Source: a virus
Taxonomy: Duplodnaviria; Caudoviricetes
IMG/VR virus record: IMGVR_UViG_3300042534_000372
Span: 1 to 56,714 of that record
Strand: one strand, 5' to 3'
DNA: 56,714 nt
Shown: piece by piece, positions 1 to 56,714 of the stretch
Layout of the letters: each line of letters starts with the position of its first letter
Position numbering within the stretch: position 1 is the stretch's first letter
Made by a program: the position numbers and the translations under genes
The notes under the pieces: model-generated
What the model was told of the DNA's origin: nothing
The model's input: the letters and a program-made list of their open reading frames with translations, nothing else
Databases searched by the model: none

Positions 1-269
1 TCGATAGGAAGTAAATTATCAAATTCACACTCGAACAGTTCAGCGAATACGGCCCGAAGCGGTTCGGTGAAGTTCTTTAATTGTGGCACTACTTTCTCAT
101 GAAAAACTTGAGGTGTTTTAATTTCTCCTTCGATTTGAATTTGTGCCAGGTGTGGGCTTATTGCTATTAATTGGCCGACTGTGATCGGTTTTATTTCAAT
201 CTTGCCGTAATAGGCTGATTTATTCCGAATTATATCGGCTTGTTTATGTAATTGTTGTATTAGATCCAT
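1..269 (-). CDS. Partial ORF (MDLIQQLHKQ...), possible tail assembly chaperone of a related phage
   Basis: Open frame from ATG at 269 runs off the contig; TATCTTTG element at 275-282 (minus); no matching sequence at the other end of the circle. Confidence 0.5.
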   Translation of the reverse strand, partial: MDLIQQLHKQADIIRNKSAYYGKIEIKPITVGQLIAISPHLAQIQIEGEIKTPQVFHEKVVPQLKNFTEPLRAVFAELFECEFDNLLPI

Positions 270-341
270 AAGGACAAAGATACTAAATAAAAATAAATTA
301 AATTATTTTAGGTTGGGTATTGTTTTATTAATAGTTTTGTT

Positions 342-349
342 TATATTTG
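342..349 (+). promoter_or_regulatory. Bacteroidota-type -7 promoter element TATATTTG
   Basis: Matches TAnnTTTG upstream of ORF 390. Confidence 0.6.
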
Positions 350-389
350 TATCAACAAACAGAGATAATAACACTTAAAAATAAATTAG

Positions 390-629
390 ATGAAAACTTC
401 AACTTTAAAAAACAAATTAAACAAACTAAATATTCAATTTACTATTGATAATGAATATCAATTAATTGAATTTACAATAAACAACAAAAGCTATTCAGGT
501 AGCTTAAATGATAATGAAGCTGAAGTTTACGGTTTTTGTGCTATAACTGGTTATGATGATGCAAGCCAAGAAACAACTAGAAGATTTTTTGATAATTTCA
601 ATCAAGTGTTAAGACATTCGAATAAATAA
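390..629 (+). CDS. Hypothetical protein (allele of 56226-56465)
   Basis: ORF track; differences from the second copy are synonymous or conservative. Confidence 0.8.
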   Translation: MKTSTLKNKLNKLNIQFTIDNEYQLIEFTINNKSYSGSLNDNEAEVYGFCAITGYDDASQETTRRFFDNFNQVLRHSNK

Positions 630-630
630 A

Positions 631-798
631 ATGGATATTAAATTTAAAGGTCAGAAACTCTCAACTCTAGAATGGGTTGAGAGTGATTCAATACTACAAG
701 GCAGACATTGCGAAACCAAAAGAATTTTCTTGAAAACGAAAGAAAAGTTTCCGCAATGGACTGAATGTAAACCAGAAACGGTTATTCAAATTAAATAA
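631..798 (+). CDS. Small YopX-like protein
   Basis: MDIKFKG...WVE...KPETV motif; copy at 56467-56634 differs only synonymously. Confidence 0.6.
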   Translation: MDIKFKGQKLSTLEWVESDSILQGRHCETKRIFLKTKEKFPQWTECKPETVIQIK

Positions 799-812
799 TT
801 AAAATCTATGTT

Positions 813-1001
813 ATGAAAAAATGCGAAGATTGTGGATGTGAAATTTATTCTTACATCAATAAAGATGGTGAATGCAAGGGAAAAGATTGCTTAAATTGTA
901 GTGTTAAATTATGCAAAGATTGCTGTGATGCTGACTCCCAAAAATGGGAGGATTTTGAGAATGGTGGCGATCCTTTTATTCTTGATGATATGGACTTTTA
1001 A
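813..1001 (+). CDS. Cys-rich small hypothetical protein
   Basis: Several CxxC motifs. Confidence 0.6.
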   Translation: MKKCEDCGCEIYSYINKDGECKGKDCLNCSVKLCKDCCDADSQKWEDFENGGDPFILDDMDF

Positions 1002-1019
1002 TGTATAATTTTATTAATT

Positions 1020-1175
1020 ATGAATAAAGCAATCGACCTAATAAACATGGGAGAAGTCAGCAGAAGGCTTTCTGGCTCACGAATGACAATAAGAAAGAAT
1101 AACATACCAGATAAACATAAGGCTAAAATAGAACGACTATTAAGTGCTATTGAGAACGCTACTAAAAATTGGTAA
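1020..1175 (+). CDS. Small HTH-like protein (MNKAIDLINMGEVSRRLSG...)
   Basis: 51-aa ORF read manually. Confidence 0.5.
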   Translation: MNKAIDLINMGEVSRRLSGSRMTIRKNNIPDKHKAKIERLLSAIENATKNW

Positions 1176-1411
1176 TGTTTTATAACATACGATTTAATTT
1201 TACGTGTATTGTTTAAATGAGTAATTTTAAAATAAAAAAGATCATGAAAAATGCCCTTTAAAAAATGATAATTTATTAATAGAACTTAAATAAGTATTAC
1301 CCACAATGAAAACAAAACTTAATAAACCGATGATTTACGCGATAATGCTTTTTTTTGTATTGTTCGCGATTACAGGAATAGTAACTAGATTAACATTTTA
1401 AAACTAAACAA

Positions 1412-1954
1412 ATGAAGACGATTCAAGTAACCGATGAAATGTACAACGCATTGATTGAGTTAGCTAAAGAAATGACTACTCAGGATAATTTATGTACCGC
1501 AATGCCGTATTTATTTCAAGTAAAAACAAAAGAAGAAGTTGCTGCGTATCCAGATTGTGAAGGCGATGTAATATGGGTAGACTCAGACGAAGGAAGGTTA
1601 GTTAACGATGATGAAATAAAAGATTTTATAATTAGATATTTAGCAGACAATAAAGAGAGCATTGATCCACATTGCGAAAAGGATGATGATGAATTAGTTC
1701 GTGAAGCCACATTACTTTATAATGCTATGGATGATGTAGATATTGATGTATTTTTAGAGCGGAAAGAGTTTAGGAAAATAGAGGTTACCACAATGAATAA
1801 ATATCAAAATGCATTCTTTACTGCAAAGGGATGTAAGGAGCATATTAGACTTAATAATTACCATTACAATGAGCCAACATGCTATTTAAATCATGCTTTC
1901 AGAAACCCAGAAATGGATTTAATATTTAAATTTTTATGCGAATTAACTAAATAA
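1412..1954 (+). CDS. Hypothetical phage protein
   Basis: 180-aa ORF with A-rich leader. Confidence 0.8.
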   Translation: MKTIQVTDEMYNALIELAKEMTTQDNLCTAMPYLFQVKTKEEVAAYPDCEGDVIWVDSDEGRLVNDDEIKDFIIRYLADNKESIDPHCEKDDDELVREATLLYNAMDDVDIDVFLERKEFRKIEVTTMNKYQNAFFTAKGCKEHIRLNNYHYNEPTCYLNHAFRNPEMDLIFKFLCELTK

Positions 1955-1965
1955 AAACTAAACCA

Positions 1966-2904
1966 ATGAAAAAAGAATTACATAAAATCGCTATTGTTTA
2001 CGATAAAGCGAATTGGAAAACAACTACTAAGATTGCTGTTGATTACTTGAGAAGTAAAGATGATGAAGTTGTTATGCGTAAAGATGATATGTGTTTTAAT
2101 GGAAGTCACGATAAACTTGAATTATATTTGTGTAATCATGGGATGTCGTACAAATGGAATAAGTGGGAGTACCTTAATGCGAATCAATCAATGTTATCAA
2201 GAGAGGGATTTACCGTGCTAACCATGCCCCAAGACTTCGATAAGTTGAAAAGCTACTTTGATGAAGATGTTAAGGATGGTGATGTTTGGGTATTTTCAGA
2301 CAATGGAGATGATAGACTGTGGTTATGTAGGTTTAAAGATCAGGATATGGTTATTAATTATTACTCATTAATTAACGAGGGTAATAAATTGTTAGTTGAT
2401 TCATGGATGGATTTGGCCTCAACTAACAGAAAAGCCACACCAGAAGAAGAAGCAAAACTAATCGAAGCAGAACACGCCAATGGATATCATTGGGATGGTA
2501 AAGAGCTGGTTGAGATTCCTGAGTATGTTAATACTAGCGAATGGGGTATACGTAAAATAATATTTAGTTCTTACAATGCTTGCTTTTATAATGATGATAA
2601 GGATCATTGTATTGGATATCAATATGCAATTATAAACCCATCCACAAAAGAAGCTTTCGCAGCTCAGAATAAACCTAATAAAATATTCACATGTGATGAT
2701 GTTGAGGCAATCAAGTCAGCTTTCGACAAAGAAACTAGCAAATTACGATCTAGATTAAATAAGAAGTCTGAGAGGATTAAACAGCTTGAAGAAGAGAATG
2801 AAAAGCTTTTAAAATCTATCGAGTTGGTAAAAAGAGAAGGCGAACGGTTTGAAAAGAAATTACACGCAGTTAAATTTGATATTAACGAATTTTTAAAAGG
2901 ATAG
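1966..2904 (+). CDS. Hypothetical modular phage protein with C-terminal coiled coil
   Basis: RKATPEEE..L....GYHW motif, similar to a segment of 49306-49926. Confidence 0.8.
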   Translation: MKKELHKIAIVYDKANWKTTTKIAVDYLRSKDDEVVMRKDDMCFNGSHDKLELYLCNHGMSYKWNKWEYLNANQSMLSREGFTVLTMPQDFDKLKSYFDEDVKDGDVWVFSDNGDDRLWLCRFKDQDMVINYYSLINEGNKLLVDSWMDLASTNRKATPEEEAKLIEAEHANGYHWDGKELVEIPEYVNTSEWGIRKIIFSSYNACFYNDDKDHCIGYQYAIINPSTKEAFAAQNKPNKIFTCDDVEAIKSAFDKETSKLRSRLNKKSERIKQLEEENEKLLKSIELVKREGERFEKKLHAVKFDINEFLKG

Positions 2905-2906
2905 AT

Positions 2907-3194
2907 ATGAGTAATAATAATTCAAGTGGTGTTAATAGTATTTACTTACTTGGGGTTGCGTTTATAGTTTTGAAGCTAACGAGTGTAATTGATTGGTCTT
3001 GGTGGTGGGTTACTGTTCCGTTTTGGGGTGGTATTGCTCTATTACTTATCGGTATTGGTCTTTATTTGTGCATTAAAAAAATAGCAGAGCGTGGTATTCC
3101 TAAAGTAAATCACAACACAATGGGAAGACATGAGCCTAAAAAAAGTAAATTTCAGCAAAGATTAGAAGATGCTGAGAGTGCAATAAAACAATAA
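2907..3194 (+). CDS. Small membrane protein
   Basis: LKLTSVIDWSWWWVTVPFW motif and two hydrophobic segments. Confidence 0.75.
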   Translation: MSNNNSSGVNSIYLLGVAFIVLKLTSVIDWSWWWVTVPFWGGIALLLIGIGLYLCIKKIAERGIPKVNHNTMGRHEPKKSKFQQRLEDAESAIKQ

Positions 3195-3200
3195 TAAACA

Positions 3201-3236
3201 AAAAAGCCTTAGAACTAAATCTAAGGCTTTTCTTTT
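3201..3236. terminator. Bidirectional intrinsic terminator
   Basis: AAAAAGCCTTAGA...TCTAAGGCTTTT between convergent genes. Confidence 0.85.
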
Positions 3237-3381
3237 ACTTCTTATCTTCTTTAGTAGGATGTAAAGCTTTATAGTGCTCTTCCATATCCTCTTTTTCTAA
3301 CTCTTTACGACTCTTAAACCACTTAGAAAACTCAGCTTTTGAGAGTCTACTTAAACTCGGATTAATCTGTATTTTCCCCAT
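3235..3381 (-). CDS. Small protein downstream of the major tail protein
   Basis: 48-aa ORF MGKIQINPSL..., abutting the MTP stop. Confidence 0.55.
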   Translation of the reverse strand: MGKIQINPSLSRLSKAEFSKWFKSRKELEKEDMEEHYKALHPTKEDKK

Positions 3382-3383
3382 AA

Positions 3384-4286
3384 TTAAACGTTTACTGATA
3401 CATAAAGATTATTTGATACGTATATGATTTTACCACTATCAAGTACTTTAATGCGAACTTTAAAGAAGTCTCCAACCGCAAGATTAACAGGCACTATATC
3501 CTTTTGAATTGTCACAGCGTAAAGACCGTTTACAGGAGCCCCTAGTGTTGTGACCGCCAACGTAGATAATCCGTTTGAATCCAAGAATTCGAAGTCTGCA
3601 ATTACTGCATCATCGTAACCAGACACATTGCATCTAACATTCAATTGTAAGTTGATAATTCCAGTTACGGAGTTGTACACCCCAACAGGTGCTAGATTTA
3701 AACCTACAGGCATGTAAGTGGCAGCCAACGAAGTTAAATCAAAATCCATAGGTATAATTATGCCGTTCTGGAACTCTTCGTATGAATCTCCAAAGAATGT
3801 CATAGGTGCATTATTTCCAACATCAGAAGGCTGAGAAATTCCCTTTGTGGTTACGTCAAGAGTTCCTAAGAATCCTTTAAGTTTCCCGTCAATTATTTGA
3901 GCTATATGAACGCTGTTATCTTGCAACTGAAAAGCTACTTCGTTATTTGAATTACTCAATGCAGATAGCAACATCTTAGTATCACAGAAATTCGTATCAA
4001 GCATAAACTGACCTGATGGAATAGGCTTATTTGTCGCTCTCTTCTTTGTGGAGTCGAAAGTAACAACATTCTTATCATCGGTAGTAACCTCATACGAATT
4101 AAAAACCTTACTAATCCATACAGATTCATCTACATTCATTGCAGATATCCATTTGGATTGAGACCTAACTTCACCTACATTATTAAATTTAGTACCCGTT
4201 TTCAGGATAATAATATTCTTTACTTTTTCGAAATTCGCGCCACATGTAGCAATTACTCCAGCGGGCATATTATTAGCACATCCCAT
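3384..4286 (-). CDS. Probable major tail protein
   Basis: Position after head-tail genes, 300 aa, beta-rich with Ig-like C-terminus. Confidence 0.7.
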   Translation of the reverse strand: MGCANNMPAGVIATCGANFEKVKNIIILKTGTKFNNVGEVRSQSKWISAMNVDESVWISKVFNSYEVTTDDKNVVTFDSTKKRATNKPIPSGQFMLDTNFCDTKMLLSALSNSNNEVAFQLQDNSVHIAQIIDGKLKGFLGTLDVTTKGISQPSDVGNNAPMTFFGDSYEEFQNGIIIPMDFDLTSLAATYMPVGLNLAPVGVYNSVTGIINLQLNVRCNVSGYDDAVIADFEFLDSNGLSTLAVTTLGAPVNGLYAVTIQKDIVPVNLAVGDFFKVRIKVLDSGKIIYVSNNLYVSVNV

Positions 4287-4287
4287 A

Positions 4288-4974
4288 TTATTTACAATTT
4301 TTAATTGTTAATTCTAACTTTAAATTACTTACTTCAATCGCGTCTAAGCGATCACTTAATGGATTCTTATTCGCTAAATCGGAACCCCAATAGTACTCCC
4401 TAGATACGCCAAAATCATTGTTTGTTATTGTGAAACTTAAAGAATCTTTAATAGCTCCAATCAATTCATTGTAAATAGGATCAATAATAGGCGTAAAATT
4501 ATAATCCCGCCTTTGCTTTGTTATGTATTTACCTTCTGTTTCATTAACTACCAAGAAATCGATTGATACGCTTGATTTATTAATCTTATTCTTATCGTAC
4601 CTTATATTTTGCAAAAGTACAACGAGAGGGTATTTGGAATATTTAAGCACATTATCCCCCGAATCATCAAGATCTTTTAATCTGCTTTGAATTTCGATTA
4701 AATGACCATCCATAAAATAAGGAAATTCAGCTTTCCAGTCAGAGCCAGAAACTTCTTTATTCACTACAATCTCTGAGCCTGAAAAAGATAACACCTTACA
4801 ACTTACACCGCCAACAGTAATAACATCATTCAATTTAAGATCATTAACCGTTTGAATAGTAGTTTCGCCATTTAAAGCAACCAATCCTGTAATAGTTCCA
4901 GTCTGTCTAATGCTATCCACTACATCCTCAAAATCAGCTTCAAAAGTCGGTATGTTTAATCTTGAATCGATCAT
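4288..4974 (-). CDS. Probable tail terminator / head-tail joining protein
   Basis: Synteny between adaptor and MTP. Confidence 0.55.
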   Translation of the reverse strand: MIDSRLNIPTFEADFEDVVDSIRQTGTITGLVALNGETTIQTVNDLKLNDVITVGGVSCKVLSFSGSEIVVNKEVSGSDWKAEFPYFMDGHLIEIQSRLKDLDDSGDNVLKYSKYPLVVLLQNIRYDKNKINKSSVSIDFLVVNETEGKYITKQRRDYNFTPIIDPIYNELIGAIKDSLSFTITNNDFGVSREYYWGSDLANKNPLSDRLDAIEVSNLKLELTIKNCK

Positions 4975-5567
4975 ATCCCAAAGATGTTAATCTTCTCAGC
5001 TTGTTCAGATGAGTATTCCCATTCAGGATACACGTCTTTATTAGCTAATAAGAAATTATACAAAGAAGGTTTATCGTCAAAATGAACATATGAACTTAAA
5101 TCAAACTTATCGAACCATCGGCAGTTAATAAGACCAGATAATTCAACAAACTTATTCCAGGCATTCACAAGTTTTTCGCTCGGATTAGCAGTAATTGAAT
5201 TCTCGCCTTGTGGCTTAACTTCTCCTATGCTTGCTGTGTAGCTTGCGTTATCTCTTGCGATAAAATAGTAAGCGTAATAAGCAATCAAACTTTCTTTTTT
5301 AATGTTCGATAAACCGATGTATTTACGTTTTACCGTTTTCCCGCAAAACTCAAACTCAAACTCTTTACCGTCTCTGATATCGATAAACCTTTGCTCTAAA
5401 ATTGGATCAACGATAAACTTAGAATACAGATCATAGCCAAGAACCTTAATCAAAACCTCTTCCTGGTATTCTGTAATCCAAGATGTAAGTTTAGATTGTA
5501 ATCCAGGGCTGTTTGCAGGAATGTTAATATCCCTTATGAAATAATCTTCGTTTATCAAGTTTGCCAT
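4971..5567 (-). CDS. Probable head-tail adaptor
   Basis: Position after capsid; helical with a YYAYY motif. Confidence 0.6.
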   Translation of the reverse strand: MANLINEDYFIRDINIPANSPGLQSKLTSWITEYQEEVLIKVLGYDLYSKFIVDPILEQRFIDIRDGKEFEFEFCGKTVKRKYIGLSNIKKESLIAYYAYYFIARDNASYTASIGEVKPQGENSITANPSEKLVNAWNKFVELSGLINCRWFDKFDLSSYVHFDDKPSLYNFLLANKDVYPEWEYSSEQAEKINIFGI

Positions 5568-5812
5568 TATTCAAGTTCTTTTAATTTATCAGCTTCAATT
5601 TCAGCTTTAGTACGTCTCTTTCGAGGCTCTTTAGATTCATCAAGATCTTCAACTTTAGAAATTAGTTCAACTACTTGATTCGCAGTAAGCTTAATTTCCT
5701 TAACATCTTCTTCTTCTAAAACAATCTTAATACTATTCCTTTTCATGAATAACGAATTCATTTTTAAGAATTTATTAATGTCTTTTTCAGAACCTTCTAT
5801 TTTTAATTCCAT
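5567..5812 (-). CDS. Hypothetical protein (RKRRTKAEIEAD motif)
   Basis: ORF track; stop/start coupled with the next gene. Confidence 0.65.
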   Translation of the reverse strand: MELKIEGSEKDINKFLKMNSLFMKRNSIKIVLEEEDVKEIKLTANQVVELISKVEDLDESKEPRKRRTKAEIEADKLKELE

Positions 5813-5828
5813 ATAGAAATATTTTAAA

Positions 5829-5855
5829 TTAGGGCTGATTTAATGTCAGCCCTAA
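5829..5855 (-). terminator. Hairpin after the capsid gene
   Basis: TTAGGGCTGA...TCAGCCCTAA. Confidence 0.7.
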
Positions 5856-5867
5856 CTATTTAATTTA

Positions 5868-7586
5868 TTAAGGGGTTTCTAATTGCGTTTTTGCAGTAGA
5901 GAATTTTCCGTAAATAAACCAGTAAGGATTATAAACTGGGAAAATAATCTCTTCTTCAATAACCAAAACAATCTCATTGCTTTGTCCTGTTTGAACATCC
6001 TCGTAAAATTGAATTGACAAAGGAGTGTATTCAAGAAGTTCCGCTCCATTTCTAGAGAAGTCACCAGACATAAACTTACCTGTAGGCATCGCAGTTGTTG
6101 AAGCTAATGGAAGACCACCAACAGATACGACCTCGCCGTTAGCATCTTTCTGGATGTTTAGGTAATTATCATCAGTTGCTTTAAGTAATCCCATTTGGAT
6201 TTTTTGCTGTGGATTCACAATATGACCAGTAGCATTAAATTCTCCAGCAACTAATAAGGCTCTAGCAACAGACAGTACATCAACTTCTTGAGCTGAATCA
6301 ATAGCTTGATAGAAAATAGATGCACCTATTCCAGTCCATACTGCTACTTGTCCAAGAGTTTCAGCAACATAAGCCTCGTCAATAACAACCTGAGTAGCAT
6401 TTACAACCTCAATAGATTCATGGGTTGCATTATAACCAGCATTTGTGGCAGCTGCAATAGTTAAACTGTCGCCATTCTTCATTCCGTGAGGAATATTAAA
6501 CGTGATCAATGCTTGAAGTCCACCGTTATAGGTAGCAACATTTAAGAAATTAGTTGCAATATATGTATTTGGAACCAAATTAAAAGGCTGCGCTTGCTTT
6601 GACAATCCATCAACATTGTTTCCAAGTCCATCACCAAATAACAATTGGAAATCCTCAACTGTATATGTAGCATCTGGCAACTTCGCGATAACGTGATCAA
6701 TAACCCACTGTAAACCGTTAGTTTTAAACCAACGCTTAGATATTCTCATTGAATTTGCAATACGCTTAAGTCCCCAGGTATTTTCTTTTGACTTAAATAC
6801 TGATTCAGGAGCTTGTCCGTTCTCAGATAGCATGATTGCACCTAATGTTAATGAATCTTTGAAGTCGTAAACCTGACCTGCTACTACCTGAGCCTGATTA
6901 GTCATACCAACATTAAGTAAGTCTCTAACGTGCATCTTTCTGGCTGGCGCATCATCTCTAACAATGTCAGATACCTGAGAAATCATAACAGTTCCAGTAT
7001 GATTAGGATTAATTGGAACTACTGCTTTAGCTATCGACTTATCAGAACTTGATCCTGATACTGTTTTAACAAGTTCAATATTTCCTTTCTCATCATTATC
7101 TAATGATACTTTTGAGGTAGGGCCGCTAAATCCTTTGTTCTCGTAATCAGCAAAATCCTGAGATTTAAAAGCTCTATCGATAAGGGCTTTCATATGCTCA
7201 CTTCTTGTTAATTTCTTACGTGCATCAGGAATTTGAATACCATTCTCAGACATAGCCTTAATTAAACCACCCTGAGTATTTACAATTTCTTTAATCTCAG
7301 TAGCAAGTTCTAAAGCACTCTTAGATTCTTTCTTAAGATCTTCAATAGTCTTTTCGTAATCCTTAAGTGCTTCTAAAGGCATGTTCTTCAAAGACTTTTC
7401 GAAGTCGTTCTTAATCGCTGTGATCTCTTCTGATTTTAAGAATCCCTTTGTTGCATTCTCAATCTTAGAATTAAAATCTGCAATCATTTTATCAGAAGTG
7501 TAATCGGCTAACGCATCTGGTGCAAGTGCCTTTACTTCGTCATCCGTCAGTGCTGTGAAAACACCATTAACCATCCATTTTTTCAT
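5868..7586 (-). CDS. Major capsid protein (HK97 fold) with N-terminal scaffold and an inserted beta domain
   Basis: Coiled-coil N-terminus; ENGQAPES, QLLFGDGLG, GLPLAST..MP.GKF..GDF motifs; follows the protease. Confidence 0.88.
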   Translation of the reverse strand: MKKWMVNGVFTALTDDEVKALAPDALADYTSDKMIADFNSKIENATKGFLKSEEITAIKNDFEKSLKNMPLEALKDYEKTIEDLKKESKSALELATEIKEIVNTQGGLIKAMSENGIQIPDARKKLTRSEHMKALIDRAFKSQDFADYENKGFSGPTSKVSLDNDEKGNIELVKTVSGSSSDKSIAKAVVPINPNHTGTVMISQVSDIVRDDAPARKMHVRDLLNVGMTNQAQVVAGQVYDFKDSLTLGAIMLSENGQAPESVFKSKENTWGLKRIANSMRISKRWFKTNGLQWVIDHVIAKLPDATYTVEDFQLLFGDGLGNNVDGLSKQAQPFNLVPNTYIATNFLNVATYNGGLQALITFNIPHGMKNGDSLTIAAATNAGYNATHESIEVVNATQVVIDEAYVAETLGQVAVWTGIGASIFYQAIDSAQEVDVLSVARALLVAGEFNATGHIVNPQQKIQMGLLKATDDNYLNIQKDANGEVVSVGGLPLASTTAMPTGKFMSGDFSRNGAELLEYTPLSIQFYEDVQTGQSNEIVLVIEEEIIFPVYNPYWFIYGKFSTAKTQLETP

Positions 7587-7590
7587 TTTA

Positions 7591-8469
7591 CTATTGTTTT
7601 AATAAGTTGAAATAAAATTCATTTTTCTTTTGCTGAGTGTCCTCTGACGGCTCAATTGTTTTCGAAGTGTCCTCTGACGGCTTCTGGTTTTTTTCTAATA
7701 TTTTTATTTTAGCTTTTAATTCTTCAACGGTTTCAGATTTACCAACTTCTAACGTTGGTGTTGCGTAATTACTACCCTTTGGAACTGCTGAACCTTCAAT
7801 TACTTTAGCTTCTTTAACAGCGTAAAACCAGCCTCTTTCTTCGGCTAATTCCTTATTAACTACTGTTGATATATACTTATCCCATGCCTCTTTTTCTGCT
7901 CCGTAATAGTCCTTTTCACTATTCACACAAAGAACTAATTGCATGTATCTCATTCCAACTGAGTGCTCTTTAACCCATCCGTTCGCGTACTGCTTAAACA
8001 TTTCTGGATTTCTGTCTCTCTTTATGGTTGCATCGAAAACTAAAGCCTCTGTATTGCCAGTGAAATTAAAACCAAGCTCTTTCCATGTGAAAGTCTGAAC
8101 TGATACTCTTAATTCGTCACCATCCGCAATAATCTTATCAAATGCTAATCTATGCTCTTGAAGAAATAATATACCGCCATTGTCTTTTACTGACTTATTC
8201 CAAATGCCAACCTGGTGAACATCTCCGTGAGAATCTAAAATATTGGTTGTGTTGATAACAACCTTTACTTTTAATTCGTCTGGACTAGATGCAGCACCAA
8301 CAGCCTTAGTAACTTCTAATGCAGACTCACCACCACTCACGAAAACAACAGAGTCGGCTTGTTTCTCTTTAGCTTTCTTCTGTCTCTGTAATGTGTCGTT
8401 GTTGTCTTTAAGAAACTTAAAAAGCTCGTCTTTAGTTTCAAATTTAGGAATTTTCAAATCGTCACTCAT
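7591..8469 (-). CDS. Prohead protease
   Basis: DSHGDVH, LQEH, HSVGMRY, EGSAV..GSN..TP motifs; lies between portal and capsid. Confidence 0.85.
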   Translation of the reverse strand: MSDDLKIPKFETKDELFKFLKDNNDTLQRQKKAKEKQADSVVFVSGGESALEVTKAVGAASSPDELKVKVVINTTNILDSHGDVHQVGIWNKSVKDNGGILFLQEHRLAFDKIIADGDELRVSVQTFTWKELGFNFTGNTEALVFDATIKRDRNPEMFKQYANGWVKEHSVGMRYMQLVLCVNSEKDYYGAEKEAWDKYISTVVNKELAEERGWFYAVKEAKVIEGSAVPKGSNYATPTLEVGKSETVEELKAKIKILEKNQKPSEDTSKTIEPSEDTQQKKNEFYFNLLKQ

Positions 8470-8472
8470 GGA

Positions 8473-8565
8473 TTACTTTTTAACTATTTTATCAGAATCA
8501 ACTATTTTAAGTCTCTTATCTCTAATCTTATCAATCTCTTCTTTACTAATCTCAACTTTTGCCAT
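8473..8565 (-). CDS. 30-aa peptide upstream of the protease
   Basis: MAKVEISKEEIDKIRDKRLK...; TATCTTTG element upstream near 8591-8598. Confidence 0.45.
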   Translation of the reverse strand: MAKVEISKEEIDKIRDKRLKIVDSDKIVKK

Positions 8566-8669
8566 AATAAAGGTTTAAGTATATAATAGTCAAAGATACT
8601 AATTTATTTTTAATTAAAATACAAATTAATTTATGTGTTGTACAGCACGTTTTTGAATAATTGATAATA

Positions 8670-8700
8670 AAAAACCTGAGCGGTTAGGCTCAGGTTTTTT
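8670..8700. terminator. Intrinsic terminator
   Basis: AAAAACCTGAGC...GCTCAGGTTTTT. Confidence 0.8.
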
Positions 8701-8950
8701 GTTTTATTTAATAATCTTATAATGTTTTGTTACCGAGCACGCTGTCAGGCGTTAACACTACATTCACTGAGCGTTTTTAGGCATCTGCCATTTAACCACC
8801 ACAAGCCTAAATCATCCTGATAAAATGATTTTTCCATAATTTTAGATTTTTAAGCCTTCTCTATATATGTACCTGTGAGCATTAAACCATTACTACCGTC
8901 ATAATAAAACTTCACAACCATGTCATATATTTTAAATTAAAAACTCTAAA

Positions 8951-10309
8951 TTAATCTGTATTATTATTATTATTAGGATCGTCATTATTGTTATTATTAC
9001 TAATATTTCTTTGGAATTTATAAACGTCACCACCGCTTACTACTGGTAAATCTAACAATGAAAGATATTGATTCCATGTAATTATATTCTCAGCATAGGA
9101 ATCTTTCGCCGTTCTTCCGTTTAAGTTGGTCGCAATGGCCCTTTCCTTAAAATTGTCTTGCATTGCTGGTATATGATCCCAACTTGTACGAATCCTAAAG
9201 CCGTACTTTCTACAATCTAATCTAAATGTCCAATACTTATCATCACCCTCAACCATTGGGATAGTAGTATCTTGGTAGAGTCTTTTTACTGATTGTAATT
9301 GATTCTCGTATGTTGCGCCCTGAATATATGTTTTAACAAGCTCGGGAGGAACGCCAAATTCATTACTAATAAGTATTGAGTTGTTTGAAAAGTCCTCGTA
9401 AACTCCAAGATCCTTAGAACTCATCGCTGTTTTAATATAATCCAATGGAACAGGAGAAATAAGAAAAGGATTTTGACCGTTCAGATATCCGTAATCATTT
9501 TTAAACTTATCTTGAACCTCTGTTTTTTCGTCTGCAGTTAATGGCACTGTTCCGTTCGCATCTTTTGCATTAGGGCTTAATATTCCACTCATTCCTCTAG
9601 ATGTAAAGAGCGTATTCATAAACTCAAAAGCTAACTGAACGTTTGTTATTGGTCGCTTTAAAACCTCTAATTTGCTTATCCCCATTATCGATGGAGACTC
9701 GGACGAAATATTAACCTCGTTTAAGTGTATGATTTCTGATGGATCGAATTTCTTTATCGGGTTTACGTTTGTAACCGCATACTCTGAAACAATCCCGTTG
9801 ATATCTATCTGATCGTAAATCTTACCCGTTTGTTTAACCTCTGTAAATTGAGATGGTAGATTGACCATTGTCTGAACATTCGCGATGTCGGGCTTGCCAA
9901 ATCCAGCTGGCGCATTCAAATAAACGTAAGCATTACCAAATGTTTTCTTATAAAATACTTTCTGTTGTTCGAATTCTTCAGATGATTGTAATGGATTCGG
10001 GAATTCATTTAGCAATCTATGGGCGTTTTGAACACCAGCGCGTCCAGATGTCCAGGGTATAACCTCACCCGTTTTAGTATCTTCTAAATACTTGCGCCCA
10101 TTAGCGGCTGATGTGGATAGTAAATTAATACAAGCCTTAACAACTGGGTTAAACCTAACAGCCTCTTCGAAATCTTGCGGAGTCGATAGTGAAATCCAAG
10201 ACGGCTTACCATCGGGCCACTGGATATTCTGTGCTGTTACTATCGTATTCTGCCTAAAAGCCGTGCTTAATAGACTCCTGGCTATGTTAAATTTAAGTTT
10301 GTCAAACAT
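8951..10309 (-). CDS. Portal protein (HK97 family)
   Basis: PNPLQS, FGNAYV, EIIHL, FGVPPEL, TYEN motifs. Confidence 0.92.
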   Translation of the reverse strand: MFDKLKFNIARSLLSTAFRQNTIVTAQNIQWPDGKPSWISLSTPQDFEEAVRFNPVVKACINLLSTSAANGRKYLEDTKTGEVIPWTSGRAGVQNAHRLLNEFPNPLQSSEEFEQQKVFYKKTFGNAYVYLNAPAGFGKPDIANVQTMVNLPSQFTEVKQTGKIYDQIDINGIVSEYAVTNVNPIKKFDPSEIIHLNEVNISSESPSIMGISKLEVLKRPITNVQLAFEFMNTLFTSRGMSGILSPNAKDANGTVPLTADEKTEVQDKFKNDYGYLNGQNPFLISPVPLDYIKTAMSSKDLGVYEDFSNNSILISNEFGVPPELVKTYIQGATYENQLQSVKRLYQDTTIPMVEGDDKYWTFRLDCRKYGFRIRTSWDHIPAMQDNFKERAIATNLNGRTAKDSYAENIITWNQYLSLLDLPVVSGGDVYKFQRNISNNNNNDDPNNNNNTD

Positions 10310-10381
10310 GTATAGTTATTTTTCTCAAAATTACAACTTTATTCGTAAAGATAATAATAATTTGAATAGTAATAGATTAAA

Positions 10382-11716
10382 CTACCATAACCTATCCTTC
10401 ATTGCTAGAACATACCTTGCAGGGTCTATGTGATGATTCCAGTCATCGATTGGCTCTGGAAGTATTATCCCGTCCTTAGTGATTTGTCTTTGATAACTCT
10501 CAAATTCTTTGATAATATTTAAGGATCTTGACGTTATTCTGTGATTGTAAGCCAGTAGCCATTTTAAACTCTCTGATATTCGTGGTTTTTTAACTGCATG
10601 TACGTTATATCCAGAGCTCCTAAGCTCTCTAATACTCTTTGGTTCTGCCGAGTCTGCTACTATTGTTTGGGATGCATCAAACTTGGTGTCTTTTAATCTT
10701 TTAATTATGCTATCTTGAAGTGGATTATCTACCTCTAGGTTTGTCAATCCAGTCTCGTGTATTATTTCATCCCAATACATTGTATTACCGTGAATGTAGA
10801 AGTCTGTTAGAGTTAATGGATCAGGATTGAATCCAAAATCCATGCCCGAAGGTATCCTTTTTGCTTCTTTTGGAATTTCATCAATAACAGACCAATTTTT
10901 CATTATCAACCTGTCTGATATAATGCCCCATTGAGCATTAGCATATATATTGTAATTGTTAATATCATGAATTTTATCGTGTTCAAAATCTGCGATAACA
11001 TGCTTGTCTAGAAATCCGAACTCTTTACCACATGGATGACCTACTATCCAGAAGTTGTCTCTATATGTGTTGATTATAAACACAATATTACCACGCTTAT
11101 TAATCTTCTTAGATCCGAATTCAATATCTAATTGAGATAAGTTAACGCCATTAATCACAGGCGCATTATCAAGAACTAATGGCATATTTTCCCAATCCTC
11201 TTTATCGATTACGTTTTTTTTAACCCAATGATTACGAGAAATAGGATTCCATGAAGCTATTATTTGCTGTCCTGGCTTTCCTCTTAATCGTTTCTTTATC
11301 TGTTTTAAATCATCTTCTTTGTAATCAGTCAACTCATCAAGATAAACCCTTTTAAATGCTGATATTCCTTTTATTCTCTCTGAGTTATCAAGACCTCTAA
11401 ACCTTAATTTAGCCTCACCTATTCTTATTTCATTCTGGATAGCGTCAATATTATTTGTGAATCTATTTAGGTTTGCGGTAAATGAATATGCATCTTGATA
11501 AATCGAATCCTTTATATCTACTGCGTACTTTCGCATCATTAGTGTACTGTCTCCGCTTTCTAAAGCGTCAAGGCTACACGCTTGCGATACACTATGAGAC
11601 TTACCACTAGAAGAACCACCCATTAAAAAAATCATCCTAATATTTGGATCATTCATAGCATCTCTTAAATGCCAATATGTAGGGTTGAATAATCTAGGAT
11701 CTAAATTTAAATTCAT
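10382..11716 (-). CDS. terL: Terminase large subunit (PBSX-like)
   Basis: GGSSSGKS Walker A, YLDE Walker B, GMDFGFNPDP and NHHIDPARY nuclease motifs. Confidence 0.95.
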   Translation of the reverse strand: MNLNLDPRLFNPTYWHLRDAMNDPNIRMIFLMGGSSSGKSHSVSQACSLDALESGDSTLMMRKYAVDIKDSIYQDAYSFTANLNRFTNNIDAIQNEIRIGEAKLRFRGLDNSERIKGISAFKRVYLDELTDYKEDDLKQIKKRLRGKPGQQIIASWNPISRNHWVKKNVIDKEDWENMPLVLDNAPVINGVNLSQLDIEFGSKKINKRGNIVFIINTYRDNFWIVGHPCGKEFGFLDKHVIADFEHDKIHDINNYNIYANAQWGIISDRLIMKNWSVIDEIPKEAKRIPSGMDFGFNPDPLTLTDFYIHGNTMYWDEIIHETGLTNLEVDNPLQDSIIKRLKDTKFDASQTIVADSAEPKSIRELRSSGYNVHAVKKPRISESLKWLLAYNHRITSRSLNIIKEFESYQRQITKDGIILPEPIDDWNHHIDPARYVLAMKDRLW

Positions 11717-11787
11717 GTTTTAGTTTGAGATTGTAACCAGCATCATCGAGTCAAGACGATTCAATGTAAGTAAAAATCTAATTTTAG

Positions 11788-12360
11788 TTACGATTTATCA
11801 CTAAATGCATCATAGGTGATATTTGTTGTTGATTCGAACTTTCCACCTGCATTAGTGTGATCTATTCTCTCAACTGCATTATACCCCATCATTTTATTGA
11901 TTTCTTGAATGGCTGTTATCTTTGGGTATAGCTTAATCTTAACATAGTCTATTTCAATCTCTCCATCTTCACCGACCTTCATAGTTTTAGTGTCCGTGCT
12001 TTCAATAGCTGCGGTCTGATCCTCTGTTAACTCTTTAAAATCCTTTAGTGTTATCCATGTGTTATGAAGATTAGCAATGCTTGAATAGGCTATCTTAACA
12101 AGCTCATTTATATTCCTTACTTTAGACACTCCTGTTAAATCTTCTATGTTATTTTTAATTTCCTCGATATATGTTAAAATTCTAACATCATCTAACAGCC
12201 TTGTAGCACTTGCGGAAGCAGATTTATATTCACAATCTGGGTATGCTTTCATGTATGATTTCACCCTATTCCACGATAAAACATACTCTCTTGCGAAGTG
12301 TTTTTGATTATCGTTTAGCGGTAAAATTCCGATCTCTATATCTTTTGCTTTGCTTGCCAT
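11788..12360 (-). CDS. terS: Terminase small subunit
   Basis: QKHFAREY...SASRLL HTH, KIKLYPK; upstream of terL. Confidence 0.9.
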   Translation of the reverse strand: MASKAKDIEIGILPLNDNQKHFAREYVLSWNRVKSYMKAYPDCEYKSASASATRLLDDVRILTYIEEIKNNIEDLTGVSKVRNINELVKIAYSSIANLHNTWITLKDFKELTEDQTAAIESTDTKTMKVGEDGEIEIDYVKIKLYPKITAIQEINKMMGYNAVERIDHTNAGGKFESTTNITYDAFSDKS

Positions 12361-12478
12361 ATCATTTAGTTTATCCCATAAAGTTAATCATTTTATAGCA
12401 TATAAAAAAACCCTCCGATTTGGAAGGGTTTACGGACCGGATCAAAATTAATTAATATAAACGATTCCAGTATGTTTG

Positions 12479-12549
12479 TGATCTAACGGGAGTCGAACCC
12501 TATCTTTCAGCTTTTCTGGCTGCGTGCTCTCCGTTACACTATTAGATCA
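12479..12549 (-). tRNA. Degenerate tRNA-like element (possible GAA/Phe anticodon)
   Basis: TGATCTAA/TTAGATCA acceptor stem, GTG/CAC D stem, CAGC/GCTG stem, GGGTTCGACTCCC T arm; non-canonical positions. Confidence 0.45.
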
Positions 12550-12672
12550 TTTCCGAGGGAGTTTTAACGAGCCTTACCCAAGGACTGCTCTAGACTACAA
12601 ATATACTAATTCCTATCAACTATACCAATCTCTTTTATCTATCGAAAATTTATATTGATAGAGATTGTCTAT

Positions 12673-12876
12673 CTAATCCATCAACCCACACTCTTCTATT
12701 AAGTCCTGAAGACTCATTATTCTTGATGCAATTTGCTTTGGTAAGTATTTTATCATTTCTTCTTTTCTTTTGCCTCCAACCATACTGCCTTCTTCTACAA
12801 AAGCATCTGTCATGGCTAATATGCCAAACAACTCATTTCTTATTTGTCTTTTGGATAATACTCTTTTGTTTTCCAT
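12673..12876 (-). CDS. Hypothetical protein
   Basis: ORF track, co-oriented with neighbours. Confidence 0.6.
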   Translation of the reverse strand: MENKRVLSKRQIRNELFGILAMTDAFVEEGSMVGGKRKEEMIKYLPKQIASRIMSLQDLIEECGLMD

Positions 12877-13081
12877 AATTACGAATTCTTTTTATTTTGT
12901 TTAAACCATCTTTCAAAATCTTTCCTGTAGTCTTCTGAATCATTCAAATGTTCAGGATTAGTGAATGATTCAATCAGTTTCCAGCAAATCGCTTTTACTT
13001 CAGTATTTGTGTAAATATACATTTCTATTTTTTTTGCCATATAGTTTTAATTGATTAATAATTTATTTTAATAGATTTTAT

Positions 13082-13306
13082 TTACCAGAACGTGAACCCA
13101 TCAGGATCAACACCCAAAAACTGACAATGCAATATACATGAAGTCCTACCGCCTTTTGATGTATTACCAAGCATAAAGTCCATTACTAACTTCCAGTTAT
13201 ATGTTCTTTTTCTTACTGTCTTTGGAATATTACGCTCTACGTTTCTCATTATGCTAAGATGAAATTTAATCTTATCCATCTCTACCGTTTGATCTAAATC
13301 TCCCAT
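13082..13306 (-). CDS. Hypothetical protein
   Basis: ORF track. Confidence 0.6.
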   Translation of the reverse strand: MGDLDQTVEMDKIKFHLSIMRNVERNIPKTVRKRTYNWKLVMDFMLGNTSKGGRTSCILHCQFLGVDPDGFTFW

Positions 13307-13369
13307 TCTTTTAGTTTTAAGCTATTATTTAATTAACTAATTCCTTATTTAAATTAAAGGTCATTTTCT

Positions 13370-13648
13370 TTACTTATAAAAATCAAATGAATCTTTTCCA
13401 GTGTATTTTTTAATTAGCTGCCTCAATTCGTTTCCGCATTCAGTCGCCATATCGCAAGCGTTAGAAAGTTCAATCTTATCTAGAACTTGCTTTTCAAAAA
13501 TCTTATCCATTAACACCGACATAAATATAGATGTTGCAGCTTTTAAAGACTCTTCTGGGTAGTTTGGCTTTGTTCCTACCGATTCATTTACGGTTAATTC
13601 AAGCTCTAATAGTATCGGTTGTATTCTTACTCCTAATGATTCTTGCAT
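13370..13648 (-). CDS. Hypothetical protein
   Basis: ORF track. Confidence 0.65.
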   Translation of the reverse strand: MQESLGVRIQPILLELELTVNESVGTKPNYPEESLKAATSIFMSVLMDKIFEKQVLDKIELSNACDMATECGNELRQLIKKYTGKDSFDFYK

Positions 13649-13800
13649 GGCTTCAATGTTAATTGTTTAAGTCCTTCCTTGTGCATTCTTAAAAACACTT
13701 TTGCAATGTGATGTTTTGCATTCTTGGATAATTTAAAATTCATAGATGGAATACAATCACCATTTGACAGTGTTGCTTTTGATAGTGATTTACTCATTGT

Positions 13801-14328
13801 TTAAATATTTAAGTTTTTGGTTGTTAATTCTCCTTTTGTGTATTCAGCTAAGTCATGTATGGTTTTAATTTCTACACAATCAGATGTAAATACATCGTAA
13901 ACACAAATGACACCATCTTCATTTTTAATGAATTCGTATTTCCCAATATAAAAATCTACTACTGCATCACTACATAACACAACATCTTCAAATATCACTT
14001 TCTTTTCTGCTTCTTGCCATAATTCTAATGCAACATCAAACATTGAATCTATTGAGCTTCCAACAATAAAATCAAATTCTTTAGGCTTCTCGTAAGGATT
14101 AACAAACATCTCTTTCGTGAGTGATCCGAGCATAATTTTATCGTAATCATTACGCATTCTCAACATTATCGCATCTATAACAATGAAATCGTGCGCGTTT
14201 TCTTTTGGCGAACATCCATTTTTATATGTTGGTATTTTAGATCCTGACAATTTGCAGAATTCAGAAGTAGTAAGCGATTTTAAGTAGAATCCAAAACCTG
14301 CCTCTGTATATAATTTATCTAGTTTCAT
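13801..14328 (-). CDS. Hypothetical protein
   Basis: ORF track. Confidence 0.7.
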   Translation of the reverse strand: MKLDKLYTEAGFGFYLKSLTTSEFCKLSGSKIPTYKNGCSPKENAHDFIVIDAIMLRMRNDYDKIMLGSLTKEMFVNPYEKPKEFDFIVGSSIDSMFDVALELWQEAEKKVIFEDVVLCSDAVVDFYIGKYEFIKNEDGVICVYDVFTSDCVEIKTIHDLAEYTKGELTTKNLNI

Positions 14329-14573
14329 GATCTGTTATTTAGTTTGATTATTAAACCATTCTGTGAACTTTTCTAAATTATCGCTATCAAATAAGCAATT
14401 ACTGCACTTTACACCTACACATTTTCCGTTTGAATTATAACAGTATTGCTCTTGTATTATTGATACATTCTCGTACTCCCTATCTGGTATTTTTAAGCCT
14501 TCGTATTCTTTCATGATTTATCTTATTGGTTAAAACAAATTTAGCAATTCCAAAATGGTTAATACTACTTTGG

Positions 14574-14866
14574 TGTATGTTGTAAAACATGTTCGTAGAA
14601 TTCACATGCCTAAATCTTTTATTAATTCTTTCAATGTTTCAATAGGTATTTGCATACGTTCAGTTCCGCGCCCTCCGTATCCGTAATCCCAATTACATTC
14701 GATTTCAACATCTTCACCTTGCTTTAACGTGACAGTAAAAGTTCTGTCGCGCGTCTCGTCTGTTATCCAGGTTTCGTCTTTAAAATTCGGTTGCCATTTA
14801 TTTTTTTCAATCTTCAAATCGCTCATATTATCGGTTTTAACTTGTATGTTGTAAAACATGTTCGTA
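14574..14866. repeat. 24-bp direct repeats TGTATGTTGTAAAACATGTTCGTA (14574-14597, 14843-14866) flanking one gene
   Basis: Exact repeat read directly. Confidence 0.9.
14602..14826 (-). CDS. Hypothetical protein between direct repeats (MSDLKIEK...)
   Basis: Likely start at 14826. Confidence 0.7.
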   Translation of the reverse strand: MSDLKIEKNKWQPNFKDETWITDETRDRTFTVTLKQGEDVEIECNWDYGYGGRGTERMQIPIETLKELIKDLGM

Positions 14867-14998
14867 AAACTTACATAATGCATTCTCGTATCGCTTCTTA
14901 GCAGTGCTATTTTGATACACTGATAATTTCATGTCGAAAAACTGAGCCATCTCTTTATTGGACAGCTTCAGTTCTTTTTTAAGTTGTTTGATTTCCAT
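14837..14998 (-). CDS. Small HTH protein (MEIKQLKKELKLSNKEMAQFF...)
   Basis: XRE-like pattern, read manually. Confidence 0.6.
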   Translation of the reverse strand: MEIKQLKKELKLSNKEMAQFFDMKLSVYQNSTAKKRYENALCKFYEHVLQHTS

Positions 14999-15007
14999 TA
15001 TTAAAAA

Positions 15008-15313
15008 TTAGCTCAATTCCCACTCTAGTAATTTAATGATACTCTTTCCGTAATCCTCACAATATCCATCTTCATCGACTATCCACTCGTTTAACATTGG
15101 ATTTGAATCGCTATGAGAAACGAAGTTTGTGCAGAATGAAAATGTTAAACCATCGTTATTTCTGTGTCTAGCTGAATGTTCGGATACCCTGATTGTTATA
15201 TCTTGTTCTGAATCTTCTGAGTCCTGCTCGAATGTGAAATATGATGATCCATTAACACCTTCAAGTCGTTTAGTAATCTCTTTTGCGGTTTCTTCTATTG
15301 AGTAAGTTCTCAT
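15008..15313 (-). CDS. Hypothetical protein with IRVSEH motif (LPD-like)
   Basis: ORF with its own TATATTTG element near 15357-15364. Confidence 0.65.
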   Translation of the reverse strand: MRTYSIEETAKEITKRLEGVNGSSYFTFEQDSEDSEQDITIRVSEHSARHRNNDGLTFSFCTNFVSHSDSNPMLNEWIVDEDGYCEDYGKSIIKLLEWELS

Positions 15314-15558
15314 TTTGTAAGTTTTTTGTTTTGGTTATTATCTCATTTCCTATACAACAAATATAAGCATAAACTTATTACCACACAATAGTAAGACTAA
15401 AATAAATCGTTATTTGAAACGATTACAAATAAAAATGCTCCCAGTGAATCTGGTTAATCCATTCCGGGAGCTGCAAAGAAACTTATTCAAGCCATGAGTA
15501 AGTTCTAGAAAGTAAACAGGGAGTCGAACCCTGAATACTAATTGTATCTATCTGATTA

Positions 15559-15915
15559 TCAGAATGGTAAATCATCAGTCTCTTCGTCTGGCGTTGTCAT
15601 TGGCTCTATATTATTAGCCTGTGCAGACTGAACCTTTTCAATCCTCCAAGCTTCAAGACTATTGAAATAATTAACTTTACCGTCCTTTTCCCATTTACGA
15701 CCACGAACATTAAAGTGAACCTTTACCTCTTCATTAAGGATCACAACGTCTAATAAATCGCATCTATCCTGTGTTAATTGAAATTTGATAAAATCATTCC
15801 ATTCTGAATTTCTTTCGTTTTCAACCTCAATAACAAACTCACGCTTTTTGAATTTATCACTAATTGATTGTGTCTCTTCTTTTACTATTACCTTACCGTT
15901 AATTTCGAAATTCAT
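15559..15915 (-). CDS. DUF3127-family single-stranded DNA-binding protein
   Basis: FKKREFV, FNVRGRKW, YFNSLEAWRI, acidic DDLPF tail. Confidence 0.9.
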   Translation of the reverse strand: MNFEINGKVIVKEETQSISDKFKKREFVIEVENERNSEWNDFIKFQLTQDRCDLLDVVILNEEVKVHFNVRGRKWEKDGKVNYFNSLEAWRIEKVQSAQANNIEPMTTPDEETDDLPF

Positions 15916-15918
15916 AAT

Positions 15919-16188
15919 CTATTTGTCTTTTTTTGTGAAATTCATAAATTGAGAAGCTAATCTATTAGCCATATAATTCATCTCCAATGGATCTAATTTG
16001 TTGCCAGTTAATCTTCCGATCATAAGCATTGGCATTAATGTGGACAAAGCGTGTGTAAAGTGGTTTGCATTATCTCCCTCAGAAACCTCATCAAGATCTA
16101 TGTGGTTTTCACAATCCTCATCGAACATTTCATTTATCTGCAACAACATTAATGCTGCATACTCTTCGTATTTTTCTCTTGTTTTCAT
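15919..16188 (-). CDS. Hypothetical protein
   Basis: ORF track. Confidence 0.65.
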   Translation of the reverse strand: MKTREKYEEYAALMLLQINEMFDEDCENHIDLDEVSEGDNANHFTHALSTLMPMLMIGRLTGNKLDPLEMNYMANRLASQFMNFTKKDK

Positions 16189-16198
16189 GATTTATTTA

Positions 16199-16498
16199 TT
16201 AATGTTTAACATCCTGATCTTTATAATAAGCCTCTTTAAGCTCTTGTTTCTTCTCGTTGAATATATCATACTGTTCTTGCCTTGCGTGTTCTTCTGGCGT
16301 ACCTAAAAGTATGTTATCTGGATTTAAACGATATGCAGGATAAGCACCTTTCGAAAGCACGTGTAAAAATTGGAAGTGCCATTTAGGATGATTAATGTGG
16401 TAAAGTTGATTGCCTGACAACTCAGATTTATAACCGTTGGTCTCGCCTCTTGTTTCCCAAATAAATAAAAATAATTGTTTTTGAGTTTTAAACTTCAT
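16199..16498 (-). CDS. NinG/HNH-like small nuclease-fold protein
   Basis: HVLSKGAYP..RLNPDNI....EEH motif. Confidence 0.65.
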   Translation of the reverse strand: MKFKTQKQLFLFIWETRGETNGYKSELSGNQLYHINHPKWHFQFLHVLSKGAYPAYRLNPDNILLGTPEEHARQEQYDIFNEKKQELKEAYYKDQDVKH

Positions 16499-17195
16499 AA
16501 TTAATAAGCTTTAAATATGCCATGTTAGAAATATAACTCTTAAATTCTTCGGCTAATCTCAATATTTCATTTGTTTTTATTTCTTTGTACTTACGAATAG
16601 CATCAGTTTTATTTTCAAAATTACCAACGTACAGCCTGTCACTGTCATACGTTACCCTTATGGAATATTTATTATATTTAGATGAGTATCTATACCCAAA
16701 AGACTTCCTTAATACTGTATTTATTTTTGAGGGTAAAAAGCAACACGTTTCTGGAGAATATTTAGTACCATCACCAATCAGATCCTTATCTAATTCGAAT
16801 CCATTGATATAATTATCGTAATACCAATTTGCAAAATTTTGATAATTCAACCACCTCATACATACACAAACATTACTATATGTAGAATTATTAGATCTAC
16901 TTCCATAACACCTATCTAGCATGCTATTCCAAGTTGTATAAGCCTTTTCCTTAATACCACAACTCATTGATCTATGCTTCCCAATGCCAATATATCCAAT
17001 TCCATATTTAAATGGCCTCATAACATCCTTAACCCTTCCGCTCTTTATTGAGCACATTGATACGCTTGATACTGTGCCAGTCATTGCGAATATTATGTCT
17101 ATGTCATGGTAGGATCTATATTTAATTATCATAAATTCACCATAGTTTTTTGATTCAAAAACCATTCCGTCATACTCCATCTTTTTATTTCTCAT
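16488..17195 (-). CDS. HNH-type homing endonuclease with AP2-like C-terminus
   Basis: WNSMLDRCY, WLNYQNFANW, ELDKDL...YSPETCCFLP motifs. Confidence 0.85.
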   Translation of the reverse strand: MRNKKMEYDGMVFESKNYGEFMIIKYRSYHDIDIIFAMTGTVSSVSMCSIKSGRVKDVMRPFKYGIGYIGIGKHRSMSCGIKEKAYTTWNSMLDRCYGSRSNNSTYSNVCVCMRWLNYQNFANWYYDNYINGFELDKDLIGDGTKYSPETCCFLPSKINTVLRKSFGYRYSSKYNKYSIRVTYDSDRLYVGNFENKTDAIRKYKEIKTNEILRLAEEFKSYISNMAYLKLINYEV

Positions 17196-17336
17196 CTTTT
17201 TACTTTAAAGATACGAATAATAAGTAAAATCATAATCAAGTATTAAACATTTCTTTTTGTGTTTTGAATTTATGCATGGCAATTACATTTAGGACAGCTT
17301 AAATAAAGCCTCGCATCATATTCATGCCCACAATTA

Positions 17337-17735
17337 TTACACACTTCCCAAATCTCGTGATTTCTTAAATGCTTTGAACGACTCCTTAATGTCTTCTGTT
17401 GTTGGTAGCTCATATTCTATCGGTTTATTTTTTGGTGTAAAATGTAACTTCTGAAATGCAGTTAAAGGTTTTGCGTGATTGTGTAATGGTCTTTGATCCC
17501 AATCAGACATATCGGTATGGTTCCGGTTGCGTTCTCTTATTACGTGATCTAATCCGAACTTTTTAATCTTATTCCTTTCGACTGCGTTGAGGTATGCCTT
17601 TAATCTTCTTTCTAGATCTAATCTATATGGCAATGCTTCCGGCTTTCGCTCTTCTTCTCTTTCGATCTCAGGAGACTCTTGCACCCCCTGTTCTCTCATA
17701 TATAAAAAATCTTCTCTATTGCTTTGCATTGTCAA
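17337..17735 (-). CDS. Hypothetical protein
   Basis: ORF track. Confidence 0.6.
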   Translation of the reverse strand: MTMQSNREDFLYMREQGVQESPEIEREEERKPEALPYRLDLERRLKAYLNAVERNKIKKFGLDHVIRERNRNHTDMSDWDQRPLHNHAKPLTAFQKLHFTPKNKPIEYELPTTEDIKESFKAFKKSRDLGSV

Positions 17736-18381
17736 GCTCCTTAGTAATAAGTTCTTTATTCTTTTTACTCCACTTATATTTAAGTAGCGATTCGATAACG
17801 TATTGTTTTTTTGTGGGAATAGCCTTGATCATAGCGGTAACCTGTTCTTCCGAAACCCAATCCAACGAATCGCCAAATCCAAATTTGTAATCTTTAGGTG
17901 CTTGCGGTGTTTTAATATCGTCAGAATGAGTACTATCTGCGTCATCAATCTTGCCTACTGGAGTAAGGAAAGTATAAAGTAAACAGTTTTTAAGTGCATA
18001 TGTTGTAGCCTTACCAGCTCCTTTGTCTTGCGGGTCAATTCCGTGACCATAGCCAGCAAGCTCTATACTTTCCCCGCTTTCGTGTAGTAATATGTATTTA
18101 GTCTTAACCTTTGTGAAAACCGACTGTTTTGTTTTAAAATCTTTTGGTGTAGATTTACTGTATGGATCAACCTCTTCCCATCGATCTATTTGTGTTTCTT
18201 CTTCGATTCCAATAGGCAGAATGCAAAGTCCATTCTGTTCTAATGCATCGTTAAACACATCCGCAACATCCTTGTATTTAGTTCCGTCATAAGCCGAATT
18301 ACCAGTTCCGACACGGCTGTTTTTTTCCATTCCTTTAACAATCTTCATTACTGAAATAATTGCTTTTGCTATATTTTTCAT
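17716..18381 (-). CDS. erf: ERF-family ssDNA annealing protein
   Basis: LLHESGES, DKGAGKATTYALK, DDAD motifs. Confidence 0.85.
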   Translation of the reverse strand: MKNIAKAIISVMKIVKGMEKNSRVGTGNSAYDGTKYKDVADVFNDALEQNGLCILPIGIEEETQIDRWEEVDPYSKSTPKDFKTKQSVFTKVKTKYILLHESGESIELAGYGHGIDPQDKGAGKATTYALKNCLLYTFLTPVGKIDDADSTHSDDIKTPQAPKDYKFGFGDSLDWVSEEQVTAMIKAIPTKKQYVIESLLKYKWSKKNKELITKELDNAKQ

Positions 18382-18391
18382 TTGGTTTAGT

Positions 18392-18796
18392 TTAATTATA
18401 AGTGAAAATAAAATCTTCGTACCCCTGCATTTGTGGCGATGGTAAATAAATACTTTGCTCTTCTGCTACGAATAATCTAATCTTTTCTAAATAGTCCGTA
18501 AATTCTTTCGTGTCGTTATCTGGAGTGCTTTTAATCCTTAATTGCTTAACTCCAAATATTTCAACTTCTTCAATTCCTAGAAACTTTTCAGCAAAATATT
18601 TATGAAGATCGTTTTTATCGTTTCCAGTTTCATCTTGTATGCATGTAAGCCACATCCAATATAGAGAATTTTGTTTTACTGATCTTTTATTTTTGTGTTC
18701 GGTAAGATCAATTTTAGCTTTCTTTTCGATAAGCATTTTGCCTCGTAATCGAAAACGCTCAACGTCTAACGGTTTATTTAGGTCTAATTTCATCAT
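18392..18796 (-). CDS. NinB-like recombination protein
   Basis: RSVKQNSLYW, LHKYF..KFL, ST....KEF..YLEKI motifs. Confidence 0.75.
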   Translation of the reverse strand: MMKLDLNKPLDVERFRLRGKMLIEKKAKIDLTEHKNKRSVKQNSLYWMWLTCIQDETGNDKNDLHKYFAEKFLGIEEVEIFGVKQLRIKSTPDNDTKEFTDYLEKIRLFVAEEQSIYLPSPQMQGYEDFIFTYN

Positions 18797-18983
18797 CCGA
18801 ATATAAAAAGTAGAAAAATCATTAGCGCTATTCCTGCGATTATTGGAGAAATACACTCCAAATCTTTCATTTTTTGCTTGCAACTTCTGCCTTGTTCGCT
18901 CATTTCATTTAGTTTTTTGGTTTAAACAAATCTATGAATTCTACAATCAAATTAAGAATCTTTAGATATGTTATAAAACATGT

Positions 18984-19211
18984 TTATCGTTTTTTTAATC
19001 GGTAAGAATCAATTTCAGCCTGGATATCTTTTGCTTCTTGTACTCTTCCTAGTTTATGCTTTCCTAGTTTAGTCATCCCTACTCCGGTAACTACGTGATG
19101 AAAGCAATCATGTAGGCGATGCATTAAATCAAGCATGATTAAAGATGTTCTTATTCTCGTAGCCTTTTCTTCACTGGCTCTATTGGTATTGCTTGTTGCT
19201 GTGTTGTTCAT
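18984..19211 (-). CDS. Hypothetical protein
   Basis: ORF track. Confidence 0.55.
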   Translation of the reverse strand: MNNTATSNTNRASEEKATRIRTSLIMLDLMHRLHDCFHHVVTGVGMTKLGKHKLGRVQEAKDIQAEIDSYRLKKR

Positions 19212-19213
19212 GA

Positions 19214-19468
19214 TCAGTTTATTTTAATATTCTTTAAATCTAATTCAACTAATTCAAGTTTTAATTCCATACCACATATATTAGCGTATGAATTCAATAA
19301 TTTAAAATCAATAGTTTTGCCATTAATAAATTCGTTAATCTTCCTCCTTGATACATGGAAGTAGTCTGCTAAATCTTGTTGTGTAACACAATCGTAACAC
19401 CGTCTGTTTAATTCGTCCAAAATGTAACGATATTTGCACTCTAAAATTTCTGTTTTGGTTGTTTTCAT
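19214..19468 (-). CDS. XRE-like HTH protein immediately after the array A terminus
   Basis: TQQDLADYFHVSRRKINEFING. Confidence 0.8.
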   Translation of the reverse strand: MKTTKTEILECKYRYILDELNRRCYDCVTQQDLADYFHVSRRKINEFINGKTIDFKLLNSYANICGMELKLELVELDLKNIKIN

Positions 19469-19502
19469 TGGGTTTTATTTAAAAGGTGCGTTTACCGAAT
19501 CA

Positions 19503-19766
19503 TTACCATCCATACTCAGGAAAGTATTGCTTTACTAATTTAGAGTTACCAATATTAGGGTTATACCAAATAAGCTTTTGCCTTTCATTCATACTTTCTT
19601 TTATACAATGTGGGTGTGCAGTCCATATAAAAATATACGCTCCACCTTCTTCTAATATAGCATTTACTGCCATCGTTTGGTCTTTCCAACCTTCTCTGTT
19701 CTGGAATTTTATGCGTTTATTTTTATCAAGTTGCCCTAATATTTCTGCTAGTTGTTGTATTTTCAT
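19503..19766 (-). CDS. Cassette hypothetical protein
   Basis: Its TAA stop is the core of the terminal site. Confidence 0.7.
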   Translation of the reverse strand: MKIQQLAEILGQLDKNKRIKFQNREGWKDQTMAVNAILEEGGAYIFIWTAHPHCIKESMNERQKLIWYNPNIGNSKLVKQYFPEYGW

Positions 19767-19861
19767 TCTATTAAGTTTTTAGTTTGTACGTATGGTAATA
19801 TTAAATAAATTTCATTTCGTACCTCAACAAATCTTATTCCTGCTCATTATAAAGCAGTTTG

Positions 19862-20164
19862 TTAATATACACAACCGCATTTTCTGCACTTAAAAACAAC
19901 GCCAGTGCTTCCATATTGGACTTCCTCGTAAGCATGATCACAAACCGCCGCTTCGCTCTTTATAATATCAGGTAAATTTAATGCTTCACCAGTTTTATTT
20001 TCAGCCCCACTCGCTTGCTGTAATTTTAGTTTTTGGTTCTCTTTTTTAAGCTCCCTAACTTGGTCATCTAATTTATCAATACACTCACTAACATCAAACA
20101 TGTCTTCTGGTGCTTCAAGTCCTGCTAACTTACAATTATCTATTACTCTTTGCCAATCGCTCAT
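19862..20164 (-). CDS. Cassette protein crossing a hairpin arm, C-terminal Zn-ribbon
   Basis: LNLPDIIKSEAAVCDH...CRKCGC. Confidence 0.75.
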   Translation of the reverse strand: MSDWQRVIDNCKLAGLEAPEDMFDVSECIDKLDDQVRELKKENQKLKLQQASGAENKTGEALNLPDIIKSEAAVCDHAYEEVQYGSTGVVFKCRKCGCVY

Positions 20165-20248
20165 TACTTAGTTTTTAAGGTTATTTACTATTAATTTAGC
20201 TCATAGTATTCACGCACTAAACTTACCATTATCATTACCTGCAATATT

Positions 20249-20437
20249 TTATTTTTTGCCACCGCACTTACAATTTTTCAAATTGTTTAGGAATTGTCTT
20301 AGTGGCTCTTCCCAATGCTCAGCAAGTTTTTGAGAACCATTCACTGCCTTTACAAGTGTTGTATCAGGCATTTTCAATTGTCGCTCTATACCTCTAAGGC
20401 TTAGCGAGTGTTTATTTTTTCTTAACCAGTTAATCAT
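20249..20437 (-). CDS. Small HTH protein (paralog of 48980 and 53945)
   Basis: WLRKNK..LRGIERQLKMPDTTLVKAVN. Confidence 0.75.
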   Translation of the reverse strand: MINWLRKNKHSLSLRGIERQLKMPDTTLVKAVNGSQKLAEHWEEPLRQFLNNLKNCKCGGKK

Positions 20438-20441
20438 ACTA

Positions 20442-20603
20442 TTACCAAGATTGAATCATCATTAAACAGTCGTTTCTAGCATCTCTTGCATCAACATATA
20501 ATTGTTTGTTTTCTGCGGTTTTATTGCTCATGAAAACTTTAAGTGCTTTTTTAGTTTCAATACGGTGTTGTTGAAAATCGTTTCTTAATTCTTGAAGTGT
20601 CAT
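20442..20603 (-). CDS. Cassette hypothetical protein with own promoter
   Basis: ATG at 20603; TATATTTG element near 20632-20639. Confidence 0.6.
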   Translation of the reverse strand: MTLQELRNDFQQHRIETKKALKVFMSNKTAENKQLYVDARDARNDCLMMIQSW

Positions 20604-20806
20604 AGTATTAGTTTTTTCGTTAAACAATACCCAAATATAAGGGTAATATATTTAATATCCTAATATAAAGGTAAAATAAAAAAATCCATCCCTAAAAAAT
20701 AAAACAAAGCAGGTAACACTAAATAAAATTCATTTCGTTCCTCAACGAAATCTTATTCTTGTCCATTATGGAATCATAACGCTCACTCGTGCCTCGTTCC
20801 CTCAAA

Positions 20807-20986
20807 CTAACTACATTCAAAAATTTCACAATCGTCGAAATCTATAAATCCTATGTGGTCACCTGGTAAATTAACCTCATATTTACTAGAGTGGGGATCG
20901 CCATCATTAATTGGAGTAAAGATTTCTCCTATTCGATCATTGTACCACCAATTATCATTACTGCATTTTGTTATTTTAACTTTCAT
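20807..20986 (-). CDS. Cassette hypothetical protein (MKVKITKCSNDNWWYNDRIGE...)
   Basis: 59-aa ORF read manually. Confidence 0.65.
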   Translation of the reverse strand: MKVKITKCSNDNWWYNDRIGEIFTPINDGDPHSSKYEVNLPGDHIGFIDFDDCEIFECS

Positions 20987-21276
20987 ATCAAATAAATTTT
21001 TAAATTCCCGTTAGTATTATGATCTTCAATGTTGTTTGGCTTTCAACACACGAAAATCTTGACAATGTGAGCGTAACGCTCCTCAATAAACAGTTAAACT
21101 TCATTCAGCCTCTATATTGATCGTTCCTCACAATGAGGCTTTACGAAGCTTAGCCAAACAACATTATGGAATCATTAAAACGAAAAGCTAACATGCAATA
21201 AAAAACATGCTTACTTTTCGTTCTCGTATCAGCTTTAGTGGGTTATCGGGCAATTTTAAATAAAAGCCCACGCACA

Positions 21277-21513
21277 CTATAATAGCATCTTTTCCATCTC
21301 ATTTCTAAACGCCTGAGCATTTGGTTGCCCATACTTATTCATTGCAATTACAGCCTTTTCTTCCTCTTCAAATCCGAGTTTTATTTGTGCTGTAATGCCA
21401 TCTAAATCAGTCCTAATTGCAACTTCATACTTATCATCTTCATCGTTGTATTCAATTGTCAATAAAACTTGTTCGTCATTCTCAATTTCGATTAATCTTG
21501 CAAATTTTGCCAT
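21277..21513 (-). CDS. Hypothetical protein wholly inside a hairpin loop
   Basis: Lies between arms 21564-21593 and 21186-21210. Confidence 0.75.
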   Translation of the reverse strand: MAKFARLIEIENDEQVLLTIEYNDEDDKYEVAIRTDLDGITAQIKLGFEEEEKAVIAMNKYGQPNAQAFRNEMEKMLL

Positions 21514-21598
21514 CGCTTTTTTATTTAAAATTAGTACTCGTATTTAGTTTTGTGCGTTATTTCGCACGTTTCTTATTGCTGTCCATTACAAACAACCT

Positions 21599-21913
21599 CT
21601 AGCCACTAATGCCGCTCAGTTTGTCTGTCATTTCTTTTTGCATTTTGTCCTTCAGTACATTTTTGAAAGTTTCGGCTGTGCATCCGTACATCGGGCAGGT
21701 TTTTAGCTTAGCTGTATCAATCATACATTTACCTCTACTAAAAAAGTCACTACTTTGGTCGTCTGGGTCTGCTATAACCCTGCCCTTGCAAGCTAAATCA
21801 TTCAAGGTGCAAATGCAAAAAGAGGTAGCATCTCCACTTAAATGGTATTCGTAGTTCTCGTTTGTCAGTGCGGGGCAAGTCGCTCCCTTTTGTGGTGTAA
21901 TTAAAGTTTTCAT
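21599..21913 (-). CDS. Cys-rich cassette protein
   Basis: ORF track. Confidence 0.7.
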   Translation of the reverse strand: MKTLITPQKGATCPALTNENYEYHLSGDATSFCICTLNDLACKGRVIADPDDQSSDFFSRGKCMIDTAKLKTCPMYGCTAETFKNVLKDKMQKEMTDKLSGISG

Positions 21914-22062
21914 ATTCTATTTATCTTTTAGTTTATATTTAAAAATCGGCAGTTTGTAACACTAAATATATGTAAGCTTCGTTCCTCAGCCTCCACATAT
22001 TCATCACATTAGGTGCAATTTAATATTTAATAATTGCCACCGCACTATTAGTTTTTTCAAAA

Positions 22063-22944
22063 CTATTTATGTCTGTTCATCCAATCTTGCACGTACCACA
22101 ATTGCCCACAACCTCCACCAATATCATCCTGTCCAACAGGGTCGAAAACTCTAACATTATATCCACACTCTAAAAAACTAGCTGAAATTTCGTTAATTCT
22201 GTCAAGTTCTTTATATCCTTTATCTTTCATGTTTTCATCAGCAGAGCAAATAACACTGAATGTTAGGTTGAAAACAGCAGGGCTAAACAGGTCTTTTAGG
22301 CGGTTCATTTCATCATCGCTTTGGTTGTGCTCTCCAATGCAGTAATTAATGTAAACAGGTCGCTTGGTTAGCTTATTCCACTCAATGCCAGTATCACGCA
22401 TCTCACGCAATGTAAGCTTGTTTTTAAATGGTATTAAAGCATCTCTTTTTATTTCGATTGCCTCGTGTACACTAAATTGCAATCCTACCTTGTCAATGTC
22501 GTTACTTACTTCAAATAATCTTTCAAATGCTTTGGGTTTTTTAGCTGCCATTGTACTAAGTAACAGTTCTGCATTTGGGTAAAGGTTATTTAAGTCTCTA
22601 ATTGCTTTTTCTACATTTTCAAAATTAAGCATCGGCTCACCCATACTCATAAACATTATTTGGAAGCGTTCACCAACAGCATTAATGTTTTCAATATTCA
22701 TGTCTCTTAAGCAATGTTTTACTTGGTCAACTATTTCACGACTCGTAAGGTTTCTAATAAACATCTTACCAGTTCCGCAAAACTTACAACCCACAGGACA
22801 TCCGCTTTGTACACTTACACACAATACTGTTCGTTTGTAAAAATCCTCGTATCTGTAAAGCACAGCTTCTGCAACTGCATTTTCAAAATCAAATACATAC
22901 TTCCAAACATTGTTATCTGAACTATCAAATCTTTTCGTTTCCAT
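22063..22944 (-). CDS. RlmN/Cfr-like radical SAM protein lacking the N-terminal domain
   Basis: CVSVQSGCPVGCKFC (CxxxCxxC), MSMGEP, DIGGGCGQL. Confidence 0.9.
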   Translation of the reverse strand: METKRFDSSDNNVWKYVFDFENAVAEAVLYRYEDFYKRTVLCVSVQSGCPVGCKFCGTGKMFIRNLTSREIVDQVKHCLRDMNIENINAVGERFQIMFMSMGEPMLNFENVEKAIRDLNNLYPNAELLLSTMAAKKPKAFERLFEVSNDIDKVGLQFSVHEAIEIKRDALIPFKNKLTLREMRDTGIEWNKLTKRPVYINYCIGEHNQSDDEMNRLKDLFSPAVFNLTFSVICSADENMKDKGYKELDRINEISASFLECGYNVRVFDPVGQDDIGGGCGQLWYVQDWMNRHK

Positions 22945-23042
22945 AATTTAAAAAATAAAATTTGCCTACGCTTCGCTTTTTAATTAGCTATATTAATATT
23001 GTTTTGTTCTAAATTGTCACCACTCACCTAACATTCGATCCA

Positions 23043-23393
23043 TTAGCGGTCATTATAATCATGTATAAATTCGCTAAAATCTGGTGTAGGGTTACTTACT
23101 AAATGCCCTGCCATTGTTATTTTTGATTGTTTACTATAATGTTCACATGAACGCTCATAGATTGCACCCGCTTTAAATGATTCTCTCATATCTAATTCAG
23201 AGAAACGACCGCTAACAAGCGGTATATTGCAGTTGCTATCGCTTTTTTCAACACCGTTCGCTTGCTTCGTCTGTTCTTCAAGGTAAGCTAATCTTTTTAA
23301 CCTTCGTAAAACATCTTCCTCAAACATTGTATGTCCGTTTTCAATAAATTTCTTTTGCTCGTATCCAGTTACTTTCTTGTATTCGTATTTCAT
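23043..23393 (-). CDS. Cassette protein crossing a hairpin arm
   Basis: CNIPLVSGRF...NDR*. Confidence 0.75.
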   Translation of the reverse strand: MKYEYKKVTGYEQKKFIENGHTMFEEDVLRRLKRLAYLEEQTKQANGVEKSDSNCNIPLVSGRFSELDMRESFKAGAIYERSCEHYSKQSKITMAGHLVSNPTPDFSEFIHDYNDR

Positions 23394-23791
23394 AATCGCT
23401 CACTATTTAAGTTATTCAACATTTATTCATTTAATCAAAGTCGGTGGGTATTTGAACGGCAACCGACAACATACCGCAAGCCGATTATAAACAAATAAAA
23501 TTATCTACGTTTATTTCTCTTTTTCCGCTTTAATTTATTTTTTAAACATATAGCATTGTGTTTGCTTGTATTTCTTCCTGTAGTTATTTCTGTACCAAAC
23601 ACCTTAAAGCTTTCTATTAAATCATATTGTAAGCTTGAATGCTCGTTTCCTATTGGGTTCATAATTTTCTCAATTTATAATATAAATGTAAAAATCATAT
23701 TTAAGTACACTTATATAGTTGATTAATAATATTTTATATTTTGGTCACCTTATCAGTGAGGTGACCAAATACGATTCTTACATTCGATCCA

Positions 23792-24001
23792 TTATAAATC
23801 AACAATCTCAATACCTTTCCCTATTAATTTCAAAAACTTCTCAATCCATAATAACTTGTTTTGCAAAGCTGTTAACTTTTGTGGAACATCACAAGGCTCA
23901 CAATCTAATACTACCGATTGATCTACACGCTTCGGATATTCTGCTTTTAATTTATCGTAAATCTTTTGAACGGGTTCTATGTATCCTTTAGGCTTCCTCA
24001 T
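23792..24001 (-). CDS. Hypothetical protein
   Basis: ORF track. Confidence 0.5.
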   Translation of the reverse strand: MRKPKGYIEPVQKIYDKLKAEYPKRVDQSVVLDCEPCDVPQKLTALQNKLLWIEKFLKLIGKGIEIVDL

Positions 24002-24179
24002 TTGATAAGTATTTTTTTAAGTTAGTATAATAATTTAATTTGTTTTCGTATCTGGTTTTAACTTCGAAATTATACGTAATTAGTTGTAATATTTCAGAAT
24101 AGAAGTTGATGTTTTCTATTGCGCTTCTAAACGCTGCTTTTAAAGATCCGTATTTTAGTATTATTTGTTTTTGGTTCAT
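23988..24179 (-). CDS. Hypothetical protein
   Basis: ORF track. Confidence 0.5.
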   Translation of the reverse strand: MNQKQIILKYGSLKAAFRSAIENINFYSEILQLITYNFEVKTRYENKLNYYTNLKKYLSNEEA

Positions 24180-24214
24180 GATATTCGGTTTATGGGGCAG
24201 AAGCCCCTGATTGA

Positions 24215-24469
24215 TTATTTATTTTTATAAAAATCATCTTTCGCTTTTTCGGCATCATTAAGTGTAGAGTGAAAAATTTGAACTAGATTATTAAAGTTAC
24301 CATCTTTTCTATTTGGCTTATGCATATTCCCAAATTCACAATCGCTTACTATTTTTAACTGCTTTAATCCGCAACTCTTTACAATTTCTTTAGTAATATT
24401 TATTATTTCACCTTTATGTAATTCAATTTTAAAAATCTGTTGTCCTTTTGAAAATCTTGGTTTGGTCAT
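24215..24469 (-). CDS. Hypothetical protein
   Basis: ORF with upstream promoter-like TTACTTTG. Confidence 0.6.
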   Translation of the reverse strand: MTKPRFSKGQQIFKIELHKGEIINITKEIVKSCGLKQLKIVSDCEFGNMHKPNRKDGNFNNLVQIFHSTLNDAEKAKDDFYKNK

Positions 24470-24653
24470 GATATTTATTTTTAAGTGTTATTATCCTTAT
24501 TTGTTACACCAAAGTAAGGTATAAAAAACTTCACTTCCTAATTATTTCAAGTTTATTTTACTTTTATTTTCGATTAAGCACAAAAAAGAAGCGGTAACCA
24601 GCCGCTTCAATCACTTAAACCTAATAAAAAAACTAAACCAAATACACAAAGTA

Positions 24654-24887
24654 CTATTCTTTTTTTGGATCTTTTACAAACAAGTGAAGTACTCCACCAA
24701 TTGCCCCAAATAATACGGTTAAGAATGCGATAAGATCACCACCAGAAGCATCGATAATTTGAGCAATAGCCTCATTAATCCCTGCGCTCTGATCAGCTGT
24801 AACCACATTAAAACTAACAAGACCGAAAAGTATAATTGTAACTACTCCGATTAATGAAGTTTTCCATTCTTTTAAATTTTTAAACAT
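24654..24887 (-). CDS. Probable holin
   Basis: WKTSLIG motif, two TM segments, charged tail, next to the endolysin. Confidence 0.7.
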   Translation of the reverse strand: MFKNLKEWKTSLIGVVTIILFGLVSFNVVTADQSAGINEAIAQIIDASGGDLIAFLTVLFGAIGGVLHLFVKDPKKE

Positions 24888-24935
24888 ATTGCGTTTTTTT
24901 TGATTAGTACTAATTCAAGTTACTAAATTAAAGAT

Positions 24936-25184
24936 TTATTTCAACTTTCGCAAATCTCTTTTTAATTGGCGTTCTCTTTTACGCTCATCCTTTCTCATTT
25001 GCCTTGCCGCCTGTCTTGATCTTATAACAAACGGACTCTTTGTTTTTATCTTTCGATTGTCTTTAATCTTAGGATCATTAACCTGATCACCTTGAACGTT
25101 TACGATATCAGGATCTTTGAACTTTATATAAATCAACAAGGCGGTTAATACTCCTGATAAAAATAAGGTGATTGATTTCCACAT
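24936..25184 (-). CDS. Membrane-anchored basic protein, possible lysis accessory
   Basis: N-terminal TM segment within the lysis cluster. Confidence 0.45.
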   Translation of the reverse strand: MWKSITLFLSGVLTALLIYIKFKDPDIVNVQGDQVNDPKIKDNRKIKTKSPFVIRSRQAARQMRKDERKRERQLKRDLRKLK

Positions 25185-25185
25185 A

Positions 25186-25491
25186 CTAAAGTGTTTTAGG
25201 TTGAAATTCTATGTGAAAATGATCTTTTTCAAGCACAACATCAAACTCACTCCCTAACGCTCCAATTAACTCAAGGTTAATAATAGCCAATTCAGAGGAA
25301 TTAAACATTCTAATTCTAGCGTCGATTGCAAGGCCAACATAATGAAGCGACCCTATTTTATGTTTTCCACCAGTACCCTCAGTAATAACTAATTCACCAC
25401 CGTGCTTTTGCATTATTTGATCTGTAATAATACAAGCAATAACCATTTCAGGACTTAACCCTCTAATTTGTGCACCTTCTTTAATTTTCAT
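25186..25491 (-). CDS. Endolysin, peptidase M15 family
   Basis: SLHYVGLAID and HFHIE Zn-binding motifs. Confidence 0.85.
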   Translation of the reverse strand: MKIKEGAQIRGLSPEMVIACIITDQIMQKHGGELVITEGTGGKHKIGSLHYVGLAIDARIRMFNSSELAIINLELIGALGSEFDVVLEKDHFHIEFQPKTL

Positions 25492-25494
25492 GAT

Positions 25495-25749
25495 CTAATT
25501 ATTAAATGAAATTTGATTTGTGTCTATAAACATATTTATTTTTCTAATTCCGACTAATACCGTAGCGTGATCGGTTCCGAATAACCTACCGATACTTTGA
25601 TAGGTTAATTCTCCTTTTTCCCGGAGAAGTTTCCAAGCGTGCCATCGGCCGCAAACAATGTCTCTCTGTCTGTTTTTAGAGATTATATCTTCGTATGATA
25701 TGCCCGTAATTTCAATCGATTCTGTTATTAGTTCTGAGATTTGTTTCAT
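25495..25749 (-). CDS. DnaA C-terminal-like HTH protein
   Basis: SKNRQRDIV..R...IGRLFGTDHATVL. Confidence 0.8.
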   Translation of the reverse strand: MKQISELITESIEITGISYEDIISKNRQRDIVCGRWHAWKLLREKGELTYQSIGRLFGTDHATVLVGIRKINMFIDTNQISFNN

Positions 25750-25752
25750 ATT

Positions 25753-26460
25753 TTAGAATAATGTTTTTTGCATTTGGTGAATTCTTAATCTTAACATTGC
25801 TGCATCAAAATAATCCTTATCCAATTCGCATGCTGTAAGATCGAATTTAAGGTTATGACAGGCGATAGCGATTGAACCACTACCAAGATGCGTATCAAGT
25901 ATTTTGTCGCCTTCTTTGGCGTAGTTTATTAAAAGCCATTCGTAGAGCTTTACAGGTTTTTGGGTTGGGTGGATACGCTTCTCATTCTTAGATTTATTGC
26001 CTTGCTGAATTAATGCTTTGTGTGCATTCTTTGTGATAGATAAACCTTGAAACATTCCACGCCACATGTAGCGGACTATATCAGTTCTTTTATTGAGTGA
26101 GTTGTAAGCTATTTCGCAATCAAACTGATCGCTACTATCATTTAACTTATCCCAAATAATCCTCCCACCTGTAAGATTATAGTCGTAATAATTCACGCCC
26201 CAAATAATTTGATTTTTAGAAACTCTTTTAAGCTCATCAAAATATCTCGAGTCTGCAGGTTTTGAATCCCAATTCTTATGAGTGTAATTTGGCGATTTCA
26301 CGTTTAACACAGTACCGTTAGATTGCTTACATTTATTAGGTTTTCTGCTTGGCTTATCTGCACCTATCCCATATTCAGGATCTACAATAGCCAATTCAAA
26401 ATAATTATCTGGATAACGCTTCATTAATTCCATATTATCTTCATTACTTATCTGAATCAT
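25753..26460 (-). CDS. DNA N6-adenine/N4-cytosine methyltransferase
   Basis: IVDPEY, HPTQKP, ILDTHLGSGS motifs. Confidence 0.9.
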   Translation of the reverse strand: MIQISNEDNMELMKRYPDNYFELAIVDPEYGIGADKPSRKPNKCKQSNGTVLNVKSPNYTHKNWDSKPADSRYFDELKRVSKNQIIWGVNYYDYNLTGGRIIWDKLNDSSDQFDCEIAYNSLNKRTDIVRYMWRGMFQGLSITKNAHKALIQQGNKSKNEKRIHPTQKPVKLYEWLLINYAKEGDKILDTHLGSGSIAIACHNLKFDLTACELDKDYFDAAMLRLRIHQMQKTLF

Positions 26461-26723
26461 CGTACATTCATTTTTAATTTATTCATTCTATCAATTGTCG
26501 CAAGTCTCTTTTTATGGATGCGAATTCCATAAAACACGTTTGATTTATTGACTTCAAAAAGTTCGGCAATCGAGGTACATTTAAAGCCTTGAATCCTGAG
26601 TGCGTAAAATATCTGATACCTTTCAGCAATTTCGGACTCAATTCTATTTTGTTCTTTTAACCTTTCAAATGTATCTTCGCCAAATTTGCAAAGTTTTAAT
26701 GTTGCTTCTTTTAGGTTTTTCAT
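26457..26723 (-). CDS. HTH protein (DnaA_C-like)
   Basis: SIAELFEVNKSNVFYGI. Confidence 0.55.
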   Translation of the reverse strand: MKNLKEATLKLCKFGEDTFERLKEQNRIESEIAERYQIFYALRIQGFKCTSIAELFEVNKSNVFYGIRIHKKRLATIDRMNKLKMNVR

Positions 26724-26733
26724 GTTGTTTGTG

Positions 26734-27375
26734 TTAAAATAATGATGGTAATTCTTGATTACTCCTGGTTATTATTCCTAATGCTGTGTCAAGTATTGTT
26801 TTCCCTGCTTCGTAATCTACTAGGTTTCTTGCAATTTTTTCAACTCTCTGAACTCCTTTGTATTTTGTAAAGTCATAATCGTGAAACTCGCAAAGGCTTT
26901 TGACATTATCTTTAATAAATGCATTTCCATCCCTTGAACTTAGGATATTAGGCAAGTTGAAGTTTGTCCAGTATAAATGTCTACCTCTTTTCTTTGCCTG
27001 GATTAAAGGCTCGTAATATGGGATTACATTTTCAACTGTGTATTTCCCATCGAAATAGCTTTGTAAAAAGATAATCTCTTCATACAATCTCATATCTGGG
27101 TAAATTGGCTTTGTCGCTCTTTCTCCATTTTTACATCCCCAATATCTAGCCCTTGAATGAGAAGGACAAGGTGGTGAAGTCCAGATAAAATCAAATTCTT
27201 TGTAATGATCTAAAAGGTATTGATGAGCATCTGCTACAATTACGGTATCATTTGGGAATCTTTCTTGATACAATCTTGCTAATTCAGTATCTAATTCTAC
27301 GGCTGTGATTTCGTGCTCATCTCCCCACTTATAGCGATTTCCACCAAGGCAAGCGTATAGGTTTAGTATTTTCAT
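26734..27375 (-). CDS. DNA cytosine-C5 methyltransferase (short form)
   Basis: ILNLYACLGG, SPPCPSHS, ENV motifs. Confidence 0.85.
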   Translation of the reverse strand: MKILNLYACLGGNRYKWGDEHEITAVELDTELARLYQERFPNDTVIVADAHQYLLDHYKEFDFIWTSPPCPSHSRARYWGCKNGERATKPIYPDMRLYEEIIFLQSYFDGKYTVENVIPYYEPLIQAKKRGRHLYWTNFNLPNILSSRDGNAFIKDNVKSLCEFHDYDFTKYKGVQRVEKIARNLVDYEAGKTILDTALGIITRSNQELPSLF

Positions 27376-27590
27376 ATTCTTTTAATTTTTACCTGGCAAT
27401 TTCTCACCTCTGCATAGGTTCTTTTATAATAATTCGATTTCAATATTTTTAACACCGTTGATTTCTCTAAGTTATACTCGCGTACAATTAACCGAAAAGC
27501 CTGTTCTAAGCTCTTCTTATCAACTAGAATATAATTTACATACATTCGTATCAGTTGTTGATTTCGGGTGATTGTGGCGAGTGTTTTCAT
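27372..27590 (-). CDS. Hypothetical protein
   Basis: ORF track. Confidence 0.55.
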   Translation of the reverse strand: MKTLATITRNQQLIRMYVNYILVDKKSLEQAFRLIVREYNLEKSTVLKILKSNYYKRTYAEVRNCQVKIKRI

Positions 27591-27625
27591 GGTGTCCGAT
27601 TTAGTACATTACACTTGAATAGTCA

Positions 27626-27877
27626 TTAAGCGTAAACCTCAAACTTTAGATAAATATCATCATAAAAAGGGAGATAAATACTACCATAAAATGATGCCTC
27701 GTCATATCCGTCTGTTTTTGTGTCGTTAAATTCATGAGTAAAACAACCATCTTCGTATGCTTCCTTTGTTGCTTTTTCTGGAATTTCTGTTTTGTTTACG
27801 AACCCACACAGCCATACTTGGGAGCAATCCTCTTTTAAAAATACAAATCCTTTTTTTATTATATCAATTTTGTCCAT
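27626..27877 (-). CDS. Hypothetical protein
   Basis: ORF track. Confidence 0.6.
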   Translation of the reverse strand: MDKIDIIKKGFVFLKEDCSQVWLCGFVNKTEIPEKATKEAYEDGCFTHEFNDTKTDGYDEASFYGSIYLPFYDDIYLKFEVYA

Positions 27878-27922
27878 GGTTCAGTTTTTTATTTAAAATT
27901 AACATTCAAAAATCAATTACTA

Positions 27923-28294
27923 CTATTTTTTAGTGTGTTGTACAGCAGGTTTTATGATTCCACAGTACTCACAAACAGTGTTTCCGGTGTATTCCATTTC
28001 TCCGCAATCCTGAAACCAAGCTCCGCACATTTCCTCGTCAATCCATTTGTGATTATCAAAAATACAATTCTTCCAAATCTTTTTTAATGTTTCTTTATCG
28101 TGCGTAAATACCTGACCTACGCAGTGTTCTGAATGTTCTTTAAATCCTAAATATTCAATTCCATCTTGATAATCAAATTCCTTATCGTAAGTAGGAACTC
28201 TTAATTTTATATCAACATACTTTTGTCCTTTGCGAATTACGCCTTTACACATTGAGCAGGGGTGTTCTTTTCTTGCTTTCCTTGTTGTATCCAT
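27923..28294 (-). CDS. Zn-finger hypothetical protein
   Basis: RKARKEHPCSMCKGVIRKGQKY. Confidence 0.7.
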   Translation of the reverse strand: MDTTRKARKEHPCSMCKGVIRKGQKYVDIKLRVPTYDKEFDYQDGIEYLGFKEHSEHCVGQVFTHDKETLKKIWKNCIFDNHKWIDEEMCGAWFQDCGEMEYTGNTVCEYCGIIKPAVQHTKK

Positions 28295-28313
28295 TTTTAT
28301 TTTCTCCTATTAT

Positions 28314-28538
28314 TTAATTTACACCGTGGTATTTCTTCACAAACTTTTCGGGGTTATTATAGTATGTCACAGCCGTTTTAATGTCTTTTGCGGTTCGTTC
28401 GTTACTTGACTTGTTAGTCCATATCTTAAAGACTCCATCGTCTTTAGAAATGTATTTTGTTACATCATCCTCTTTGTGACAAAACAGAATACAATTATCT
28501 TTTGCATTTTTAATTTGTGTTTTGTTGATTTTTTTCAT
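28314..28538 (-). CDS. Hypothetical protein
   Basis: ORF track. Confidence 0.55.
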   Translation of the reverse strand: MKKINKTQIKNAKDNCILFCHKEDDVTKYISKDDGVFKIWTNKSSNERTAKDIKTAVTYYNNPEKFVKKYHGVN

Positions 28539-28540
28539 GG

Positions 28541-29173
28541 TTATTTCCTCCTTGAATTTCCTTTAATTGGCATTATATTAAACATTTCCTTTATCCGATC
28601 CCTCACCCTGTCTCCGTAGCGTTCCTCCATCTGAGAAGGTTTAAGATTTGTTGTGATAAACATCAAGAATCTACGGTCTAAATATCTGCGGTTAAAGATT
28701 TCGTAAATTGGAGCCTCTTTTGTTCCGTAGTTATTTATTTCAACCTGCTCTGTTCCTAAATCATCAATGAATAATGGAGAAACGAACAAACGATCTTTAC
28801 CATCTTTCGATTTGAATATCTCAACAATCTCAATCGCTGAATATGAAGCTACTATCTTGTTTGCATACTTCATAAACTCAACAAATATTTTCAATGTTAA
28901 AGTTTTCCCGCATCCAATTTCACCGGATAGCAATAAACCCTTTTGCAAATCACCATTGAAAGTTGGATCCATTAAGCACCATTTCAAAATCTGCGTGATT
29001 GGCTCCTTTAAGCTCTCATCAACTTTATATTTTCCGTTCGTTAGTCTATTACCGATCGAAAACCAAACACGCTTAGCATCGCTTAAATCTATTTTAGCGA
29101 AAAAAGACTTCCTAATATTTGATGAACTACTAAGCAAATCTCTTTCATGTTGAATTATTTCGTCAATCTTCAT
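28541..29173 (-). CDS. DnaC/IstB-like AAA+ helicase loader
   Basis: GEIGCGKT, FIDDLG, ITTNL, YGDRVRDRI motifs. Confidence 0.9.
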   Translation of the reverse strand: MKIDEIIQHERDLLSSSSNIRKSFFAKIDLSDAKRVWFSIGNRLTNGKYKVDESLKEPITQILKWCLMDPTFNGDLQKGLLLSGEIGCGKTLTLKIFVEFMKYANKIVASYSAIEIVEIFKSKDGKDRLFVSPLFIDDLGTEQVEINNYGTKEAPIYEIFNRRYLDRRFLMFITTNLKPSQMEERYGDRVRDRIKEMFNIMPIKGNSRRK

Positions 29174-29175
29174 AT

Positions 29176-29874
29176 TTAGTATTTTTCGTTGTGATCGAAT
29201 TTTCCTGCGTTTTTAATGTCAATTTTCTTTGGTGAATTTTGCGCGGAACTTACATTTTCGTTTTTTTCCCAAGTTCTTATGCAAGCTTTCCAATCTTTCA
29301 TTTTATTTTTCCCGACCAGCCAGCCTTTAGATTCGTAAAAGTCAAAGAATTTTATAGGGTCAACATTGTTTTTCCTTTCAATACAATAAGCTTTTAATTG
29401 CTCTGGTGTGGGTGGCAAAAATCTTTTTGCCCTTATTACTTCTTTAACTTCTTTTACTTCTTCTCTTTCTTTTCCTTCTTTAGTTGTTGTTAGCTGTGTG
29501 TTACCTGTCTGTTGTCTGTCTGTTACCTGTCCGTTGTCTGTCTGTTGGTCGCCTTGATAACTCTCATAATTACAAACAGTTAACCGTGTTGTTTTTCGTA
29601 AGCCTTGCGTAGTGATCATTAAATCTTTTTCTAGCAATTTAAAAAAGGTTCTTACTTTCTGAATTGACCATTTACCTCCGAATCGTTTAGCCCATGAATT
29701 AAGGCTATAAAGAGATTGCCCCCTCTTGCATTCGATTAATTCCCCATCTATAAGGTCTTTATTATCCACGTAATTAACAGACATAAGGATAACACACCAC
29801 GCTTTGAACTTCTCAGCATCGGAAAATACCCAATGCTTCTGTATGTCCCTGCTTAGTTTTATCCAATTTGCCAT
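29176..29874 (-). CDS. Replication initiator / replisome organiser
   Basis: WIKLSR, KRGQ...S, TVCNYESYQ, FFDFYESKGW...MKDWKA motifs; internal CTGT repeats near 29506-29543 may be iterons. Confidence 0.85.
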   Translation of the reverse strand: MANWIKLSRDIQKHWVFSDAEKFKAWCVILMSVNYVDNKDLIDGELIECKRGQSLYSLNSWAKRFGGKWSIQKVRTFFKLLEKDLMITTQGLRKTTRLTVCNYESYQGDQQTDNGQVTDRQQTGNTQLTTTKEGKEREEVKEVKEVIRAKRFLPPTPEQLKAYCIERKNNVDPIKFFDFYESKGWLVGKNKMKDWKACIRTWEKNENVSSAQNSPKKIDIKNAGKFDHNEKY

Positions 29875-30236
29875 TATTTAGCCTCCTTTAACTCTTCCTT
29901 AGTAATATAATATTCTTTTGGTATTCCAATTGCGTAACCTTTTGAGCGTAGGAAGTCTACTATCTCTATAGTAACTTTCCAGTTGAAATTATTAACATCT
30001 TCAAATATTAATCTTCTTAAATAGATATAAAATAAATCCCATTGCATCCATAACTTACCAAGCTTTGAACATTCTCTTAAGTCATACTCTGTAATATCCT
30101 TAAGCTCTTTTAGGATTAGCCTTGAATCTGAATGTATTGCATCGTATAAGCTTGATTGCGTTAATAGCAAGCCAGTTAGACCTTTCTTATACTCACATCC
30201 TAAATATCTTCCAAACCATTTTATTTTTTCATTCAT
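29874..30236 (-). CDS. Hypothetical protein
   Basis: ORF track. Confidence 0.65.
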   Translation of the reverse strand: MNEKIKWFGRYLGCEYKKGLTGLLLTQSSLYDAIHSDSRLILKELKDITEYDLRECSKLGKLWMQWDLFYIYLRRLIFEDVNNFNWKVTIEIVDFLRSKGYAIGIPKEYYITKEELKEAK

Positions 30237-30641
30237 TTCAAATTCTCATTTAATTTATTTTTAATATCTTTTAATTCTGACATTATAATACTAAAATATA
30301 TAGATACCATTGATACCATAATAAAAGTTATCAATGTAATGAATCCAATAATATCTCCTAATACCAATTGTGTTGTTTCCATTTTAAAAAGTTTTAAATT
30401 TTAAGTCAAAAAAAATTACAATTCAATAACAGTTTTACCCATTAATTTACGTGTTTTTACTTTCTTTTCTTTTATCCTAGAATAAACAGTCTGTATTGTT
30501 TTACCGATGTGTACTGCGTAATCAGATATCTCTAAATATTGTTTATCTCCTACTTTAATCATTTTTAAAAAATTCAAGTTAATAAAAGCCGACTATCTTA
30601 ATCGGCTTCTACAAATATAGCGATAATTATCGGAATGGCAA

Positions 30642-30875
30642 TTATTTTGTATAAAAAAACATTAAGTACGCCCCGAATATACACAATGCTAAAAGCCAAT
30701 TTATAGGTTTTGAAAATACCGATCGTTCTGGCTCTTCGACTTTATTTACTAACTTATCTCGCTCAATGCTATCTAGAACTTCTATTGTTTGAACCATCAC
30801 TAATCTATCATTTGATGATACTTTGATGCCTCTAGATCTTAAAATATGTGTTACTTGGTCTAATCTTTTCATCAT
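30642..30875 (-). CDS. Hypothetical membrane protein
   Basis: C-terminal TM segment. Confidence 0.55.
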   Translation of the reverse strand: MMKRLDQVTHILRSRGIKVSSNDRLVMVQTIEVLDSIERDKLVNKVEEPERSVFSKPINWLLALCIFGAYLMFFYTK

Positions 30876-31062
30876 GGTTTTAAGTTTTAACTATTCGTAC
30901 TCTGGCACTCCTTGATTCACTGTTATGAATGATAATGCAGTATTATTACTACTAAAGTATTTTTTTGCACCATCTGGACACGTTACTCTAAAATCTTGAA
31001 ATGATTCTAGGTGACTGATGTTTTTTGATTTCACCACTTTAATTTTATAAATTTCTTTCATT

Positions 31063-31326
31063 TTATTTGGATTGCTCGATTAATACTATACTTTTTAAAT
31101 TACTTTCTCCATTTAAAAACATTTCGTAATTAAAATAAATATTGTTTTTCTTTTGGAGGATAATTTCTTTAGCATCTATTTTATTTAGAAAAACTTGAAA
31201 AACTTTAAATCTGTACGGCTTCTTTGGATAGTCGTGAATATTTCTGTGAAATTCACACGCTACGTTATCGCCTTTTTTAAGATTCAGAATATCTTCTAGT
31301 GATGTAATCGGTTTTACTTTAATCAT
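31063..31326 (-). CDS. Hypothetical protein
   Basis: ORF track. Confidence 0.6.
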   Translation of the reverse strand: MIKVKPITSLEDILNLKKGDNVACEFHRNIHDYPKKPYRFKVFQVFLNKIDAKEIILQKKNNIYFNYEMFLNGESNLKSIVLIEQSK

Positions 31327-31331
31327 TGGGT

Positions 31332-31559
31332 TTAGTTTTTAAATTCGTTTAACATTTCAATTATTTCATAGTTTACAATCTCAGGATTGACTAAGTAATC
31401 ACGAATGAAGTACTTTTCGGTTGTTGTAAAAGAGTTTCGCCTCAACTTCTGGTTAATCACACCTTCGGCATAACCCAACGCCTTAGAAAGCGTTGATTGA
31501 CTTATTCGTTTTTCAAACAGAGTAGCACGAAGCCACTCTGCATAGGTTTGTTTTTCCAT
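31332..31559 (-). CDS. HTH protein
   Basis: ISQSTLSKALGYAEGVINQKLRR; likely start MEKQT. Confidence 0.65.
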   Translation of the reverse strand: MEKQTYAEWLRATLFEKRISQSTLSKALGYAEGVINQKLRRNSFTTTEKYFIRDYLVNPEIVNYEIIEMLNEFKN

Positions 31560-31560
31560 A

Positions 31561-32091
31561 TTATTCGGTTTTAAATATTTCAAATATTTCTGCCGTGTCG
31601 TAAAATGCACCTTTATATATCCAACAAAAACAACCATCTTGCTGTGTTGTATCGCAATGCTTCAATAACCACCTACCAAAATGTATAGGAGCTTTAAGAT
31701 CTTCAATTAGACTGTAATGCTTAATGATGCCAACAATCCAATATATGCTTAAATCAGAGCTATGTATTGAACTGTTACTTTCCTTAATTAATACATTATA
31801 ATTTTCTTTAGAAATTGAAATTATGCAATTATCATTTTCAAATTTACCATCATTATCAAACTCCACGCCGTGCGTTGTCATGTAGCTATTTATAACTTCG
31901 TGTGTTGTCATCTCAATATATTTTAAAGGTTCGCAATAAATACAAATCGGTTTAGTGTTGTTTGTTATAGCATAATTGCATCCATCAATATAATACTGTA
32001 ATTCTTCAATATTATATGTTTTTTTACACTTGTAGCAAACCCCGCTTTTTTGCGAGGCTTTGAATTTGGCGTTGTGGTGATTATCAGCCAT
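31561..32091 (-). CDS. Hypothetical protein
   Basis: ORF track. Confidence 0.6.
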   Translation of the reverse strand: MADNHHNAKFKASQKSGVCYKCKKTYNIEELQYYIDGCNYAITNNTKPICIYCEPLKYIEMTTHEVINSYMTTHGVEFDNDGKFENDNCIISISKENYNVLIKESNSSIHSSDLSIYWIVGIIKHYSLIEDLKAPIHFGRWLLKHCDTTQQDGCFCWIYKGAFYDTAEIFEIFKTE

Positions 32092-32348
32092 TAGATTTGA
32101 GATATTAATCCTTTTTTACTTTTATAGTAAACCATCTCTAAAAGATAGTTGAAATCTCCAACCTTTGGAAAACTCATTTCTACATCTACGATATATAAAG
32201 CTTCTTTATAAGCTATTCCGCAATTTTGAGCATCGAATAGATCGGTTAATCCCATGCTAATTCTTTTATCTACTAAATTAACTAGCATTTTAACAGCTCT
32301 CATTGATTTCTTAGTTGCTTTCATTATATCTGAGTTTAAAGTTTTCAT
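32091..32348 (-). CDS. Hypothetical protein, first gene of the leftward early operon
   Basis: TATATTTG element near 32389-32396 (minus). Confidence 0.6.
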   Translation of the reverse strand: MKTLNSDIMKATKKSMRAVKMLVNLVDKRISMGLTDLFDAQNCGIAYKEALYIVDVEMSFPKVGDFNYLLEMVYYKSKKGLISQI

Positions 32349-32468
32349 CCGATTTAGTTTTAAGTGTTATTATTCGTTTTCCTTGATACAAATATACAAT
32401 ACTTTATTTGATATACAATAGATTAATGCAAATAAAAGATATGTTAGAAAACATGTTATCTTTGGAGT

Positions 32469-32843
32469 ATGGGAGAAATAGAAATTATAAAAGGGAATAT
32501 TCCTAGTAAATCAAATAGTTACAGGATTATTAAAATTGGTAAGCATTCGAGTTTAGGCAAGACGAAAGAATTAAAATCTTACGAGGATAGTTTTTATTTT
32601 CAATGCAGAAAATACCGCAATAAAAACATTCAGGGAGAGTTTAAGTTTGAATGTAAAGTTTATTACGATTCTAAGAGACCAGATTTGGACGGAAGCTTTA
32701 AAGCGGTGCTAGATTGTCTTCAAAAACTAAATGCCTTTAAAAACGACAATAAGTGTGTAGAAATACACGCAAGGAAATTTAAGGATGTGAATAACCCAAG
32801 AATAGAATTTAAAATTACAGAAATTAAAGATTGGAAATATTAA
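32469..32843 (+). CDS. rusA: RusA-like Holliday junction resolvase
   Basis: PSKSN, RPDLDG..KAVLDCL...NDN, NPRIE motifs. Confidence 0.85.
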   Translation: MGEIEIIKGNIPSKSNSYRIIKIGKHSSLGKTKELKSYEDSFYFQCRKYRNKNIQGEFKFECKVYYDSKRPDLDGSFKAVLDCLQKLNAFKNDNKCVEIHARKFKDVNNPRIEFKITEIKDWKY

Positions 32844-33310
32844 TTAGATTTATCTCTTGTAGTACCTAAACTCAAATTATTATTTAGCTTAAATATGGCA
32901 GTTGTTCTAAATCTCTCTAATTCTTCCTCTTTTATATTCATGTATCTATCTCCAAATATGCAAAATAAATCTGCTACAGTTATGGCTTTTTGTTTTTCTA
33001 TCTCTATGTAAGAAATTAATGAAATATAAATACCCATTTCATTATGAAGTCTTAGTTCTGCATCTTTTAAATCACTCTTTAATGATATAATATTTTCAGT
33101 GGTGGCTAGTGTGGCTTTAATTGTTGCAATATCTTCTCTGGTTTGGATCATAAACATTATAAACAGAATAAGCACAATGCTGCATCCAGCGACAAAGCTT
33201 TTAATTATAAAAAGTAAAGTCTTATAACTTTGGTTAATCTCCGCATTTGAGATGATTAATTCATCAATTTTTCCGGCCATTTCTGCATGCATGATAAATA
33301 AGTATTGCAA
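32840..33310 (-). CDS. Membrane-anchored hypothetical protein
   Basis: One TM segment; probable start near 33280. Confidence 0.55.
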   Translation of the reverse strand: MQYLFIMHAEMAGKIDELIISNAEINQSYKTLLFIIKSFVAGCSIVLILFIMFMIQTREDIATIKATLATTENIISLKSDLKDAELRLHNEMGIYISLISYIEIEKQKAITVADLFCIFGDRYMNIKEEELERFRTTAIFKLNNNLSLGTTRDKSN

Positions 33311-33653
33311 TAAAAAACAACACTAATAGTAAAAAATAAGAGTATTCAGAATTTGATAATAACTCCCTATATAGTTCGTAATCTGCATTAGATTTAAATG
33401 CTGTTAATAACCTTATTATAGTAGGTACTATTAAATAACAACCTACTCCAATAGCAAATAAATCAGACGTTTTATTTTGCCCTATAAATAAAGCACACAA
33501 AGCAATTATAAAGGCATCCTTTAAACTGAATGAATAGATAGCCCAGAAAACGCTTTGATCTGCCGTAAATAGCAAATAAATAACAGTTAGCACCGCAAAG
33601 GCACTAACTGTAATGATGAATTTTCTAACCAAGTTTATCATGCTCTGGATCAA
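33264..33653 (-). CDS. Multi-pass membrane protein
   Basis: About four hydrophobic segments. Confidence 0.6.
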   Translation of the reverse strand: MIQSMINLVRKFIITVSAFAVLTVIYLLFTADQSVFWAIYSFSLKDAFIIALCALFIGQNKTSDLFAIGVGCYLIVPTIIRLLTAFKSNADYELYRELLSNSEYSYFLLLVLFFIAILIYHACRNGRKN

Positions 33654-33750
33654 TTGTTTCTTCTTCCTGAACTTCTTCTGGCTCGTTGTAATTCACAAAA
33701 CATTTTTTCATAACGTAAAATTTAATTAATAATTATAAAGATAAGTAAAA

Positions 33751-34173
33751 TTAATTTGGTTTTGGAACTGTGAATAAAAAAGGATTATCTCCAATTACCA
33801 AAACTGGAAGGTCGATTGTTAATATCTCAACCTCTATATCATACGGATCTGCCTTAACTGCAATACTTACGATGGCCTGAAATCCGTAATCTGATAAGAT
33901 ATTCCATGCTAATATCTTGCCGTTATTTATATTAAAATCACTAAATCCGTTATAATTTCTAACTATTGCCGTGAAATTAATATCAGTAAAGTAAGGCTTA
34001 TTAAGTGTGAATATAATTGTGTATGTAGCATGTGTAGAATCTACCCTAACTATATCAGCAACACTTATACTTACATTTACAGCTTTTACTTGATTATCCC
34101 CTAGAAACATCGCATTCTGAGCTTGACTAAACAAGCTCAGAAATACAAGTATTATAAAAATTAATCTTTTCAT
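33751..34173 (-). CDS. Signal-peptide-bearing beta protein downstream of the tail fibre
   Basis: MKRLIFIILVFLSLFSQA-Q. Confidence 0.65.
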   Translation of the reverse strand: MKRLIFIILVFLSLFSQAQNAMFLGDNQVKAVNVSISVADIVRVDSTHATYTIIFTLNKPYFTDINFTAIVRNYNGFSDFNINNGKILAWNILSDYGFQAIVSIAVKADPYDIEVEILTIDLPVLVIGDNPFLFTVPKPN

Positions 34174-37100
34174 TTAGTTGTAATTTAATCCGTATGTAAC
34201 ATTTAAATTAACTCCATCATACCACCAAGAGATAATATCTACAGAATTGGTAGTGCCTGTTAACGTTACTATACCAGCACCTCCATTTATAACTTTTGGT
34301 GTAGGTGACAGTGTTAATGTTCTTCCTCCTGTTACATCTTGTTGCACTCTAATATTACCACTCATTCCATCAATTAGATTAGTTAATGTTGCGGTGGTAT
34401 TACCCGTAAGCGTTATTTTAGCATTTACAGAGGTAGAGCAGTCGTAAGTTGGTGTTGTTCCTGAAAGTGTCTGTGTTGCTTTTTTGAATACGTTAGTTGC
34501 TGTTACTGTACCACTCATAACAGCATTACCTGTAACGTCTATACCTGACGAATTAATTTTAAACAGATCAATAAAAGTACTAGAGGTTGTCATTTGAGAG
34601 AACACATATGAGTCGCTAGTAGCAAAGCTTGTAAATGTATTAGTGAAATTAACCTCTGCATTCCCATTTGACCTATTCCAACTTATAGCCAAGCCTGTAT
34701 CTACTGACGGCAATGTTGTAGTGTTACCGTTGGCATACATAAAACCACTAGCAGTAACATTACCACCAGTATAATTACCACTAGTATCTATACGAGTAGT
34801 TCCGTTGGTTGAAATAGTAGAAGCATTCCAAGGTACTGTACCTAGATTAGAATTACCTGAGTGGTAAACAACTTTCTGAGTCAATCCAATGATCGGAGAT
34901 CCTTCAGCGGTTGCTTGTTCAGCTGCAATCCCTAAAATTAACCCATCAGGTACAAGTTTAACATATGATCTATTACTAGTAATAGGAGTACTACTTACAT
35001 ATCCGCTTGAGTTCTCGTTATGCTTAATTCCATAACCAATAAAAGGGTACGATGTACCACGCTCAGATCCAAAAGTTACAATATTTCCAGACGTATATTT
35101 ACCTAATAGAAAATTAGTTCCAGATGTAGAATTATTAGTTCCAAATGTTGTTGTTGGAAACGTATTATTAATATTCTTTAAAGCAACATTACTACTTAAA
35201 TTTCCATCTGCTAAAGTTCCTGTTGAGTTTGCTAATGCTAAGTAATAAGAACCATGTTGAGAATCTAATAAGTCAGCATTTAGATTAGTATTTAATGTTG
35301 TGCTTGTTGTGGCGTATGGCTGAGTTCCTGTTGCTACATTTGATATAAAATTAGAAGCTGTTACTGTACCACTCACAACAGCATTACCTGTTACGTCTAT
35401 TCCTCCACTAGCTTTAACTTTTAATACATCATCATTACCCCAAAATCCTATTCCAACAGTAGCTAATGAAAGATTACTATTGTAATTATATCGAACAACA
35501 CCAGCTTCATTAAGAATCTCCCTTTTACCAAAAATACCAAAAGACACATTAGCGCCTGATCCTACATTAGGCTGTTGTATTCTAAGTCTATTTTTTGTAT
35601 TGTCACTAATTAAGTTGATTTGATTACTAAAGTTACCACTACCACCAGTATAATTCCCCGAAGCATCTATGCGAGTAACTCCTGCTGTTTGTATTCCTGT
35701 TGTGGCGTTAAATACTGTTCCATTAACTTGCCCCGTAAATGTTGCACCTGTCAATAAAGCGTATAGTCCTAGATTTGGTTTATTTGTAAAATTATTATAG
35801 TCCAAATAATAACTACCAAGCTGACTATTTAATAATTGGGCATTTAGATTAGTATTTAATGTTGTGCTAGTTGTTGCGTATGGCTGAGTTCCTGTTGCTA
35901 CATTTGATATAAAATTAGAAGCTGTTACACTAGCACTGAAACTTCCACTATTGGCATTTGTCAGATCTCTGGCAGAATTAAAAATACCAAGTCCACCAAC
36001 TGAATAAGCATAAGCGTCTACATTTCCTGTATTTGTATTAAATTTTATAGGAAGTCCTGACACTCCACCATACTCTCTAATTGTTAATGTTGATGCGGAA
36101 GTACCTATTGCTTCAACAAATTGACCTGCTCCAATCGGATTCCAAACAGACCTACCACCATCTAATAATATAAATTCACTAGCAGTAATACTATTTGTAA
36201 ATGCATTAGCAATATCAAGGCGAGGAATATTAGTTATAGTTGTTGCTACACCCCCTAAAGTTGGCGTTATTGTTATCGTGTTGTTTAATTTAGTATTGCT
36301 TAATCCTTGAATTTCGTTCGTAGTACTGTTGTCGTTATCCGCAACGCTGAATGTAGTATTTACACCTGTTCCACCTGTGCCTATTGTAACATCTACACCA
36401 ACCTTACTAGATGTTGATGTAATGTTGTAATTTCCAGTCGTTGGGGATTGTCCGTTTATGGTTCTTGCTATCTCTGCATATATTACAGCGTCTTCTGTTG
36501 GATTAACTATTACTCCAAGCCCAGCTGAACCAGTTTTCACAGAAGGAGTATCGCTAAGATCATCAAACGAACTTGCGCCTACACCTCCTGTTCCACCCCC
36601 AGAAATATTTGTTTTTGTCCAGTCGATATAATCCACTAGCACCCCAGTTGTCGGATCTGTGCTTTGTCTTGTTCTTGACTGTACGGCATTACCATAATTA
36701 GTTCTTGTTTCAAAAATGACCGTTGCTACTGGTGCTAGTTCTGAAATTGGAAACTGACTAAATAACAAATCCTGAATTTCAGTTAGTGCCCCAGTTCTAG
36801 CCCCTGTTAATGTTGTATAGTCAGCCTGCCCCATTACCGTTCCAGTCTTATCGCCCAAAGTGTTTGATACAAATAGGTGATATAAAACAAAATCGCCGTT
36901 CGTAACCTCTGTTTGTTGCCATGTTCCAGCTACGTCCTCATTCCATGCAGCGCGACCTGTCCCAGTTGTTAAAATTGGGAATCCTGGTGAATCTTGCGAT
37001 CTCCATTCTGTTGTACCTTCTCTATAAAATACCGTATAACCAGTCGTGCTCAACACAGATGGGATTGATGTTATAATATCTTGATTTCTTATTACTCCAG

Positions 37101-38322
37101 AGCCATGCCCGAATTGAGCATCAGCCGCATCATTTCCAGTTCCTCCAGTTTGTATGTCAACTATTCCTAACCCCTCTAATACAACACATTTGTGCAAGTC
37201 CCAGAATGTAGACCATGTATTACCATTCATATCGAATGTATGTCGCATGTCGTTTGCGAACACAGTTGTATTATTTAAAGCATCCCAGTACATCCTAGAA
37301 GCTCCTGATTTTGAAGAATAAATATCGCGAACCTGTGATTCTGACTGATTGCTTGCTGTTGTCAACACACCTTTATCAAAATATACATCTACAGTACCTT
37401 CTATATCTGGCCATATAACGGATGGATTATCAAAGGTGTATTTAATTCCATCTTCGTATGTGTATCCTGATCCTATTATCTCAAATGTCCTAGTACCATC
37501 AATTGGTGAAAGTGTAGTTGAACCAATAATATCACTAGACCATCCTCTGGGGCTTATTACTTCTTTAGTATAACTTTCTACCAACGGATTTACATATATC
37601 TCCCCATCTGTTATGCCTAATTTCTTAACAACTCCTATGTATATATTAAAATCACCACCTGTTGCTTGTTCGTCTGTAATAAATCCATCATTACCAAGGT
37701 ATATATTATCACCAACAGCTACCCCAACATATAACGCCGAAACATTACCTTGAATTAATCCAAATCTTGTAACATTACCAGTTCCACCAGATCCTATGTC
37801 CTCAGTTGTTACGCCTATAATTCTACTCTTGTCAAAACTTGATTTGTCTGCCAGTTGAATGCTTAATCTATCAGATATTGAACCGTCAACATATACTACT
37901 TTTAAATTACTAATCAATGAAGCTGTGTTGTTGATTACTAATGGATTAAGAAGCATCCTACCTATAAGTATGGCATTTATTCCATCAGGAGTATATACCA
38001 GAGATTGAAATATAGAATCTAAATACAACTTACCCTTTTCGAATGATAGATTAGAAATGTTTGTATTAAACATTATAGAATCGAATACCATCCCAGCAGA
38101 TAAAGCATTTGCATTGAAATAATCTAAATTTAAAGCATCTTTCCCAGCTGTTGGATCTTGAACATTTACAACCTTATTCCCATTCATATCTAGCGAAAAT
38201 GTCGTACCGTCTTCACCAATTGATGCGCTTTTGTAAATTCTCAATTCATCACCCGCTACATTCTGACCCTGTGCAAATATTGAACTAAAAGCCAATATTA
38301 ATAATAAAACTATCTTTCTCAT
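34174..38322 (-). CDS. Tail fibre-like protein with N-terminal signal peptide
   Basis: 1382 aa, G/T/N/S-rich, NLNADLLD and shaft repeats, at the end of the tail module. Confidence 0.8.
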   Translation of the reverse strand: MRKIVLLLILAFSSIFAQGQNVAGDELRIYKSASIGEDGTTFSLDMNGNKVVNVQDPTAGKDALNLDYFNANALSAGMVFDSIMFNTNISNLSFEKGKLYLDSIFQSLVYTPDGINAILIGRMLLNPLVINNTASLISNLKVVYVDGSISDRLSIQLADKSSFDKSRIIGVTTEDIGSGGTGNVTRFGLIQGNVSALYVGVAVGDNIYLGNDGFITDEQATGGDFNIYIGVVKKLGITDGEIYVNPLVESYTKEVISPRGWSSDIIGSTTLSPIDGTRTFEIIGSGYTYEDGIKYTFDNPSVIWPDIEGTVDVYFDKGVLTTASNQSESQVRDIYSSKSGASRMYWDALNNTTVFANDMRHTFDMNGNTWSTFWDLHKCVVLEGLGIVDIQTGGTGNDAADAQFGHGSGVIRNQDIITSIPSVLSTTGYTVFYREGTTEWRSQDSPGFPILTTGTGRAAWNEDVAGTWQQTEVTNGDFVLYHLFVSNTLGDKTGTVMGQADYTTLTGARTGALTEIQDLLFSQFPISELAPVATVIFETRTNYGNAVQSRTRQSTDPTTGVLVDYIDWTKTNISGGGTGGVGASSFDDLSDTPSVKTGSAGLGVIVNPTEDAVIYAEIARTINGQSPTTGNYNITSTSSKVGVDVTIGTGGTGVNTTFSVADNDNSTTNEIQGLSNTKLNNTITITPTLGGVATTITNIPRLDIANAFTNSITASEFILLDGGRSVWNPIGAGQFVEAIGTSASTLTIREYGGVSGLPIKFNTNTGNVDAYAYSVGGLGIFNSARDLTNANSGSFSASVTASNFISNVATGTQPYATTSTTLNTNLNAQLLNSQLGSYYLDYNNFTNKPNLGLYALLTGATFTGQVNGTVFNATTGIQTAGVTRIDASGNYTGGSGNFSNQINLISDNTKNRLRIQQPNVGSGANVSFGIFGKREILNEAGVVRYNYNSNLSLATVGIGFWGNDDVLKVKASGGIDVTGNAVVSGTVTASNFISNVATGTQPYATTSTTLNTNLNADLLDSQHGSYYLALANSTGTLADGNLSSNVALKNINNTFPTTTFGTNNSTSGTNFLLGKYTSGNIVTFGSERGTSYPFIGYGIKHNENSSGYVSSTPITSNRSYVKLVPDGLILGIAAEQATAEGSPIIGLTQKVVYHSGNSNLGTVPWNASTISTNGTTRIDTSGNYTGGNVTASGFMYANGNTTTLPSVDTGLAISWNRSNGNAEVNFTNTFTSFATSDSYVFSQMTTSSTFIDLFKINSSGIDVTGNAVMSGTVTATNVFKKATQTLSGTTPTYDCSTSVNAKITLTGNTTATLTNLIDGMSGNIRVQQDVTGGRTLTLSPTPKVINGGAGIVTLTGTTNSVDIISWWYDGVNLNVTYGLNYN
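35276..35928. repeat. 89-bp intragenic direct repeat (35276-35364, 35840-35928)
   Basis: VTASNFISNVATGTQPYATTSTTLNTNLNA encoded twice with 2 nt differences. Confidence 0.9.
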
Positions 38323-38324
38323 AT

Positions 38325-39548
38325 CTATTGTTTATTTATTATCGTTTGTAAAGTTATTGTAGCACTTGCGCCAACTCCTGTTATCTCAATGTAAGCCGTG
38401 AATGATGCACTTGGATCTGATTGATTTACGTAATTACGTGCAATATTTTCAACTACTTCGGAGCTTAGCACGGTTGTATCTCTTAATATTTCGCTACCGC
38501 TTGGTGTTGTGCCTATTCTAACAGTAACACTAGCCCCTGCTGTTATTTGTATCGTTATTTGATTTAGTGAATAACCACCATCTATCACAAGTTGTTGTGA
38601 TCCACTTGCATTGCTTTTAACTTTTGGTATTACTGCTGCCATGTCGTTATTATCTATTATTATATATCCCTGATCATCTGAATTAAGAGCTACCGAATTT
38701 GATTCTGTTATCGTTCCTGTTAATACAGGATATGTGTAATTTGCAAAATATTCAAATTCAAAATTATCATCAGATGAATACTTTGCGTTGTTTATGTAAA
38801 AGCTATCCACTTTAGATAAAATAGACATTTTAAACAGTAAGTATGGTGCGACCGCCTCTGTTTTTAATTCAAATACTCTTTGGGAAATAGATTTTAAGAT
38901 CGTTAAGCTACCTTGATTATCGTAATTATCTATCTCTCCGCCCATTTGTTGCTTACCAACATGTCCATTCATCCAGATATTCACCTCAAACGGATCACCT
39001 TGGATTCTATCGTTACCCCAATAATTATATATTTGATTACCGCTATTTGATGCCAATACTTTAAAGTGATTTGGTATTGTTTCGTAAGGAAACTTAGTCC
39101 CGTCTGATCCGTATCTATAGTTTGTAATCGACTCGACAATATCAAATGGTTCTGACTGGAAATACAAATTATTTAATTCTAGTGGGTTTGTTGCCTTAAT
39201 TGTCATATAGTAGGTTCCTGCTGGATATCCCGTAAATTCGAACTCATAAAACGCATACCAACCATTTAAAGGATCTGTCGCTTCGATTACCTTAAATACA
39301 ACTATTGAAGTTTCATTACCTAAAGAATCTATAAGCAAAGCTTCTATAGTAGATCCAGTATTAATATCGTAATCTGTCTTTAATTGATTTCGTATCTTAT
39401 CAGAAGATATAAATTTTTGCCTGTCGGAACCCCTCACGACACCAATAAACTCTTCTTCACACGAAAGTGTATTAGAATAGTTTGGTAACAGTCCGTTTCT
39501 TGCCTTAAACTCAAGGTCGTTTACTGGTGCTATTTCAAATGTAGCCAT
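38325..39548 (-). CDS. Minor tail protein
   Basis: Synteny in the tail module. Confidence 0.65.
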   Translation of the reverse strand: MATFEIAPVNDLEFKARNGLLPNYSNTLSCEEEFIGVVRGSDRQKFISSDKIRNQLKTDYDINTGSTIEALLIDSLGNETSIVVFKVIEATDPLNGWYAFYEFEFTGYPAGTYYMTIKATNPLELNNLYFQSEPFDIVESITNYRYGSDGTKFPYETIPNHFKVLASNSGNQIYNYWGNDRIQGDPFEVNIWMNGHVGKQQMGGEIDNYDNQGSLTILKSISQRVFELKTEAVAPYLLFKMSILSKVDSFYINNAKYSSDDNFEFEYFANYTYPVLTGTITESNSVALNSDDQGYIIIDNNDMAAVIPKVKSNASGSQQLVIDGGYSLNQITIQITAGASVTVRIGTTPSGSEILRDTTVLSSEVVENIARNYVNQSDPSASFTAYIEITGVGASATITLQTIINKQ

Positions 39549-39549
39549 A

Positions 39550-40128
39550 TCAGTATCCTATTGCTTGAACAAACATTGTTATATCTCCACTATATGAATC
39601 ATCCCTATTGTACGTAAATCCTGTTTTTGTTTTACTGTACGGCTCGTTCGTGTAGCTAGCTCCAGTAACTACTAGATTAACACATGCTGTAGGGAATGGA
39701 TAAGGAAAGTTTAACTGCTGGTCAGTATCTACATTGGATATAAATTTAAACCATTGCATTCTCATTCCGTTTGATAATTGAGTCCACCCCTGCTCTAATG
39801 TGTTATTCACAATACCAATGCCATCATCAACATATTTTTTTGTTGCAGGATGATAATCTAGTGTTGGTGTGTAAATCGCCAAATTCGTTTTAGAGATATA
39901 ATTTAAAAACAATGTGTTTATCTGAGCTTGCGTGTAAACATCTAAATTAGTAGTTGTAAAATCTAAAAGTTGTTGCATTGTCATATTTTCAGACAACGAA
40001 CCCACTTGTCCTATTGCGATTCTATCCGTAAGCTCAGGGTTTGCATTTAAATCAAGCCCAAATAGTTTCCTTTGAGCGTTAGCCGAAAATGAAACGGCTA
40101 CTAATAATAAAATAATTATCTTTTTCAT
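39550..40128 (-). CDS. Short tail fibre-like protein (gp53-like C-terminus) with signal peptide
   Basis: MKKIIILLLVAVSFSANA-Q; HPATKKYVD; GWTQLSNGMRMQW...FPYPFPTAC. Confidence 0.75.
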   Translation of the reverse strand: MKKIIILLLVAVSFSANAQRKLFGLDLNANPELTDRIAIGQVGSLSENMTMQQLLDFTTTNLDVYTQAQINTLFLNYISKTNLAIYTPTLDYHPATKKYVDDGIGIVNNTLEQGWTQLSNGMRMQWFKFISNVDTDQQLNFPYPFPTACVNLVVTGASYTNEPYSKTKTGFTYNRDDSYSGDITMFVQAIGY

Positions 40129-40129
40129 A

Positions 40130-42910
40130 CTAATCAATTGTAAATTGTTCGTTATCATCATCTGTAAAAATCTCTAAATCATCATCTATTGCATAAGTCT
40201 CTTCTGCCACGGTTATATATTTTGAAACTGGTATTATCTCAATAGTTGCTTTCGATTGAAACCCGCCTGTATTTAAGTCATTAATCCATCCATATTTATA
40301 AGCTTGATAAACATTTTCTCTGTATCCGATAAGGCTATAAACCTTAGGCTTACCGTCTTCGTGATATTGATTTAAAGTATTTTTTTGAATCGAAGTTATT
40401 AATGCATCAAAAGTAATTAATTCAACTCCATACAAAGGTGTATCTAAATCGTTAACTAACACATTAGTACTTTCTGAAACCTCTTTAGATTCTCCAGTAA
40501 CCTTGCTTACTAAGGTACTTATTTTATCGCTATTTGAAAAAACGTATTCAGTGTTTAATTTATACTCTAAAGGTGCGCGGAGTTTAAATCCATGTCTTAC
40601 AAGTGATCTAGCAGGAGATAGTCTAATATTATAAGAATCGTCTGCGTTTACAATTCCTCTTATGTAATCAAATCCCTCGTTTGTTCTTGCCTTGTATTTA
40701 GCTGAATCGCTTACGTAGATATCATCTAATATTAATTGATTAGTTCCTAATTGATTCGCTAAAAATGCGGTATTAAACGATACTGTTATGTAGTTGATAT
40801 TTTCCAATGCTTCATTTGCTCCTACTGAAAAATTAAACATCGATTGAAAATTGTTTAATTTAATCCCATTTACTGAAGGTGCTGCGTATGCATTAGATCC
40901 CTCAATCCAACTACCTAATGAATTTAAAGACCATTTAGAATTATCGTTTAACGTTGCAGTTATCTGGAATGTTGGCGTGAACACTAACCCCGTAACGGTG
41001 CTTATGACAGCGTAAGAAAAAGATAAAATTGGCTCTTTTATTGAAGTTATATTTTGAGAAATCATACTCTGACCGTTGGAGTATCCGAGCACAAATCTAT
41101 TGCTGCCTATCAAGTTTTCAACTGTCACAACGTTGGAGATAGCCCAGTCGGTAGTGCCCTGTTCTGCATCACCGTTTGATACCGCATTACCTGTTGTGTT
41201 CTCAACAAGATCAATCATGTAGTTAATGTCGTCATACTTTGAGTCGGTAGTTGGCTTTTCTTTTTTAGTTATTCTTCTAGCTTCATTTATTGATGTGTTA
41301 GATGCAGATATCTTACTAATGACTATTTCTTTTTTATCTGTTGATGTTATTGCATTAGACCATCCAGATTTTGTATTGTAATCATAAAATCCATCTACCT
41401 TTTCATCTGATTCAAATTTAGAATACCCGAACTCAACCTGATTAGGAATGAAATCTTTGTTGTATTCTGATTTTAATTCCGTTGCATTATCAATCAGCAT
41501 TACCACCCTTGTATCAAAAAAGTATTGTAACTCCTCGATAAAGAATACTTTATTTCCATTAAGCAGTTTAACGCCCATCCCGATAGGCGTAATCGTATTT
41601 AAAGCCTCGAAAGCATCTTTGAGCGATATAGATAAAGGCGCAATTGGTTCCGAATACCCAACGCCGTTAGTCATTGGAAACCCTCGTATTAACGCCCCAT
41701 TCGTAAATGCTAATAAAGATAGGTATCCGTTATATGTGTACTTTAATGGCTCTGAATCTTTACGCCCTAAAATCTCACTGTAGAATGGTATGTTTTCAGA
41801 AGTTATAACTTGCCCTATCCTATTCATCATTTCAGATGCAAGCATTCCTTTTACGTTTTTCTGTGGCGCGAAACCGCCCTGTGTTCGTATCGAAAAATCT
41901 ATTACAGCCCCCCTGCTTACGCTTGCGCCAAATGTATAATTATCTTGGAAAACTCCAATCTGTAAATAATTACCATTTTGCACTGTTATTAATTCAGATA
42001 ACTCGGATACTACACTGTATGAGTTAAGAAAAAAATCAGCACTAAGAAATGTTACTGTCCCTGTTATATCTATTGTTAATATAATATTATCATTTGTATC
42101 AATAACGTACAAAAACACTTTCACATCACTAGTGCTTTGTATGAACGCCGAAATGTTAGCTACAAGACTTATCGTTCCGTTTATATCTACAATTACATCT
42201 ATACCCGTATTGTTTGCGTAAAATGCACCAGATATACTTTTAAATACATTTGAATTTGATGTAACATTATCGTCAGCACCGCTAATTTTAGTCAATACAG
42301 GTATTAATGGGTCTTTATCTAATGTAGACTCATACGATTGATTCTTGTCTGACTCCATACTATTATTAAGGTAATCTATCCGATTAGGTAATGTGATATC
42401 ATTCCCCTCATTCGCATAGCCAGGAAGTTCTTTCCCATCTAAAGATTTGTAAATTTCATCTTGTGATTTCTTTGTGACAATAACAGGAATAGATTCTCTA
42501 CTTATCACCTTTCTTTCAAAGCTTGAATCGTCAATAGGCACTGTGTATTTTAATTCGTCAACATCTTTGTCTATTAGTTGAACATTACCCTGAAAAACCT
42601 TTTCGTTAATAATTGTTGTGGGGTTATACTCCCATACTTCTAATATAATTTCAGCCTCGAATCCTTGCTCTAATTCTGCCTTTTCCAAGAATGCTTTACC
42701 TTCTTTAACGAATCCTAATTTAGACAATGAATACTTTCTGAATATTCCTGAATACGTACCAGATCTAGAATAGCTATACCCTGCATCACTCCAACCATCT
42801 GGCGCGTGTGTTAATCTTACCCTACCCAGTGATGGATTAGATAAGAAAAACGTTAAGTATGTAGTTGTATTCGTTGGCCTATACCAAGTCCTAGTTGTGT
42901 TATTGCTCAT
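40130..42910 (-). CDS. Minor tail / baseplate hub protein
   Basis: 926 aa directly after the tape measure gene. Confidence 0.7.
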   Translation of the reverse strand: MSNNTTRTWYRPTNTTTYLTFFLSNPSLGRVRLTHAPDGWSDAGYSYSRSGTYSGIFRKYSLSKLGFVKEGKAFLEKAELEQGFEAEIILEVWEYNPTTIINEKVFQGNVQLIDKDVDELKYTVPIDDSSFERKVISRESIPVIVTKKSQDEIYKSLDGKELPGYANEGNDITLPNRIDYLNNSMESDKNQSYESTLDKDPLIPVLTKISGADDNVTSNSNVFKSISGAFYANNTGIDVIVDINGTISLVANISAFIQSTSDVKVFLYVIDTNDNIILTIDITGTVTFLSADFFLNSYSVVSELSELITVQNGNYLQIGVFQDNYTFGASVSRGAVIDFSIRTQGGFAPQKNVKGMLASEMMNRIGQVITSENIPFYSEILGRKDSEPLKYTYNGYLSLLAFTNGALIRGFPMTNGVGYSEPIAPLSISLKDAFEALNTITPIGMGVKLLNGNKVFFIEELQYFFDTRVVMLIDNATELKSEYNKDFIPNQVEFGYSKFESDEKVDGFYDYNTKSGWSNAITSTDKKEIVISKISASNTSINEARRITKKEKPTTDSKYDDINYMIDLVENTTGNAVSNGDAEQGTTDWAISNVVTVENLIGSNRFVLGYSNGQSMISQNITSIKEPILSFSYAVISTVTGLVFTPTFQITATLNDNSKWSLNSLGSWIEGSNAYAAPSVNGIKLNNFQSMFNFSVGANEALENINYITVSFNTAFLANQLGTNQLILDDIYVSDSAKYKARTNEGFDYIRGIVNADDSYNIRLSPARSLVRHGFKLRAPLEYKLNTEYVFSNSDKISTLVSKVTGESKEVSESTNVLVNDLDTPLYGVELITFDALITSIQKNTLNQYHEDGKPKVYSLIGYRENVYQAYKYGWINDLNTGGFQSKATIEIIPVSKYITVAEETYAIDDDLEIFTDDDNEQFTID

Positions 42911-45900
42911 TATGATTTCATTTTATCAAGTCTTGAATGGTTTCTTTCTATCATTCTATTTCCTCTTTTTGTTATAACCCCATCTCTTTGAGTGATCGAT
43001 GTTCTTTGCTTTAACGCTTTTTCAATTCTACTCAATCCCCCAACTATATTACTGTCGCTAAAATTTGAACTGTACCCAATTCCTAGTCCGTCAAGCATTG
43101 CCATAGATTCTTTATGAGGTATTACCTGACTTCCAGCCATATCGGAATACATTGTTGCCTTGTTGGGTGTTATAAACATTGAGCCGTTAGGTCTTTTTAT
43201 AATCTCTTTTCCAGCCTCACCCGCTACGAATTGACTAGGAGTATTGAATTTACCATGTGTTCCATCTTTGAATTTTGGTATTGGAGTCGCTAAAACTACA
43301 GCTGTCTGTATCGCAGCACTTGCTAATGTAAAAGGTATCGTTAACAATGAAGCTCCGAACGTTGCAACCGAAGCTGCATAAGCTTGAGCTACCCCAACTG
43401 CTGCACTTATTGCAATTTGAGATATAGCCGCCAATTTATCAGCTTTAGCCTGTTTTGTTTTTATCGCAGCTGTTCTTTGAGCAGCCTCATCCTCTACCTT
43501 TGCCTTTTCTTCCGCAGATCTTACATTGATAGCTGTTCTTTGCGCTGCTGCTTGATCTTCTGTAAGTAATCCTCTATCAAATTTATCTTGAACGTTTGCC
43601 AAATCAACCTCTGTTTCCGCATCAACCCTTTCTAAGTCTTCGCTTCTTTGTTCATCTACTCGTTCTAATTCTGCATCTCTTCTTTGAGACGCACCCTCAA
43701 ATAAAACATCTGATAAACCTTGTGCTGCTTGTGCCGCTAGATCTATAGAGATATCCCTTATTTGAGTTTGTCTATACTCATGCTCTTTAGCGTCCCTATC
43801 GGAAATAAATCTTCTCTTAGCTGCACCATCTAAAGCATTTTGAATCATTTTATCCTCAAAACTCTTATTCTCACTAATTCTATCCTTATTGCTGGATAAC
43901 TCTATTCCTTGAATCGTGTTTTCAAATCCTAAAATTATAGCTTCTTGCTTCTTTTTTTCTTCTTCTAATACTTTTGTTTCTTCTTTTAATTTCGCCCCTG
44001 ATCCTTTTAATGAATCCCTTTTTTCTTTAGCTATCTTCTTATTTAATTCTATCTCTGCATCCTCTCGTTGCTTTATTTGTATTGCTATTAATGGCAATAT
44101 TAAATCGCCTCGCTGCTTCATTTCACCAGTAGTAAATGAAGAAAATGACATTTGTATCTTTTTAAGATCTTCTAAGCTTTTATTTTCTATATCGAACCTT
44201 TTTGCCAATCCATCAGCGGCTGCATCATTCCTAGCTTTTTCAATCTCTAACCCTAATCTGTTACCTATTTCTACTTGCGTCTCCCATATCCTTTTAGTTT
44301 CAGTTTTATTAAATTGACTCGCCTCTAAGAACGCATTTAAAGCATCTGACGTAAGTGTGCCCTGAGCATTTCTAGCACGTTCTATATTAGATAGGTACTC
44401 TTCAGCTCCGCTACTATTCTCTTTCCAGAATTTAATCGTTGAATCTACAGCTCCTGTTGCGCCAACATCTACGGCGTCTGTTTCATCAGTTATTTTATTT
44501 AAAATGCTAGTTATCTCGTCTAAAAAGTTTTTTATAAATCCTTCGCTATCTTTAAATTTAAGGACTACTCCATCCCACGCACTGCCGAGCTGAATCATTG
44601 AAGATGCTGCATTTTCAGTCCTTGTTTCAACCATGACTTTTAACGCATCATTTACGCCAGTAATATTATTTCTCAACGTCCTAGCACTTTCTGCTCCTTC
44701 TACAAATGTACTGAATGCGGAAACACTCTTGACGTCTGTTAATTCTAGCGTCTCGCCAAGATCGAAACCCTCCTTATTCATTTTAACTAAAGCGTCGATC
44801 ATCTGATCAAAATTCTTAACGCTACCACCCATAGTTTTAGCTAGCGCACCATTCGCGTCAGCCATGTTAAGGAATATCTTTCTGGTTGCTGTCGCAGCAC
44901 TAGATGCATCAAATCCAGAATCTCTTAATTTACCCAATAAAGCAATAGTATCTTCGAGTGAGAATCCAAACTTTTTAGCAACAGGAAGTACGGTAGATAG
45001 ATTGCCTTCGTAATCCTCAAATGAAAGAGCTGATTTAGTGGTAGCTACAGCCAATACACTTGACACTCTTTCCATTTCAGACGCATCCAAACCTAGCGCT
45101 CTAAGTGTAGATCCTGCAACTTTAGCCGCTGGAGCTAACTCTGAATCTGTAGCTAATGCTAAATCTAGTATCGATCTAGTTGAGTTCCTTATCTCATCGT
45201 TATTGAATCCAAGTTTCGCAAGTTCAGTCTGTAATTGAGCCACTTGTACCGATGTGAACTGTGTTGATTTTCCAAATGCTAAAGAGTCATTTGTTAAATC
45301 TACTATTTCTTTTTTAGTTTTTCCAAGCACGGATGCAAGGACAGAGTTTGCTTTACTATATTGAATTACAGTTTGCGTGGCACTTGTTAGAATTTTGGCG
45401 AATGCGGCGACACCTCCAACCAATCCGAATGCACCAATTAACGACGTGGCTGCTGTTCTTATACCCTCTGCATATTTGCCTACCCCTCTAGTAGCGTTTC
45501 CTTGCGCAGCCTCAACTCTTGAAAGTTCGGCGCGTTGAGATTTTATAGTTTCTGTTAATTTCTTTCCCTCTTGACTCTGTTCTCGTTCCGCCTTTGTTAG
45601 TTTACCAACCGCAATAAGATTTGCAGATAGCGATGCTTTGATTGCGTTTATCGATCCTTTCAGAGCCTCGTTAGTTAATTGTGAGCGTTTAGACTCAGTT
45701 ATATTATTCTTAACCTCTTTATTTACTTCTTGTAATTTAAGTTTAGATTTAGTCAAAGAAATTACAGCCTGACTTCTCGCTTTGTCAAGCTTTGCATGAG
45801 TCTGCAATTGCTCATTTCTTATCCTATTCTCCTCCTTTTCAACCGCAGTAAGTTTCTTTTTCGATTCTGTATTGTTATTATTTTGCGCTGGTATTTTTTG

Positions 45901-46032
45901 ATTCTCAGAAATTAGTTTATCCGTAACCTCAATAAGCTTATTAATAGCTGTAACGCCTTTTAATATCTCATCGGTATATGATGTTACGCTCTTTAAAAGT
46001 TCGGGCGTAAATGGATTCTGTATTGTAGCCAT
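42910..46032 (-). CDS. Tail tape measure protein
   Basis: Helical and Ala-rich; GKSTQFTSVQVAQLQTELAKLG; GEAGKE motif. Confidence 0.92.
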   Translation of the reverse strand: MATIQNPFTPELLKSVTSYTDEILKGVTAINKLIEVTDKLISENQKIPAQNNNNTESKKKLTAVEKEENRIRNEQLQTHAKLDKARSQAVISLTKSKLKLQEVNKEVKNNITESKRSQLTNEALKGSINAIKASLSANLIAVGKLTKAEREQSQEGKKLTETIKSQRAELSRVEAAQGNATRGVGKYAEGIRTAATSLIGAFGLVGGVAAFAKILTSATQTVIQYSKANSVLASVLGKTKKEIVDLTNDSLAFGKSTQFTSVQVAQLQTELAKLGFNNDEIRNSTRSILDLALATDSELAPAAKVAGSTLRALGLDASEMERVSSVLAVATTKSALSFEDYEGNLSTVLPVAKKFGFSLEDTIALLGKLRDSGFDASSAATATRKIFLNMADANGALAKTMGGSVKNFDQMIDALVKMNKEGFDLGETLELTDVKSVSAFSTFVEGAESARTLRNNITGVNDALKVMVETRTENAASSMIQLGSAWDGVVLKFKDSEGFIKNFLDEITSILNKITDETDAVDVGATGAVDSTIKFWKENSSGAEEYLSNIERARNAQGTLTSDALNAFLEASQFNKTETKRIWETQVEIGNRLGLEIEKARNDAAADGLAKRFDIENKSLEDLKKIQMSFSSFTTGEMKQRGDLILPLIAIQIKQREDAEIELNKKIAKEKRDSLKGSGAKLKEETKVLEEEKKKQEAIILGFENTIQGIELSSNKDRISENKSFEDKMIQNALDGAAKRRFISDRDAKEHEYRQTQIRDISIDLAAQAAQGLSDVLFEGASQRRDAELERVDEQRSEDLERVDAETEVDLANVQDKFDRGLLTEDQAAAQRTAINVRSAEEKAKVEDEAAQRTAAIKTKQAKADKLAAISQIAISAAVGVAQAYAASVATFGASLLTIPFTLASAAIQTAVVLATPIPKFKDGTHGKFNTPSQFVAGEAGKEIIKRPNGSMFITPNKATMYSDMAGSQVIPHKESMAMLDGLGIGYSSNFSDSNIVGGLSRIEKALKQRTSITQRDGVITKRGNRMIERNHSRLDKMKS

Positions 46033-46034
46033 AA

Positions 46035-46724
46035 TTATCTAGCTTTTAATTTTTGTTGTTTTTTAATTGCCATATCGTAATCAAATTTAAGAGACGATAC
46101 GCTTTTACTCCTATCGAAATATCCGTTCTTTTCAACAGCCTCGATAAAATGAATAACCGCATCTAATCCAGTATTCCTATCATCCTGAGCAACCGCTTCT
46201 TTTTGTTTCGGCTGTCTTTCTTCAATCTTATATCCTAAACGTTTAATTTCGTTCTCTATAGGCTTTAGAATCGAATCTATTTGCTTTTGCTGATCTTCTG
46301 CATAAATCTTATATTCAGAAGCAGTCATTTGCATTTCTTCCTCGTGTGTTTTTGATTCGATTGATTTTGGATAATCAAAATATATTGATCTGTAAACCTG
46401 CTTTAAGCTATCTAATGCTTTTATCTTGCCCTCTTTAGTATCTCGCAAGTCGTAAACCATCTTTAACCCATCATACAACAATGATAATTTACGCTGCTTT
46501 AATCTCATTCCCTGAATCATCACATCCAAATCAATCAAATTACTCATTTCCTCACTTGAAAATAACTCTTGGAGCTCTGTTATGAATTTAGAATAAGCCT
46601 TTTTAGCTAGAATTTTCTTAGCAGGATTAATCGATACGCCACGAATGATCATTAAATAATCCTCGCTTATTATCATTTGCTGACAATCCTTTACGCTAAT
46701 TGAATGTATTGAGTGATAGTTCAT
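46035..46724 (-). CDS. Probable tail assembly chaperone
   Basis: Helical, directly upstream of the TMP, with own TATCTTTG element at 46752-46759. Confidence 0.5.
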   Translation of the reverse strand: MNYHSIHSISVKDCQQMIISEDYLMIIRGVSINPAKKILAKKAYSKFITELQELFSSEEMSNLIDLDVMIQGMRLKQRKLSLLYDGLKMVYDLRDTKEGKIKALDSLKQVYRSIYFDYPKSIESKTHEEEMQMTASEYKIYAEDQQKQIDSILKPIENEIKRLGYKIEERQPKQKEAVAQDDRNTGLDAVIHFIEAVEKNGYFDRSKSVSSLKFDYDMAIKKQQKLKAR

Positions 46725-46839
46725 AGATTTTATCTATTAGAATTTATATTCCAAAGATACAAAAATAATGTGTTGTATAACATGTTTAGTGTTACTGATT
46801 AATTACCCGATAGATTTGGTGTTAATCAATTTTTTTGGG

Positions 46840-46847
46840 TATATTTG
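46840..46847 (+). promoter_or_regulatory. TATATTTG -7 element driving array B
   Basis: About 9 bp upstream of the first TAAT core. Confidence 0.65.
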
Positions 46848-46907
46848 TGTATTATTAATGGACAAGGCTAAGGGTAGTTTTTAAACCGATTAATAAAATA
46901 AAACAAA

Positions 46908-47165
46908 ATGAGTGAAATTAATAGATTAGAGATATTGGCGAATAGTTGTATAAAACACAACTGCTCCTTTTCAGGATTTGAGAGTAATGCGATAATTGAA
47001 GCCATGTTAGAATACCACAAAAGCGAGGTTGAAAAATTACCTTTAGCTAGTATTAACAACCGAAGGGAACTGTTAATTGCTGTATTCAAACAGGTGAAAG
47101 GTGTTACAATACCCGAAACAGATGAACAGATAGAATACCTCGTTGATAAATACAGCAATTTATAG
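46908..47165 (+). CDS. Cassette protein crossing a hairpin arm
   Basis: KLPLASINNRRELLIA...NL*. Confidence 0.75.
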   Translation: MSEINRLEILANSCIKHNCSFSGFESNAIIEAMLEYHKSEVEKLPLASINNRRELLIAVFKQVKGVTIPETDEQIEYLVDKYSNL

Positions 47166-47269
47166 TTGTTAATGAATAGGTGTAAGAATAGTGCGTGATT
47201 GAATACAGATAAATATTAATTAAATACAAACCGCCCGAACCGAATGTGCGAGGGCAAAAACCAAACAAA

Positions 47270-47428
47270 ATGAAATATACTTACTTGATAATGTTTTTAC
47301 TTGCACTAGTTGCTTGGATCTATTGCGCAGTTAATTTAGAGCTAATTGAAATGTGGATTTCACTAGCCTTTATATGGATTGGTGTATTAGGAATGCGAGC
47401 GGAGGGGAATGGTGATAATAGATATTAG
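47270..47428 (+). CDS. Small two-TM protein inside a hairpin loop
   Basis: MKYTYLIMFLLALVAW... Confidence 0.65.
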   Translation: MKYTYLIMFLLALVAWIYCAVNLELIEMWISLAFIWIGVLGMRAEGNGDNRY

Positions 47429-47583
47429 CATTATTTTTACATAGTATTATAATACTGCGCCAAAGCCTTTGTTTCAATTTTGAGTATAACGATACTTTGG
47501 CGTGGTTTATAATGATAATAATAAGAACCGTGCGATATTTAGCACAATTTTAATACGAGTTACTAATTAAAAATAAAAAAGCG

Positions 47584-47877
47584 ATGGAAAAGAATTGTAA
47601 TAATTGCGAAAAGGTAAATGGTTGCACAATGAAAGCTTACTGCAAGGGGCACAGACTTAATTATTGCAGATTTTACGAAGTGGAAGCAAAGCCTGTGATA
47701 GAAGAAAATGAATTTAAAACCAAGTTAAAAAACTTTGAAGACGCGGCAAGACCTTTAATTAAATGGCTTTGCGAAAACGAGCACCCAATGGTAACTGCAA
47801 TAATAACGACAACATCATGTGAGCTTTTAGAGGGCAAGTGTTGTAACCATAAAATATATGATTACGTTAAAGATTAG
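47584..47877 (+). CDS. Hypothetical protein inside a hairpin loop
   Basis: FEDAARPLIKWLCENEHP motif. Confidence 0.75.
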   Translation: MEKNCNNCEKVNGCTMKAYCKGHRLNYCRFYEVEAKPVIEENEFKTKLKNFEDAARPLIKWLCENEHPMVTAIITTTSCELLEGKCCNHKIYDYVKD

Positions 47878-48076
47878 TGCGTAGGGTTTTATTTTTAACA
47901 ACTTAAAAACGAGAACCAGACTTAAGCATGGTTTTTATTTAATATTATAATACTTCGCCAAAGCCTTACTTGAATTTTGAGTATAACGATACTTTGGCGT
48001 GGTTTATAATGAGCAGGGCTTAGTTGCGTTTAAACTAAATTTGATACGATAACACAAACTAACAAGACAAAGAGCG

Positions 48077-48382
48077 ATGGAAGAAACATTAAAAAAATAC
48101 GGAATAAGTAAGCAATTGTTTTTAAAGGTTACTGAGTTTATAAAACTACAAGTTGACTTAGGTATGATTAATACCCTTACTGACCAAGAGCAAATAGCAG
48201 CAGAAATATTAATAATGGCGAGCGAGGGGATTAAGCTGAAAACGAGTAATGATAAATGCAATTTAGCTAGTATTAACAATAGCGAAGCGATGGGTTGCGA
48301 GCACAAAAATTATTCATATACATTAAATAACGATACAAAACTATGTGATGATTGTGGGTGTATATTTGAGCGAGAAAACTGA
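48077..48382 (+). CDS. Cassette protein crossing a hairpin arm, C-terminal Zn-ribbon
   Basis: CNLASINNSEAMGCEH...CDDCGC. Confidence 0.75.
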   Translation: MEETLKKYGISKQLFLKVTEFIKLQVDLGMINTLTDQEQIAAEILIMASEGIKLKTSNDKCNLASINNSEAMGCEHKNYSYTLNNDTKLCDDCGCIFEREN

Positions 48383-48432
48383 TTGTTAATGAATGGTGGT
48401 ATGGTTAGATTTTTAACGACTTAAAAGAACGA

Positions 48433-48696
48433 ATGATGATAGTATTAACAGACCAAGATTTAGAAGAAATAGTTGCAACTGCACACATGGCAGGACAGCA
48501 AAAAGCAGGGGTTAAAACACCAACTTATTATGATGCACACCTTTATTATGCGAGGCAAGTTAAAAAATTAACTATACCACGTGTTAGCAAACGAAGTGAA
48601 CTGTTAATTGGCTTGCTTGAAATGCTCGAAAAAGAAGGTGGTAATGATTTTATAGATAAAGCTGAAATAGTAGCAAAATATGAAGCCAATTTATAG
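48433..48696 (+). CDS. Cassette protein crossing a hairpin arm
   Basis: KKLTIPRVSKRSELLIG...NL*. Confidence 0.75.
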   Translation: MMIVLTDQDLEEIVATAHMAGQQKAGVKTPTYYDAHLYYARQVKKLTIPRVSKRSELLIGLLEMLEKEGGNDFIDKAEIVAKYEANL

Positions 48697-48744
48697 TTGC
48701 TAATGAATGGCTAAAGTTACTTTTAAACTTAAACATCTGATACA

Positions 48745-48975
48745 ATGGCAGAAGAGAAAATAGAAATTTCAGAAAGTGAAAGATTTATGCAGGTCTACTT
48801 TAAGGAATTGCAAAAAGTGAAAGAGAGATTTCGCGTTAAAGATTCTGAATTTATAGGAATATCAGAATCAAAAGCGAGCAGAATTCTAAATGGAAAACAA
48901 ATAGATATTGAAGCTATGCTTGAGATGGCTCCCATGTCTGGATATACTTTTGAATTTAAATTAATAGAAAGATAA
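48745..48975 (+). CDS. XRE-like HTH protein after the array B terminus
   Basis: ISESKASRILNGKQIDI; resembles 19214-19468. Confidence 0.7.
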   Translation: MAEEKIEISESERFMQVYFKELQKVKERFRVKDSEFIGISESKASRILNGKQIDIEAMLEMAPMSGYTFEFKLIER

Positions 48976-48979
48976 TAAC

Positions 48980-49156
48980 ATGAGCGAATCAATTAAATGG
49001 TTACAGAAAAATAAACGCTTTATAAAGATTAGCGTAATTGAAATTGAGCTTGGAATGGCAGATACTATCTTAAGTAAGGCCGTGAATGAAAAACAGGCAT
49101 TATCTAAACATTGGGATAAGCCTTTGAATGAGTTTTTAACAGAATTAAAGAAATAG
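48980..49156 (+). CDS. Small HTH protein (paralog of 20249 and 53945)
   Basis: MSESIKWLQKNKRFIKISVIEIELGMADTILSKAVNE, read manually. Confidence 0.7.
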   Translation: MSESIKWLQKNKRFIKISVIEIELGMADTILSKAVNEKQALSKHWDKPLNEFLTELKK

Positions 49157-49305
49157 GAAATGGAAGAATTTATCATTTATGCTATAAGTATTATTCTTGC
49201 ATTTACAATGGGTAGATACGTAAAGAGTACGCCATTTAAAATAATACTAATGGTTATACTAATCTGTGTCGCTTCAGTAATAAAAAATACAATATAAATA
49301 AACCA

Positions 49306-49926
49306 ATGAAAAAAGAATTCAAATTACCTAAAGGAGTTGATATTGATCAAATAAATATTGACGTAAAAGGAAACTTATTAACAGTTATCTACAAGGAAGA
49401 AAGCAAACCAATTATTAAAGCTGGTGAGTGGTGGTATCACAGCACCGGAACATTGAATTTAATACTTGAAGTTAATCAGGATAGTCGAATAGCAAAGTGT
49501 ATGCCTATTTATGGCGATGGGATAAATGCATCATTCCACGGATTTGAAACAATGACTCGTAAGGCCGACATGAAAGAAGTTAAAAGTCTTTTGATGGATG
49601 AGGCTGTGAAGAAAGGGTATGATTATGGAACAATTGTTTATGGATTCGTAAATATTGGACAAACTTCTAAACTTAATGATGCTCCTTTTTATTTCGATAA
49701 CGGCGGAATGTATTTAGGTAATGTTTGTATATTTAATTATCACAGTGGCAAATGGGCTGAGATCATCGAAGAGAAGAAAGATTTTTACAGGGTAGTTAAA
49801 TGCAGCCTGAAGGTATTAAAGGTTATATGCGATGGATTGCCTGAAACAGATACTTTATCTAAGGTGATGACCAAACAGAAATGTTACAAATACATATATG
49901 ATAATTGGGATAAACTAAATAAATAA
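49306..49926 (+). CDS. Hypothetical phage protein
   Basis: GKWAEII and RKAD..EV..LL..EA.KKGY motifs. Confidence 0.75.
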   Translation: MKKEFKLPKGVDIDQINIDVKGNLLTVIYKEESKPIIKAGEWWYHSTGTLNLILEVNQDSRIAKCMPIYGDGINASFHGFETMTRKADMKEVKSLLMDEAVKKGYDYGTIVYGFVNIGQTSKLNDAPFYFDNGGMYLGNVCIFNYHSGKWAEIIEEKKDFYRVVKCSLKVLKVICDGLPETDTLSKVMTKQKCYKYIYDNWDKLNK

Positions 49927-49928
49927 AA

Positions 49929-49960
49929 CAAAACCCTCTTTAATCGGAGGGTTTTTTCTT
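49929..49960. terminator. Intrinsic terminator
   Basis: AAAACCCTC...GAGGGTTTTTT. Confidence 0.8.
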
Positions 49961-50339
49961 TTCAACTGTTCGGTATTTCCGGATAGTTGGATTTTGATAG
50001 ATTACTAACTGTTCAGTATTAAATCAATAGTCGCTAACATTAAACATCCATCTAAAATAGTCAGAAAAACAGCCATGTTATTAATTTTACGTATTGAATT
50101 ATTATTTCTTGCTAGCCATATGTAAATTAATGTAATCATGTTTATTATTTTTAGTTATTGTTTATTTCAAACTCATCAATTCATAAATAAAAAATATAGC
50201 CCACAGCACAAATAATGTCACAAACATTTTGATGTAAATAATATTCTCAGTCCAAACTCCAAGTATTAAAGATGATGAGAATACAAGGATGCATAAATAT
50301 TGTATTAGTCTAATCTTTTTCATAGTCTTTATTTTTAAT

Positions 50340-50591
50340 CTAACTCAACTCACAACTAGTAAGTGCATATTTCATTTTATGAATTAAATCTTGTTTTTTC
50401 AATCCATCCTTACAATGATTATTAATCAACTGCATTAACTCAGTATAAAAATCAGGTTTAATTGTGCTTTTATTTTCACTGAGTTTTGACTCTAACCATT
50501 CAATGTATTTTTGACTACTCGTTTCAAATAATAATTCAACACCTTTAAATTTAGATCTCTTTTCTTGTTCGAATTGTTCTCTGTGATTCAT
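50340..50591 (-). CDS. Hypothetical protein
   Basis: YIEWLE motif; ORF track. Confidence 0.6.
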   Translation of the reverse strand: MNHREQFEQEKRSKFKGVELLFETSSQKYIEWLESKLSENKSTIKPDFYTELMQLINNHCKDGLKKQDLIHKMKYALTSCELS

Positions 50592-50951
50592 GTTTATTAT
50601 TTTTAGTTTAATTATTTGTATTCAATGTCCTCTATGTGATATATCATTAAAAGAGATTTAAAGATAATACACACTCGATATAATTACATTGATCTAATCA
50701 TATCAGGCAAAGTTAATACCGGCTATGTTCCGGCTGTTGTACTCTCTAAGCTTACGCTATCACATTGAGAACGGAGTTAAGATTGTGGCTCATTGCTCCG
50801 GATATTTTAACAATTAACTCTATACCATGCCTTTTAACTTATTCGATTTATAGAACATTATTAAACAGGTCTTATCTTTTGTTTTTAGTCTGGCTTAAAT
50901 CTTTACAGGCACTTAAAGAGAATTGATAACTTTAAGCGAATAGAAGGCAAG

Positions 50952-51075
50952 AAAAAATCCTGTTGGCAGACCGTTCAAAACGGGTGAAACATGCCAAACA
51001 GGACTAATATAGATTGAAATAATAATGTCTTTTCTGTAATAGATGTTTCACCTTCTATTCAATAAGACAAAGTTA
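50952..51075 (-). promoter_or_regulatory. Promoter plus putative attenuator/leader RNA
   Basis: TAACTTTG element; GGTGAAACAT/ATGTTTCACC pairing overlaps a CCTGTTTGGCA...TGCCAACAGG terminator. Confidence 0.5.
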
Positions 51076-51219
51076 ATCATTATTAATGTGTTTTACAACA
51101 TGTTTAAAGATGTTCTATATTAAAATAATTCTGTGTAGGTTTGTTGTACCGAAAAAATCGATCAAACATTACGAGTATATTCTCCCCTACCAAAAGGAGG
51201 CTCATGATCGGATAATAAG

Positions 51220-51249
51220 AAAAGCCAGGTCTTCGGATTTGGCTTTTTT
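51220..51249. terminator. Intrinsic terminator
   Basis: AAAAGCCAGGTC-TTCG-GATTTGGCTTTTTT. Confidence 0.75.
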
Positions 51250-51312
51250 ATTTGCTATTGTAATATATAAGGTGTATATTTGTGTAGTATTAATTAAAAC
51301 TAAAACAATAAC

Positions 51313-51459
51313 ATGAGAAAACTAATAGACATTGAAGGAGAATTAGACAAAGAAGGTTCTTTAGTCAATAAGCTTAATGTAATGGCTGCGAAGAAAGGTA
51401 AGTATTTAAAAAACTACATCGAGGATGTTTTGAAAGATCATGTTGATAAAAGTAAGTAG
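51313..51459 (+). CDS. Ribbon-helix-helix-like regulator heading array C
   Basis: MRKLIDI...KLNVMAAKKGKYLKNYIEDVL; TATATTTG at 51275-51282. Confidence 0.6.
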   Translation: MRKLIDIEGELDKEGSLVNKLNVMAAKKGKYLKNYIEDVLKDHVDKSK

Positions 51460-51526
51460 TTGTTAACGGATTACGGCTATGAAGCGTTGCCGATTAAAAC
51501 GCTATAACTTTCAAATTTAAACTAAG

Positions 51527-51679
51527 ATGAGTAAAGAGAACAAAAATTCGGATAAGCAACAAAACGGCAATGATTTTATAGCCGATGTTACCAAACGTTA
51601 TTACTTAACCAAGGATAGACAGGGAAATTACCAAATATTAAATGAGTTGGCTTATGAAAAGAAGTTGATTTACGGATAA
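51527..51679 (+). CDS. Cassette peptide (MSKENKNSDKQQNGNDFIADVTKR...)
   Basis: 50-aa ORF starting in a loop, read manually. Confidence 0.55.
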   Translation: MSKENKNSDKQQNGNDFIADVTKRYYLTKDRQGNYQILNELAYEKKLIYG

Positions 51680-51766
51680 TGTTTGGTAATGAGCATTGGT
51701 AAGTTTTGAACCGATAATAACCGATTAATTTCGATACGAGTAGTAATGTAAATTAAAATTTTTATC

Positions 51767-52108
51767 ATGAATATAGAACAGGCAATAATAGATATTAAAC
51801 ACTTTAGTCAAACCCATATAGATTGGGCGGAGTATTTTGAAAAAAACCCAAACATTGAGAGTGAGTATTTAAAAACTGGCAAATGGAGTTCCGCAATAGA
51901 ACATCGCGAAATAGTTTCAAAATACGATAATGTTTTAAAAATTTTAGAACATGCAAAGACTGAAACGAGTAATAAAGATGAGGTTTTAAATTTACCTGAT
52001 GTTATAAAATCGTGCGACAACTGCAAATTTGTTAAAGAGTGTAGACATAAAGGATTAGCTGATAATGAAAAAAGAATATGCAAATTTTATGTTGAGCATG
52101 TTTTATAA
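51767..52108 (+). CDS. Cassette protein crossing a hairpin arm
   Basis: LNLPDVIKSCDNC; stop is the TAA core of the next site. Confidence 0.75.
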   Translation: MNIEQAIIDIKHFSQTHIDWAEYFEKNPNIESEYLKTGKWSSAIEHREIVSKYDNVLKILEHAKTETSNKDEVLNLPDVIKSCDNCKFVKECRHKGLADNEKRICKFYVEHVL

Positions 52109-52167
52109 CGTTGAATGTAAGGTGCGTTGCTGTACCAATGTTAAACAAAGAATAAAACTTAAATATT

Positions 52168-52401
52168 ATGAGCAAAAATAACAAAAAAGATACTGAGCAA
52201 TGCACTTTACATAGTGTTATAGAGAGTGCCTTGCCATGCCCTTTTTGTGGTGGTACTAACTTAGCTTTTATTAGTGATGCTGATGGAGATAGAGACGTTG
52301 AATTTATAGTTTGCATGGCTGATAACTGCCTTGCAGATGGTAGAATAGGTAAAAATAAAGAGGATGCTTTAAATAAGTGGAACAAAAGGCATTCTCTATA
52401 A
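52168..52401 (+). CDS. Lar-like (restriction alleviation) Zn-finger cassette protein
   Basis: LPCPFCGG...C...C...A..KWNKR. Confidence 0.7.
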   Translation: MSKNNKKDTEQCTLHSVIESALPCPFCGGTNLAFISDADGDRDVEFIVCMADNCLADGRIGKNKEDALNKWNKRHSL

Positions 52402-52447
52402 CGTTTATGGTATGGATAGTAAATTAACGATTAAATAAAACTGAATT

Positions 52448-52759
52448 ATGAAATTAGCAATAGAGATATTAAACAGAGAGATAGCACAGCGAAAGTTAGC
52501 AAACAAACACGAACATTTAAGAAAGGATGTGTGTACACAAGAATTGAAAGAGCTTGAAAGTGTAGTTAATTTATTAGCTATACCAATTGTTAGCGTTTCG
52601 TTGTTTGATACATTACAAGACTTAATAGAAGTGTACGAAGAAAGAGAAACCAAAGCAAGCAAGATGGGAAATTGGAGTGAGGCCTTCCAAAACGAAATAA
52701 GGGTAGGTGTATTACAGCATTTAGCACAATTGCATAAACATAAAAACAATGAACGCTAA
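52448..52759 (+). CDS. Cassette protein crossing a hairpin arm
   Basis: NLLAIPIVSVSL. Confidence 0.7.
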   Translation: MKLAIEILNREIAQRKLANKHEHLRKDVCTQELKELESVVNLLAIPIVSVSLFDTLQDLIEVYEERETKASKMGNWSEAFQNEIRVGVLQHLAQLHKHKNNER

Positions 52760-52819
52760 CGGTCGCAGGTATGTTTAGTGCCTGATTTAGAAGTAAAAAC
52801 AATCAAAATATAAATAACG

Positions 52820-53035
52820 ATGAAAAAAGAACAAAACTTGAATACAGCAAAACAACAGGCATTAAATATACCTGTTGTTAGCGGTCGTTTTTTTGAAGTG
52901 TTTGACAAAGAAAATGATTATAATTTAGCTGTTGATTTAAAAAACTATGTTAATGAGCATATATTTAAACACTTAGTTAATAATTATGATTTAAAAATAA
53001 CTTATCGTGAATGGTTGTCGCAAAATGACCGCTAA
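52820..53035 (+). CDS. Cassette protein crossing a hairpin arm
   Basis: QALNIPVVSGRF...NDR*. Confidence 0.7.
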   Translation: MKKEQNLNTAKQQALNIPVVSGRFFEVFDKENDYNLAVDLKNYVNEHIFKHLVNNYDLKITYREWLSQNDR

Positions 53036-53102
53036 TGAACAAGAATATGGGCTGATTGCCCTTGAAAATTAGTATAAATTTTAATTAAAAACAGATAAGA
53101 TT

Positions 53103-53429
53103 ATGAAACGTAGAAATTTAATTAGCAAAACGGCAATTTGCCTATATTTAGTGTTAGCAGTATGTTATTCTTCTTTTTCACAAGAGGCTGACACTGTTAA
53201 AATAGATACTACAGTTAATAAAATATGTTTGGAGCGTGGGCATGTATCTGTCGGGGTAATTATGAAAACAGCAATGTACTGCACCCCGTATAGTATAGAT
53301 ACTGACAGCACAACAGTAATGGTTTACCCCGCTTGCAATTACGAAAGTTTTACATGTAAAAGATGCGGTAAGTATGTTAGCCAATTAGAAAAGGAGCGGA
53401 GGGTTGTAATTTGGCGTAAAGAAGAATAA
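53103..53429 (+). CDS. Cassette protein with signal peptide and Zn-ribbon
   Basis: Hydrophobic signal region is encoded by the hairpin arm; CKRCG. Confidence 0.7.
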   Translation: MKRRNLISKTAICLYLVLAVCYSSFSQEADTVKIDTTVNKICLERGHVSVGVIMKTAMYCTPYSIDTDSTTVMVYPACNYESFTCKRCGKYVSQLEKERRVVIWRKEE

Positions 53430-53612
53430 TTACTGCTAATGAACAATTGCAAGATGGCGTTGAGGCACGAAATGCATTTTGCATAGCATTATAGGTTTTA
53501 ATAATTAAAATTTTGGGAGGGGTTTATTTTTCTTCATTTTTTTATCTTTATATTAGGATACTAAATATATTACCCGTATATTTGGATAAACAATAACACT
53601 AAAACATACGAC

Positions 53613-53939
53613 ATGAAAACTTTTATAAAATTAATAACATTAATAGTAGTATTATCATCATCAACACTAGCTAGCGCAAATCACGATAATCAGACAGAGA
53701 TAAATCATTCAAAATACGACACTATTGTTTGTGATTTCTTATCGTCGCAATCTCCCAATATTGTCATTAACCGTATTGATTTTAACTTTTTCTTATCAGC
53801 ACTAGAAAGAGTCGGGTTTAATTGCGCGATAGATTCGGATAGATATAATATGACCAGGGTAATTAATGGTGCAACTATAAAAATTCAATGGAGTGTTACT
53901 GGTTACAATACGACTTTTACTAAAATGGAAATTAAATAA
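53613..53939 (+). CDS. Secreted hypothetical cassette protein with own promoter
   Basis: Signal peptide; TATATTTG near 53577-53584. Confidence 0.7.
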   Translation: MKTFIKLITLIVVLSSSTLASANHDNQTEINHSKYDTIVCDFLSSQSPNIVINRIDFNFFLSALERVGFNCAIDSDRYNMTRVINGATIKIQWSVTGYNTTFTKMEIK

Positions 53940-53944
53940 ACAAC

Positions 53945-54124
53945 ATGTCAAAAAACTTAATGAATTGGATAAAGCAGAATAAACGCTTTGTTAAAATACG
54001 TGCTATTGAGCAAGAATTAAAGATGCCTGACAGTACATTGATAAAAGCTGTGAACGAAGTACAGAATTTACCTAAGAAGTGGATTAAACCGCTGAATGAA
54101 TTCCTAATTACTTTGAAAAAGTAA
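53945..54124 (+). CDS. Small HTH protein (paralog of 20249 and 48980)
   Basis: WIKQNKRFVKIRAIEQELKMPDSTLIKAVNE, read manually. Confidence 0.72.
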   Translation: MSKNLMNWIKQNKRFVKIRAIEQELKMPDSTLIKAVNEVQNLPKKWIKPLNEFLITLKK

Positions 54125-54292
54125 CAGTGCGTAGGCAATTTTAATTTTATTACCTATAATGAATGGCTAAAGTTACCTTTTAAACAAAACCCAATGAATA
54201 TGCACCGTTTAAATATTCAAGTGTGCATATTTCGTTACATTACAATTACACGTGAGTAATAATAGTTACACTAAAATTTAAAAATAAACAAA

Positions 54293-54484
54293 ATGAAACT
54301 AACAAAATTAGAAAAGGCATTAGTAGTATCAGGTTCTACTTCAATAATCGGAATAGTATGTACTGTGTTTGAATTACTCTCTATGCCATTCGGTTATGAA
54401 TTCAACTGGTATAGTGTTTGTATTTTAGGACTTGGAGTTATTGGAAGTGTGATATTTGGAAGGATTTACACAAATAAAAACTAA
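54293..54484 (+). CDS. Small two-TM protein
   Basis: Hydrophobic segments. Confidence 0.55.
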   Translation: MKLTKLEKALVVSGSTSIIGIVCTVFELLSMPFGYEFNWYSVCILGLGVIGSVIFGRIYTNKN

Positions 54485-54488
54485 AACT

Positions 54489-54974
54489 ATGAAAAAACTA
54501 ATAATTTTAACCGCATTGTTATTATTAACTATTTGTGTTAAGTCTCAGATAACTGATAATACATTTCAAGCGTTAGAAGTAACATTCAGTAACGAAGATA
54601 AAGCACCTGGCTTTAACGCTTATTTATTCAATAAAGGATTTGGATTAGTTGCCGGATTCGAGACTGGCAATTATCGATTTGGAGATACTGCTAAAACGGA
54701 ACACGATAAATACAGATTAGGATTAGCGATCAACGCAACCGAAAAAGATTCATATTATTGCGGTGGTAGCTTAATCTTTTACGCTACTGCATGTTATAAC
54801 GAATACAAGGAAGTTTACGATAAGTTCGATCATATAAACGATGATTTGCCTACGTACACATGTGAATTAGGCGTTAAGTTCTTGTTTCCGAACAGTAGGG
54901 TATTTTCAGGCTTTCAATACGATATTATTCATAAGACTGGCGGGTTTTCAGTTGGGTTAATTATAAATAAATAG
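54489..54974 (+). CDS. Putative outer-membrane beta-barrel protein
   Basis: Signal peptide MKKLIILTALLLLTICVKS-Q; amphipathic beta strands ending GGFSVGL. Confidence 0.65.
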   Translation: MKKLIILTALLLLTICVKSQITDNTFQALEVTFSNEDKAPGFNAYLFNKGFGLVAGFETGNYRFGDTAKTEHDKYRLGLAINATEKDSYYCGGSLIFYATACYNEYKEVYDKFDHINDDLPTYTCELGVKFLFPNSRVFSGFQYDIIHKTGGFSVGLIINK

Positions 54975-54976
54975 AT

Positions 54977-55399
54977 ATGGAAAAGATTGGGAATATAATA
55001 ATGTTATCGTGTATGCTAATATTAGCAGTAAGTATATCCTATGGTATATTCAAACTGTGTAGCGTTAAAGATAATGAATCGAAATATATCAATTCAGAAT
55101 TAGGTAGTAATGTTTGTGATGATGATTATGTAACGGTAATATATGACTGTTCGATATGTACCATTTCAAAAATAACTACAGATAAAGATACTGTTATAAG
55201 ATTAGATAATTTAAAAGAAGGAATGTCTGGATACATCAATATAAATACACAATCAGGATGCAAGTTGAGAGTGATAGTGTGCCCTGATGTAGTAAGCGAC
55301 ACAAGCAATATAAATCCTATCATTATTGATGGTTTCGGAGTTGTATCATGGTGTTGCATTAATAGTGTTTTATATAAAATATATGACAAATATGAATAG
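54977..55399 (+). CDS. Membrane-anchored paralog of the tail fibre C-terminal domain
   Basis: YDCS....SKIT....T...L.NL.EGMSG.I.I matches the fibre tip. Confidence 0.7.
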   Translation: MEKIGNIIMLSCMLILAVSISYGIFKLCSVKDNESKYINSELGSNVCDDDYVTVIYDCSICTISKITTDKDTVIRLDNLKEGMSGYININTQSGCKLRVIVCPDVVSDTSNINPIIIDGFGVVSWCCINSVLYKIYDKYE

Positions 55400-55604
55400 T
55401 GTTTTTGAGTTTGCATATACTGATTGTCATCATGATAGTGGCCCTGTGTGTGTTAGTATTCATAAAACAATAAAAGGCGCAGAGGTCGCGAGTCGTCTAC
55501 ATAAAGAAAACGAACGAAAGGAGTGTGAGGACGACGACATTAATTTTGATGAGTATTCCGAGTATGCATTATGGGTTATCACAGAAAGAGAAGTACTAGA
55601 ATAA
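55392..55604 (+). CDS. Hypothetical protein
   Basis: SIHKTIKGAEVA motif; likely start MNSVF. Confidence 0.6.
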   Translation: MNSVFEFAYTDCHHDSGPVCVSIHKTIKGAEVASRLHKENERKECEDDDINFDEYSEYALWVITEREVLE

Positions 55605-55608
55605 ATAG

Positions 55609-56055
55609 TCACAATCCAGTAACATTCTTCACATACATTAAGAATTTAAGATCATTAGCGTTTGTGAATGTTGTACGACTATCTTTATTGTGCCCCATGT
55701 AATCACCATACTTTTTAATCAATGAAGGTGCTTTGTTATTCGTATTGTAAAGCTCATACTTTAGATTTGATCCTCTTAGTTTAATCCCTGCGTAGTTTGC
55801 GCCTGTTAGGTTTAAATCTGGAACTCCTAAAGTTGGTCGTGAATTACGTTGATTCTTAAACCTAGCATATCTAGGATTACGATATTCAGGACTTATCGCT
55901 TTATCAGTTGGCATTTCACCATCTATCAATTGATTCTGATTTAGCTTTATAGCCAATGGTGCATTATCCATAACAATCTCGTCTAATATCCTCGGTAGGT
56001 TATTAGTAATGCTCTGTAATCTTGCGTAAAGCTCGTGTATTGTTATATCGCCCAT
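55609..56055 (-). CDS. Probable tail completion / virion morphogenesis protein
   Basis: LNQNQL..G, PDLNLTG, LIKKYG motifs; start MGDIT at 56055 with an upstream TATCTTTA element. Confidence 0.65.
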   Translation of the reverse strand: MGDITIHELYARLQSITNNLPRILDEIVMDNAPLAIKLNQNQLIDGEMPTDKAISPEYRNPRYARFKNQRNSRPTLGVPDLNLTGANYAGIKLRGSNLKYELYNTNNKAPSLIKKYGDYMGHNKDSRTTFTNANDLKFLMYVKNVTGL

Positions 56056-56225
56056 ACTATAAAGATAATAAAAATAAAAATCAACTAATAAATTAATAGG
56101 CTTACTTGTAATTAATACAAATAACACGTTTGTGTTAATTATTATTGCATTACTATTGGCTAGTGACACATTTGTGCTTATATTTGTAATAGACAATAAG
56201 GAAATAAACTTTAAAACTAAACAAG

Positions 56226-56465
56226 ATGAAAACTTCAACTTTAAAAAACAAATTAAACAAACTGAATATTGAATTTACAATTGATTCCAACTATCAAGTA
56301 ATTGATTTTACAATAAATAACAAAAGTTATTCAGGTAGTTTAAATAATGATGAAGATGAAGTTTTCGGTTTTTGCGCTATAACTGGTTATGATGATGCAA
56401 GCCAAGAAACAACTAGAAGATTCTTTGATAATTTTAATCAGGTTTTAAGACATTCAAATAAATAA
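56226..56465 (+). CDS. Hypothetical protein (allele of 390-629)
   Basis: ORF track. Confidence 0.8.
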   Translation: MKTSTLKNKLNKLNIEFTIDSNYQVIDFTINNKSYSGSLNNDEDEVFGFCAITGYDDASQETTRRFFDNFNQVLRHSNK

Positions 56466-56466
56466 A

Positions 56467-56634
56467 ATGGATATTAAATTTAAAGGTCAAAAGCTCTCAA
56501 CTTTAGAATGGGTTGAGAGTGATTCCATACTACAAGGCAGGCATTGCGAAACCAAAAGAATTTTCTTGAAAACAAAAGAAAAGTTCCCGCAGTGGACTGA
56601 ATGTAAACCAGAAACGGTTATTCAAATTAAATAA
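56467..56634 (+). CDS. Small YopX-like protein (allele of 631-798)
   Basis: Same translation as 631-798. Confidence 0.6.
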   Translation: MDIKFKGQKLSTLEWVESDSILQGRHCETKRIFLKTKEKFPQWTECKPETVIQIK

Positions 56635-56714
56635 TTAAAATCTATGTTATGAAAAAATGCGAAGATTGTGGATGTGAAATTTATTCTTACATCAATAAAG
56701 ATGGTGAATGCAAG

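Follow-up and report, generated by a model that had tools for sequence, protein, structure and literature searches.

Three proteins encoded in the tail operon of a tailed phage begin with what appear to be genuine Sec/signal-peptidase I leaders adapted to a Bacteroidota host, and the fibres among them may be exported and joined to the tail at lysis, a reading that sequence comparison makes about 45% probable. The DNA analysed (the window) is the whole virus record, 56.7 kb in length, and the phage is long-tailed and tape-measure-bearing with a Bacteroidota-type host, probably from the Flavobacteriia. The tail operon runs in the order tape measure, 926-aa hub, 192-aa gp53-like fibre, 407-aa protein, 1382-aa fibre, 140-aa protein and two membrane proteins, with the following features:

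42910..46032, minus strand: tape measure protein, 1040 aa, without leader (Pfam PF10145, E 2.8e-31; PHROG tape-measure families)
40130..42910, minus strand: hub-like virion structural protein, 926 aa, without leader (phrog_15220, E 6.7e-57)
39550..40128, minus strand: small tail fibre, 192 aa from MKK (PF21882, PDB sequence matches, AF2/Foldseek, alignment A4)
40075..40128, minus strand: leader of the small fibre, MKKIIILLLVAVSFSANA, predicted cleavage before Gln19 (leader rule and start of leaderless homologs)
38325..39548, minus strand: 407-aa tail protein between the two fibres, without leader (leader absent in its family)
34174..38322, minus strand: putative large tail fibre, 1382 aa (position, homologs and alignments)
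38266..38322, minus strand: leader of the large fibre, MRKIVLLLILAFSSIFAQG, predicted cleavage before invariant Gln20 (leader rule and homologs)
33751..34173, minus strand: 140-aa accessory protein (ORF; one homolog)
34120..34173, minus strand: leader of the 140-aa protein, MKRLIFIILVFLSLFSQA, predicted cleavage before Gln19 (leader rule and homolog)
33264..33653, minus strand: membrane protein, four hydrophobic segments, at the tail-operon end (hydropathy scan)
32840..33310, minus strand: membrane protein, a single hydrophobic segment at residues 33-51, C-terminal portion long and polar (hydropathy scan)

The distal tail module begins with the tape measure gene. The hub N-terminus (MSNNTTR) has no hydrophobic run, and in tblastn the hub was weakly similar, at 26-27% identity across 19-26% of its length, to two phage proteins, one a virion structural protein from a Leeuwenhoekiella phage and the other a hypothetical protein from a Tenacibaculum phage. 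No match to the 407-aa protein was found in Pfam or PHROG. The two membrane proteins, which a preliminary description of this DNA had placed after the fibres, were recovered there by the hydropathy scan and matched no family in Pfam, PHROG or NCBIfam; from its position and topology, the one with four segments may be holin-like. Since no recognisable endolysin was found within the window, we likewise infer the lysis step of the mechanism proposed below. Outside the tail operon, three further small proteins look secreted (53103-53429, 53613-53939 and 54489-54974).

The leaders, judged by the n-h-c rule and by comparison with homologs, have a consistent anatomy, as the preliminary description had recognised in reporting basic-hydrophobic-cleavage-Gln leaders on three tail-module proteins, and all three ORFs and their leaders lie where it had put them. 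They are 18 (small fibre), 19 (large fibre) and 18 aa (140-aa protein) long, with n-regions (MKK, MRK and MKR, respectively) that are positive and free of acidic residues, as are those of the leader-bearing homologs. The h-regions are uncharged, consist mainly of Leu, Ile, Val and Phe, and are too short to serve as membrane anchors; with a 19-residue hydropathy window, the small-fibre leader fails and the other two pass weakly (1.78 and 1.83, whereas the top-scoring segments of the adjacent membrane proteins reach 2.35-2.58). The predicted sites, ANA|Q in the small fibre, AQG|Q or IFA|Q in the large fibre and SQA|Q in the 140-aa protein, place small residues at -3 and -1 and Gln at +1, with cleavage of the large-fibre leader after Ala17, before Gln18, as a possible alternative. 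A crude scan with the n-h-c rule passed six of the 292 ATG-started frames of at least 60 aa, three of which were the two fibres and the 140-aa protein; chance does not account for the leaders, as they are found again in homologs despite divergence of the leader sequence.

Several other membrane or secretion classes were discarded. A lipoprotein (signal peptidase II) reading was ruled out as Cys is absent from all three leaders, leaving no lipobox. SAR domains are weakly hydrophobic, Gly/Ala/Ser-rich helices that have no cleavage site, and a SAR or signal-anchor reading was ruled out by h-regions that are Leu/Ile/Val/Phe-rich, not Gly/Ala-rich, and by the small-x-small sites. Type IX secretion cargo was also ruled out, with no C-terminal sorting domain detected in the seven proteins scanned against NCBIfam (E up to 1), in which TIGR04183 and TIGR04131 are presumably the sorting-domain models.

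The leaders instead resemble those of substrates obeying the Q-rule, in which a positive n-region and a short h-region precede a site that has Gln at +1 and is flanked by small residues at -1 and -3 (PMC5837995; PMC10653852). According to PMC5837995, Gln at +1 is Bacteroidetes-specific and is shared by more than half of the signal-peptidase I clients there, in agreement with the earlier remark that such substrates in Bacteroidota often start with Gln, and the residue is reported to stabilise extracytoplasmic proteins (PMC10653852). The known substrates are cellular envelope and secreted proteins, whereas the carriers in the window belong to a tail operon, and their cleavage and pyroglutamate are predicted.

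Could the leaders be artefacts of start-codon choice, with true translation starts downstream? This is very improbable. The preliminary description had named downstream starts as an outcome that would count against it, and such starts do not fit the two fibres, in which the next Met falls at about residue 46-50, inside a conserved domain; the 140-aa ORF does have an in-frame ATG at codon 22, where the Met is kept in the homolog and one database gene call starts. Against a downstream start, all three ATGs follow the upstream stop codon closely (by 1 nt in the small fibre, 2 nt in the large fibre and 0 nt in the 140-aa protein, whose ATG abuts the large-fibre stop), homologs retain the leaders at the protein level, and two near-identical relatives, described below, use the same small-fibre ATG with and without a leader.

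Conservation of the leaders, suggested earlier as a check, was found in all three families: in 6/6 close homologs of the large fibre, in 12/21 aligned small-fibre sequences (alignment A4; 11/20 of the stronger matches) and in the one homolog of the 140-aa protein. In the large-fibre leader, M1, K3, L7 and Q20 are invariant and the other residues differ. In the large protein, conservation extends from the N-terminus to about residue 700 and returns in a C-terminal domain of about 110 aa, with a variable stretch in between; one homolog (P0005) carries PF13884, and a leaderless homolog (P0006) has 40% identity over residues 26-598. The large protein had no match in Pfam, PHROG or PDB, and the AF2 model of residues 1-700 was too poor for a fold search (mean pLDDT 48.9); its probable identity as a tail fibre is drawn from position and homologs. 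For the 140-aa protein, a search of 1.84 billion representatives yielded a single homolog, P0047, which is 32% identical and has an almost identical leader; a BslA-like lead was dropped at a best atlas score of 0.77, too low to use. The leader is absent from all 14 members of the 407-aa family.

The small protein is a fibre, in which the 18-aa leader is followed by a conserved N-domain of some 85 aa and then by a lectin-like head of the gp53/R-pyocin type. The gp53-like character proposed for it in the preliminary description was borne out by its place in the tail operon, by a Pfam match of the C-terminus to PF21882 (Gp53-like_C, E 2.2e-8, 35 bits, cut-off 24.9), by PDB sequence matches (6ct8, 6cl6 and 4mtm) and by an AF2 model with residues 105-192 at high pLDDT, for which Foldseek returned 6cxb, 6ct8, 6cl6 and 4mtm (E ~1e-5, probability 1.00). 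The head thus resembles Acinetobacter phage AP22 gp53 (4mtm) and the R1/R2 pyocin fibres (6cxb, 6ct8 and 6cl6) by Pfam, sequence and fold; to our knowledge, those fibres lack a signal peptide and are assembled within the cytoplasm. Across alignment A4 the N-domain is conserved and carries at least four swapped C-terminal head types. Among cultured phages, only partial matches to the small fibre were found.

The small-fibre leader is gained and lost as a module. Nine leaderless homologs, which fill the same operon slot, start with M, one to four residues and (R/K)KLF, exactly at the predicted cleavage point. Two related phages (L003, with leader, and L005, without) share 97-99.5% DNA identity over ~8.3 kb but are set apart by a clean leader indel of 51 nt, and the N-domain tree requires three leader gains or losses. 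As this leader is dispensable, the compartment cannot be essential for the small fibre.

A precedent for leaders on consecutive structural genes was found in Cellulophaga phage phi18:3 (NC_021794), in which gp085, gp086 and gp087, starting with MKNKITIIMILMSISFGYS|Q, MKKTIYILSILLLTISGVSA|Q and MKHTFSIVLFFILSIGLNA|Q, respectively, are annotated as 'structural/tail protein ... experimental MS/MS proteomics'. Leaders are absent from nine other proteins of this phage with MS/MS annotation. Phi18:3, a Flavobacteriia phage, resembles the window in its run of consecutive structural/tail proteins that carry MK-hydrophobic-small-x-small|Q leaders, and its proteins have the MS/MS annotation, whereas the window phage is uncultured and the presence of its leader-bearing proteins in the particle would be expected by analogy with phi18:3; phi18:3 differs in belonging to the Pachyviridae and in having no detectable sequence relation to the proteins of the window. 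The MS/MS annotation is silent on leader removal, and secreted proteins could co-purify with particles.

Textbook assembly of tailed phages is wholly cytoplasmic, and the mechanism proposed here would depart from it. Both fibres and their 140-aa partner would be threaded unfolded through SecYEG and cut before Gln, and the new N-terminus would probably be converted to pyroglutamate by a host glutaminyl cyclase. The exported proteins would fold and trimerise in the periplasm, while the leaderless heads, tail tube, hub and 407-aa protein assemble in the cytoplasm, and the fibre N-domains would dock on the finished tail tip once the membrane proteins at the operon end break the inner membrane. Export, cleavage, pyroglutamate formation and the place and time of attachment are steps that we infer. 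As the hub and the 407-aa protein lack leaders, exported fibres would meet a cytoplasmic partner late, and we know of no described mechanism in tailed phages for such late joining. More generally, and at a little under even odds, some Bacteroidota tailed phages may build their particles in two compartments, with heads and tails made in the cytoplasm and Sec-exported, pyroglutamate-capped, periplasm-folded fibres joined when the inner membrane is breached.

It is also conceivable, though unlikely, that the leaders are real and do not route the proteins out, either because export is inefficient or shut down late or because the N-terminus parks the protein at the inner membrane face, so that tails assemble normally with the leader kept or trimmed by another protease. 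The cytoplasmic textbook route, the cytoplasmic partners (hub and 407-aa protein) and the interchangeability of leader-bearing and leaderless small fibres in near-identical phages are all consistent with this, and a 1382-aa trimeric fibre would probably be a demanding Sec substrate. However, if no cleavage took place in the periplasm, selection would have no reason to keep Gln fixed at +1, the residues at -3 and -1 small and the h-region short in homologs that have diverged. The leader moreover abuts the docking domain, where a retained hydrophobic extension should hinder and where the leaderless forms have none, and unrelated proteins of this module, as well as those of phi18:3, show the pattern again.

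Quite unlikely, in turn, is that the exported proteins act mainly or only at the envelope, by masking or binding receptors (leading to superinfection exclusion or keeping progeny off debris) or as adhesins, or that an exported pool exists beside a virion pool. The leader anatomy would be the same as for export of virion fibres, the secreted-looking proteins outside the tail operon indicate that this phage does send proteins to the envelope, and the free loss of the small-fibre leader fits an accessory role for export. Phages of P. gingivalis encode Q-rule proteins of unknown function that are read as envelope modifiers (PMC10367356), and Bdellovibrio bacteriovorus exports phage-fibre-like trimers, the MAT adhesins, in which a signal peptide runs directly into a conserved N-terminal domain and an S74 chaperone domain may or may not be present (PMC10769870). 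Relatives of the window fibres likewise pair a leader with an S74-type C-terminus (PF13884 in P0005; a 503-aa protein), but the MAT genes lie on the chromosome of a predatory bacterium, which employs the proteins on its own surface or vesicle, and do not belong to a phage tail operon. The genes in the window, by contrast, lie inside the tail operon, tightly coupled to those of the hub and the 407-aa protein, and the small fibre has the architecture of a virion anchor, with its conserved N-domain and swapped heads. An envelope role is also weakened by leaderless homologs in the same slot, by the lack of a T9SS C-terminal domain that would carry the proteins to the surface and by the virion MS/MS annotation of the leader-bearing phi18:3 proteins.

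Tailed phages do encode exported proteins, including spanin lipoproteins, SAR endolysins, the T4 antiholin RI, lambda Lom and superinfection-exclusion lipoproteins such as T5 Llp. These are phage-encoded and use the host Sec machinery, as the fibres of the window would, but none is a receptor-binding fibre, and the leaders of the window have no lipobox Cys and are not of the SAR type. A literature search found no published account of Sec leaders on tailed-phage fibres.

If the fibres do mature in the periplasm, the order of assembly would change, the fibres would have access to periplasmic folding and modification, and the N-terminus in the particle would differ from the encoded one; structural or host-range work would need other expression, and a Gln-rule fibre leader could serve as a marker for predicting Bacteroidota hosts. 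Under two-compartment assembly, the gain or loss of a leader between phages 97-99.5% identical would allow evolution to switch a fibre quickly from one compartment of maturation to another, and L003 and L005 form a natural pair, with and without the leader, in which this is directly testable.

Sites for protein glycosylation were also counted, using D-(S/T)-(A/I/L/V/M/T), which we take to be the general O-glycosylation motif of Bacteroidota. No excess was found in the large fibre (2 observed, 7.0 expected), the small fibre (0 and 0.9) or the 140-aa protein (1 and 0.5). The pooled count was 25 compared to 48 expected, and the control D[ST][^AILVMT] gave 41 compared to 73; as the deficit is common to motif and control, it reflects a general deficit of D-S/T dipeptides, and a depletion of the motif specific to leader-bearing proteins was set aside.

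Searches of cultured phages with positions 33000-43000 (megablast) and with the large fibre (tblastn) gave no match, and distantly related cultured Flavobacteriia siphophages have tail proteins without leaders. Viral contigs gave no match in scans that used the hub or alignment A1, and neither did genome contigs, so that no prophage copy was found and no host was identified. The gene order is kept in the related phages L003, L004/L005 and L010, in each of which the large fibre has a leader. Further Gln-rule leaders occur downstream in related phages, on a 114-aa protein, a 272-aa repeat protein and the 503-aa fibre, the C-terminus of which matches that of the PF13884-bearing fibre of L003.

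The window spans a complete virus record of 56,714 nt with a GC content of ~33%. PHROG and Pfam scans located both terminase subunits (small and large), the portal and a capsid-family protein within 5.8-12.4 kb, together with a recombination and replication block and a distal tail module on the minus strand (46.0-32.8 kb). Among cultured phages, the nearest have Flavobacteriia as hosts. The large terminase shares 36% identity with Flavobacterium phages, and the hub is 26-27% identical, over partial length, to proteins from one Leeuwenhoekiella phage and one Tenacibaculum phage. Searches of genome contigs found no host genome or prophage copy. One tRNA-Phe (GAA) gene (12478-12548, minus strand) lies directly upstream of the small terminase, and a 293-aa ORF of the early region (22063-22944, minus strand) has a radical-SAM match (PF04055) at 28.1 bits, against a Pfam cut-off of 29.5.

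Three tail-module proteins were initially described as starting with basic-hydrophobic leaders ending before Gln, and this was confirmed by the sequences, the ATG positions and a rule scan; the two membrane proteins said to follow them are likewise present. The gene order of the module is:

42910-46032, minus strand, tape measure, no leader
40130-42910, minus strand, 926-aa hub-like structural protein, no leader
39550-40128, minus strand, 192-aa (small) fibre with a gp53-like C-terminus, leader
38325-39548, minus strand, 407-aa protein, no leader
34174-38322, minus strand, 1382-aa (large) fibre, leader
33751-34173, minus strand, 140-aa protein, leader
33264-33653, minus strand, membrane protein, four clear hydrophobic segments
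32840-33310, minus strand, membrane protein, one clear hydrophobic segment

The leader preceding the predicted cleavage before Gln is MKKIIILLLVAVSFSANA in the small fibre, MRKIVLLLILAFSSIFAQG in the large fibre and MKRLIFIILVFLSLFSQA in the 140-aa protein. All three hydrophobic runs are below membrane-helix length; with a 19-residue hydropathy window the small-fibre leader fails and the other two pass weakly (1.78 and 1.83), compared to 2.35-2.58 for the best segments of the two downstream membrane proteins. A crude rule scan of ATG-started frames ≥60 aa passed 6 of 292, three of which were these same proteins. Judged by sequence, the putative leaders have every testable feature of Bacteroidota signal-peptidase I substrates. 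The ATG lies 1 nt (small fibre), 2 nt (large fibre) and 0 nt (140-aa protein) from the upstream stop codon. That wrong start codons were chosen, a possibility raised in the preliminary description, is very improbable overall; downstream starts are not a serious prospect for either fibre but are one for the 140-aa ORF, in which an in-frame ATG at codon 22 is used as the start by one database gene call. Other classes were ruled out, as an NCBIfam scan found no T9SS sorting domain, the three leaders have no lipobox Cys, and their h-regions are not Gly/Ala-rich like a SAR domain. The leader-bearing proteins contain few Cys (1, 2 and 0), so disulfide formation would not be a reason to export them.

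The small fibre is a tail fibre of the gp53/R-pyocin head family, and the evidence is direct. It matched Pfam PF21882 (E = 2.2e-8) and, weakly, the PDB sequences of R2-pyocin fibres and AP22 gp53, and its AF2 model, confident for residues 105-192, recovered R1/R2-pyocin fibres and AP22 gp53 in Foldseek (E about 1e-5), in agreement with the gp53-like identity first proposed, with H-type lectins as the next hits. In an alignment of the 20 stronger homologs and the copy from related phage contig L003, an N-domain of ~85 residues is conserved and the C-terminal heads beyond it are of at least four unrelated types; receptor-binding proteins anchored in the virion are usually built in this way. The case for the large fibre is indirect, and it is a probable tail fibre. 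It has no match in Pfam, PHROG, NCBIfam or PDB, and modelling residues 1-700 with AF2 gave a result too poor for use (pLDDT 48.9); its homologs are conserved to about residue 700 and divergent beyond, and one possesses the S74 chaperone family (PF13884). The C-terminal ~110 aa (34174-34500) recur almost unchanged in homologs P0003 and P0013 and in part in the leaderless homolog P0006, though the middle parts of these proteins differ, which suggests that fibres may exchange head modules. For the 140-aa protein, a search of 1.84 billion representatives gave a single homolog.

Leader conservation, which the preliminary description had put forward as a check, was found in 6 of 6 close large-fibre homologs. 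Within the 15 proteins of this family, query included, the leader-bearing six (P0001-P0005 and P0013) have invariant M1, K3, L7 and Gln at +1, with the remaining leader positions varying, and the nine more distant members lack it. P0006 is 40% identical to the large fibre across residues 26-598, indicating that the large-fibre body exists without the leader too. For the small fibre, a leader occurs in 11 of the 30 proteins found, counting one (P0027) that is cut at its start, and is absent from 9 of 20 stronger and 10 of 10 weaker matches; the nine leaderless stronger homologs begin with M, 1-4 residues and (R/K)KLF, the predicted cleavage point of the leader-bearing forms.

Related phage contigs L003/L009, L004/L005 and L010 share the order tape measure, hub, small fibre, 402-405-aa protein and large fibre, with a leader on the large fibre in all of them. 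This group also has more downstream proteins with Gln at +1 of a leader:

L005 13120-14631, 503-aa fibre after the large fibre, leader; C-terminal match to the L003 fibre at its S74-bearing end
L004 5293-5637, 114-aa protein after the large fibre, leader and C-terminal hydrophobic segment
L004 5634-6452, 272-aa protein after the large fibre, leader and leucine-rich-repeat-like repeats

Comparison of L003 with L005 over ~8.3 kb gives three blocks with 97-99.5% identity and a fourth with 93.6%. Their small fibres have a common ATG, after which L003 has 51 additional nt for the n-, h- and c-regions before the two resume at Gln-Asp-Arg-Leu-Leu-Phe; the indel maps the predicted mature N-terminus. 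A tree of 21 mature N-domains needs three leader gains or losses, at least two of them forced by well-supported branches, and with the indel this marks the small-fibre leader as a detachable module with fast turnover. This also shows that export is not a strict requirement for the small fibre.

The favoured reading, to which we assign a probability of roughly 45% as a whole, is that Sec would export the leader-bearing proteins, cleavage before Gln would be followed by probable pyroglutamate capping of the new N-terminus, the proteins would fold in the periplasm, and the conserved N-domains would dock onto cytoplasm-built tails after the inner membrane is breached. Its strongest support is the retention of Gln at +1, small residues at -3/-1 and a short h-region despite leader drift, which is sensible only if periplasmic processing uses the site. 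The strongest counter-points are that the small-fibre leader is freely lost and that the partner proteins are cytoplasmic. Ineffective export with fibres assembling in the cytoplasm seems rather unlikely.

Exported phage proteins include spanins, SAR endolysins, antiholin RI, Lom and exclusion lipoproteins; to our knowledge, none of these is a fibre. No description of Sec leaders on tailed-phage fibres was found in open-access papers and preprints, and the leader-bearing fibres are a real finding that is unusual against this literature. Published work describes Gln at +1 of Bacteroidetes signal-peptidase I sites, the Q-rule (PMC5837995), its stabilising effect (PMC10653852), and Q-rule proteins with unknown function in P. 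gingivalis phages (PMC10367356). The closest similarly working system is the Bdellovibrio MAT fibres (PMC10769870), in which a signal peptide precedes a conserved domain and then a phage-like fibre, some with S74 and others lacking it; MAT is a bacterial adhesin system, whereas the window leaders are on phage tail-operon proteins. A function of the exported proteins at the envelope, for example in masking the receptor or in adhesion and perhaps combined with a virion role, is unlikely.

A precedent for the leaders exists in a cultured phage, Cellulophaga phage phi18:3 (NC_021794), where gp085, gp086 and gp087, annotated as structural/tail proteins 'based on experimental MS/MS proteomics analysis', all start with MK-hydrophobic-small-x-small leaders before Gln; nine further MS/MS-annotated proteins have no leader. 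No sequence relation was found between gp085-087 and the window proteins. Tail proteins of two distantly related cultured siphophages (Leeuwenhoekiella and Tenacibaculum) are leaderless, which marks the trait as lineage-specific. The window contributes a Flavobacteriia-type lineage with long tails and a tape measure, a family that is never leader-bearing and serves as control (the 407-aa family, 0 of 14 members) and a pair of near-identical phages differing by a clean leader indel.

The D-(S/T)-(A/I/L/V/M/T) glycosylation motif is not enriched in the large fibre (2 observed vs 7.0 expected). Pooled counts were 25 vs 48 expected for 12 leader-bearing proteins, five of which are homologs of one another, and 43 vs 47 for 14 structural proteins lacking a leader; D-(S/T)-other, taken as the control motif, was equally low in the leader-bearing pool (41 vs 73), pointing to a general dipeptide deficit and allowing no inference on the glycosylation motif. 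The Asp-Ser/Thr dipeptide occurs at about half of the shuffled expectation in leader-bearing fibre proteins (the large fibre and its homologs, and NC_021794 gp085-087; 66 vs 121, counts not independent as homologs are included), with a milder deficit in leaderless structural proteins (104 vs 127).

No recognisable endolysin was present among the window ORFs scanned with Pfam and PHROGs, and the remaining candidates are unannotated ORFs (e.g., 1412-1954, 1966-2904 and 2907-3194, the last a 95-aa membrane protein with two segments). A plus-strand block of small genes (47584-55399) lies between minus-strand genes at 46035-46724 and 55609-56238; the latter is a PHROG 'tail protein' (phrog_6195), such that the block lies between it and the end of the tail module where the tape measure is encoded, and interrupts the structural genes. 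Three small plus-strand proteins (53103-53429, 53613-53939 and 54489-54974; 108, 108 and 161 aa), opposite in strand to the tail operon and without Pfam or PHROG matches, have secretion-type leaders, two with Gln after a plausible cleavage site (following SFS and VKS), and may be envelope-directed accessory genes.

Follow-up and report, generated by a model that had tools for sequence, protein, structure and literature searches.

Here we describe the early-gene arrays of a marine Bacteroidota phage, contained in a window (the whole stretch of DNA analysed) of 56,714 nt, which occupy ~46.9-53.5 kb on the plus strand and ~19.8-23.8 kb on the minus strand. In these arrays, 11 ORFs start inside the loop of a long hairpin and read through its right arm; the left arm lies upstream of every one of these starts, usually directly 3′ of the preceding stop. 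We designate the unit closed by this hairpin the 5′ module and the segment that runs from the right core through the end of the gene the 3′ module. Every module carries terminal inverted repeats of 17-30 bp, and the sites share a form with YAAY/RTTR cores, two boxes, spacers of 5-7 nt versus 2-4 nt and a length of 114-400 nt. The arm duplexes comprise 19-29 pairs, with energies of -18 to -33 kcal/mol, and enclose long-range loops of 55-370 nt. Word searches of the available papers found no description of such modules.

In the first part of the plus-strand array, the 5′ module of ORF 46908 (46856..47055; 21 pairs, -27.2 kcal/mol) begins ~10 nt past a TAnnTTTG-like motif, a putative promoter, at 46833. 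It is composed of a left core (TAAT), a left arm (46865-46888), a loop with the leader, the ATG at 46908 and the N-part, and a right arm (47026-47049), ending in a right core, ATTA at 47052, that is read as Ile. The corresponding 3′ module (47052..47173) supplies the C-part and stop; its ends, ATTAACAAC and GTTGTTAAT, pair and are followed by an inner 12-bp stem, its R-box matches the downstream core at 9/10 and the upstream core at 7, and an X4 contig spans 47042-47174 only. Adjoining it is a closed module (47170..47449; 23 pairs, -19.5), the arms of which surround an entire 60-residue ORF, 47246-47428, with its stop just before the right arm; contigs from two other metagenome runs carry exactly 47170-47440/47450 within foreign flanks. 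For ORF 48077, the 5′ module (48007..48275; arms 48012-48044 and 48242-48272; 22 pairs, -18.4) also has an ATTA core read as Ile, at 48272, and the 3′ module (48272..48390) encodes a Cys-rich C-part between the ends ATTAACAAT and ATTGTTAAT, with an R-box match of 9/10 downstream versus 6.5 upstream and a closing stem that was absent from the MFE fold. An X2 contig starts exactly at 48387, the first position of the 5′ module of ORF 48433 (48387..48586; core GTTA at 48583, Val; 24 pairs, -26.4). The inner stem of the 3′ module of this gene (48583..48704; 19 pairs, -17.6) differs on both strands from its counterpart in ORF 46908, the two C-parts having no mutual tblastn match at E ≤ 0.01.

Further along the same strand, the 5′ module of ORF 51527, a member of a hairpin family designated F2 (51464..51590; core GTTA at 51587; -29.8), encodes a peptide ending in GNDFIADV, and is joined to a 3′ module (51587..51690; 21 pairs, -19.1) with ends GTTACCAAAC and GTTTGGTAAT and R-box matches of 9.5 downstream versus 7 upstream. 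The loop of the 5′ module of ORF 51767 (51687..52004; core GTTA at 52001; 20 pairs, -20.4) holds a 63-residue domain, and the Cys-rich C-part follows in a 3′ module (52001..52109; 24 pairs, -18.5) whose 3′ core is the stop TAA. In ORF 52168, a 5′ module with a 17-residue leader (52106..52219; core GTTA at 52216; 24 pairs, -26.7) precedes a 3′ module (52216..52402) that is closed by a perfect 17-bp stem (-29.2 kcal/mol) and wholly contains a complete Lar-like restriction-alleviation domain (residues 22-74 match positions 4-57 of the 58-position PF14354 profile). The MFE fold lacked the closing stem of the 5′ module of ORF 52448 (52399..52592; core GTTA at 52589; 25 pairs, -23.3); the 3′ module of this gene (52589..52760; 17 pairs, -20.3) again has the stop TAA as its 3′ core, with R-box matches of 9.5 downstream versus 5 upstream. 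ORF 52820 has a 5′ module of a second family, F1 (52757..52880; core GTTA at 52877; peptide end QALNIPVV; -33.2), of which 52768-52881 was found as a single module in a contig from another metagenome run, and a 3′ module (52877..53036; 22 pairs, -22.1) with ends TTAGCGGTC and GACCGCTAA. An X4 contig spans only 53044-53158 of the 5′ module of ORF 53103 (53033..53156; 29 pairs, -28.3), in which the core is not in frame and the arm is part of a hydrophobic N-terminal stretch that by eye resembles a signal peptide.

On the minus strand, the 5′ module of ORF 23043 (23213..23487; 25 pairs, -32.9) has its core GTTA at 23216, read as Val, and the 3′ module (23042..23216) has end sequences identical to those of the 3′ module of ORF 52820. 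ORF 19862, the N-part of which matches phrog_10610, consists of a 5′ module (19963..20251; core ATTA at 19966, Ile; 19 pairs, -19.1) and a 3′ module (19846..19966) encoding a Cys-rich C-part, with phrog_4188 on residues 74-97 and R-box matches of 9 downstream versus 4 upstream. There is also a closed module (21189..21588; 20 pairs, -25.7) in which the arms surround all of ORF 21277-21513.

Pairing between the arms was partner-specific. With the cores left out, the 5′-type units (n=14) gave -24.3 kcal/mol for the arm's own partner versus -10.3 ± 3.9 for other arms, the own partner being the row minimum in 12 of the 14; for the 3′-type units (n=10) the values were -14.4 versus -7.3 ± 3.2 kcal/mol. 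A duplex scan of the whole window returned 36 sites versus 13.3 in mononucleotide shuffles, and RNAfold MFE predictions recovered the closing stem in 7 of 9 folded segments. The sense strand was more stable than the antisense strand in all 14 5′-type and all 10 3′-type units, a bias possibly inflated by the choice of units on the sense strand, with both strands optimised identically; it tracked gene direction in both arrays. The stems of 11 5′-type units contained 39 G.U pairs and not a single A.C 1x1 mismatch. In 9 of 10 genes the core-proximal 10 nt of the 3′ module matched the downstream core better than the upstream core. Furthermore, the paired ends of the 3′ modules vary on both strands and stay paired, A-T pairs (L005, L025) being replaced by G-C pairs (L017, L044), where L005 and L017 are homologous and L025 and L044 are alike in their ends only; pairing is also kept both where the 3′ end is coding and where it follows the stop (L012 versus L016). 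Since the 5′ arms are partner-specific and the C-terminal segments are closed by terminal stems of their own, we interpret the early regions as successions of stem-closed modules, each meeting the next at a GTTA/TAAC core, and give this explanation, taken as a whole, slightly better than even chances.

The initial annotation had proposed that the RTT core of the right arm is an in-frame Val or Ile codon in 10 of the 11 ORFs. This proved correct: for ORFs 46908, 48077, 48433, 51527, 51767, 52168, 52448 and 52820 on the plus strand and 23043 and 19862 on the minus strand, with the start codon inside the hairpin, the offset of the ATT or GTT core was divisible by 3 in 10/10, and ORF 53103 is the exception it was said to be, its core lying 50 nt from the ATG. 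For copies that are not fully independent, the probability of at least 10 of 11 in frame is 1.3e-4 if the three frames are equally likely, and 0.006 if one frame is excluded, since TTAG/TTAA there would make a stop. Translation would start inside the loop, and the fold would form in RNA.

The two most widespread hairpins are those of families F1 and F2, in which the N-parts (ORFs 52820 and 51527) are 20-21 residues long and nucleotide homology ends at GTTA. The left arms were found in 15 (F1) and 30 (F2) IMG/VR contigs with unrelated flanks, with one copy of any given family per genome. The core was in frame at 15 of 16 F1 loci and at 26 of 26 evaluable F2 loci, leading into 12 and 19 unrelated clusters of C-parts, respectively. 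Identity was 84-95% between phages otherwise without shared sequence, the hairpin being the sole shared sequence in 115/120 F1 and 293/300 F2 locus pairs; where nucleotide homology continued past the hairpin it entered the downstream C-part (6/6) and never the upstream flank. The left flank switches at YAAYG and the right flank at GTTR. The so-called N-half of F1 and F2 is an unconstrained hydrophilic leader and no protein module: the loop peptides have 794 versus 189 and 477 versus 57 nonsynonymous versus synonymous codon differences, entropy is equal across the three codon positions, and 12 of the 42 C-parts of the two families have an ATG of their own directly after the core. Covariation is not visible within F1 or F2 because the loci were retrieved by an exact left-arm word.

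Long N-domains show the same behaviour. The N-domain of ORF 48077 was found with 7 different C-parts at the junction codon; two such proteins, P0007 and P0008, are identical through the junction Val and unrelated beyond it. In the AF2 model of ORF 48077 residues 1-52 are confident and residues 53-73 have pLDDT < 50; the arm-coded peptide falls in a low-confidence linker between two folded parts. Of 111 cluster representatives with a match to ORF 23043, none spans the two halves and ~100 match the N-domain only, and the C-domain occurs with 7 other N-parts, all joined at an arm-like motif. Also, the N-domain of ORF 51767 exists elsewhere as a stand-alone 63-residue protein, and P0090 joins an ORF 23043-type N-domain to a C-part that by eye resembles that of ORF 51767. 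Domains carried by modules include Lar, XRE HTH and Zn ribbons. Cellulophaga phages phi13:2 and phi19:3 have in common a block of 99.2% identity whose boundaries coincide exactly with two consecutive left cores. Judged from such comparisons, the modules are demonstrably units of inheritance, which related phages combine in many ways, much like exon shuffling.

These results sharpen the earlier picture of protein halves recurring in different pairings. As predicted there, splitting the proteins at the core codon gave halves with separate homology (F1, F2, ORFs 48077 and 23043). Recurrence is massive outside the window and weaker inside it than had been claimed: the C-halves paired there had no mutual tblastn match at E ≤ 0.01, and their likeness is limited to the codons at the two termini, which are the segment's inverted-repeat ends. 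Similarly, breakpoints were expected to cluster at the core codon; nucleotide homology does stop at GTTA, but there are further breakpoints at left cores, in A-rich leaders just before the ATG and at the N-domain end before the variable linker. Of the suggestion that exchange at the core fuses halves in frame and makes new small proteins, the combinatorial pairing of N- and C-parts between phages stands, and the sequence evidence supports in-frame fusion of protein halves between phages; not all breakpoints lie at cores, and a crossover within the core, or one made by a site-specific enzyme, is a candidate mechanism.

In the organization that we propose, a 5′ module would start after the previous stop, with an A-rich leader, an ATG and then a whole N-domain or else just a short leader peptide, and its last element would be the right arm, with the reading L-x-[IL]-P-x-[VI]. 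A 3′ module would extend from the GTTA core through a C-terminal domain and its stop, often the TAA of a TAAC core, with its own terminal stem. Because every connector has the same sequence and is read in the same phase, an open frame results whichever 5′ and 3′ modules are put together, and comparison between phages shows that this has occurred repeatedly. Exchange would occur by recombination at short shared sequences, the ~125-nt conserved modules and the 4-15 nt connectors, presumably helped during co-infection by the ERF single-strand annealing protein encoded at 17716-18381 on the minus strand, and selection would then retain the in-phase products only. Short-homology recombination at phase-locked connectors is our best reading of the exchange route. 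However, dozens of unrelated C-parts are attached at exactly the same 4 nt, a precision above that of usual short-homology recombination; it would fit a site-specific cut-and-join enzyme, and the recombinase family searches found none. The stems would function as sense-strand structures, probably in mRNA: they might make the module a folding unit, present the start region in a loop, or provide a processing or stability signal. Presentation of the start region fails to account for the 3′-module stems or for loops of 170-290 nt. Alternatively, the stem may be a fold of single-stranded DNA, the sense strand being the likely lagging-strand template if the genes are co-oriented with replication.

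The precision of the junctions, together with the form of the sites, is what an integron-like system would predict, in which single-stranded DNA would fold into the bipartite hairpin (AAC/GTT cores in an outer box, with an asymmetric spacer, an inner box and a variable loop) as an attC-like site, and a recombinase, perhaps the host's, would swap cassettes at the G|TT core. In 9/10 genes the start of the 3′ module is complementary to the core at the opposite end of the module, a property of integron cassettes, and the phi19:3 array contains a tyrosine recombinase. However, a six-frame search of this genome, estimated by CheckV to be 100% complete, gave no match to tyrosine recombinase, serine recombinase or Y1 transposase (PF00589, PF00239, PF01797), and homology beyond the hairpin enters the downstream C-part, the opposite of a cassette made of an ORF plus its downstream attC. 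Moreover, the phi13:2/phi19:3 block is bounded by left and not right cores, the ORFs start inside the site, and the more stable fold is that of the sense (top) strand, in contrast to attC, where the bottom strand folds; we consider this reading improbable.

Little different in probability, and likewise doubtful, is that the modules are selfish palindromic elements, MITE-like and comparable to Rickettsia palindromic elements (RPEs), that transpose into TTA/TAA and owe their survival to leaving the reading frame open, with insertions piled up into arrays. The terminal inverted repeats, the spread of F1 and F2 among phages with nothing else in common and the single modules in foreign contexts would suit such elements, and in-frame fusion is known for RPEs (PMC10969869). 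Against this, no transposase was found in searches for the Y1, tyrosine and serine families and with Pfam on 30 ORFs, no clear target-site duplication was seen beyond the shared TA/TAA, each family is present once per genome and not many times, the modules vary greatly and contain real domains, and loop content is exchanged while the arms remain unchanged. Least probable, and quite unlikely, is that L-x-I-P-x-V-S is simply a selected interdomain linker or short linear motif in proteins subject to ordinary domain shuffling, with the left-arm complementarity unrelated or due to chance. By our own reading the motif is retained in ~30/57 protein tails below 50% identity, and in the AF2 model it lies in a predicted flexible linker. 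Yet the complementarity is specific and links a non-coding left arm to a right arm that is coding, the ends of 3′ modules stay paired both within the coding sequence and after the stop, the loop peptides are unconserved as protein, and nucleotide identity ends at the core and not at a protein boundary.

The stem-closed modules that we favour share traits with several known systems. Integron cassettes have imperfect bipartite inverted repeats with AAC/GTT cores and a variable loop, small promoterless genes and core-precise junctions. Bipartite repeats with AAC and GTT cores, small-gene arrays, core-precise junctions and a segment-start core matching the inverse core at its own far end are found here as well, but the phage encodes no integrase, the fold is on the sense strand, the co-inherited unit is the hairpin with its downstream part, not an ORF with its downstream site, and the site contains the ORF starts, with the frames continuing across it. 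In polymorphic toxins, a short conserved motif, such as VENN in CdiA, marks the point at which C-terminal modules are swapped by recombination. Here, too, a short peptide/DNA motif stands at the swap point of a variable C-terminal module; however, variation affects both sides, the motif forms one strand of a hairpin with a non-coding partner, and the products are phage early proteins of 50-130 residues for which toxin/immunity pairs are not evident. The Mu G segment and the shufflons use inverted repeats within coding sequence to join a constant N-part to alternative C-parts, and they resemble our arrays in having in-frame repeats and alternative C-parts; unlike them, the arrays have no encoded invertase, the variation is seen between genomes, and the antisense ORFs look non-coding by eye.

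RPEs and MITEs are palindromes of ~100-150 nt that occur in unrelated genes and are translated in frame, and the inverted repeats of some MITEs, the Correia elements, are transcribed and are RNase III targets (PMC10969869), which provides a precedent for a role in RNA. The elements described here differ from that description in lying at gene starts, carrying the start codon and abutting in arrays, and in being single-copy per genome and spread across genomes, with no target duplication or transposase seen. The PeSL cassettes of T4-type phages, junction repeats of plastic early regions at which recombination reorders small genes of unknown function (PMC2839356), are also repeated junction elements that run from an upstream stop to a downstream start with a stem, and deletion between 21-nt leader repeats and module swaps give our arrays a similar plasticity. 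PeSLs are intergenic, with a short local terminator stem, and a sigma-70 promoter defines them; here, any promoter is putative, the stem is long-range and surrounds the start codon together with some or all of the ORF, the right arm is translated in a fixed phase, the 3′ modules are stem-closed too, and the outcome is fused proteins, not just an altered gene order.

For all 11 ORFs named in the initial annotation (46,908-53,429, and 19.8-23.5 kb on the other strand), the start codon was found to lie between two complementary arms of a long-range hairpin, as had been proposed. The left arm starts at a YAAY core, mostly directly after or within the preceding stop codon. The right arm follows after 55-290 nt, within the ORF, and terminates in an RTTR core. 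The RTT of this core is a Val or Ile codon in 10 of the 11 ORFs; ORF 53103, with its core out of frame, is the one exception, again as described from the sequence. If the three frames are taken as equally likely, at least 10 of 11 in frame has p = 1.3e-4, and p = 0.006 when one frame is considered barred by the stop arising from TTAG/TTAA. The genes divide into a 5' module, consisting of left arm, leader, ATG, N-part and right arm, and a 3' module, consisting of the C-part and stop.

Pairing between the arms is specific to the partner. With the cores excluded, left arms formed duplexes of on average -24.3 kcal/mol with their own right arms, compared to -10.3 ± 3.9 kcal/mol with the arms of other units, and the own partner was the best in its row for 12 of 14 units. 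Since own-partner duplexes outscore the others, the arms are not generic AT-rich matches. A duplex scan of the window with a word prefilter gave 36 sites against 13.3 in shuffles. The window-wide local-fold scan found stable folds everywhere and did not discriminate, and the first rule-based hairpin scan of all loci, with 381 matches against 132 in shuffles, was too permissive. When the whole window was searched, no Rfam family reached its gathering score for the hairpins, the sole Rfam match being a tRNA gene at 12479-12548 (-), with 31.5 bits. A further strong hairpin with the same cores (23678-23794 (-); 25 pairs, -24.7 kcal/mol) lies entirely upstream of the start of ORF 23501-23662, and no ORF start was seen within it.

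With 56,714 bases and a CheckV completeness estimate of 100%, the window represents a complete viral record. It codes for capsid, portal, large and small terminase, an ERF annealing protein, a radical-SAM protein and two DNA methylases, with small-gene arrays running rightward from ~46.9 kb and leftward from ~24.5 kb. A NinB-like label for ORF 18392-18883, which had no Pfam match, and an SSB label for ORF 15559-15915 are tentative and unsupported. A 300-nt direct repeat, 90% identical, occurs near both record ends (367-666 and 56203-56502), the record being classed as linear. Additionally, an 11-nt unit is repeated in four to five tandem copies at 29488-29547, inside a minus-strand ORF (repeat family D6). 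In a search for close relatives to map module gains and losses, no relative of ORF 46035-46724 was found in viral_contigs, and nucleotide similarity to ERF relatives was confined to the ERF gene.

Among 50,697 phage records, nucleotide matches to the window came from three cultured Cellulophaga phages only, at ~125-130 nt each, and these three blastn matches are exactly two of the hairpins. What ϕ17:1 gp8 has in common with ORF 51527 is the leader, the start and the peptide through the junction Val. Neither the genes upstream nor the remainder of the protein are related. Likewise, ORF 52820 shares only leader, start and peptide to the junction with ϕ13:2 gp028 and ϕ19:3 gp033. Using exact 19-nt left-arm words, we retrieved 15 IMG/VR contigs for the hairpin family of ORF 52820 (F1) and 30 for that of ORF 51527 (F2). 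All 45 carry left arm and leader. On the left, the flanking sequence switches at YAAYG, and on the right at GTTR. In F1, the loop ATG reads in frame through the core at 15 of 16 loci, window included; in F2 this holds for 26 of 26 evaluable loci out of 31, three others being cut by the locus end and two lacking the right arm. The C-parts fell into 12 clusters for F1 and 19 for F2, and the upstream genes into 11 clusters of 12 and 18 clusters of 23, respectively. Nothing but the hairpin was shared in 115 of 120 F1 locus pairs and in 293 of 300 F2 pairs (300 of 325 having enough flank). Homology beyond the hairpin extended downstream in 6 pairs, no pair had it on the upstream side only, and six further pairs were near-identical contigs. 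In cellular-genome bins, the F2 word matched nine times, with ~4 chance matches expected; six of these, on MAG contigs whose labels were mixed, were true hairpins, while three were chance matches in GC-rich DNA.

A block that is 99.2% identical between ϕ13:2 and ϕ19:3 has its boundaries exactly at two successive left cores, and its surroundings differ between the two phages. Contigs from other metagenome runs contain single window modules with foreign flanks, with ends at 47170, 47440/47450, 48387, 52768-52881 and 53044-53158. Such comparisons provide evidence that modules are the units of inheritance. One of these contigs lacks 50136-50587, a stretch with two minus-strand ORFs (50162-50323 and 50340-50591); the joint falls within a 21-nt repeat of the leader preceding each start, so that the stretch was deleted between two copies of the leader repeat. 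A direct repeat of ~95 nt (47420-47515 and 47918-48012; 77-98% identical; families D10 and D17) on either side of ORF 47584-47877 represents another type of junction element, each copy having its own local hairpin; other metagenome contigs break at this repeat, with loose ends at 47436 and 47940. Also, the module array of ϕ19:3 includes a tyrosine recombinase gene (gp036; 4006-5262 of locus L003) that is absent from ϕ13:2 and the window.

At the protein level, the proposal that halves are fused in frame at the right arm was borne out: many N/C combinations occur, with their junctions at the arm. The further claim that halves recur within the window in different pairings is the weak point. The C-halves in question gave no mutual match at E <= 0.01, and their likeness sits in the paired end codons. 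The loop peptide of F1 and F2 is, to judge by its codons, a leader and not a domain. Nonsynonymous and synonymous codon differences numbered 794 and 189 in F2 and 477 and 57 in F1, and variability was equal at the three codon positions. Nevertheless, 16 of 17 and 12 of 12 distinct loop sequences of the two families keep an open frame, and the frame has outlasted five independent replacements of loop content. ATG directly follows the core in 12 of 42 C-parts.

Long 5' modules, by contrast, do carry domains. ORF 19862 matches one PHROG family over residues 12-58 and another over residues 74-97. The N-domain of ORF 51767 is found elsewhere alone, as a 63-residue protein. It also occurs joined to a different C-part, where the arm motif is lacking, and to a third C-part, where an arm-like motif is present. 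For ORF 48077, all invariant columns of the N-domain lie in residues 1-48, and in six full-length homologues an arm-like motif, with Val or Ile as its last residue, comes after this domain. The C-parts that follow are mutually unalignable, one being an XRE-type HTH, and two homologues, P0007 and P0008, are the same up to the junction Val. In the AF2 model of ORF 48077, pLDDT is 80-92 for residues 1-52, <50 for the arm-coded residues 53-73 and 53-57 for the C-part, which fits an arm-coded stretch acting as a flexible linker between two folded parts. ORF 23043 matched 111 cluster representatives, none at full length: ~100 matched the N-domain only, seven the C-domain only, and a few extended somewhat past the junction. 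Each of the seven has a different N-part, with an arm-like motif at the joint. In the N-domain family, ~30 of 57 printed tails, read by eye and not computed, show an arm-like junction, and in the homologue P0090 this type of N-domain precedes a C-part resembling that of ORF 51767. Wholly within its 3' module, ORF 52168 (52168-52401) has a Lar-like restriction-alleviation domain (PF14354, E 6e-10; phrog_599), which is likely anti-restriction cargo.

Beyond what the initial annotation described, there is a second layer of closing stems. A terminal stem also closes the stretch between a right core and the left core that follows, which holds the C-part and stop; in this stem the first five or six codons pair with the last codons and the stop. 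This stem is present in the MFE structure of nine of ten segments, and a perfect 17-bp stem encloses the C-part of ORF 52168. In nine of ten genes, the first ten bases of the 3' module fit the core at the far end of that module more closely than the one across the hairpin upstream, and in five of ten window genes the stop codon is the TAA of the 3' core. End-pairing of 3' modules also holds in the 19 foreign loci examined. The paired ends vary on both strands with pairing kept, being A-T in loci L005 and L025 and G-C in L017 and L044; the C-parts of L005 and L017 are homologous, and L025 and L044 are alike at the ends only. The 3' strand of the stem can be coding or post-stop (L016 versus L012) and is therefore not a protein feature. 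As 3' segments are closed by stems as well as 5' units, the arrays are chains of stem-closed modules meeting at GTTA/TAAC. Some units of the 5' type hold an entire small ORF, with the stop just before the right arm (47170-47449; 21189-21588 (-)).

In the F2 locus L044, the leader is fused in frame to a 198-residue C-part that by eye resembles a homing endonuclease of the HNH/NUMOD type. The 47-residue C-part in L025 has matching module ends, so that the interior has been replaced. In L019 and L030, the ORFs upstream of the F2 hairpin stop four residues and one residue, respectively, past an arm-like junction; these 3' modules are nearly empty, placing two hairpins almost back to back.

Duplexes are more stable on the sense strand in all 5' units (14 of 14) and all 3' units (10 of 10), and this bias tracks gene direction in both arrays. 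The stems of 11 5' units comprise 143 A-U, 75 G-C and 39 G.U pairs, with five 1x1 mismatches, none of them A.C. The sense-strand bias that follows gene direction points to folding of the transcript; a single-stranded DNA fold may instead be involved, in that the sense strand would be the lagging-strand template if the genes run with replication. The -7 element consensus of Bacteroidota promoters is TAnnTTTG; the first left arm (46856) is located just downstream of a similar motif at 46833 and so would be inside the transcript. Several left arms themselves read TA-n-n-TTT (for example 52766-52776, 51697-51706 and 20227-20218 (-)), like the -7 element, and by eye lack the final G of this consensus and a -33 element at the right distance; with a likeness so weak, the left arm was dropped as a promoter. 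A cruciform in double-stranded DNA was dropped because the loops are too long, and Gene-60-like ribosome hopping over the hairpin because take-off and landing codons differ by eye. Capsid-targeting or protease leaders, as in the T4 internal proteins, were also dropped, since the genes sit in early arrays and the non-coding arm would be unaccounted for. RNAalifold analysis of F1 and F2 made the stem visible with no covariation, as the loci had been fetched by the exact left-arm word.

Three roles are candidates for the stems. They might insulate the mRNA fold of each module, or they might present the A-rich start region; to our knowledge, Bacteroidota do without Shine-Dalgarno pairing. By analogy, they might also be processing or stability signals, comparable to the RNase III sites that T7 has, or to Correia elements. 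RNase III sites have been described in Correia elements (PMC10969869). All three roles leave the closure of the 3' modules unaccounted for.

As to how the modules are exchanged, the genomes display the modules themselves, partner-specific stems, a bias towards the sense strand, one phase common to all connectors and many N/C combinations joined at the arm; we infer exchange by recombination at short shared sequences, for which the ERF annealing protein of the phage would be available. For annealing proteins such as lambda Red and Rad52-like recombinases, a ~125-nt module is ample homology. Other short repeats, among them the leader preceding the ATG, are also sites of breakpoints, and the products stay open because all connectors are in the same phase. 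As the junctions are precise to 4 nt, a dedicated enzyme is conceivable. PF00589, the IntI-type tyrosine recombinase, had no match in six frames of the CheckV-100% genome, the search being positive in 14 of 14 control genomes, and no serine recombinase (invertase) or Y1 transposase was found in the six frames. A dedicated recombination system of a new kind, based on stem-closed modules and a palindromic, phase-locked GTTA/TAAC connector as a viral counterpart of exon shuffling, is less likely but has a real chance of being correct. There, closing stems would bring module ends together in single-stranded nucleic acid, a putative nuclease or annealing activity would cut and join exactly at the cores, and Bacteroidota phages would build two-domain early proteins from a common pool of N- and C-domains and homing-endonuclease cargo. 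If true, these recombination sites would form a class of their own, at once coding linker and stop signal.

Most early genes of phages are tiny ORFs of unknown function and origin, and the architecture offers a concrete, testable route to building them, from ready-made expression heads and autonomous domains joined in fixed phase. It supplies an annotation rule (start in the loop, junction at a Val/Ile codon, stop often in the TAAC core) and accounts for pieces of ~125 nt being the sole nucleotide similarity among otherwise unrelated marine phages. Since the system is present in cultured Cellulophaga phages, crosses, structure probing and ribosome profiling are feasible; should the stems prove to be the substrate of exchange, they would constitute a new kind of recombination site.

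Word searches of a limited set of papers found no description of this architecture, and several known systems resemble it in part. Like attC sites, the hairpins are bipartite imperfect inverted repeats with AAC...GTT cores and a variable loop; the 14 units have YAAY and RTTR cores, an inner box of at least 7 nt and asymmetric spacers. Integrons, however, encode an IntI-type integrase with the array, and their cassette is an ORF with a downstream site, bounded at the right core. The cassette make-up differs here, since homology extended downstream in 6 of 6 pairs and upstream in none, and the block shared by ϕ13:2 and ϕ19:3 is bounded by left cores. Furthermore, attC folds from the bottom strand, with extrahelical bases, whereas here the sense (top) strand is favored in 14 of 14 units. 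The form is attC-like, but integrase and cassette make-up do not agree, and the strand probably differs too. Terminal inverted repeats and small size recall MITEs and Rickettsia palindromic elements (RPEs), which differ in having many like copies per genome and a partner transposase; F1 and F2 have one copy each in the window, and searches for Y1 transposases and for tyrosine and serine recombinases gave no match. The only candidate target-site duplication was TA/TAA at both ends, itself part of the conserved core. The Mu G segment and shufflons rely on an invertase, a serine or tyrosine recombinase, which sets them apart. RPEs as in-frame palindromic elements, the demarcation motifs of polymorphic toxins and in-frame inversion sites have one trait each in common with the arrays. 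In effect, the closest system is that of the PeSL cassettes in T4-type phages, which are intergenic promoter-terminator units without protein fusion (PMC2839356). Their short local terminator stem lies wholly between genes, unlike the stems here, which close loops of 55-370 nt containing the start codon and have a coding right arm. In both, recombination between cassettes reshuffles the adjoining genes, and we file the finding as a variant of junction-cassette-mediated shuffling.

Follow-up and report, generated by a model that had tools for sequence, protein, structure and literature searches.

Hairpin-bounded gene cassettes common to phages and bacteria may point to an overlooked integron-like gene-shuffling system in Bacteroidia and their viruses

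The window analysed here, the whole 56,714-nucleotide stretch of virus record IMGVR_UViG_3300042534_000372, comes from a phage of Bacteroidota in which about 20 small accessory genes sit in hairpin-bounded cassettes grouped in three arrays (A, B and C). The most likely reading, to which we give a probability of roughly 0.68, is that these are integrase-less cassette arrays built on an attC-type, structure-specific site, of a variant widespread in Bacteroidia, and that the enzyme acting on them, which is inferred, would be a host enzyme. The arrays are tiled by alternating helices, the phage lacks a tyrosine, serine or Y1 recombinase of its own, the sites belong to a family recognised in bacterial genomes by a covariance model trained on the phage hairpins (model R1), and the bacterial sites are linked to a recombinase; we therefore read the phage loci as integrase-less arrays that are probably shuffled by the host. 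The three arrays are:

19470..23794 (19.5-23.8 kb), minus strand: array A, tiled by alternating helices
46856..48742 (46.86-48.74 kb), plus strand: array B, tiled by alternating helices
51.46-54.2 kb, plus strand: array C, tiled by alternating helices

One of the two helix types is a hairpin of the form TAAY-G + 5-7 nt + stem ... stem + 2-4 nt + T-RTTA. The other is a cross-match, in which the bases 3' of each RTTA pair with the bases 5' of the next TAAY. After curation the window has 19 hairpins, a single degenerate junction (23045/23032) and three terminal half-sites. The hairpins have a common consensus: a G lies 3' of the left core in 22/23 sites, a T lies 5' of the right core in 19/20, and the 5' arm bears a TATG...AGT motif. 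The left core is TAAT in 19/23 and TAAC in 4/23 sites, and the right core is GTTA in 12/20 and ATTA in 8/20. In the core helix Y-A-A-Y-G pairs with T-R-T-T-R and is closed by a conserved G.T; it is followed by an unpaired and asymmetric spacer (5-7 nt on the 5' side versus 2-4 nt on the 3' side, the 5' side being longer by 2-4 nt at every site), a covarying stem of 10-22 bp and a variable loop of 9 to ~430 nt. Measured from core to core, short sites span 51-55 nt, canonical units 110-125 nt and long-loop sites 190-434 nt. At the cassette ends, 8-24 nt outside the right core are complementary to the other end of that cassette, and in homologous cassettes these end sequences differ yet complement each other. 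The individual features, with R1 scores where available, are:

51464..51590, plus strand: site C1, TAAC ... GTTA hairpin whose loop has the start of gene 51527-51679; R1 97 bits
51587 / 51681, plus strand: cross-match of GTTACCAAAC (51587) with GTTTGGTAAT (51681)
51687..52004, plus strand: site C2, TAAT ... GTTA with a 15-nt stem; the loop has the start and most of gene 51767-52108
52106..52219, plus strand: site C3, canonical unit of 110 nt core to core; the loop has the start of the Lar-like gene; R1 87 bits
52168..52401, plus strand: cassette gene of 77 aa with a Lar restriction-alleviation domain (PF14354, E = 6e-10, residues 22-74)
52216-52232 / 52386-52402, plus strand: cross-match helix closing the body of the Lar-like cassette, 17 nt, 94%
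52399..52592, plus strand: site C4, 21-nt stem, 190 nt core to core; R1 38 bits
52757..52880, plus strand: site C5, 20-nt stem including two G.T pairs; R1 105 bits
52877 / 53027, plus strand: cross-match of GTTAGCGGTC (52877) with GACCGCTAAT (53027)
53033..53156, plus strand: site C6, canonical 120-nt unit; R1 86 bits
53437..53491, plus strand: site C7, short form of 51 nt without a gene start; loop TGAGGCACGAA
53488..54160, plus strand: cassette closed by ATTATAGGT (53488) and ACCTATAAT (54152)
54157..54200, plus strand: terminal half-site of array C, TAATGAATGGCTAAAGTTAC..., which recurs at the end of array B (48701)
46856-47055, 47170-47449, 47510-47947, 48007-48275 and 48387-48586, plus strand: sites of array B; its terminal half-site is at 48701
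23678-23794, 23213-23487, 21957-22011, 21189-21588, 20714-20768, 19963-20237 and 19796-19849, minus strand: sites of array A
23032-23045 and 19505, minus strand: degenerate junction and terminal half-site of array A, respectively
20717 / 20237, minus strand: cross-match in array A of GTTACCTGC (20717) with GCAGGTAAT (20237)

In the loop of a phage site lie an A-rich start of translation and 12-90 initial codons of the downstream gene, sometimes a whole small gene; two site loops of array B contain whole genes (47271-47428 and 47584-47877). The start codons lie inside the hairpins, and no T-run is found 3' of the hairpins. In the Lar-like 77-aa gene, residues 1-16 come from the hairpin loop and the Lar domain is the portion past the GTTA junction. 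The cassette at 53488..54160 contains a conserved promoter-like element (53499-53596), gene 53613-53939 and a 59-aa gene (53945-54124). The 59-aa protein has a confident predicted fold of four helices (pLDDT 88.6), but every match to the PDB had E > 5 and was XRE-like in shape only, and no role is assigned to it. Arrays B and C start just past promoter-like TAnnTTTG boxes.

The tiling far exceeds what chance yields. The alternating hairpin/cross-match chain of array C, the best of the window, has 15 links (score 172) and that of array B 11 links (score 113), whereas no chain in 40 dinucleotide-shuffled versions of the window exceeded 5 links or a score of 43. The complementarity of a right flank to the next left flank averaged 9.7 (n=20), as against 5.05 to its own left flank (n=20) and 4.1 over all 420 other combinations (Mann-Whitney p = 1e-12 and 2e-5). 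The first-pass annotation of this DNA had claimed about 20 imperfect TAAY...RTTA hairpins, which held, as did its example pairing at 52755/52856 (site C5, where 52766-52784 pairs with 52856-52874 over 19 nt, 89%, between the flanks GCTAAC and GTTAGC) and all five of the cross-matches it quoted between a right core and the next left core; cross-matching as a whole stands far above the shuffled controls that it had named. Its statement that each hairpin has a different sequence held only in part, as the sites have a consensus in common and a single covariance model finds them.

Conservation of the sites lies in their structure more than in their sequence. Among 20 phage units, compensatory double changes were found at 15/20 stem pairs. 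In 44 distinct bacterial units outside the training set, 94.7% of cells were paired; shuffling lowered this to 70.6%, and sliding the partner to 30-50%. Both AAC.GTT and the adjoining G.T were present in 44/44 of these units. Mismatches in unbiased, ungapped array repeats were G.T on one strand in 15/23 cases and A.C in none (p = 6e-5), and no C.A core combination occurred among 20 hairpin pairs or 20 cross-match pairs. When short sites were folded as DNA, the G.T strand was the more stable in 4/4. At bacterial loci the sites lay opposite the adjoining gene in 40/46 cases (same strand, 3; no gene, 3), while at phage loci 28/34 sites were on the gene strand. The folding strand is thus independent of the direction of transcription, which argues for a structure at the DNA level and against an mRNA structure. 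Together these results establish the structure of the site, its covariation and its strand bias.

Within the window, model R1 gave 11 matches at E <= 0.01 (5 of them from training), all within arrays A, B and C and on the gene strand. Applied to a sample of 151 Bacteroidia genomes, the model, whose construction the annotation had suggested, also found matches in 90; the lowest E was 1e-14, and a single genome had as many as 21 matches. The bacterial element sits after ordinary accessory genes, in cassette arrays with similar cross-matching: the chains of loci L054 and L060 have 15 links (score 174) and 11 links (score 155), respectively, with units of 120-123 nt and cross-matches of 9-15 nt. 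Some chromosomal cassettes look defence-related, for example one with a GmrSD-type nuclease. The element lies on the strand opposite to the genes, downstream of a tyrosine recombinase of 377-402 aa. Four such array-adjacent recombinases, from three genomes, share 34-43% identity in full-length alignment, and their catalytic residues are invariant. The array-linked enzymes have Phage_int_SAM_4 and Phage_integrase domains plus an extra N-terminal domain of ~100 aa, and their top NCBIfam match is 'site-specific tyrosine recombinase/integron integrase'. One of them, compared with a true IntI, was 33% identical, the alignment being gapped precisely where IntI has its insert.

Site and recombinase tend to occur together: 64 genomes had both, 26 the site only, 15 the recombinase only and 46 neither (odds ratio 7.5, p = 2e-8, uncorrected for shared ancestry). 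In 15 selected same-contig pairs the recombinase gene was upstream at <=15 kb and the sites were on the opposite strand; the selection drew on only part of the matches and gives no count of misses. Canonical IntI scored above the curated cut-off in only 1/301 sampled Bacteroidia genomes, and no site was detected within 16 kb on that contig by a crude AAC...GTT hairpin scan or by model R1. The family relation between phage and bacterial arrays and the linkage of the latter to a recombinase are shown, and the annotation's proposed search of Bacteroidota genomes for the sites beside tyrosine recombinases found the same site family there, in Bacteroidia. In an Rfam scan of the window only tRNA was detected and the sites matched no Rfam family. 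Beside the bacterial arrays the lone Rfam match was whalefall-1, at one array.

The annotation had also stated that the genome encodes no tyrosine recombinase. This held: no PF00589 match was obtained in the six frames of the window, nor was a serine or Y1 recombinase found to be encoded in it, and five other phage records with such arrays had no tyrosine recombinase either. The window does encode recombination proteins of its own (Erf-like, NinB/Orf and SSB), directly beside array A. A megablast search with 11.9 kb of structural genes did not match any cultured phage, and the closest terminase relatives, which are 47% identical, come without arrays. The further claim, that an integron-like integrase of the host acts in trans, is supported as an inference, with the qualification that the linked recombinase is not a canonical IntI; that the units are mobile cassettes recombined as folded single-stranded DNA is likewise supported, without a recombination event having been observed.

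Contigs from other samples part from the window at the cores. Of the 17 listed loose ends, 8 lay <=5 nt from a core (7.9% expected, p = 2e-5), and 6/13 did so when the probable source run was left out. The annotation had named breakpoints unrelated to the cores as evidence against its reading; breakpoints were found at both cores, TAAY as well as RTTA. Others fell on inner stem edges, where interiors were swapped and arms retained. Variants of this kind, in which only the interior is replaced, skip from 46891 to 47020, 46903 to 47026, 47079 to 47156 and 47081 to 47154. In addition, the TAAT-to-ATTA unit 47170-47440 recurs between unlike flanks with 1 difference in 271 nt. Breakpoints at both cores and at inner stem edges are not predicted by the single crossover point of the canonical integron model. 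Although breakpoints at the cores are thus shown, recombination itself, a circle or an excision product was not seen, and contig data cannot reveal rare forms. Joints 47591->53540 and 52897->47561, from the probable source run, were rejected as circle junctions because the unaligned bases at these joints are array A sequence of the window itself, mapping by paralogy. When 27 array proteins of the window were compared by tblastn with 218 kb of bacterial array loci, none had a match; direct exchange between phage and host is therefore not shown.

Integrase-less attC clusters (CALINs) in virulent phage genomes have been published, including that of Polaribacter phage P12002L, for which HattCI and Infernal predicted 2 attC sites, and in E. 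coli one of the two proved to be a substrate for recombination by IntI1 (PMC9892861); that the site tested there is one of the present hairpins is unconfirmed. We found that P12002L displays tiling of the window's type, with chains of 14 links (score 161) and 8 links, that its loop motif is common to the window and that every core is YAAC/GTTR. Its cassettes include DNA methyltransferases. Neither the tiling nor the site family nor the link to a recombinase was described in the literature searched.

In the mechanism we propose, the site would fold on one DNA strand into core helix, asymmetric spacer, stem and loop. A crossover within the core of a looped or circular cassette, the circular intermediate being inferred, would leave the complementarity of the cassette ends. 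Recombination is presumed to take place on folded single-stranded DNA by an enzyme provided in trans by the host, which is unidentified, as the phage is without such a recombinase. The candidate would be the IntI-related tyrosine recombinase family encoded upstream of the chromosomal arrays, although which enzyme acts is inferred. In the phage the polarity is inverted, with genes on the folding strand and the start codon in the hairpin loop. A bolder reading, which we could as readily accept as reject, is that Bacteroidia possess a widespread but unrecognised integron-like system, with attC-like sites of its own and an insert-less integrase with a new N-terminal domain, that virulent phages exploit. 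Under the same joint estimate, the inverted-polarity phage sites would double as portable translation-start modules, with a host enzyme shuffling and exchanging accessory and anti-defence genes.

Against the main reading it must be said that the phage's own Erf, NinB and SSB genes could possibly perform the shuffling. In this rival account, which we regard as unlikely, the sites are the same, and single-strand annealing by Erf/NinB or replication template switching at hairpin bases and conserved arms does the exchange without a dedicated enzyme, as proposed for PeSLs. In its favour, Erf-like, NinB/Orf and SSB genes adjoin array A, some variants retain both arms around a replaced interior, with breakpoints at cores and stem edges, and PeSL-flanked genes form circles without a dedicated recombinase (PMC2839356). 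However, the common sequence at the cores is only ~5-10 nt and units average 47% identity, which is poor homology; homologous exchange also leaves unexplained the asymmetric spacer, the strand-specific G.T, the complementarity of cassette ends and the recombinase linkage in bacteria. It also counts against the main reading that 19/23 left cores of the window have the triplet AAT, not AAC. A further caveat is that the sites fail several defining features of canonical attC, and that the recombinase linked to them departs from the canonical IntI type. It is very improbable that these are ordinary attC sites served by canonical IntI, even though two sites of P12002L were recognised as attC by HattCI/Infernal and one of them was recombined by IntI1 (PMC9892861): IntI above the curated cut-off is present in 1/301 sampled Bacteroidia genomes, on a contig without an R1-type site within 16 kb, and the attC requirements for the unpaired spacer and the extrahelical bases are not met.

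Scarcely more credible is the view that the helices are mRNA structures that keep the start codon in an open loop and insulate cistrons, so that module boundaries reflect selection on RNA folds. The G.U-tolerant strand is indeed the sense strand in the phage, loops with start codons are A-rich and promoter-like boxes precede arrays B and C; yet the bacterial element, with the same conserved G.T pairs, is antisense at 40/46 sites, and the cross-match arms 53488/54152 and 20717/20237 enclose cassettes with an internal promoter-like element. A similarly remote possibility is a selfish miniature repeat of the REP/MITE type, spread by a transposase and unrelated to cassette exchange. A uniform size of ~120 nt, many copies per genome and intergenic location would fit such a repeat, but the flanks are paired over entire cassettes, the copies within an array all point the same way, stems covary rather than being copies of each other, and the linkage is to a tyrosine recombinase rather than a transposase, no Y1 transposase being present in the window. 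Several further ideas were rejected: RNase III sites, because cleavage would cut genes; translational bypass, as take-off and landing codons do not match; a kink-turn at the spacer, which has no GA pairs; mini-ORFs beginning in the 5' arm, which are inconsistent; the core TAA as a stop codon, which holds for 7/22 sites only; and IS200/IS605-type ends, given the absence of a Y1 transposase and the symmetric ends.

Integrons are held to be nearly absent from Bacteroidetes, in which only integrases without cassettes plus one complete integron had been reported (IntegronFinder 2.0, PMC9024848). Whether the hairpin cassettes common to phages and bacteria do point to an overlooked integron-like gene-shuffling system in Bacteroidia and their viruses is a question on which the evidence seems to us finely balanced. 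If they do, a platform for gene capture has been overlooked in a major class of bacteria, and the mosaic accessory regions of virulent Bacteroidia phages have a mechanism that depends on a host enzyme. The Lar-domain cassette of the window and the DNA methyltransferase cassettes of P12002L suggest that cassettes may serve counter-defence. Were a site also to bring the start codon and an N-terminal tag, cassette expression would rest on a new design principle.

Compared with integron attC sites, whose canonical features we took from PMC5027507, the present sites are alike in several respects. Both are imperfect hairpins of one strand in which structure is kept more than sequence; both have a core of the R-box kind around AAC/GTT, a spacer that stays unpaired, a stem that covaries and a terminal loop that varies. 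They differ in that attC has a spacer of 5-6 nt on each arm, a criterion failed here (5-7 versus 2-4 nt), and two or three extrahelical bases near L'', where the present stems have a conserved G.T instead of conserved bulges. The length of attC is 57-141 bp, and the present sites span 51-55, 110-125 and 190-434 nt; the attC R box is AAC/GTT, whereas the window has mostly AAT/ATT and the bacterial relatives AAC.GTT in 44/44. The ends of integron cassettes are complementary across the cassette. The present arrays resemble integron arrays in this end complementarity, although the cross-match is ~7 nt in integrons and 8-24 nt here, and in their co-oriented accessory genes. In the bacterial arrays, as in integrons, the bottom strand folds and a related tyrosine recombinase adjoins the array; the integron integrase has the IntI insert, while the linked recombinase lacks it, bears an additional N-terminal domain and is encoded in the same direction as the cassettes. 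In the phage arrays, unlike in integrons, genes are on the folding strand and start within the site loop, and the requirement of a complete integron for intI beside the array is not fulfilled by the window, which has no PF00589 match. The published CALINs (PMC9892861) likewise are integrase-less clusters of attC-like sites in virulent phages; that paper does not include tiling, start-codon loops, a Bacteroidia site family or a linked recombinase. The PeSLs of T4-type phages (PMC2839356, PMC4122927) are similar in being repeated intergenic stem-loop motifs that flank small orphan genes in plastic phage regions and mark points of exchange without a dedicated recombinase. PeSLs, however, are conserved promoter-plus-terminator sequences that recombine by homology, whereas the present units differ in sequence (47% column identity) with a covarying structure, enclose start codons, do not end transcripts and have cross-matching cassette ends. 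Finally, CTX phage integrates as a folded single strand via the host XerCD. It parallels our proposal in that a recombinase-less phage has a host tyrosine recombinase act on a single-stranded DNA hairpin, with a single attachment site for integration of the whole phage there and arrays of cassettes here.

Three small-gene runs of the window are tiled by alternating hairpin and cross-match helices:
about 19.5-23.8 kb, minus strand: array A, small-gene run with tiling
46.86-48.74 kb: array B, small-gene run with tiling
51.46-54.2 kb: array C, small-gene run with tiling
The record is rated 100% complete (56,714 bases) and the virus is, by its appearance, probably a siphovirus. It has genes for a large terminase, portal, tape measure, HNH nuclease and DNA methylases, and encodes TerS, SSB, Erf-like, NinB-like and DnaD/DnaC-like proteins. 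A tRNA gene separates the packaging genes from a run of small genes:
12478-12548, minus strand: tRNA-Phe (GAA) gene
Read on the gene strand, the order is constant across units: X' (the end of the previous body), TAAY-G, 5-7 nt, arm S, loop, arm S', 2-4 nt, T-RTTA, and finally X, with which the next body begins and whose pairing partner is the X' preceding the following TAAY. A plain minimum-free-energy fold of 51440-54260 reproduced the helices: they tile the sequence without a break between 51998 and 53496, neighbouring arms being separated by only 2-7 nt.

The tiling in the arrays exceeds chance. In a search for chains of alternating hairpin and cross-match links, array C reached 15 links with a score of 172 and array B 11 links with a score of 113, while the maximum in forty dinucleotide shuffles was 5 links, with a score of 43. 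The first-pass annotation had claimed that each right flank matches the next left flank rather than its own, and had named shuffled controls as a check; the controls are in favour and the claim held, since, over 20 curated junctions, right flanks scored on average 9.7 against the next left flank, 5.05 against their own and 4.1 against 420 other combinations. Strong inverted repeats number 2.0-3.7 per kb in the arrays versus 0.4-0.8 in the rest of the window.

The site loop usually contains an A-rich leader followed by the ATG and opening 12-90 codons of the gene downstream; at two window sites it encloses a whole small gene, and four short sites have a 9-nt loop with the motif TGAGGNACGAA. The Lar domain of gene 52168-52401 starts only past the junction. 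The loop motif TGAGGNACGA(A) has five exact copies in the window, every one on the array strand:
53461-53470, plus strand: loop motif TGAGGNACGA(A), one copy
19817-19826, 20735-20744, 21121-21130 and 21979-21988, minus strand: the same motif, four copies
A short site in the cultured Polaribacter phage P12002L (locus L026, about 38060, minus strand) has the motif as well. Conceivably it is a protein-binding loop; no explanation for it was found.

No close relative of the window phage was found. All three arrays have a member of a 59-aa protein family, and this family led to 11 viral loci. Tiling of the window type is carried by L021 (27 links, score 319), by two other viral loci, L017 and L019, and by P12002L (14 and 8 links), which also has the window-type loop motif. 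These tiled phages have only cassette-sized pieces in common with the window and with one another (up to 85-94% nucleotide identity), and outside these pieces their genomes are unlike. One homologous cassette consists of a promoter-like element, a variable gene and the 59-aa gene, and its end pairs, in array C, array A and L021, are three different ones, each internally complementary. The window has the following copies of the 59-aa gene and of the promoter-like element:
53945-54124 (plus), 48980-49156 (plus) and 20249-20437 (minus strand): 59-aa four-helix protein family; each array has one copy within or next to it
53499-53596 (plus) and 20597-20708 (minus strand): conserved non-coding element of ~100 nt
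The protein family is common to otherwise unlike phage contigs (up to 85-90% nucleotide identity), and one Draconibacterium MAG contig (L027) carries two copies; the family's fold is confidently predicted as four helices, and the prediction has no significant match in the PDB. The non-coding element ends in a TAnnTTTG-like box. Eight other phage loci have elements 79-94% identical to it, and it is always upstream of a variable gene and the 59-aa gene.

Other features of the arrays are the following:
22063-22944, minus strand: radical SAM protein of 293 aa, an array A cassette, distantly related to RlmN/Cfr RNA methyltransferases
54125-54138 (plus), 22034-22046 and 20256-20268 (minus strand): motif AGTGCG(G/T)(T/A)GGCAA with an A/T-rich run
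47446-47513 and 47944-48010, plus strand: two copies of a gene-less 68-nt cassette with ATTA and TAAT cores at its ends
about 21020-21190, minus strand: non-coding stretch of ~170 nt with a long inverted repeat, CCATAATGTTGTTTGGCT ... AGCCAAACAACATTG, and an internal TGAGGAACGA
The scores of the radical SAM protein (TIGR00048, 102 bits, cut-off 290; Cfr models, 79-87 bits, cut-offs 530-550) are far too weak for naming its function. The AGTGCG motif is placed just past cassette genes, ahead of the left core; weaker copies lie near 47877 and 21275, and others are present in L021 and P12002L. The 68-nt cassette is a single GC-rich hairpin (CGCCAAAG...CTTTGGCG) and might represent a terminator in cassette form. 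The ~170-nt stretch departs from the simple site pattern.

From 20 canonical units of ~120 nt each we made an alignment, for which RNAalifold gave 20 pairs, 15 with compensatory double changes, and from which the covariance model R1 was derived. R1 found 56 sites in phage material, every one on the gene strand, and none on terminase-relative loci. It matched 90 of the 151 sampled class Bacteroidia genomes (89/150 excluding one unpublished genome), with a best E of 1e-14 and up to 21 clustered matches per genome. The bacterial element follows ordinary accessory genes, 0-35 nt past their stop codons, for example those for a GmrSD-type nuclease, Por-tail proteins and a LigB dioxygenase. In its arrays, which are tiled as in the window, units measure 120-123 nt and cross-matches 9-15 nt. 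In 44 distinct bacterial units outside the training set 94.7% of cells pair, versus 70.6% when shuffled, and AAC.GTT and the adjoining G.T are invariant. A whalefall-1 RNA match (RF01762, 52 bits, E = 4e-11) was seen at 12855-12908 (minus strand) of L054, ~1 kb from the end of its bacterial array.

A tyrosine recombinase of 377-402 aa adjoins arrays in the genomes G010, G117 (twice) and G108. The four proteins are 34-43% identical over their full length, with invariant catalytic residues, and consist of ~100 uncharacterised N-terminal residues plus Phage_int_SAM_4 and Phage_integrase domains, which integron integrases also have. In NCBIfam they are best matched by 'site-specific tyrosine recombinase/integron integrase', and the integron-integrase model gives 193-214 bits, under its cut-off of 265, in a match split in two pieces. 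The one true integron integrase (IntI) found among 301 sampled genomes is 33% identical in alignment and has an ALERKYP...WVFP insert exactly where the linked recombinase shows a gap; no R1-type site was found on its contig. At E <= 1e-60, 79 of 151 Bacteroidia genomes encode a member of the recombinase family, whose presence is associated with that of R1 sites (odds ratio 7.5, p = 2e-8, uncorrected for ancestry). Sites beside tyrosine recombinases, which the first-pass annotation had proposed to look for in Bacteroidota, were found in sampled Bacteroidia, as at least 15 same-contig pairs with the recombinase gene upstream within 15 kb and the sites on the opposite strand; the pairs are a partial sample, without a count of misses.

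The claim that the phage genome lacks a tyrosine recombinase held: none was found in the window, nor was a serine recombinase or Y1 transposase. Tyrosine recombinases were also absent from five other array-carrying phage records, two of them complete with terminal repeats; P12002L is complete too. Breakpoints were sought in contigs from three other studies, covering 5-10% of arrays B and C. Within the arrays 8 of 17 loose contig ends fell within 5 nt of a core (7.9% expected), as did 6 of 13 when the probable source run was left out; two further ends were excluded because their sequence is the window's own array A. The count rests on 22 of 91 loose ends at a likeness threshold of 85%, and is supporting evidence, not a census. 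The TAAT-to-ATTA unit 47170-47440 recurs between unlike flanks with 1 difference in 271 nt, and further breakpoints lie at inner stem edges, where the arms are retained and the interior is swapped.

We consider it likely (probability about 0.68) that the phage arrays are integrase-less arrays of the Bacteroidia-type site. If a cassette crosses over within its core while looped out or circular, complementary cassette ends are the footprint to be expected. The catalyst is probably a host recombinase of the linked family, which supports as likely the earlier proposal of an enzyme supplied in trans, although the enzyme is inferred. In the main rival, which we hold unlikely, shuffling at these structures is the work of template switching or of the Erf/NinB machinery that the phage itself encodes; the genes concerned directly adjoin array A:
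15559-18883, minus strand: SSB, Erf-like annealing protein and NinB/Orf mediator genes

A less probable rival is that the helices are mRNA structures. The ungapped repeats of the arrays, collected irrespective of mismatch type, contain 23 mismatches, of which 15 read as G.T on the gene strand and 0 as A.C (p = 6e-5). A G follows the left core at 22/23 window sites and a T precedes the right core at 19/20, indicating that the core helix closes with a conserved G.T; no C.A combination was present among the core pairs examined. Our initial reading of this bias was mRNA structure, but it was overturned by the bacterial arrays, where the folding strand is opposite the adjoining gene at 40 of 46 sites, and is now improbable. 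In phages the folding strand coincides with the gene strand in 28 of 34 cases; the fold thus does not track transcription, which argues for a DNA-level structure. Because the phage version of the Bacteroidia-type site is inverted, its loop doubles as a translation-start module.

In the open-access literature searched, including the relevant sections of PMC9024848, PMC8618304, PMC2426708, PMC8138268, PMC4615864 and PMC8776804, we found neither the tiling nor the site family nor its Bacteroidia recombinase described; most subscription journals were not covered, so they may be in print. Clusters of integron cassette sites (attC) without integrase are already reported in phages, and P12002L has two predicted attC sites, one of which is recombined by IntI1 (PMC9892861). 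Compared with attC, the window sites do not meet the spacer and extrahelical-base features, are equivocal for AAC, and do meet the hairpin and covariation features; and in the bacterial sites, as in attC (PMC5027507), it is the bottom strand that folds.

Follow-up and report, generated by a model that had tools for sequence, protein, structure and literature searches.

Three arrays of small genes in the genome of a tailed phage each end in a similar short sequence. This arrangement raises the question of whether that sequence constitutes an empty platform, comparable to the attI site of integrons, at which new gene units would dock. A first-pass annotation of the window (the whole virus record, 56,714 bp) had proposed precisely such a platform, with entry at the transcriptional 3' end of each array. 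From the analysis described here, the 42-nt sequence looks like a composite rather than a dedicated integration platform, and the gene-swapping signal seems to sit in the whole family of intergenic spacers to which its left half belongs, with no special docking site.

The genome, its three arrays and their spacer motif

The virus is a complete 56.7-kb siphovirus of the Cellulophaga-phage type (the record is rated complete by CheckV), coding for a tape-measure protein, a portal, a large and a small terminase, an ERF-family annealase and two DNA methylases. Its DNA matches named phages only in short mosaic pieces, held in common with Cellulophaga phages phi17:1, phi13:2 and phi19:3. Searches for relatives through a 229-aa protein and through the helix-turn-helix (HTH) protein described below found none, and in the nine loci related through the ERF gene DNA similarity is confined to that gene. 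Three runs of small co-oriented genes, arrays A, B and C, lie on the minus (A) and plus (B and C) strands.

19505..23794 (stretch ~24.2-19.5 kb), minus strand: array A, 9 motif copies, cores at 23794, 23045, 22011, 21588, 21166, 20768, 20237, 19849 and 19505
46856..48728 (46.9-48.7 kb), plus strand: array B, 6 motif copies, cores at 46856, 47170, 47510, 48007, 48387 and 48701
51464..54198 (51.3-54.2 kb), plus strand: array C, 8 motif copies, cores at 51464, 51687, 52106, 52399, 52757, 53033, 53437 and 54157
17716..18381, minus strand: ERF-family single-strand annealing protein, candidate recombination function (PF04404, E 3.9e-7, 30.6 bits, cut-off 25)

Neither a tyrosine nor a serine recombinase (PF00589, PF00239) was matched across the 56.7-kb record, using profiles whose controls were positive in 14 of 14 and 13 of 14 genomes, respectively. 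As for possible readers of the motif, the sigma-factor profile PF08281 had no match in the genome; nor had the phage RNA polymerase profile PF00940, whose control likewise matched nowhere.

Several other features of the genome deserve mention. A tRNA-Phe (GAA) at 12478-12548 (-), upstream of the small terminase gene, is both the sole tRNA and the sole Rfam match. A 300-nt direct repeat, ~90% identical and spanning small genes, is found at both record ends (within 367-823 and 56203-56659) and may represent a diverged terminal redundancy or a duplicated module; the 39-nt stretches at 785-823 and 56621-56659 match the same inverted-repeat partner at the same 79% (I10/I12). Array A contains a radical-SAM gene (22063-22944, minus strand; Radical_SAM E 2.7e-6, below the Pfam cut-off), which is 78% identical in DNA over 869 nt to an uncultured 462-kb phage record and has short matches to Stenotrophomonas and Vibrio phage genes annotated as rRNA methyltransferase N or radical SAM.

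Spacers of arrays A, B and C alike open with TAAYG, with TAWG 6-9 nt later and often ...GTGCG. Genome-wide, TAAYG-N6-9-TAWG has 32 copies, of which 29 are sense to local transcription and 3 antisense; 20 copies fall within the 9.7 kb of the arrays, against 2.0 ± 1.3 (maximum 7) in 300 dinucleotide shuffles; as the pattern was derived from the same copies, the strand bias is the more independent figure. A regular expression and shuffles were used because an nhmmer profile of 21 motif copies, a model probably too short, returned no matches. In 7 of the 23 copies, the preceding gene terminates at the TAA of the core. A reading of the TAATG copies as mini-ORFs was rejected, since the TAACG variants have no start codon. 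The same motif is found in the small-gene arrays of phi17:1, phi13:2, phi19:3 and the Polaribacter phages P12002L and P12002S, and in IMG/VR loci located through a 59-aa gene family; it is absent from L003 and L004, the two that were read out of the nine ERF-gene relatives, where genes are tightly packed. The element, with its core (T/C)AAYG followed by ...TAWG...GTGCG, is thus to all appearances common to phages of marine Flavobacteriaceae. Its layout may resemble that of chromosome dimer-resolution (Xer) sites.

Make-up of the array-end sequence

The three end sequences are found where they had been described, and each is the final TAAYG-type motif copy of its own array.

54157..54198, plus strand: site C, a short-form spacer motif (54157-54176) joined to the start of a decayed HTH gene, leader plus ATG (54175-54198)
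54194..54259, plus strand: 5' remnant of the HTH gene, 21 codons, homologous to 19468-19410 (-) with a 2-nt indel
48701..48728, plus strand: site B, identical to C in its 20-mer and, past a gap of one base, continuing as TTTTAAAC; a different leader follows, with a gene at 48745
48745..48975, plus strand: distant HTH paralog, 76 aa (BLASTP E 2e-6, 26% over 42 aa against the A protein)
19464..19505, minus strand: site A, a short-form motif, its TAA serving as stop codon to gene 19503-19766, followed by an HTH gene's leader and ATG
19214..19468, minus strand: XRE-like HTH gene, 84 aa, directly downstream of site A (HTH_3 E 5.6e-4, 20.3 bits, below the 23-bit cut-off)

That these resemblances exceed chance is borne out, while the conservation claimed among the three ends holds only as a chain: B and C have their left 20-28 nt in common, A and C their right 24 nt. 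The left 20 nt occur exactly at 48701 and 54157 only, with 0.03 occurrences expected by chance. The 42-nt pair 54157/19505 is matched at 83% (inverted repeat I4), and its right part agrees at 24 of 24 positions, one of them a Y; allowing up to 3 mismatches, these 24 nt occur twice in the genome (0.00 expected, none in 100 shuffles). The A/C similarity runs ~45 nt further into coding sequence and is shared by A and C only, the local score past the 42 nt being 31, across a 2-nt indel, against 13.9 ± 2.3 in shuffles (0 of 1000 reach 31). Over the left 20 nt, A agrees with B/C at 14 of 20 positions, the best match that A has, but one that ranks only 15th among the 253 pairs formed by the 23 motif copies (mean 11.6 ± 1.8).

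Because the B/C and A/C relationships differ, the right half is best read as part of a regulator gene that is present more than once, covering its leader and 5' end, with the left half being separate. The left ~21 nt are, as judged from sequence, the last left-arm-only ("short-form") copy of an intergenic hairpin element in each array. The right ~21 nt seem to comprise the start codon of an XRE-like HTH gene and the A-rich leader before it; this gene appears intact after A, as a distant paralog after B (a 76-aa protein with no Pfam match below E 0.04) and decayed after C. As the similarity of sites A and C extends into the HTH ORF, it points to gene paralogy and not to a discrete site.

Given this make-up, the conserved block could be a regulatory site, i.e., the promoter, operator or translation leader of the XRE-like regulator (possibly serving autoregulation), lying at the array end only because the HTH gene opens a conserved replication/recombination module. 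Conservation of the right half is indeed limited to sites followed by the HTH gene or by what remains of it, the distance from core to ATG is 33-37 nt, the flanks have a weak dyad symmetry (GGT...ACC and GGC...ACC), and the genes next after A belong to a conserved module that includes ERF. However, B has a different leader and other samples carry a different gene after it, no gene follows the 20-mer in contig L027, and none of the three sites has a canonical match to TTTG-N-TAnnTTTG, which we take to be the bipartite, host-type promoter consensus of Bacteroidota. We consider this explanation unlikely. An antisense promoter had also been suggested from the reverse complement of sites B and C; the supposed box is only a near-match of a kind (TAnnTTTA) found 186 times in the genome, has no TTTG at a fitting distance upstream and is missing from the A copy, so that the suggestion is not upheld.

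The three copies could also be leftovers of segmental duplications of one early-gene module, devoid of any function of their own. Paralogous genes do recur in all three arrays: a family of 58-62-aa proteins with the WLxKNK motif (49-60% identical), an 85/87-aa pair (repeat D13) and the HTH pair. Against this, the 20-mer is identical although the surrounding genes are unrelated or only 26-60% identical, and it recurs in other samples with different neighbours, which makes plain duplication very improbable.

The contexts of the 20-mer bear on both explanations. Exact matches in metagenome contigs number three, two of which, at the start of an ABC-transporter gene, are due to chance. The remaining match lies in the unrelated contig L027, where an unrelated 87-aa gene precedes the 20-mer and no further motif comes after it. 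No HTH gene is found there either; some 290 nt of non-coding DNA, including a terminator-like hairpin, separate the 20-mer from a homolog of window gene 46035-46724. In runs X3 and X6, contigs retain 48701-48742 and then carry a different gene. The 20-mer is thus 100% identical in at least three contexts while other motif copies drift, which hints at some constraint on its sequence. A terminal variant shared across genera was sought and none was found: the terminal elements of P12002L, phi13:2 and phi19:3 align with the window site over TAAY and the A-rich leader and fail to align further. Searches of IMG/VR and of 185,579 species (one genome per species) found no match to the site pattern, which hence was not found beside host integrases, where the first-pass annotation had suggested looking for it.

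Hairpins and mosaic joints of the spacer family

In its long form, the element spans some 46-60 nt as an imperfect palindrome, closed by TAAYG...YGTTA and bearing loops such as TGAGGNACGA. Long forms and promoter-like elements of the window are as follows.

20714..20768, minus strand: long-form hairpin, loop TGAGGAACGA, then the conserved promoter element
19796..19849, minus strand: long-form hairpin
21957..22011, minus strand: long-form hairpin
53437..53491, plus strand: long-form hairpin, then the conserved promoter element
53537-53605 (plus strand) and 20611-20679 (minus strand): conserved promoter-like element of ~70-80 nt, ending TATATTTGG (inverted repeat I2, 81%)
46815..46847, plus strand: bipartite promoter match of the host type (TTTG-N-TAnnTTTG), heading array B; b0 starts 9 nt later
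51251..51282, plus strand: host-type bipartite promoter match at the head of array C

An alignment of 18 long-form copies (4 from the window and 14 from five other sources, including Polaribacter and Cellulophaga phages) has 16 consensus pairs. Paired cells amount to 90.7%, against 74.8 ± 1.7 in shuffles, and compensatory cells to 44, against 14.7 ± 3.0 (0 of 500 shuffles reach either value), and slid controls are 30-54% paired. Since 14 of the 18 hairpins were chosen by an energy filter that enforces the closing pairs, the pairing is inflated, while compensatory changes within the stem are unaffected. Two pairs are conserved as G.U (15 of 18 and 13 of 18 copies), and the longer window spacers fold more stably in sense than in antisense (-89 vs -64, -38 vs -23 and -33 vs -23 kcal/mol); both findings suggest that the transcript, or the top strand, is the form that matters.

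Most units have no right arm. Short spacers fold no better than shuffles (b4 0.16, b5 0.62, c2 0.06, c4 1.0, a2 2.1, a6 0.06, a7 -0.02), and when the 23 left arms were tested for a downstream duplex partner, only one exceeded z -2 (c6, z -2.7), the terminal copies scoring 0.15 (b5), -0.05 (c8) and -1.49 (a7). The unpaired left core seen at the array ends is therefore genuine without being distinctive, as a left arm alone is the normal state and no mark of an array end. For the same reason, a role of the hairpin in RNA cannot explain the conservation of the short form. The earlier statement that the arrays open with a full hairpin fails for B (b0 z -0.37, b1 z 0.87) and for C (c1 z -1.56); array A starts after an unrelated G+C hairpin (24180-24217, z -3.4).

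The combination of long form and conserved promoter element is found in 2 of the 23 copies; the remaining copies show neither. The promoter-like element (I2), which is of the host type and recurs in at least 5 IMG/VR loci, is 79-94% identical in L015 and L019-L023, where it precedes a small operon ending in the WLxKNK gene family. A sigma-70 scan did not rise above shuffles (64 vs 55.3 ± 7.4). Two further spacers stand out by themselves. The 293-nt spacer 20987-21279 (-), between genes 21277-21513 and 20807-20986, folds at -89.1 kcal/mol (z -6.8; antisense -64.2) and is a candidate structured non-coding RNA. A 95-nt spacer is present twice (47420-47515 and 47918-48012, 77-98% identical), both copies ending in a TAATGA core and carrying a hairpin, CGCCAAAG...CTTTGGCG, and a sigma-70-like match TTAGCA-N17-TATAAT.

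The part of the earlier interpretation that stands is the role of the left core, TAAYG, as a preferred mosaic joint. Breaks fall on it in the window, in P12002L/P12002S and in phi13:2/phi19:3, and in these three comparisons the joints of indels and replacements between close relatives coincide with intergenic cassettes. In four other samples, contigs compared with 46000-56714 contain pieces nearly identical to parts of array B. These break on the cores at 47170 (X3, X5) and 48387 (X2) and just after TAATGA at 47515 (X5), and pieces start at core 48007 in runs X3 and X6. Among 24 of 116 matches listed, 3 of 17 distinct loose-end places are on a core, where 1% would be expected (P ~7e-4; two adaptor-like matches were excluded). 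Off-core breaks occur at 48742, just before the start codon downstream of site B (X3, X6), at 48417, and inside genes at 47055, 47059, 48260, 48300, 49410, 49422, 49747, 49778 and 52833. Not all joint cores are stop codons, those of b1 and b4 lying 4 nt and that of b3 129 nt past the stop. Variation had been expected to be greatest near the terminal site; joints are instead found in every array B unit, and one also downstream of site B.

In P12002L and P12002S, which are 99% identical, 10 of 17 block ends coincide with a (T/C)AAYG core in sense orientation (offsets of -3 to +6 nt), with ~6% expected; the 17 ends were curated by hand, and 2 of the 10 core ends concern a single P12002S element. 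Of the other ends, 3 are at a leader or ATG, 2 inside genes, 1 at the 3' end of a long-form hairpin and 1 elsewhere. Automatic procedures gave lower counts: 2 of 16 on core by ungapped joint refinement, which was misled by indels, and 4 of 20 (P 0.02) by strict-scoring BLAST, in which 8 of the 20 ends were SNP splits. One indel of this pair is flanked by two motif copies that have 14 nt in common. Between phi13:2 and phi19:3, 3 of 6 array block ends are on core, and shared units come in a different order. Elsewhere in P12002L, a methyltransferase gene (L029 30078-30848) is 87-90% identical in DNA to genes of Cellulophaga phages phi12:1 and phi12:3 and of Flavobacterium phages. On one side the similarity stops at the start codon, on the other 15 nt from the stop codon; one gene by itself has thus passed between phages of three host genera.

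Routes of unit exchange

We give slightly better than even credence to a reading in which these elements behave like the PeSL cassettes of T4-type phages, as spacers with a role in the transcript whose [spacer + gene] units are exchanged at the conserved 5' core. First, the elements would be sense-strand spacers between small early genes, and the hairpin would act in the transcript as a terminator or as a processing or stability element. Second, the conserved 5' core would be the point at which units are exchanged between phages, through short-homology recombination for which the phage's own ERF annealase is a candidate. Finally, selection would retain joints at gene borders, against those that break genes.

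For the PeSL themselves, terminator and promoter activity as well as mini-circles have been shown, according to two reports (PMC2839356, PMC4122927). As described there, PeSL occupy hyperplastic regions, as short conserved cassettes in the gaps between small genes that are mostly uncharacterised, a setting that the present elements share, and insertions, deletions and replacements between close relatives are bounded by cassettes in both cases. Composites of stem-loop and promoter are also present in the window (20714-20768, 53437-53491), where their activity is predicted. Conversely, the sequences are unrelated, the phages here are siphoviruses and podoviruses of Flavobacteriaceae, the majority of the present copies consist of a left arm and have neither a stem-loop nor a promoter that can be recognised, and the joints here are on a 5-6-nt core. 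Tailed-phage genomes are also known for mosaic borders and "morons", i.e., units of a spacer and one gene that are joined at gene borders and pass from phage to phage even where the phages are otherwise unrelated. The units described here are alike in both respects, but a specific conserved core marks their joints, in contrast to random illegitimate joints filtered by selection. Several observations count against the PeSL-like reading: joints on a 5-6-nt core are tighter than homology-driven exchange usually gives, as would be expected of a site-specific enzyme; the arrays of phi13:2 and phi19:3 end beside a tyrosine recombinase gene; a predicted attC of P12002L was active with IntI1; the 20-mer is invariant across its contexts; and the short form is conserved although it mostly does not fold.

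The first three of these feed an integron-like alternative, in which the hairpins would be attC-type sites folded from single strands (AAC...GTT ends), cut at TAA|YG by a tyrosine recombinase supplied in trans by a co-infecting phage or the host, with the terminal left-arm copy as an attI-like dock at the 3' end. Joints are nucleotide-exact on the core, non-stop cores included, and likewise in P12002L/S, where one block of 61 nt, isolated and with a boundary on either side, amounts to a complete long-form hairpin common to both phages (10597-10657). The hairpins form a family with conserved outer repeats and covarying inner stems, the 20-mer of L027 is again the last motif before a module border, and the tyrosine recombinase gene of phi13:2 and phi19:3 stands at the array 3' end, past a conserved last motif. 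In addition, a CALIN has been reported in P12002L, a 2023 paper stating that two of its sites were scored as attC and that one of them, P12002L_attC2, recombined with attI1 by IntI1 in E. coli (PMC9892861). These sites and the P12002L elements of the present family may be the same sequences. Like the phage CALINs as described there, the arrays consist of co-oriented small genes with imperfect palindromes between them and outer repeats ending ...AAC or beginning GTT..., and the element family is present in CALIN-bearing P12002L itself.

The differences are nevertheless substantial. The window genome has no recombinase, and thus no IntI, no attI beside an integrase and no Pc layout, and for the Baltivirus enzyme the general domains Phage_int_SAM_5 and Phage_integrase are found, with nothing IntI-specific shown. 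The joint is at the 5' core TAAYG, whereas integrons use the 3' GTTRRRY box (as given in PMC9892861), which few right ends here fit; one joint does lie at a hairpin 3' end. Half-sites are the rule and no end state, so that cassettes need not end in an imperfect palindrome, and internal promoters exist. Some joints fall within genes or at start codons, variation extends to all units of array B, and the A-C similarity is accounted for by gene paralogy. The conserved G.U pairs favour the sense strand, whereas bottom strands were cloned and top strands recombined less in the experiments reported in PMC9892861. Half-sites throughout, no recombinase and the A/C paralogy leave the attI-like platform at the array 3' end without support, and we regard the integron-like explanation as quite unlikely, retaining it mainly for the tightness of the joints on the 5-6-nt core.

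The array ends of the Baltivirus phages phi13:2 and phi19:3 (L013 7810-8448, L014 5006-6262) consist of a motif (TAACAATG...), a 78-aa gene and the tyrosine recombinase. The units upstream of this conserved end differ between the two phages, and the 78-aa protein has no similarity to the HTH proteins of the window. A bolder proposal, of which we are just as doubtful, is that a separate cassette system is common to the phages of marine Flavobacteriaceae, with attC-like hairpins and half-sites cut at TAA|YG by a trans-acting enzyme (the Baltivirus array-end tyrosine recombinase or one of the host), the terminal half-site being a preferred dock.

The gain and loss of small early genes of lytic phages, which often serve in host takeover or anti-defence, are largely unexplained outside the T4 group. 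Here, one short core marks the joints of gene swaps in at least four genera of Cellulophaga and Polaribacter phages and their uncultured relatives. The cultured pairs P12002L/P12002S and phi13:2/phi19:3 are suited to a direct test of the mechanism. Whether homology of the PeSL-like kind or a site-specific enzyme is at work will decide whether integron-like gene capture operates in virulent marine phages. If the cassette system proposed above were real, strictly lytic phages devoid of an integrase could trade single genes by means of an enzyme supplied in trans.
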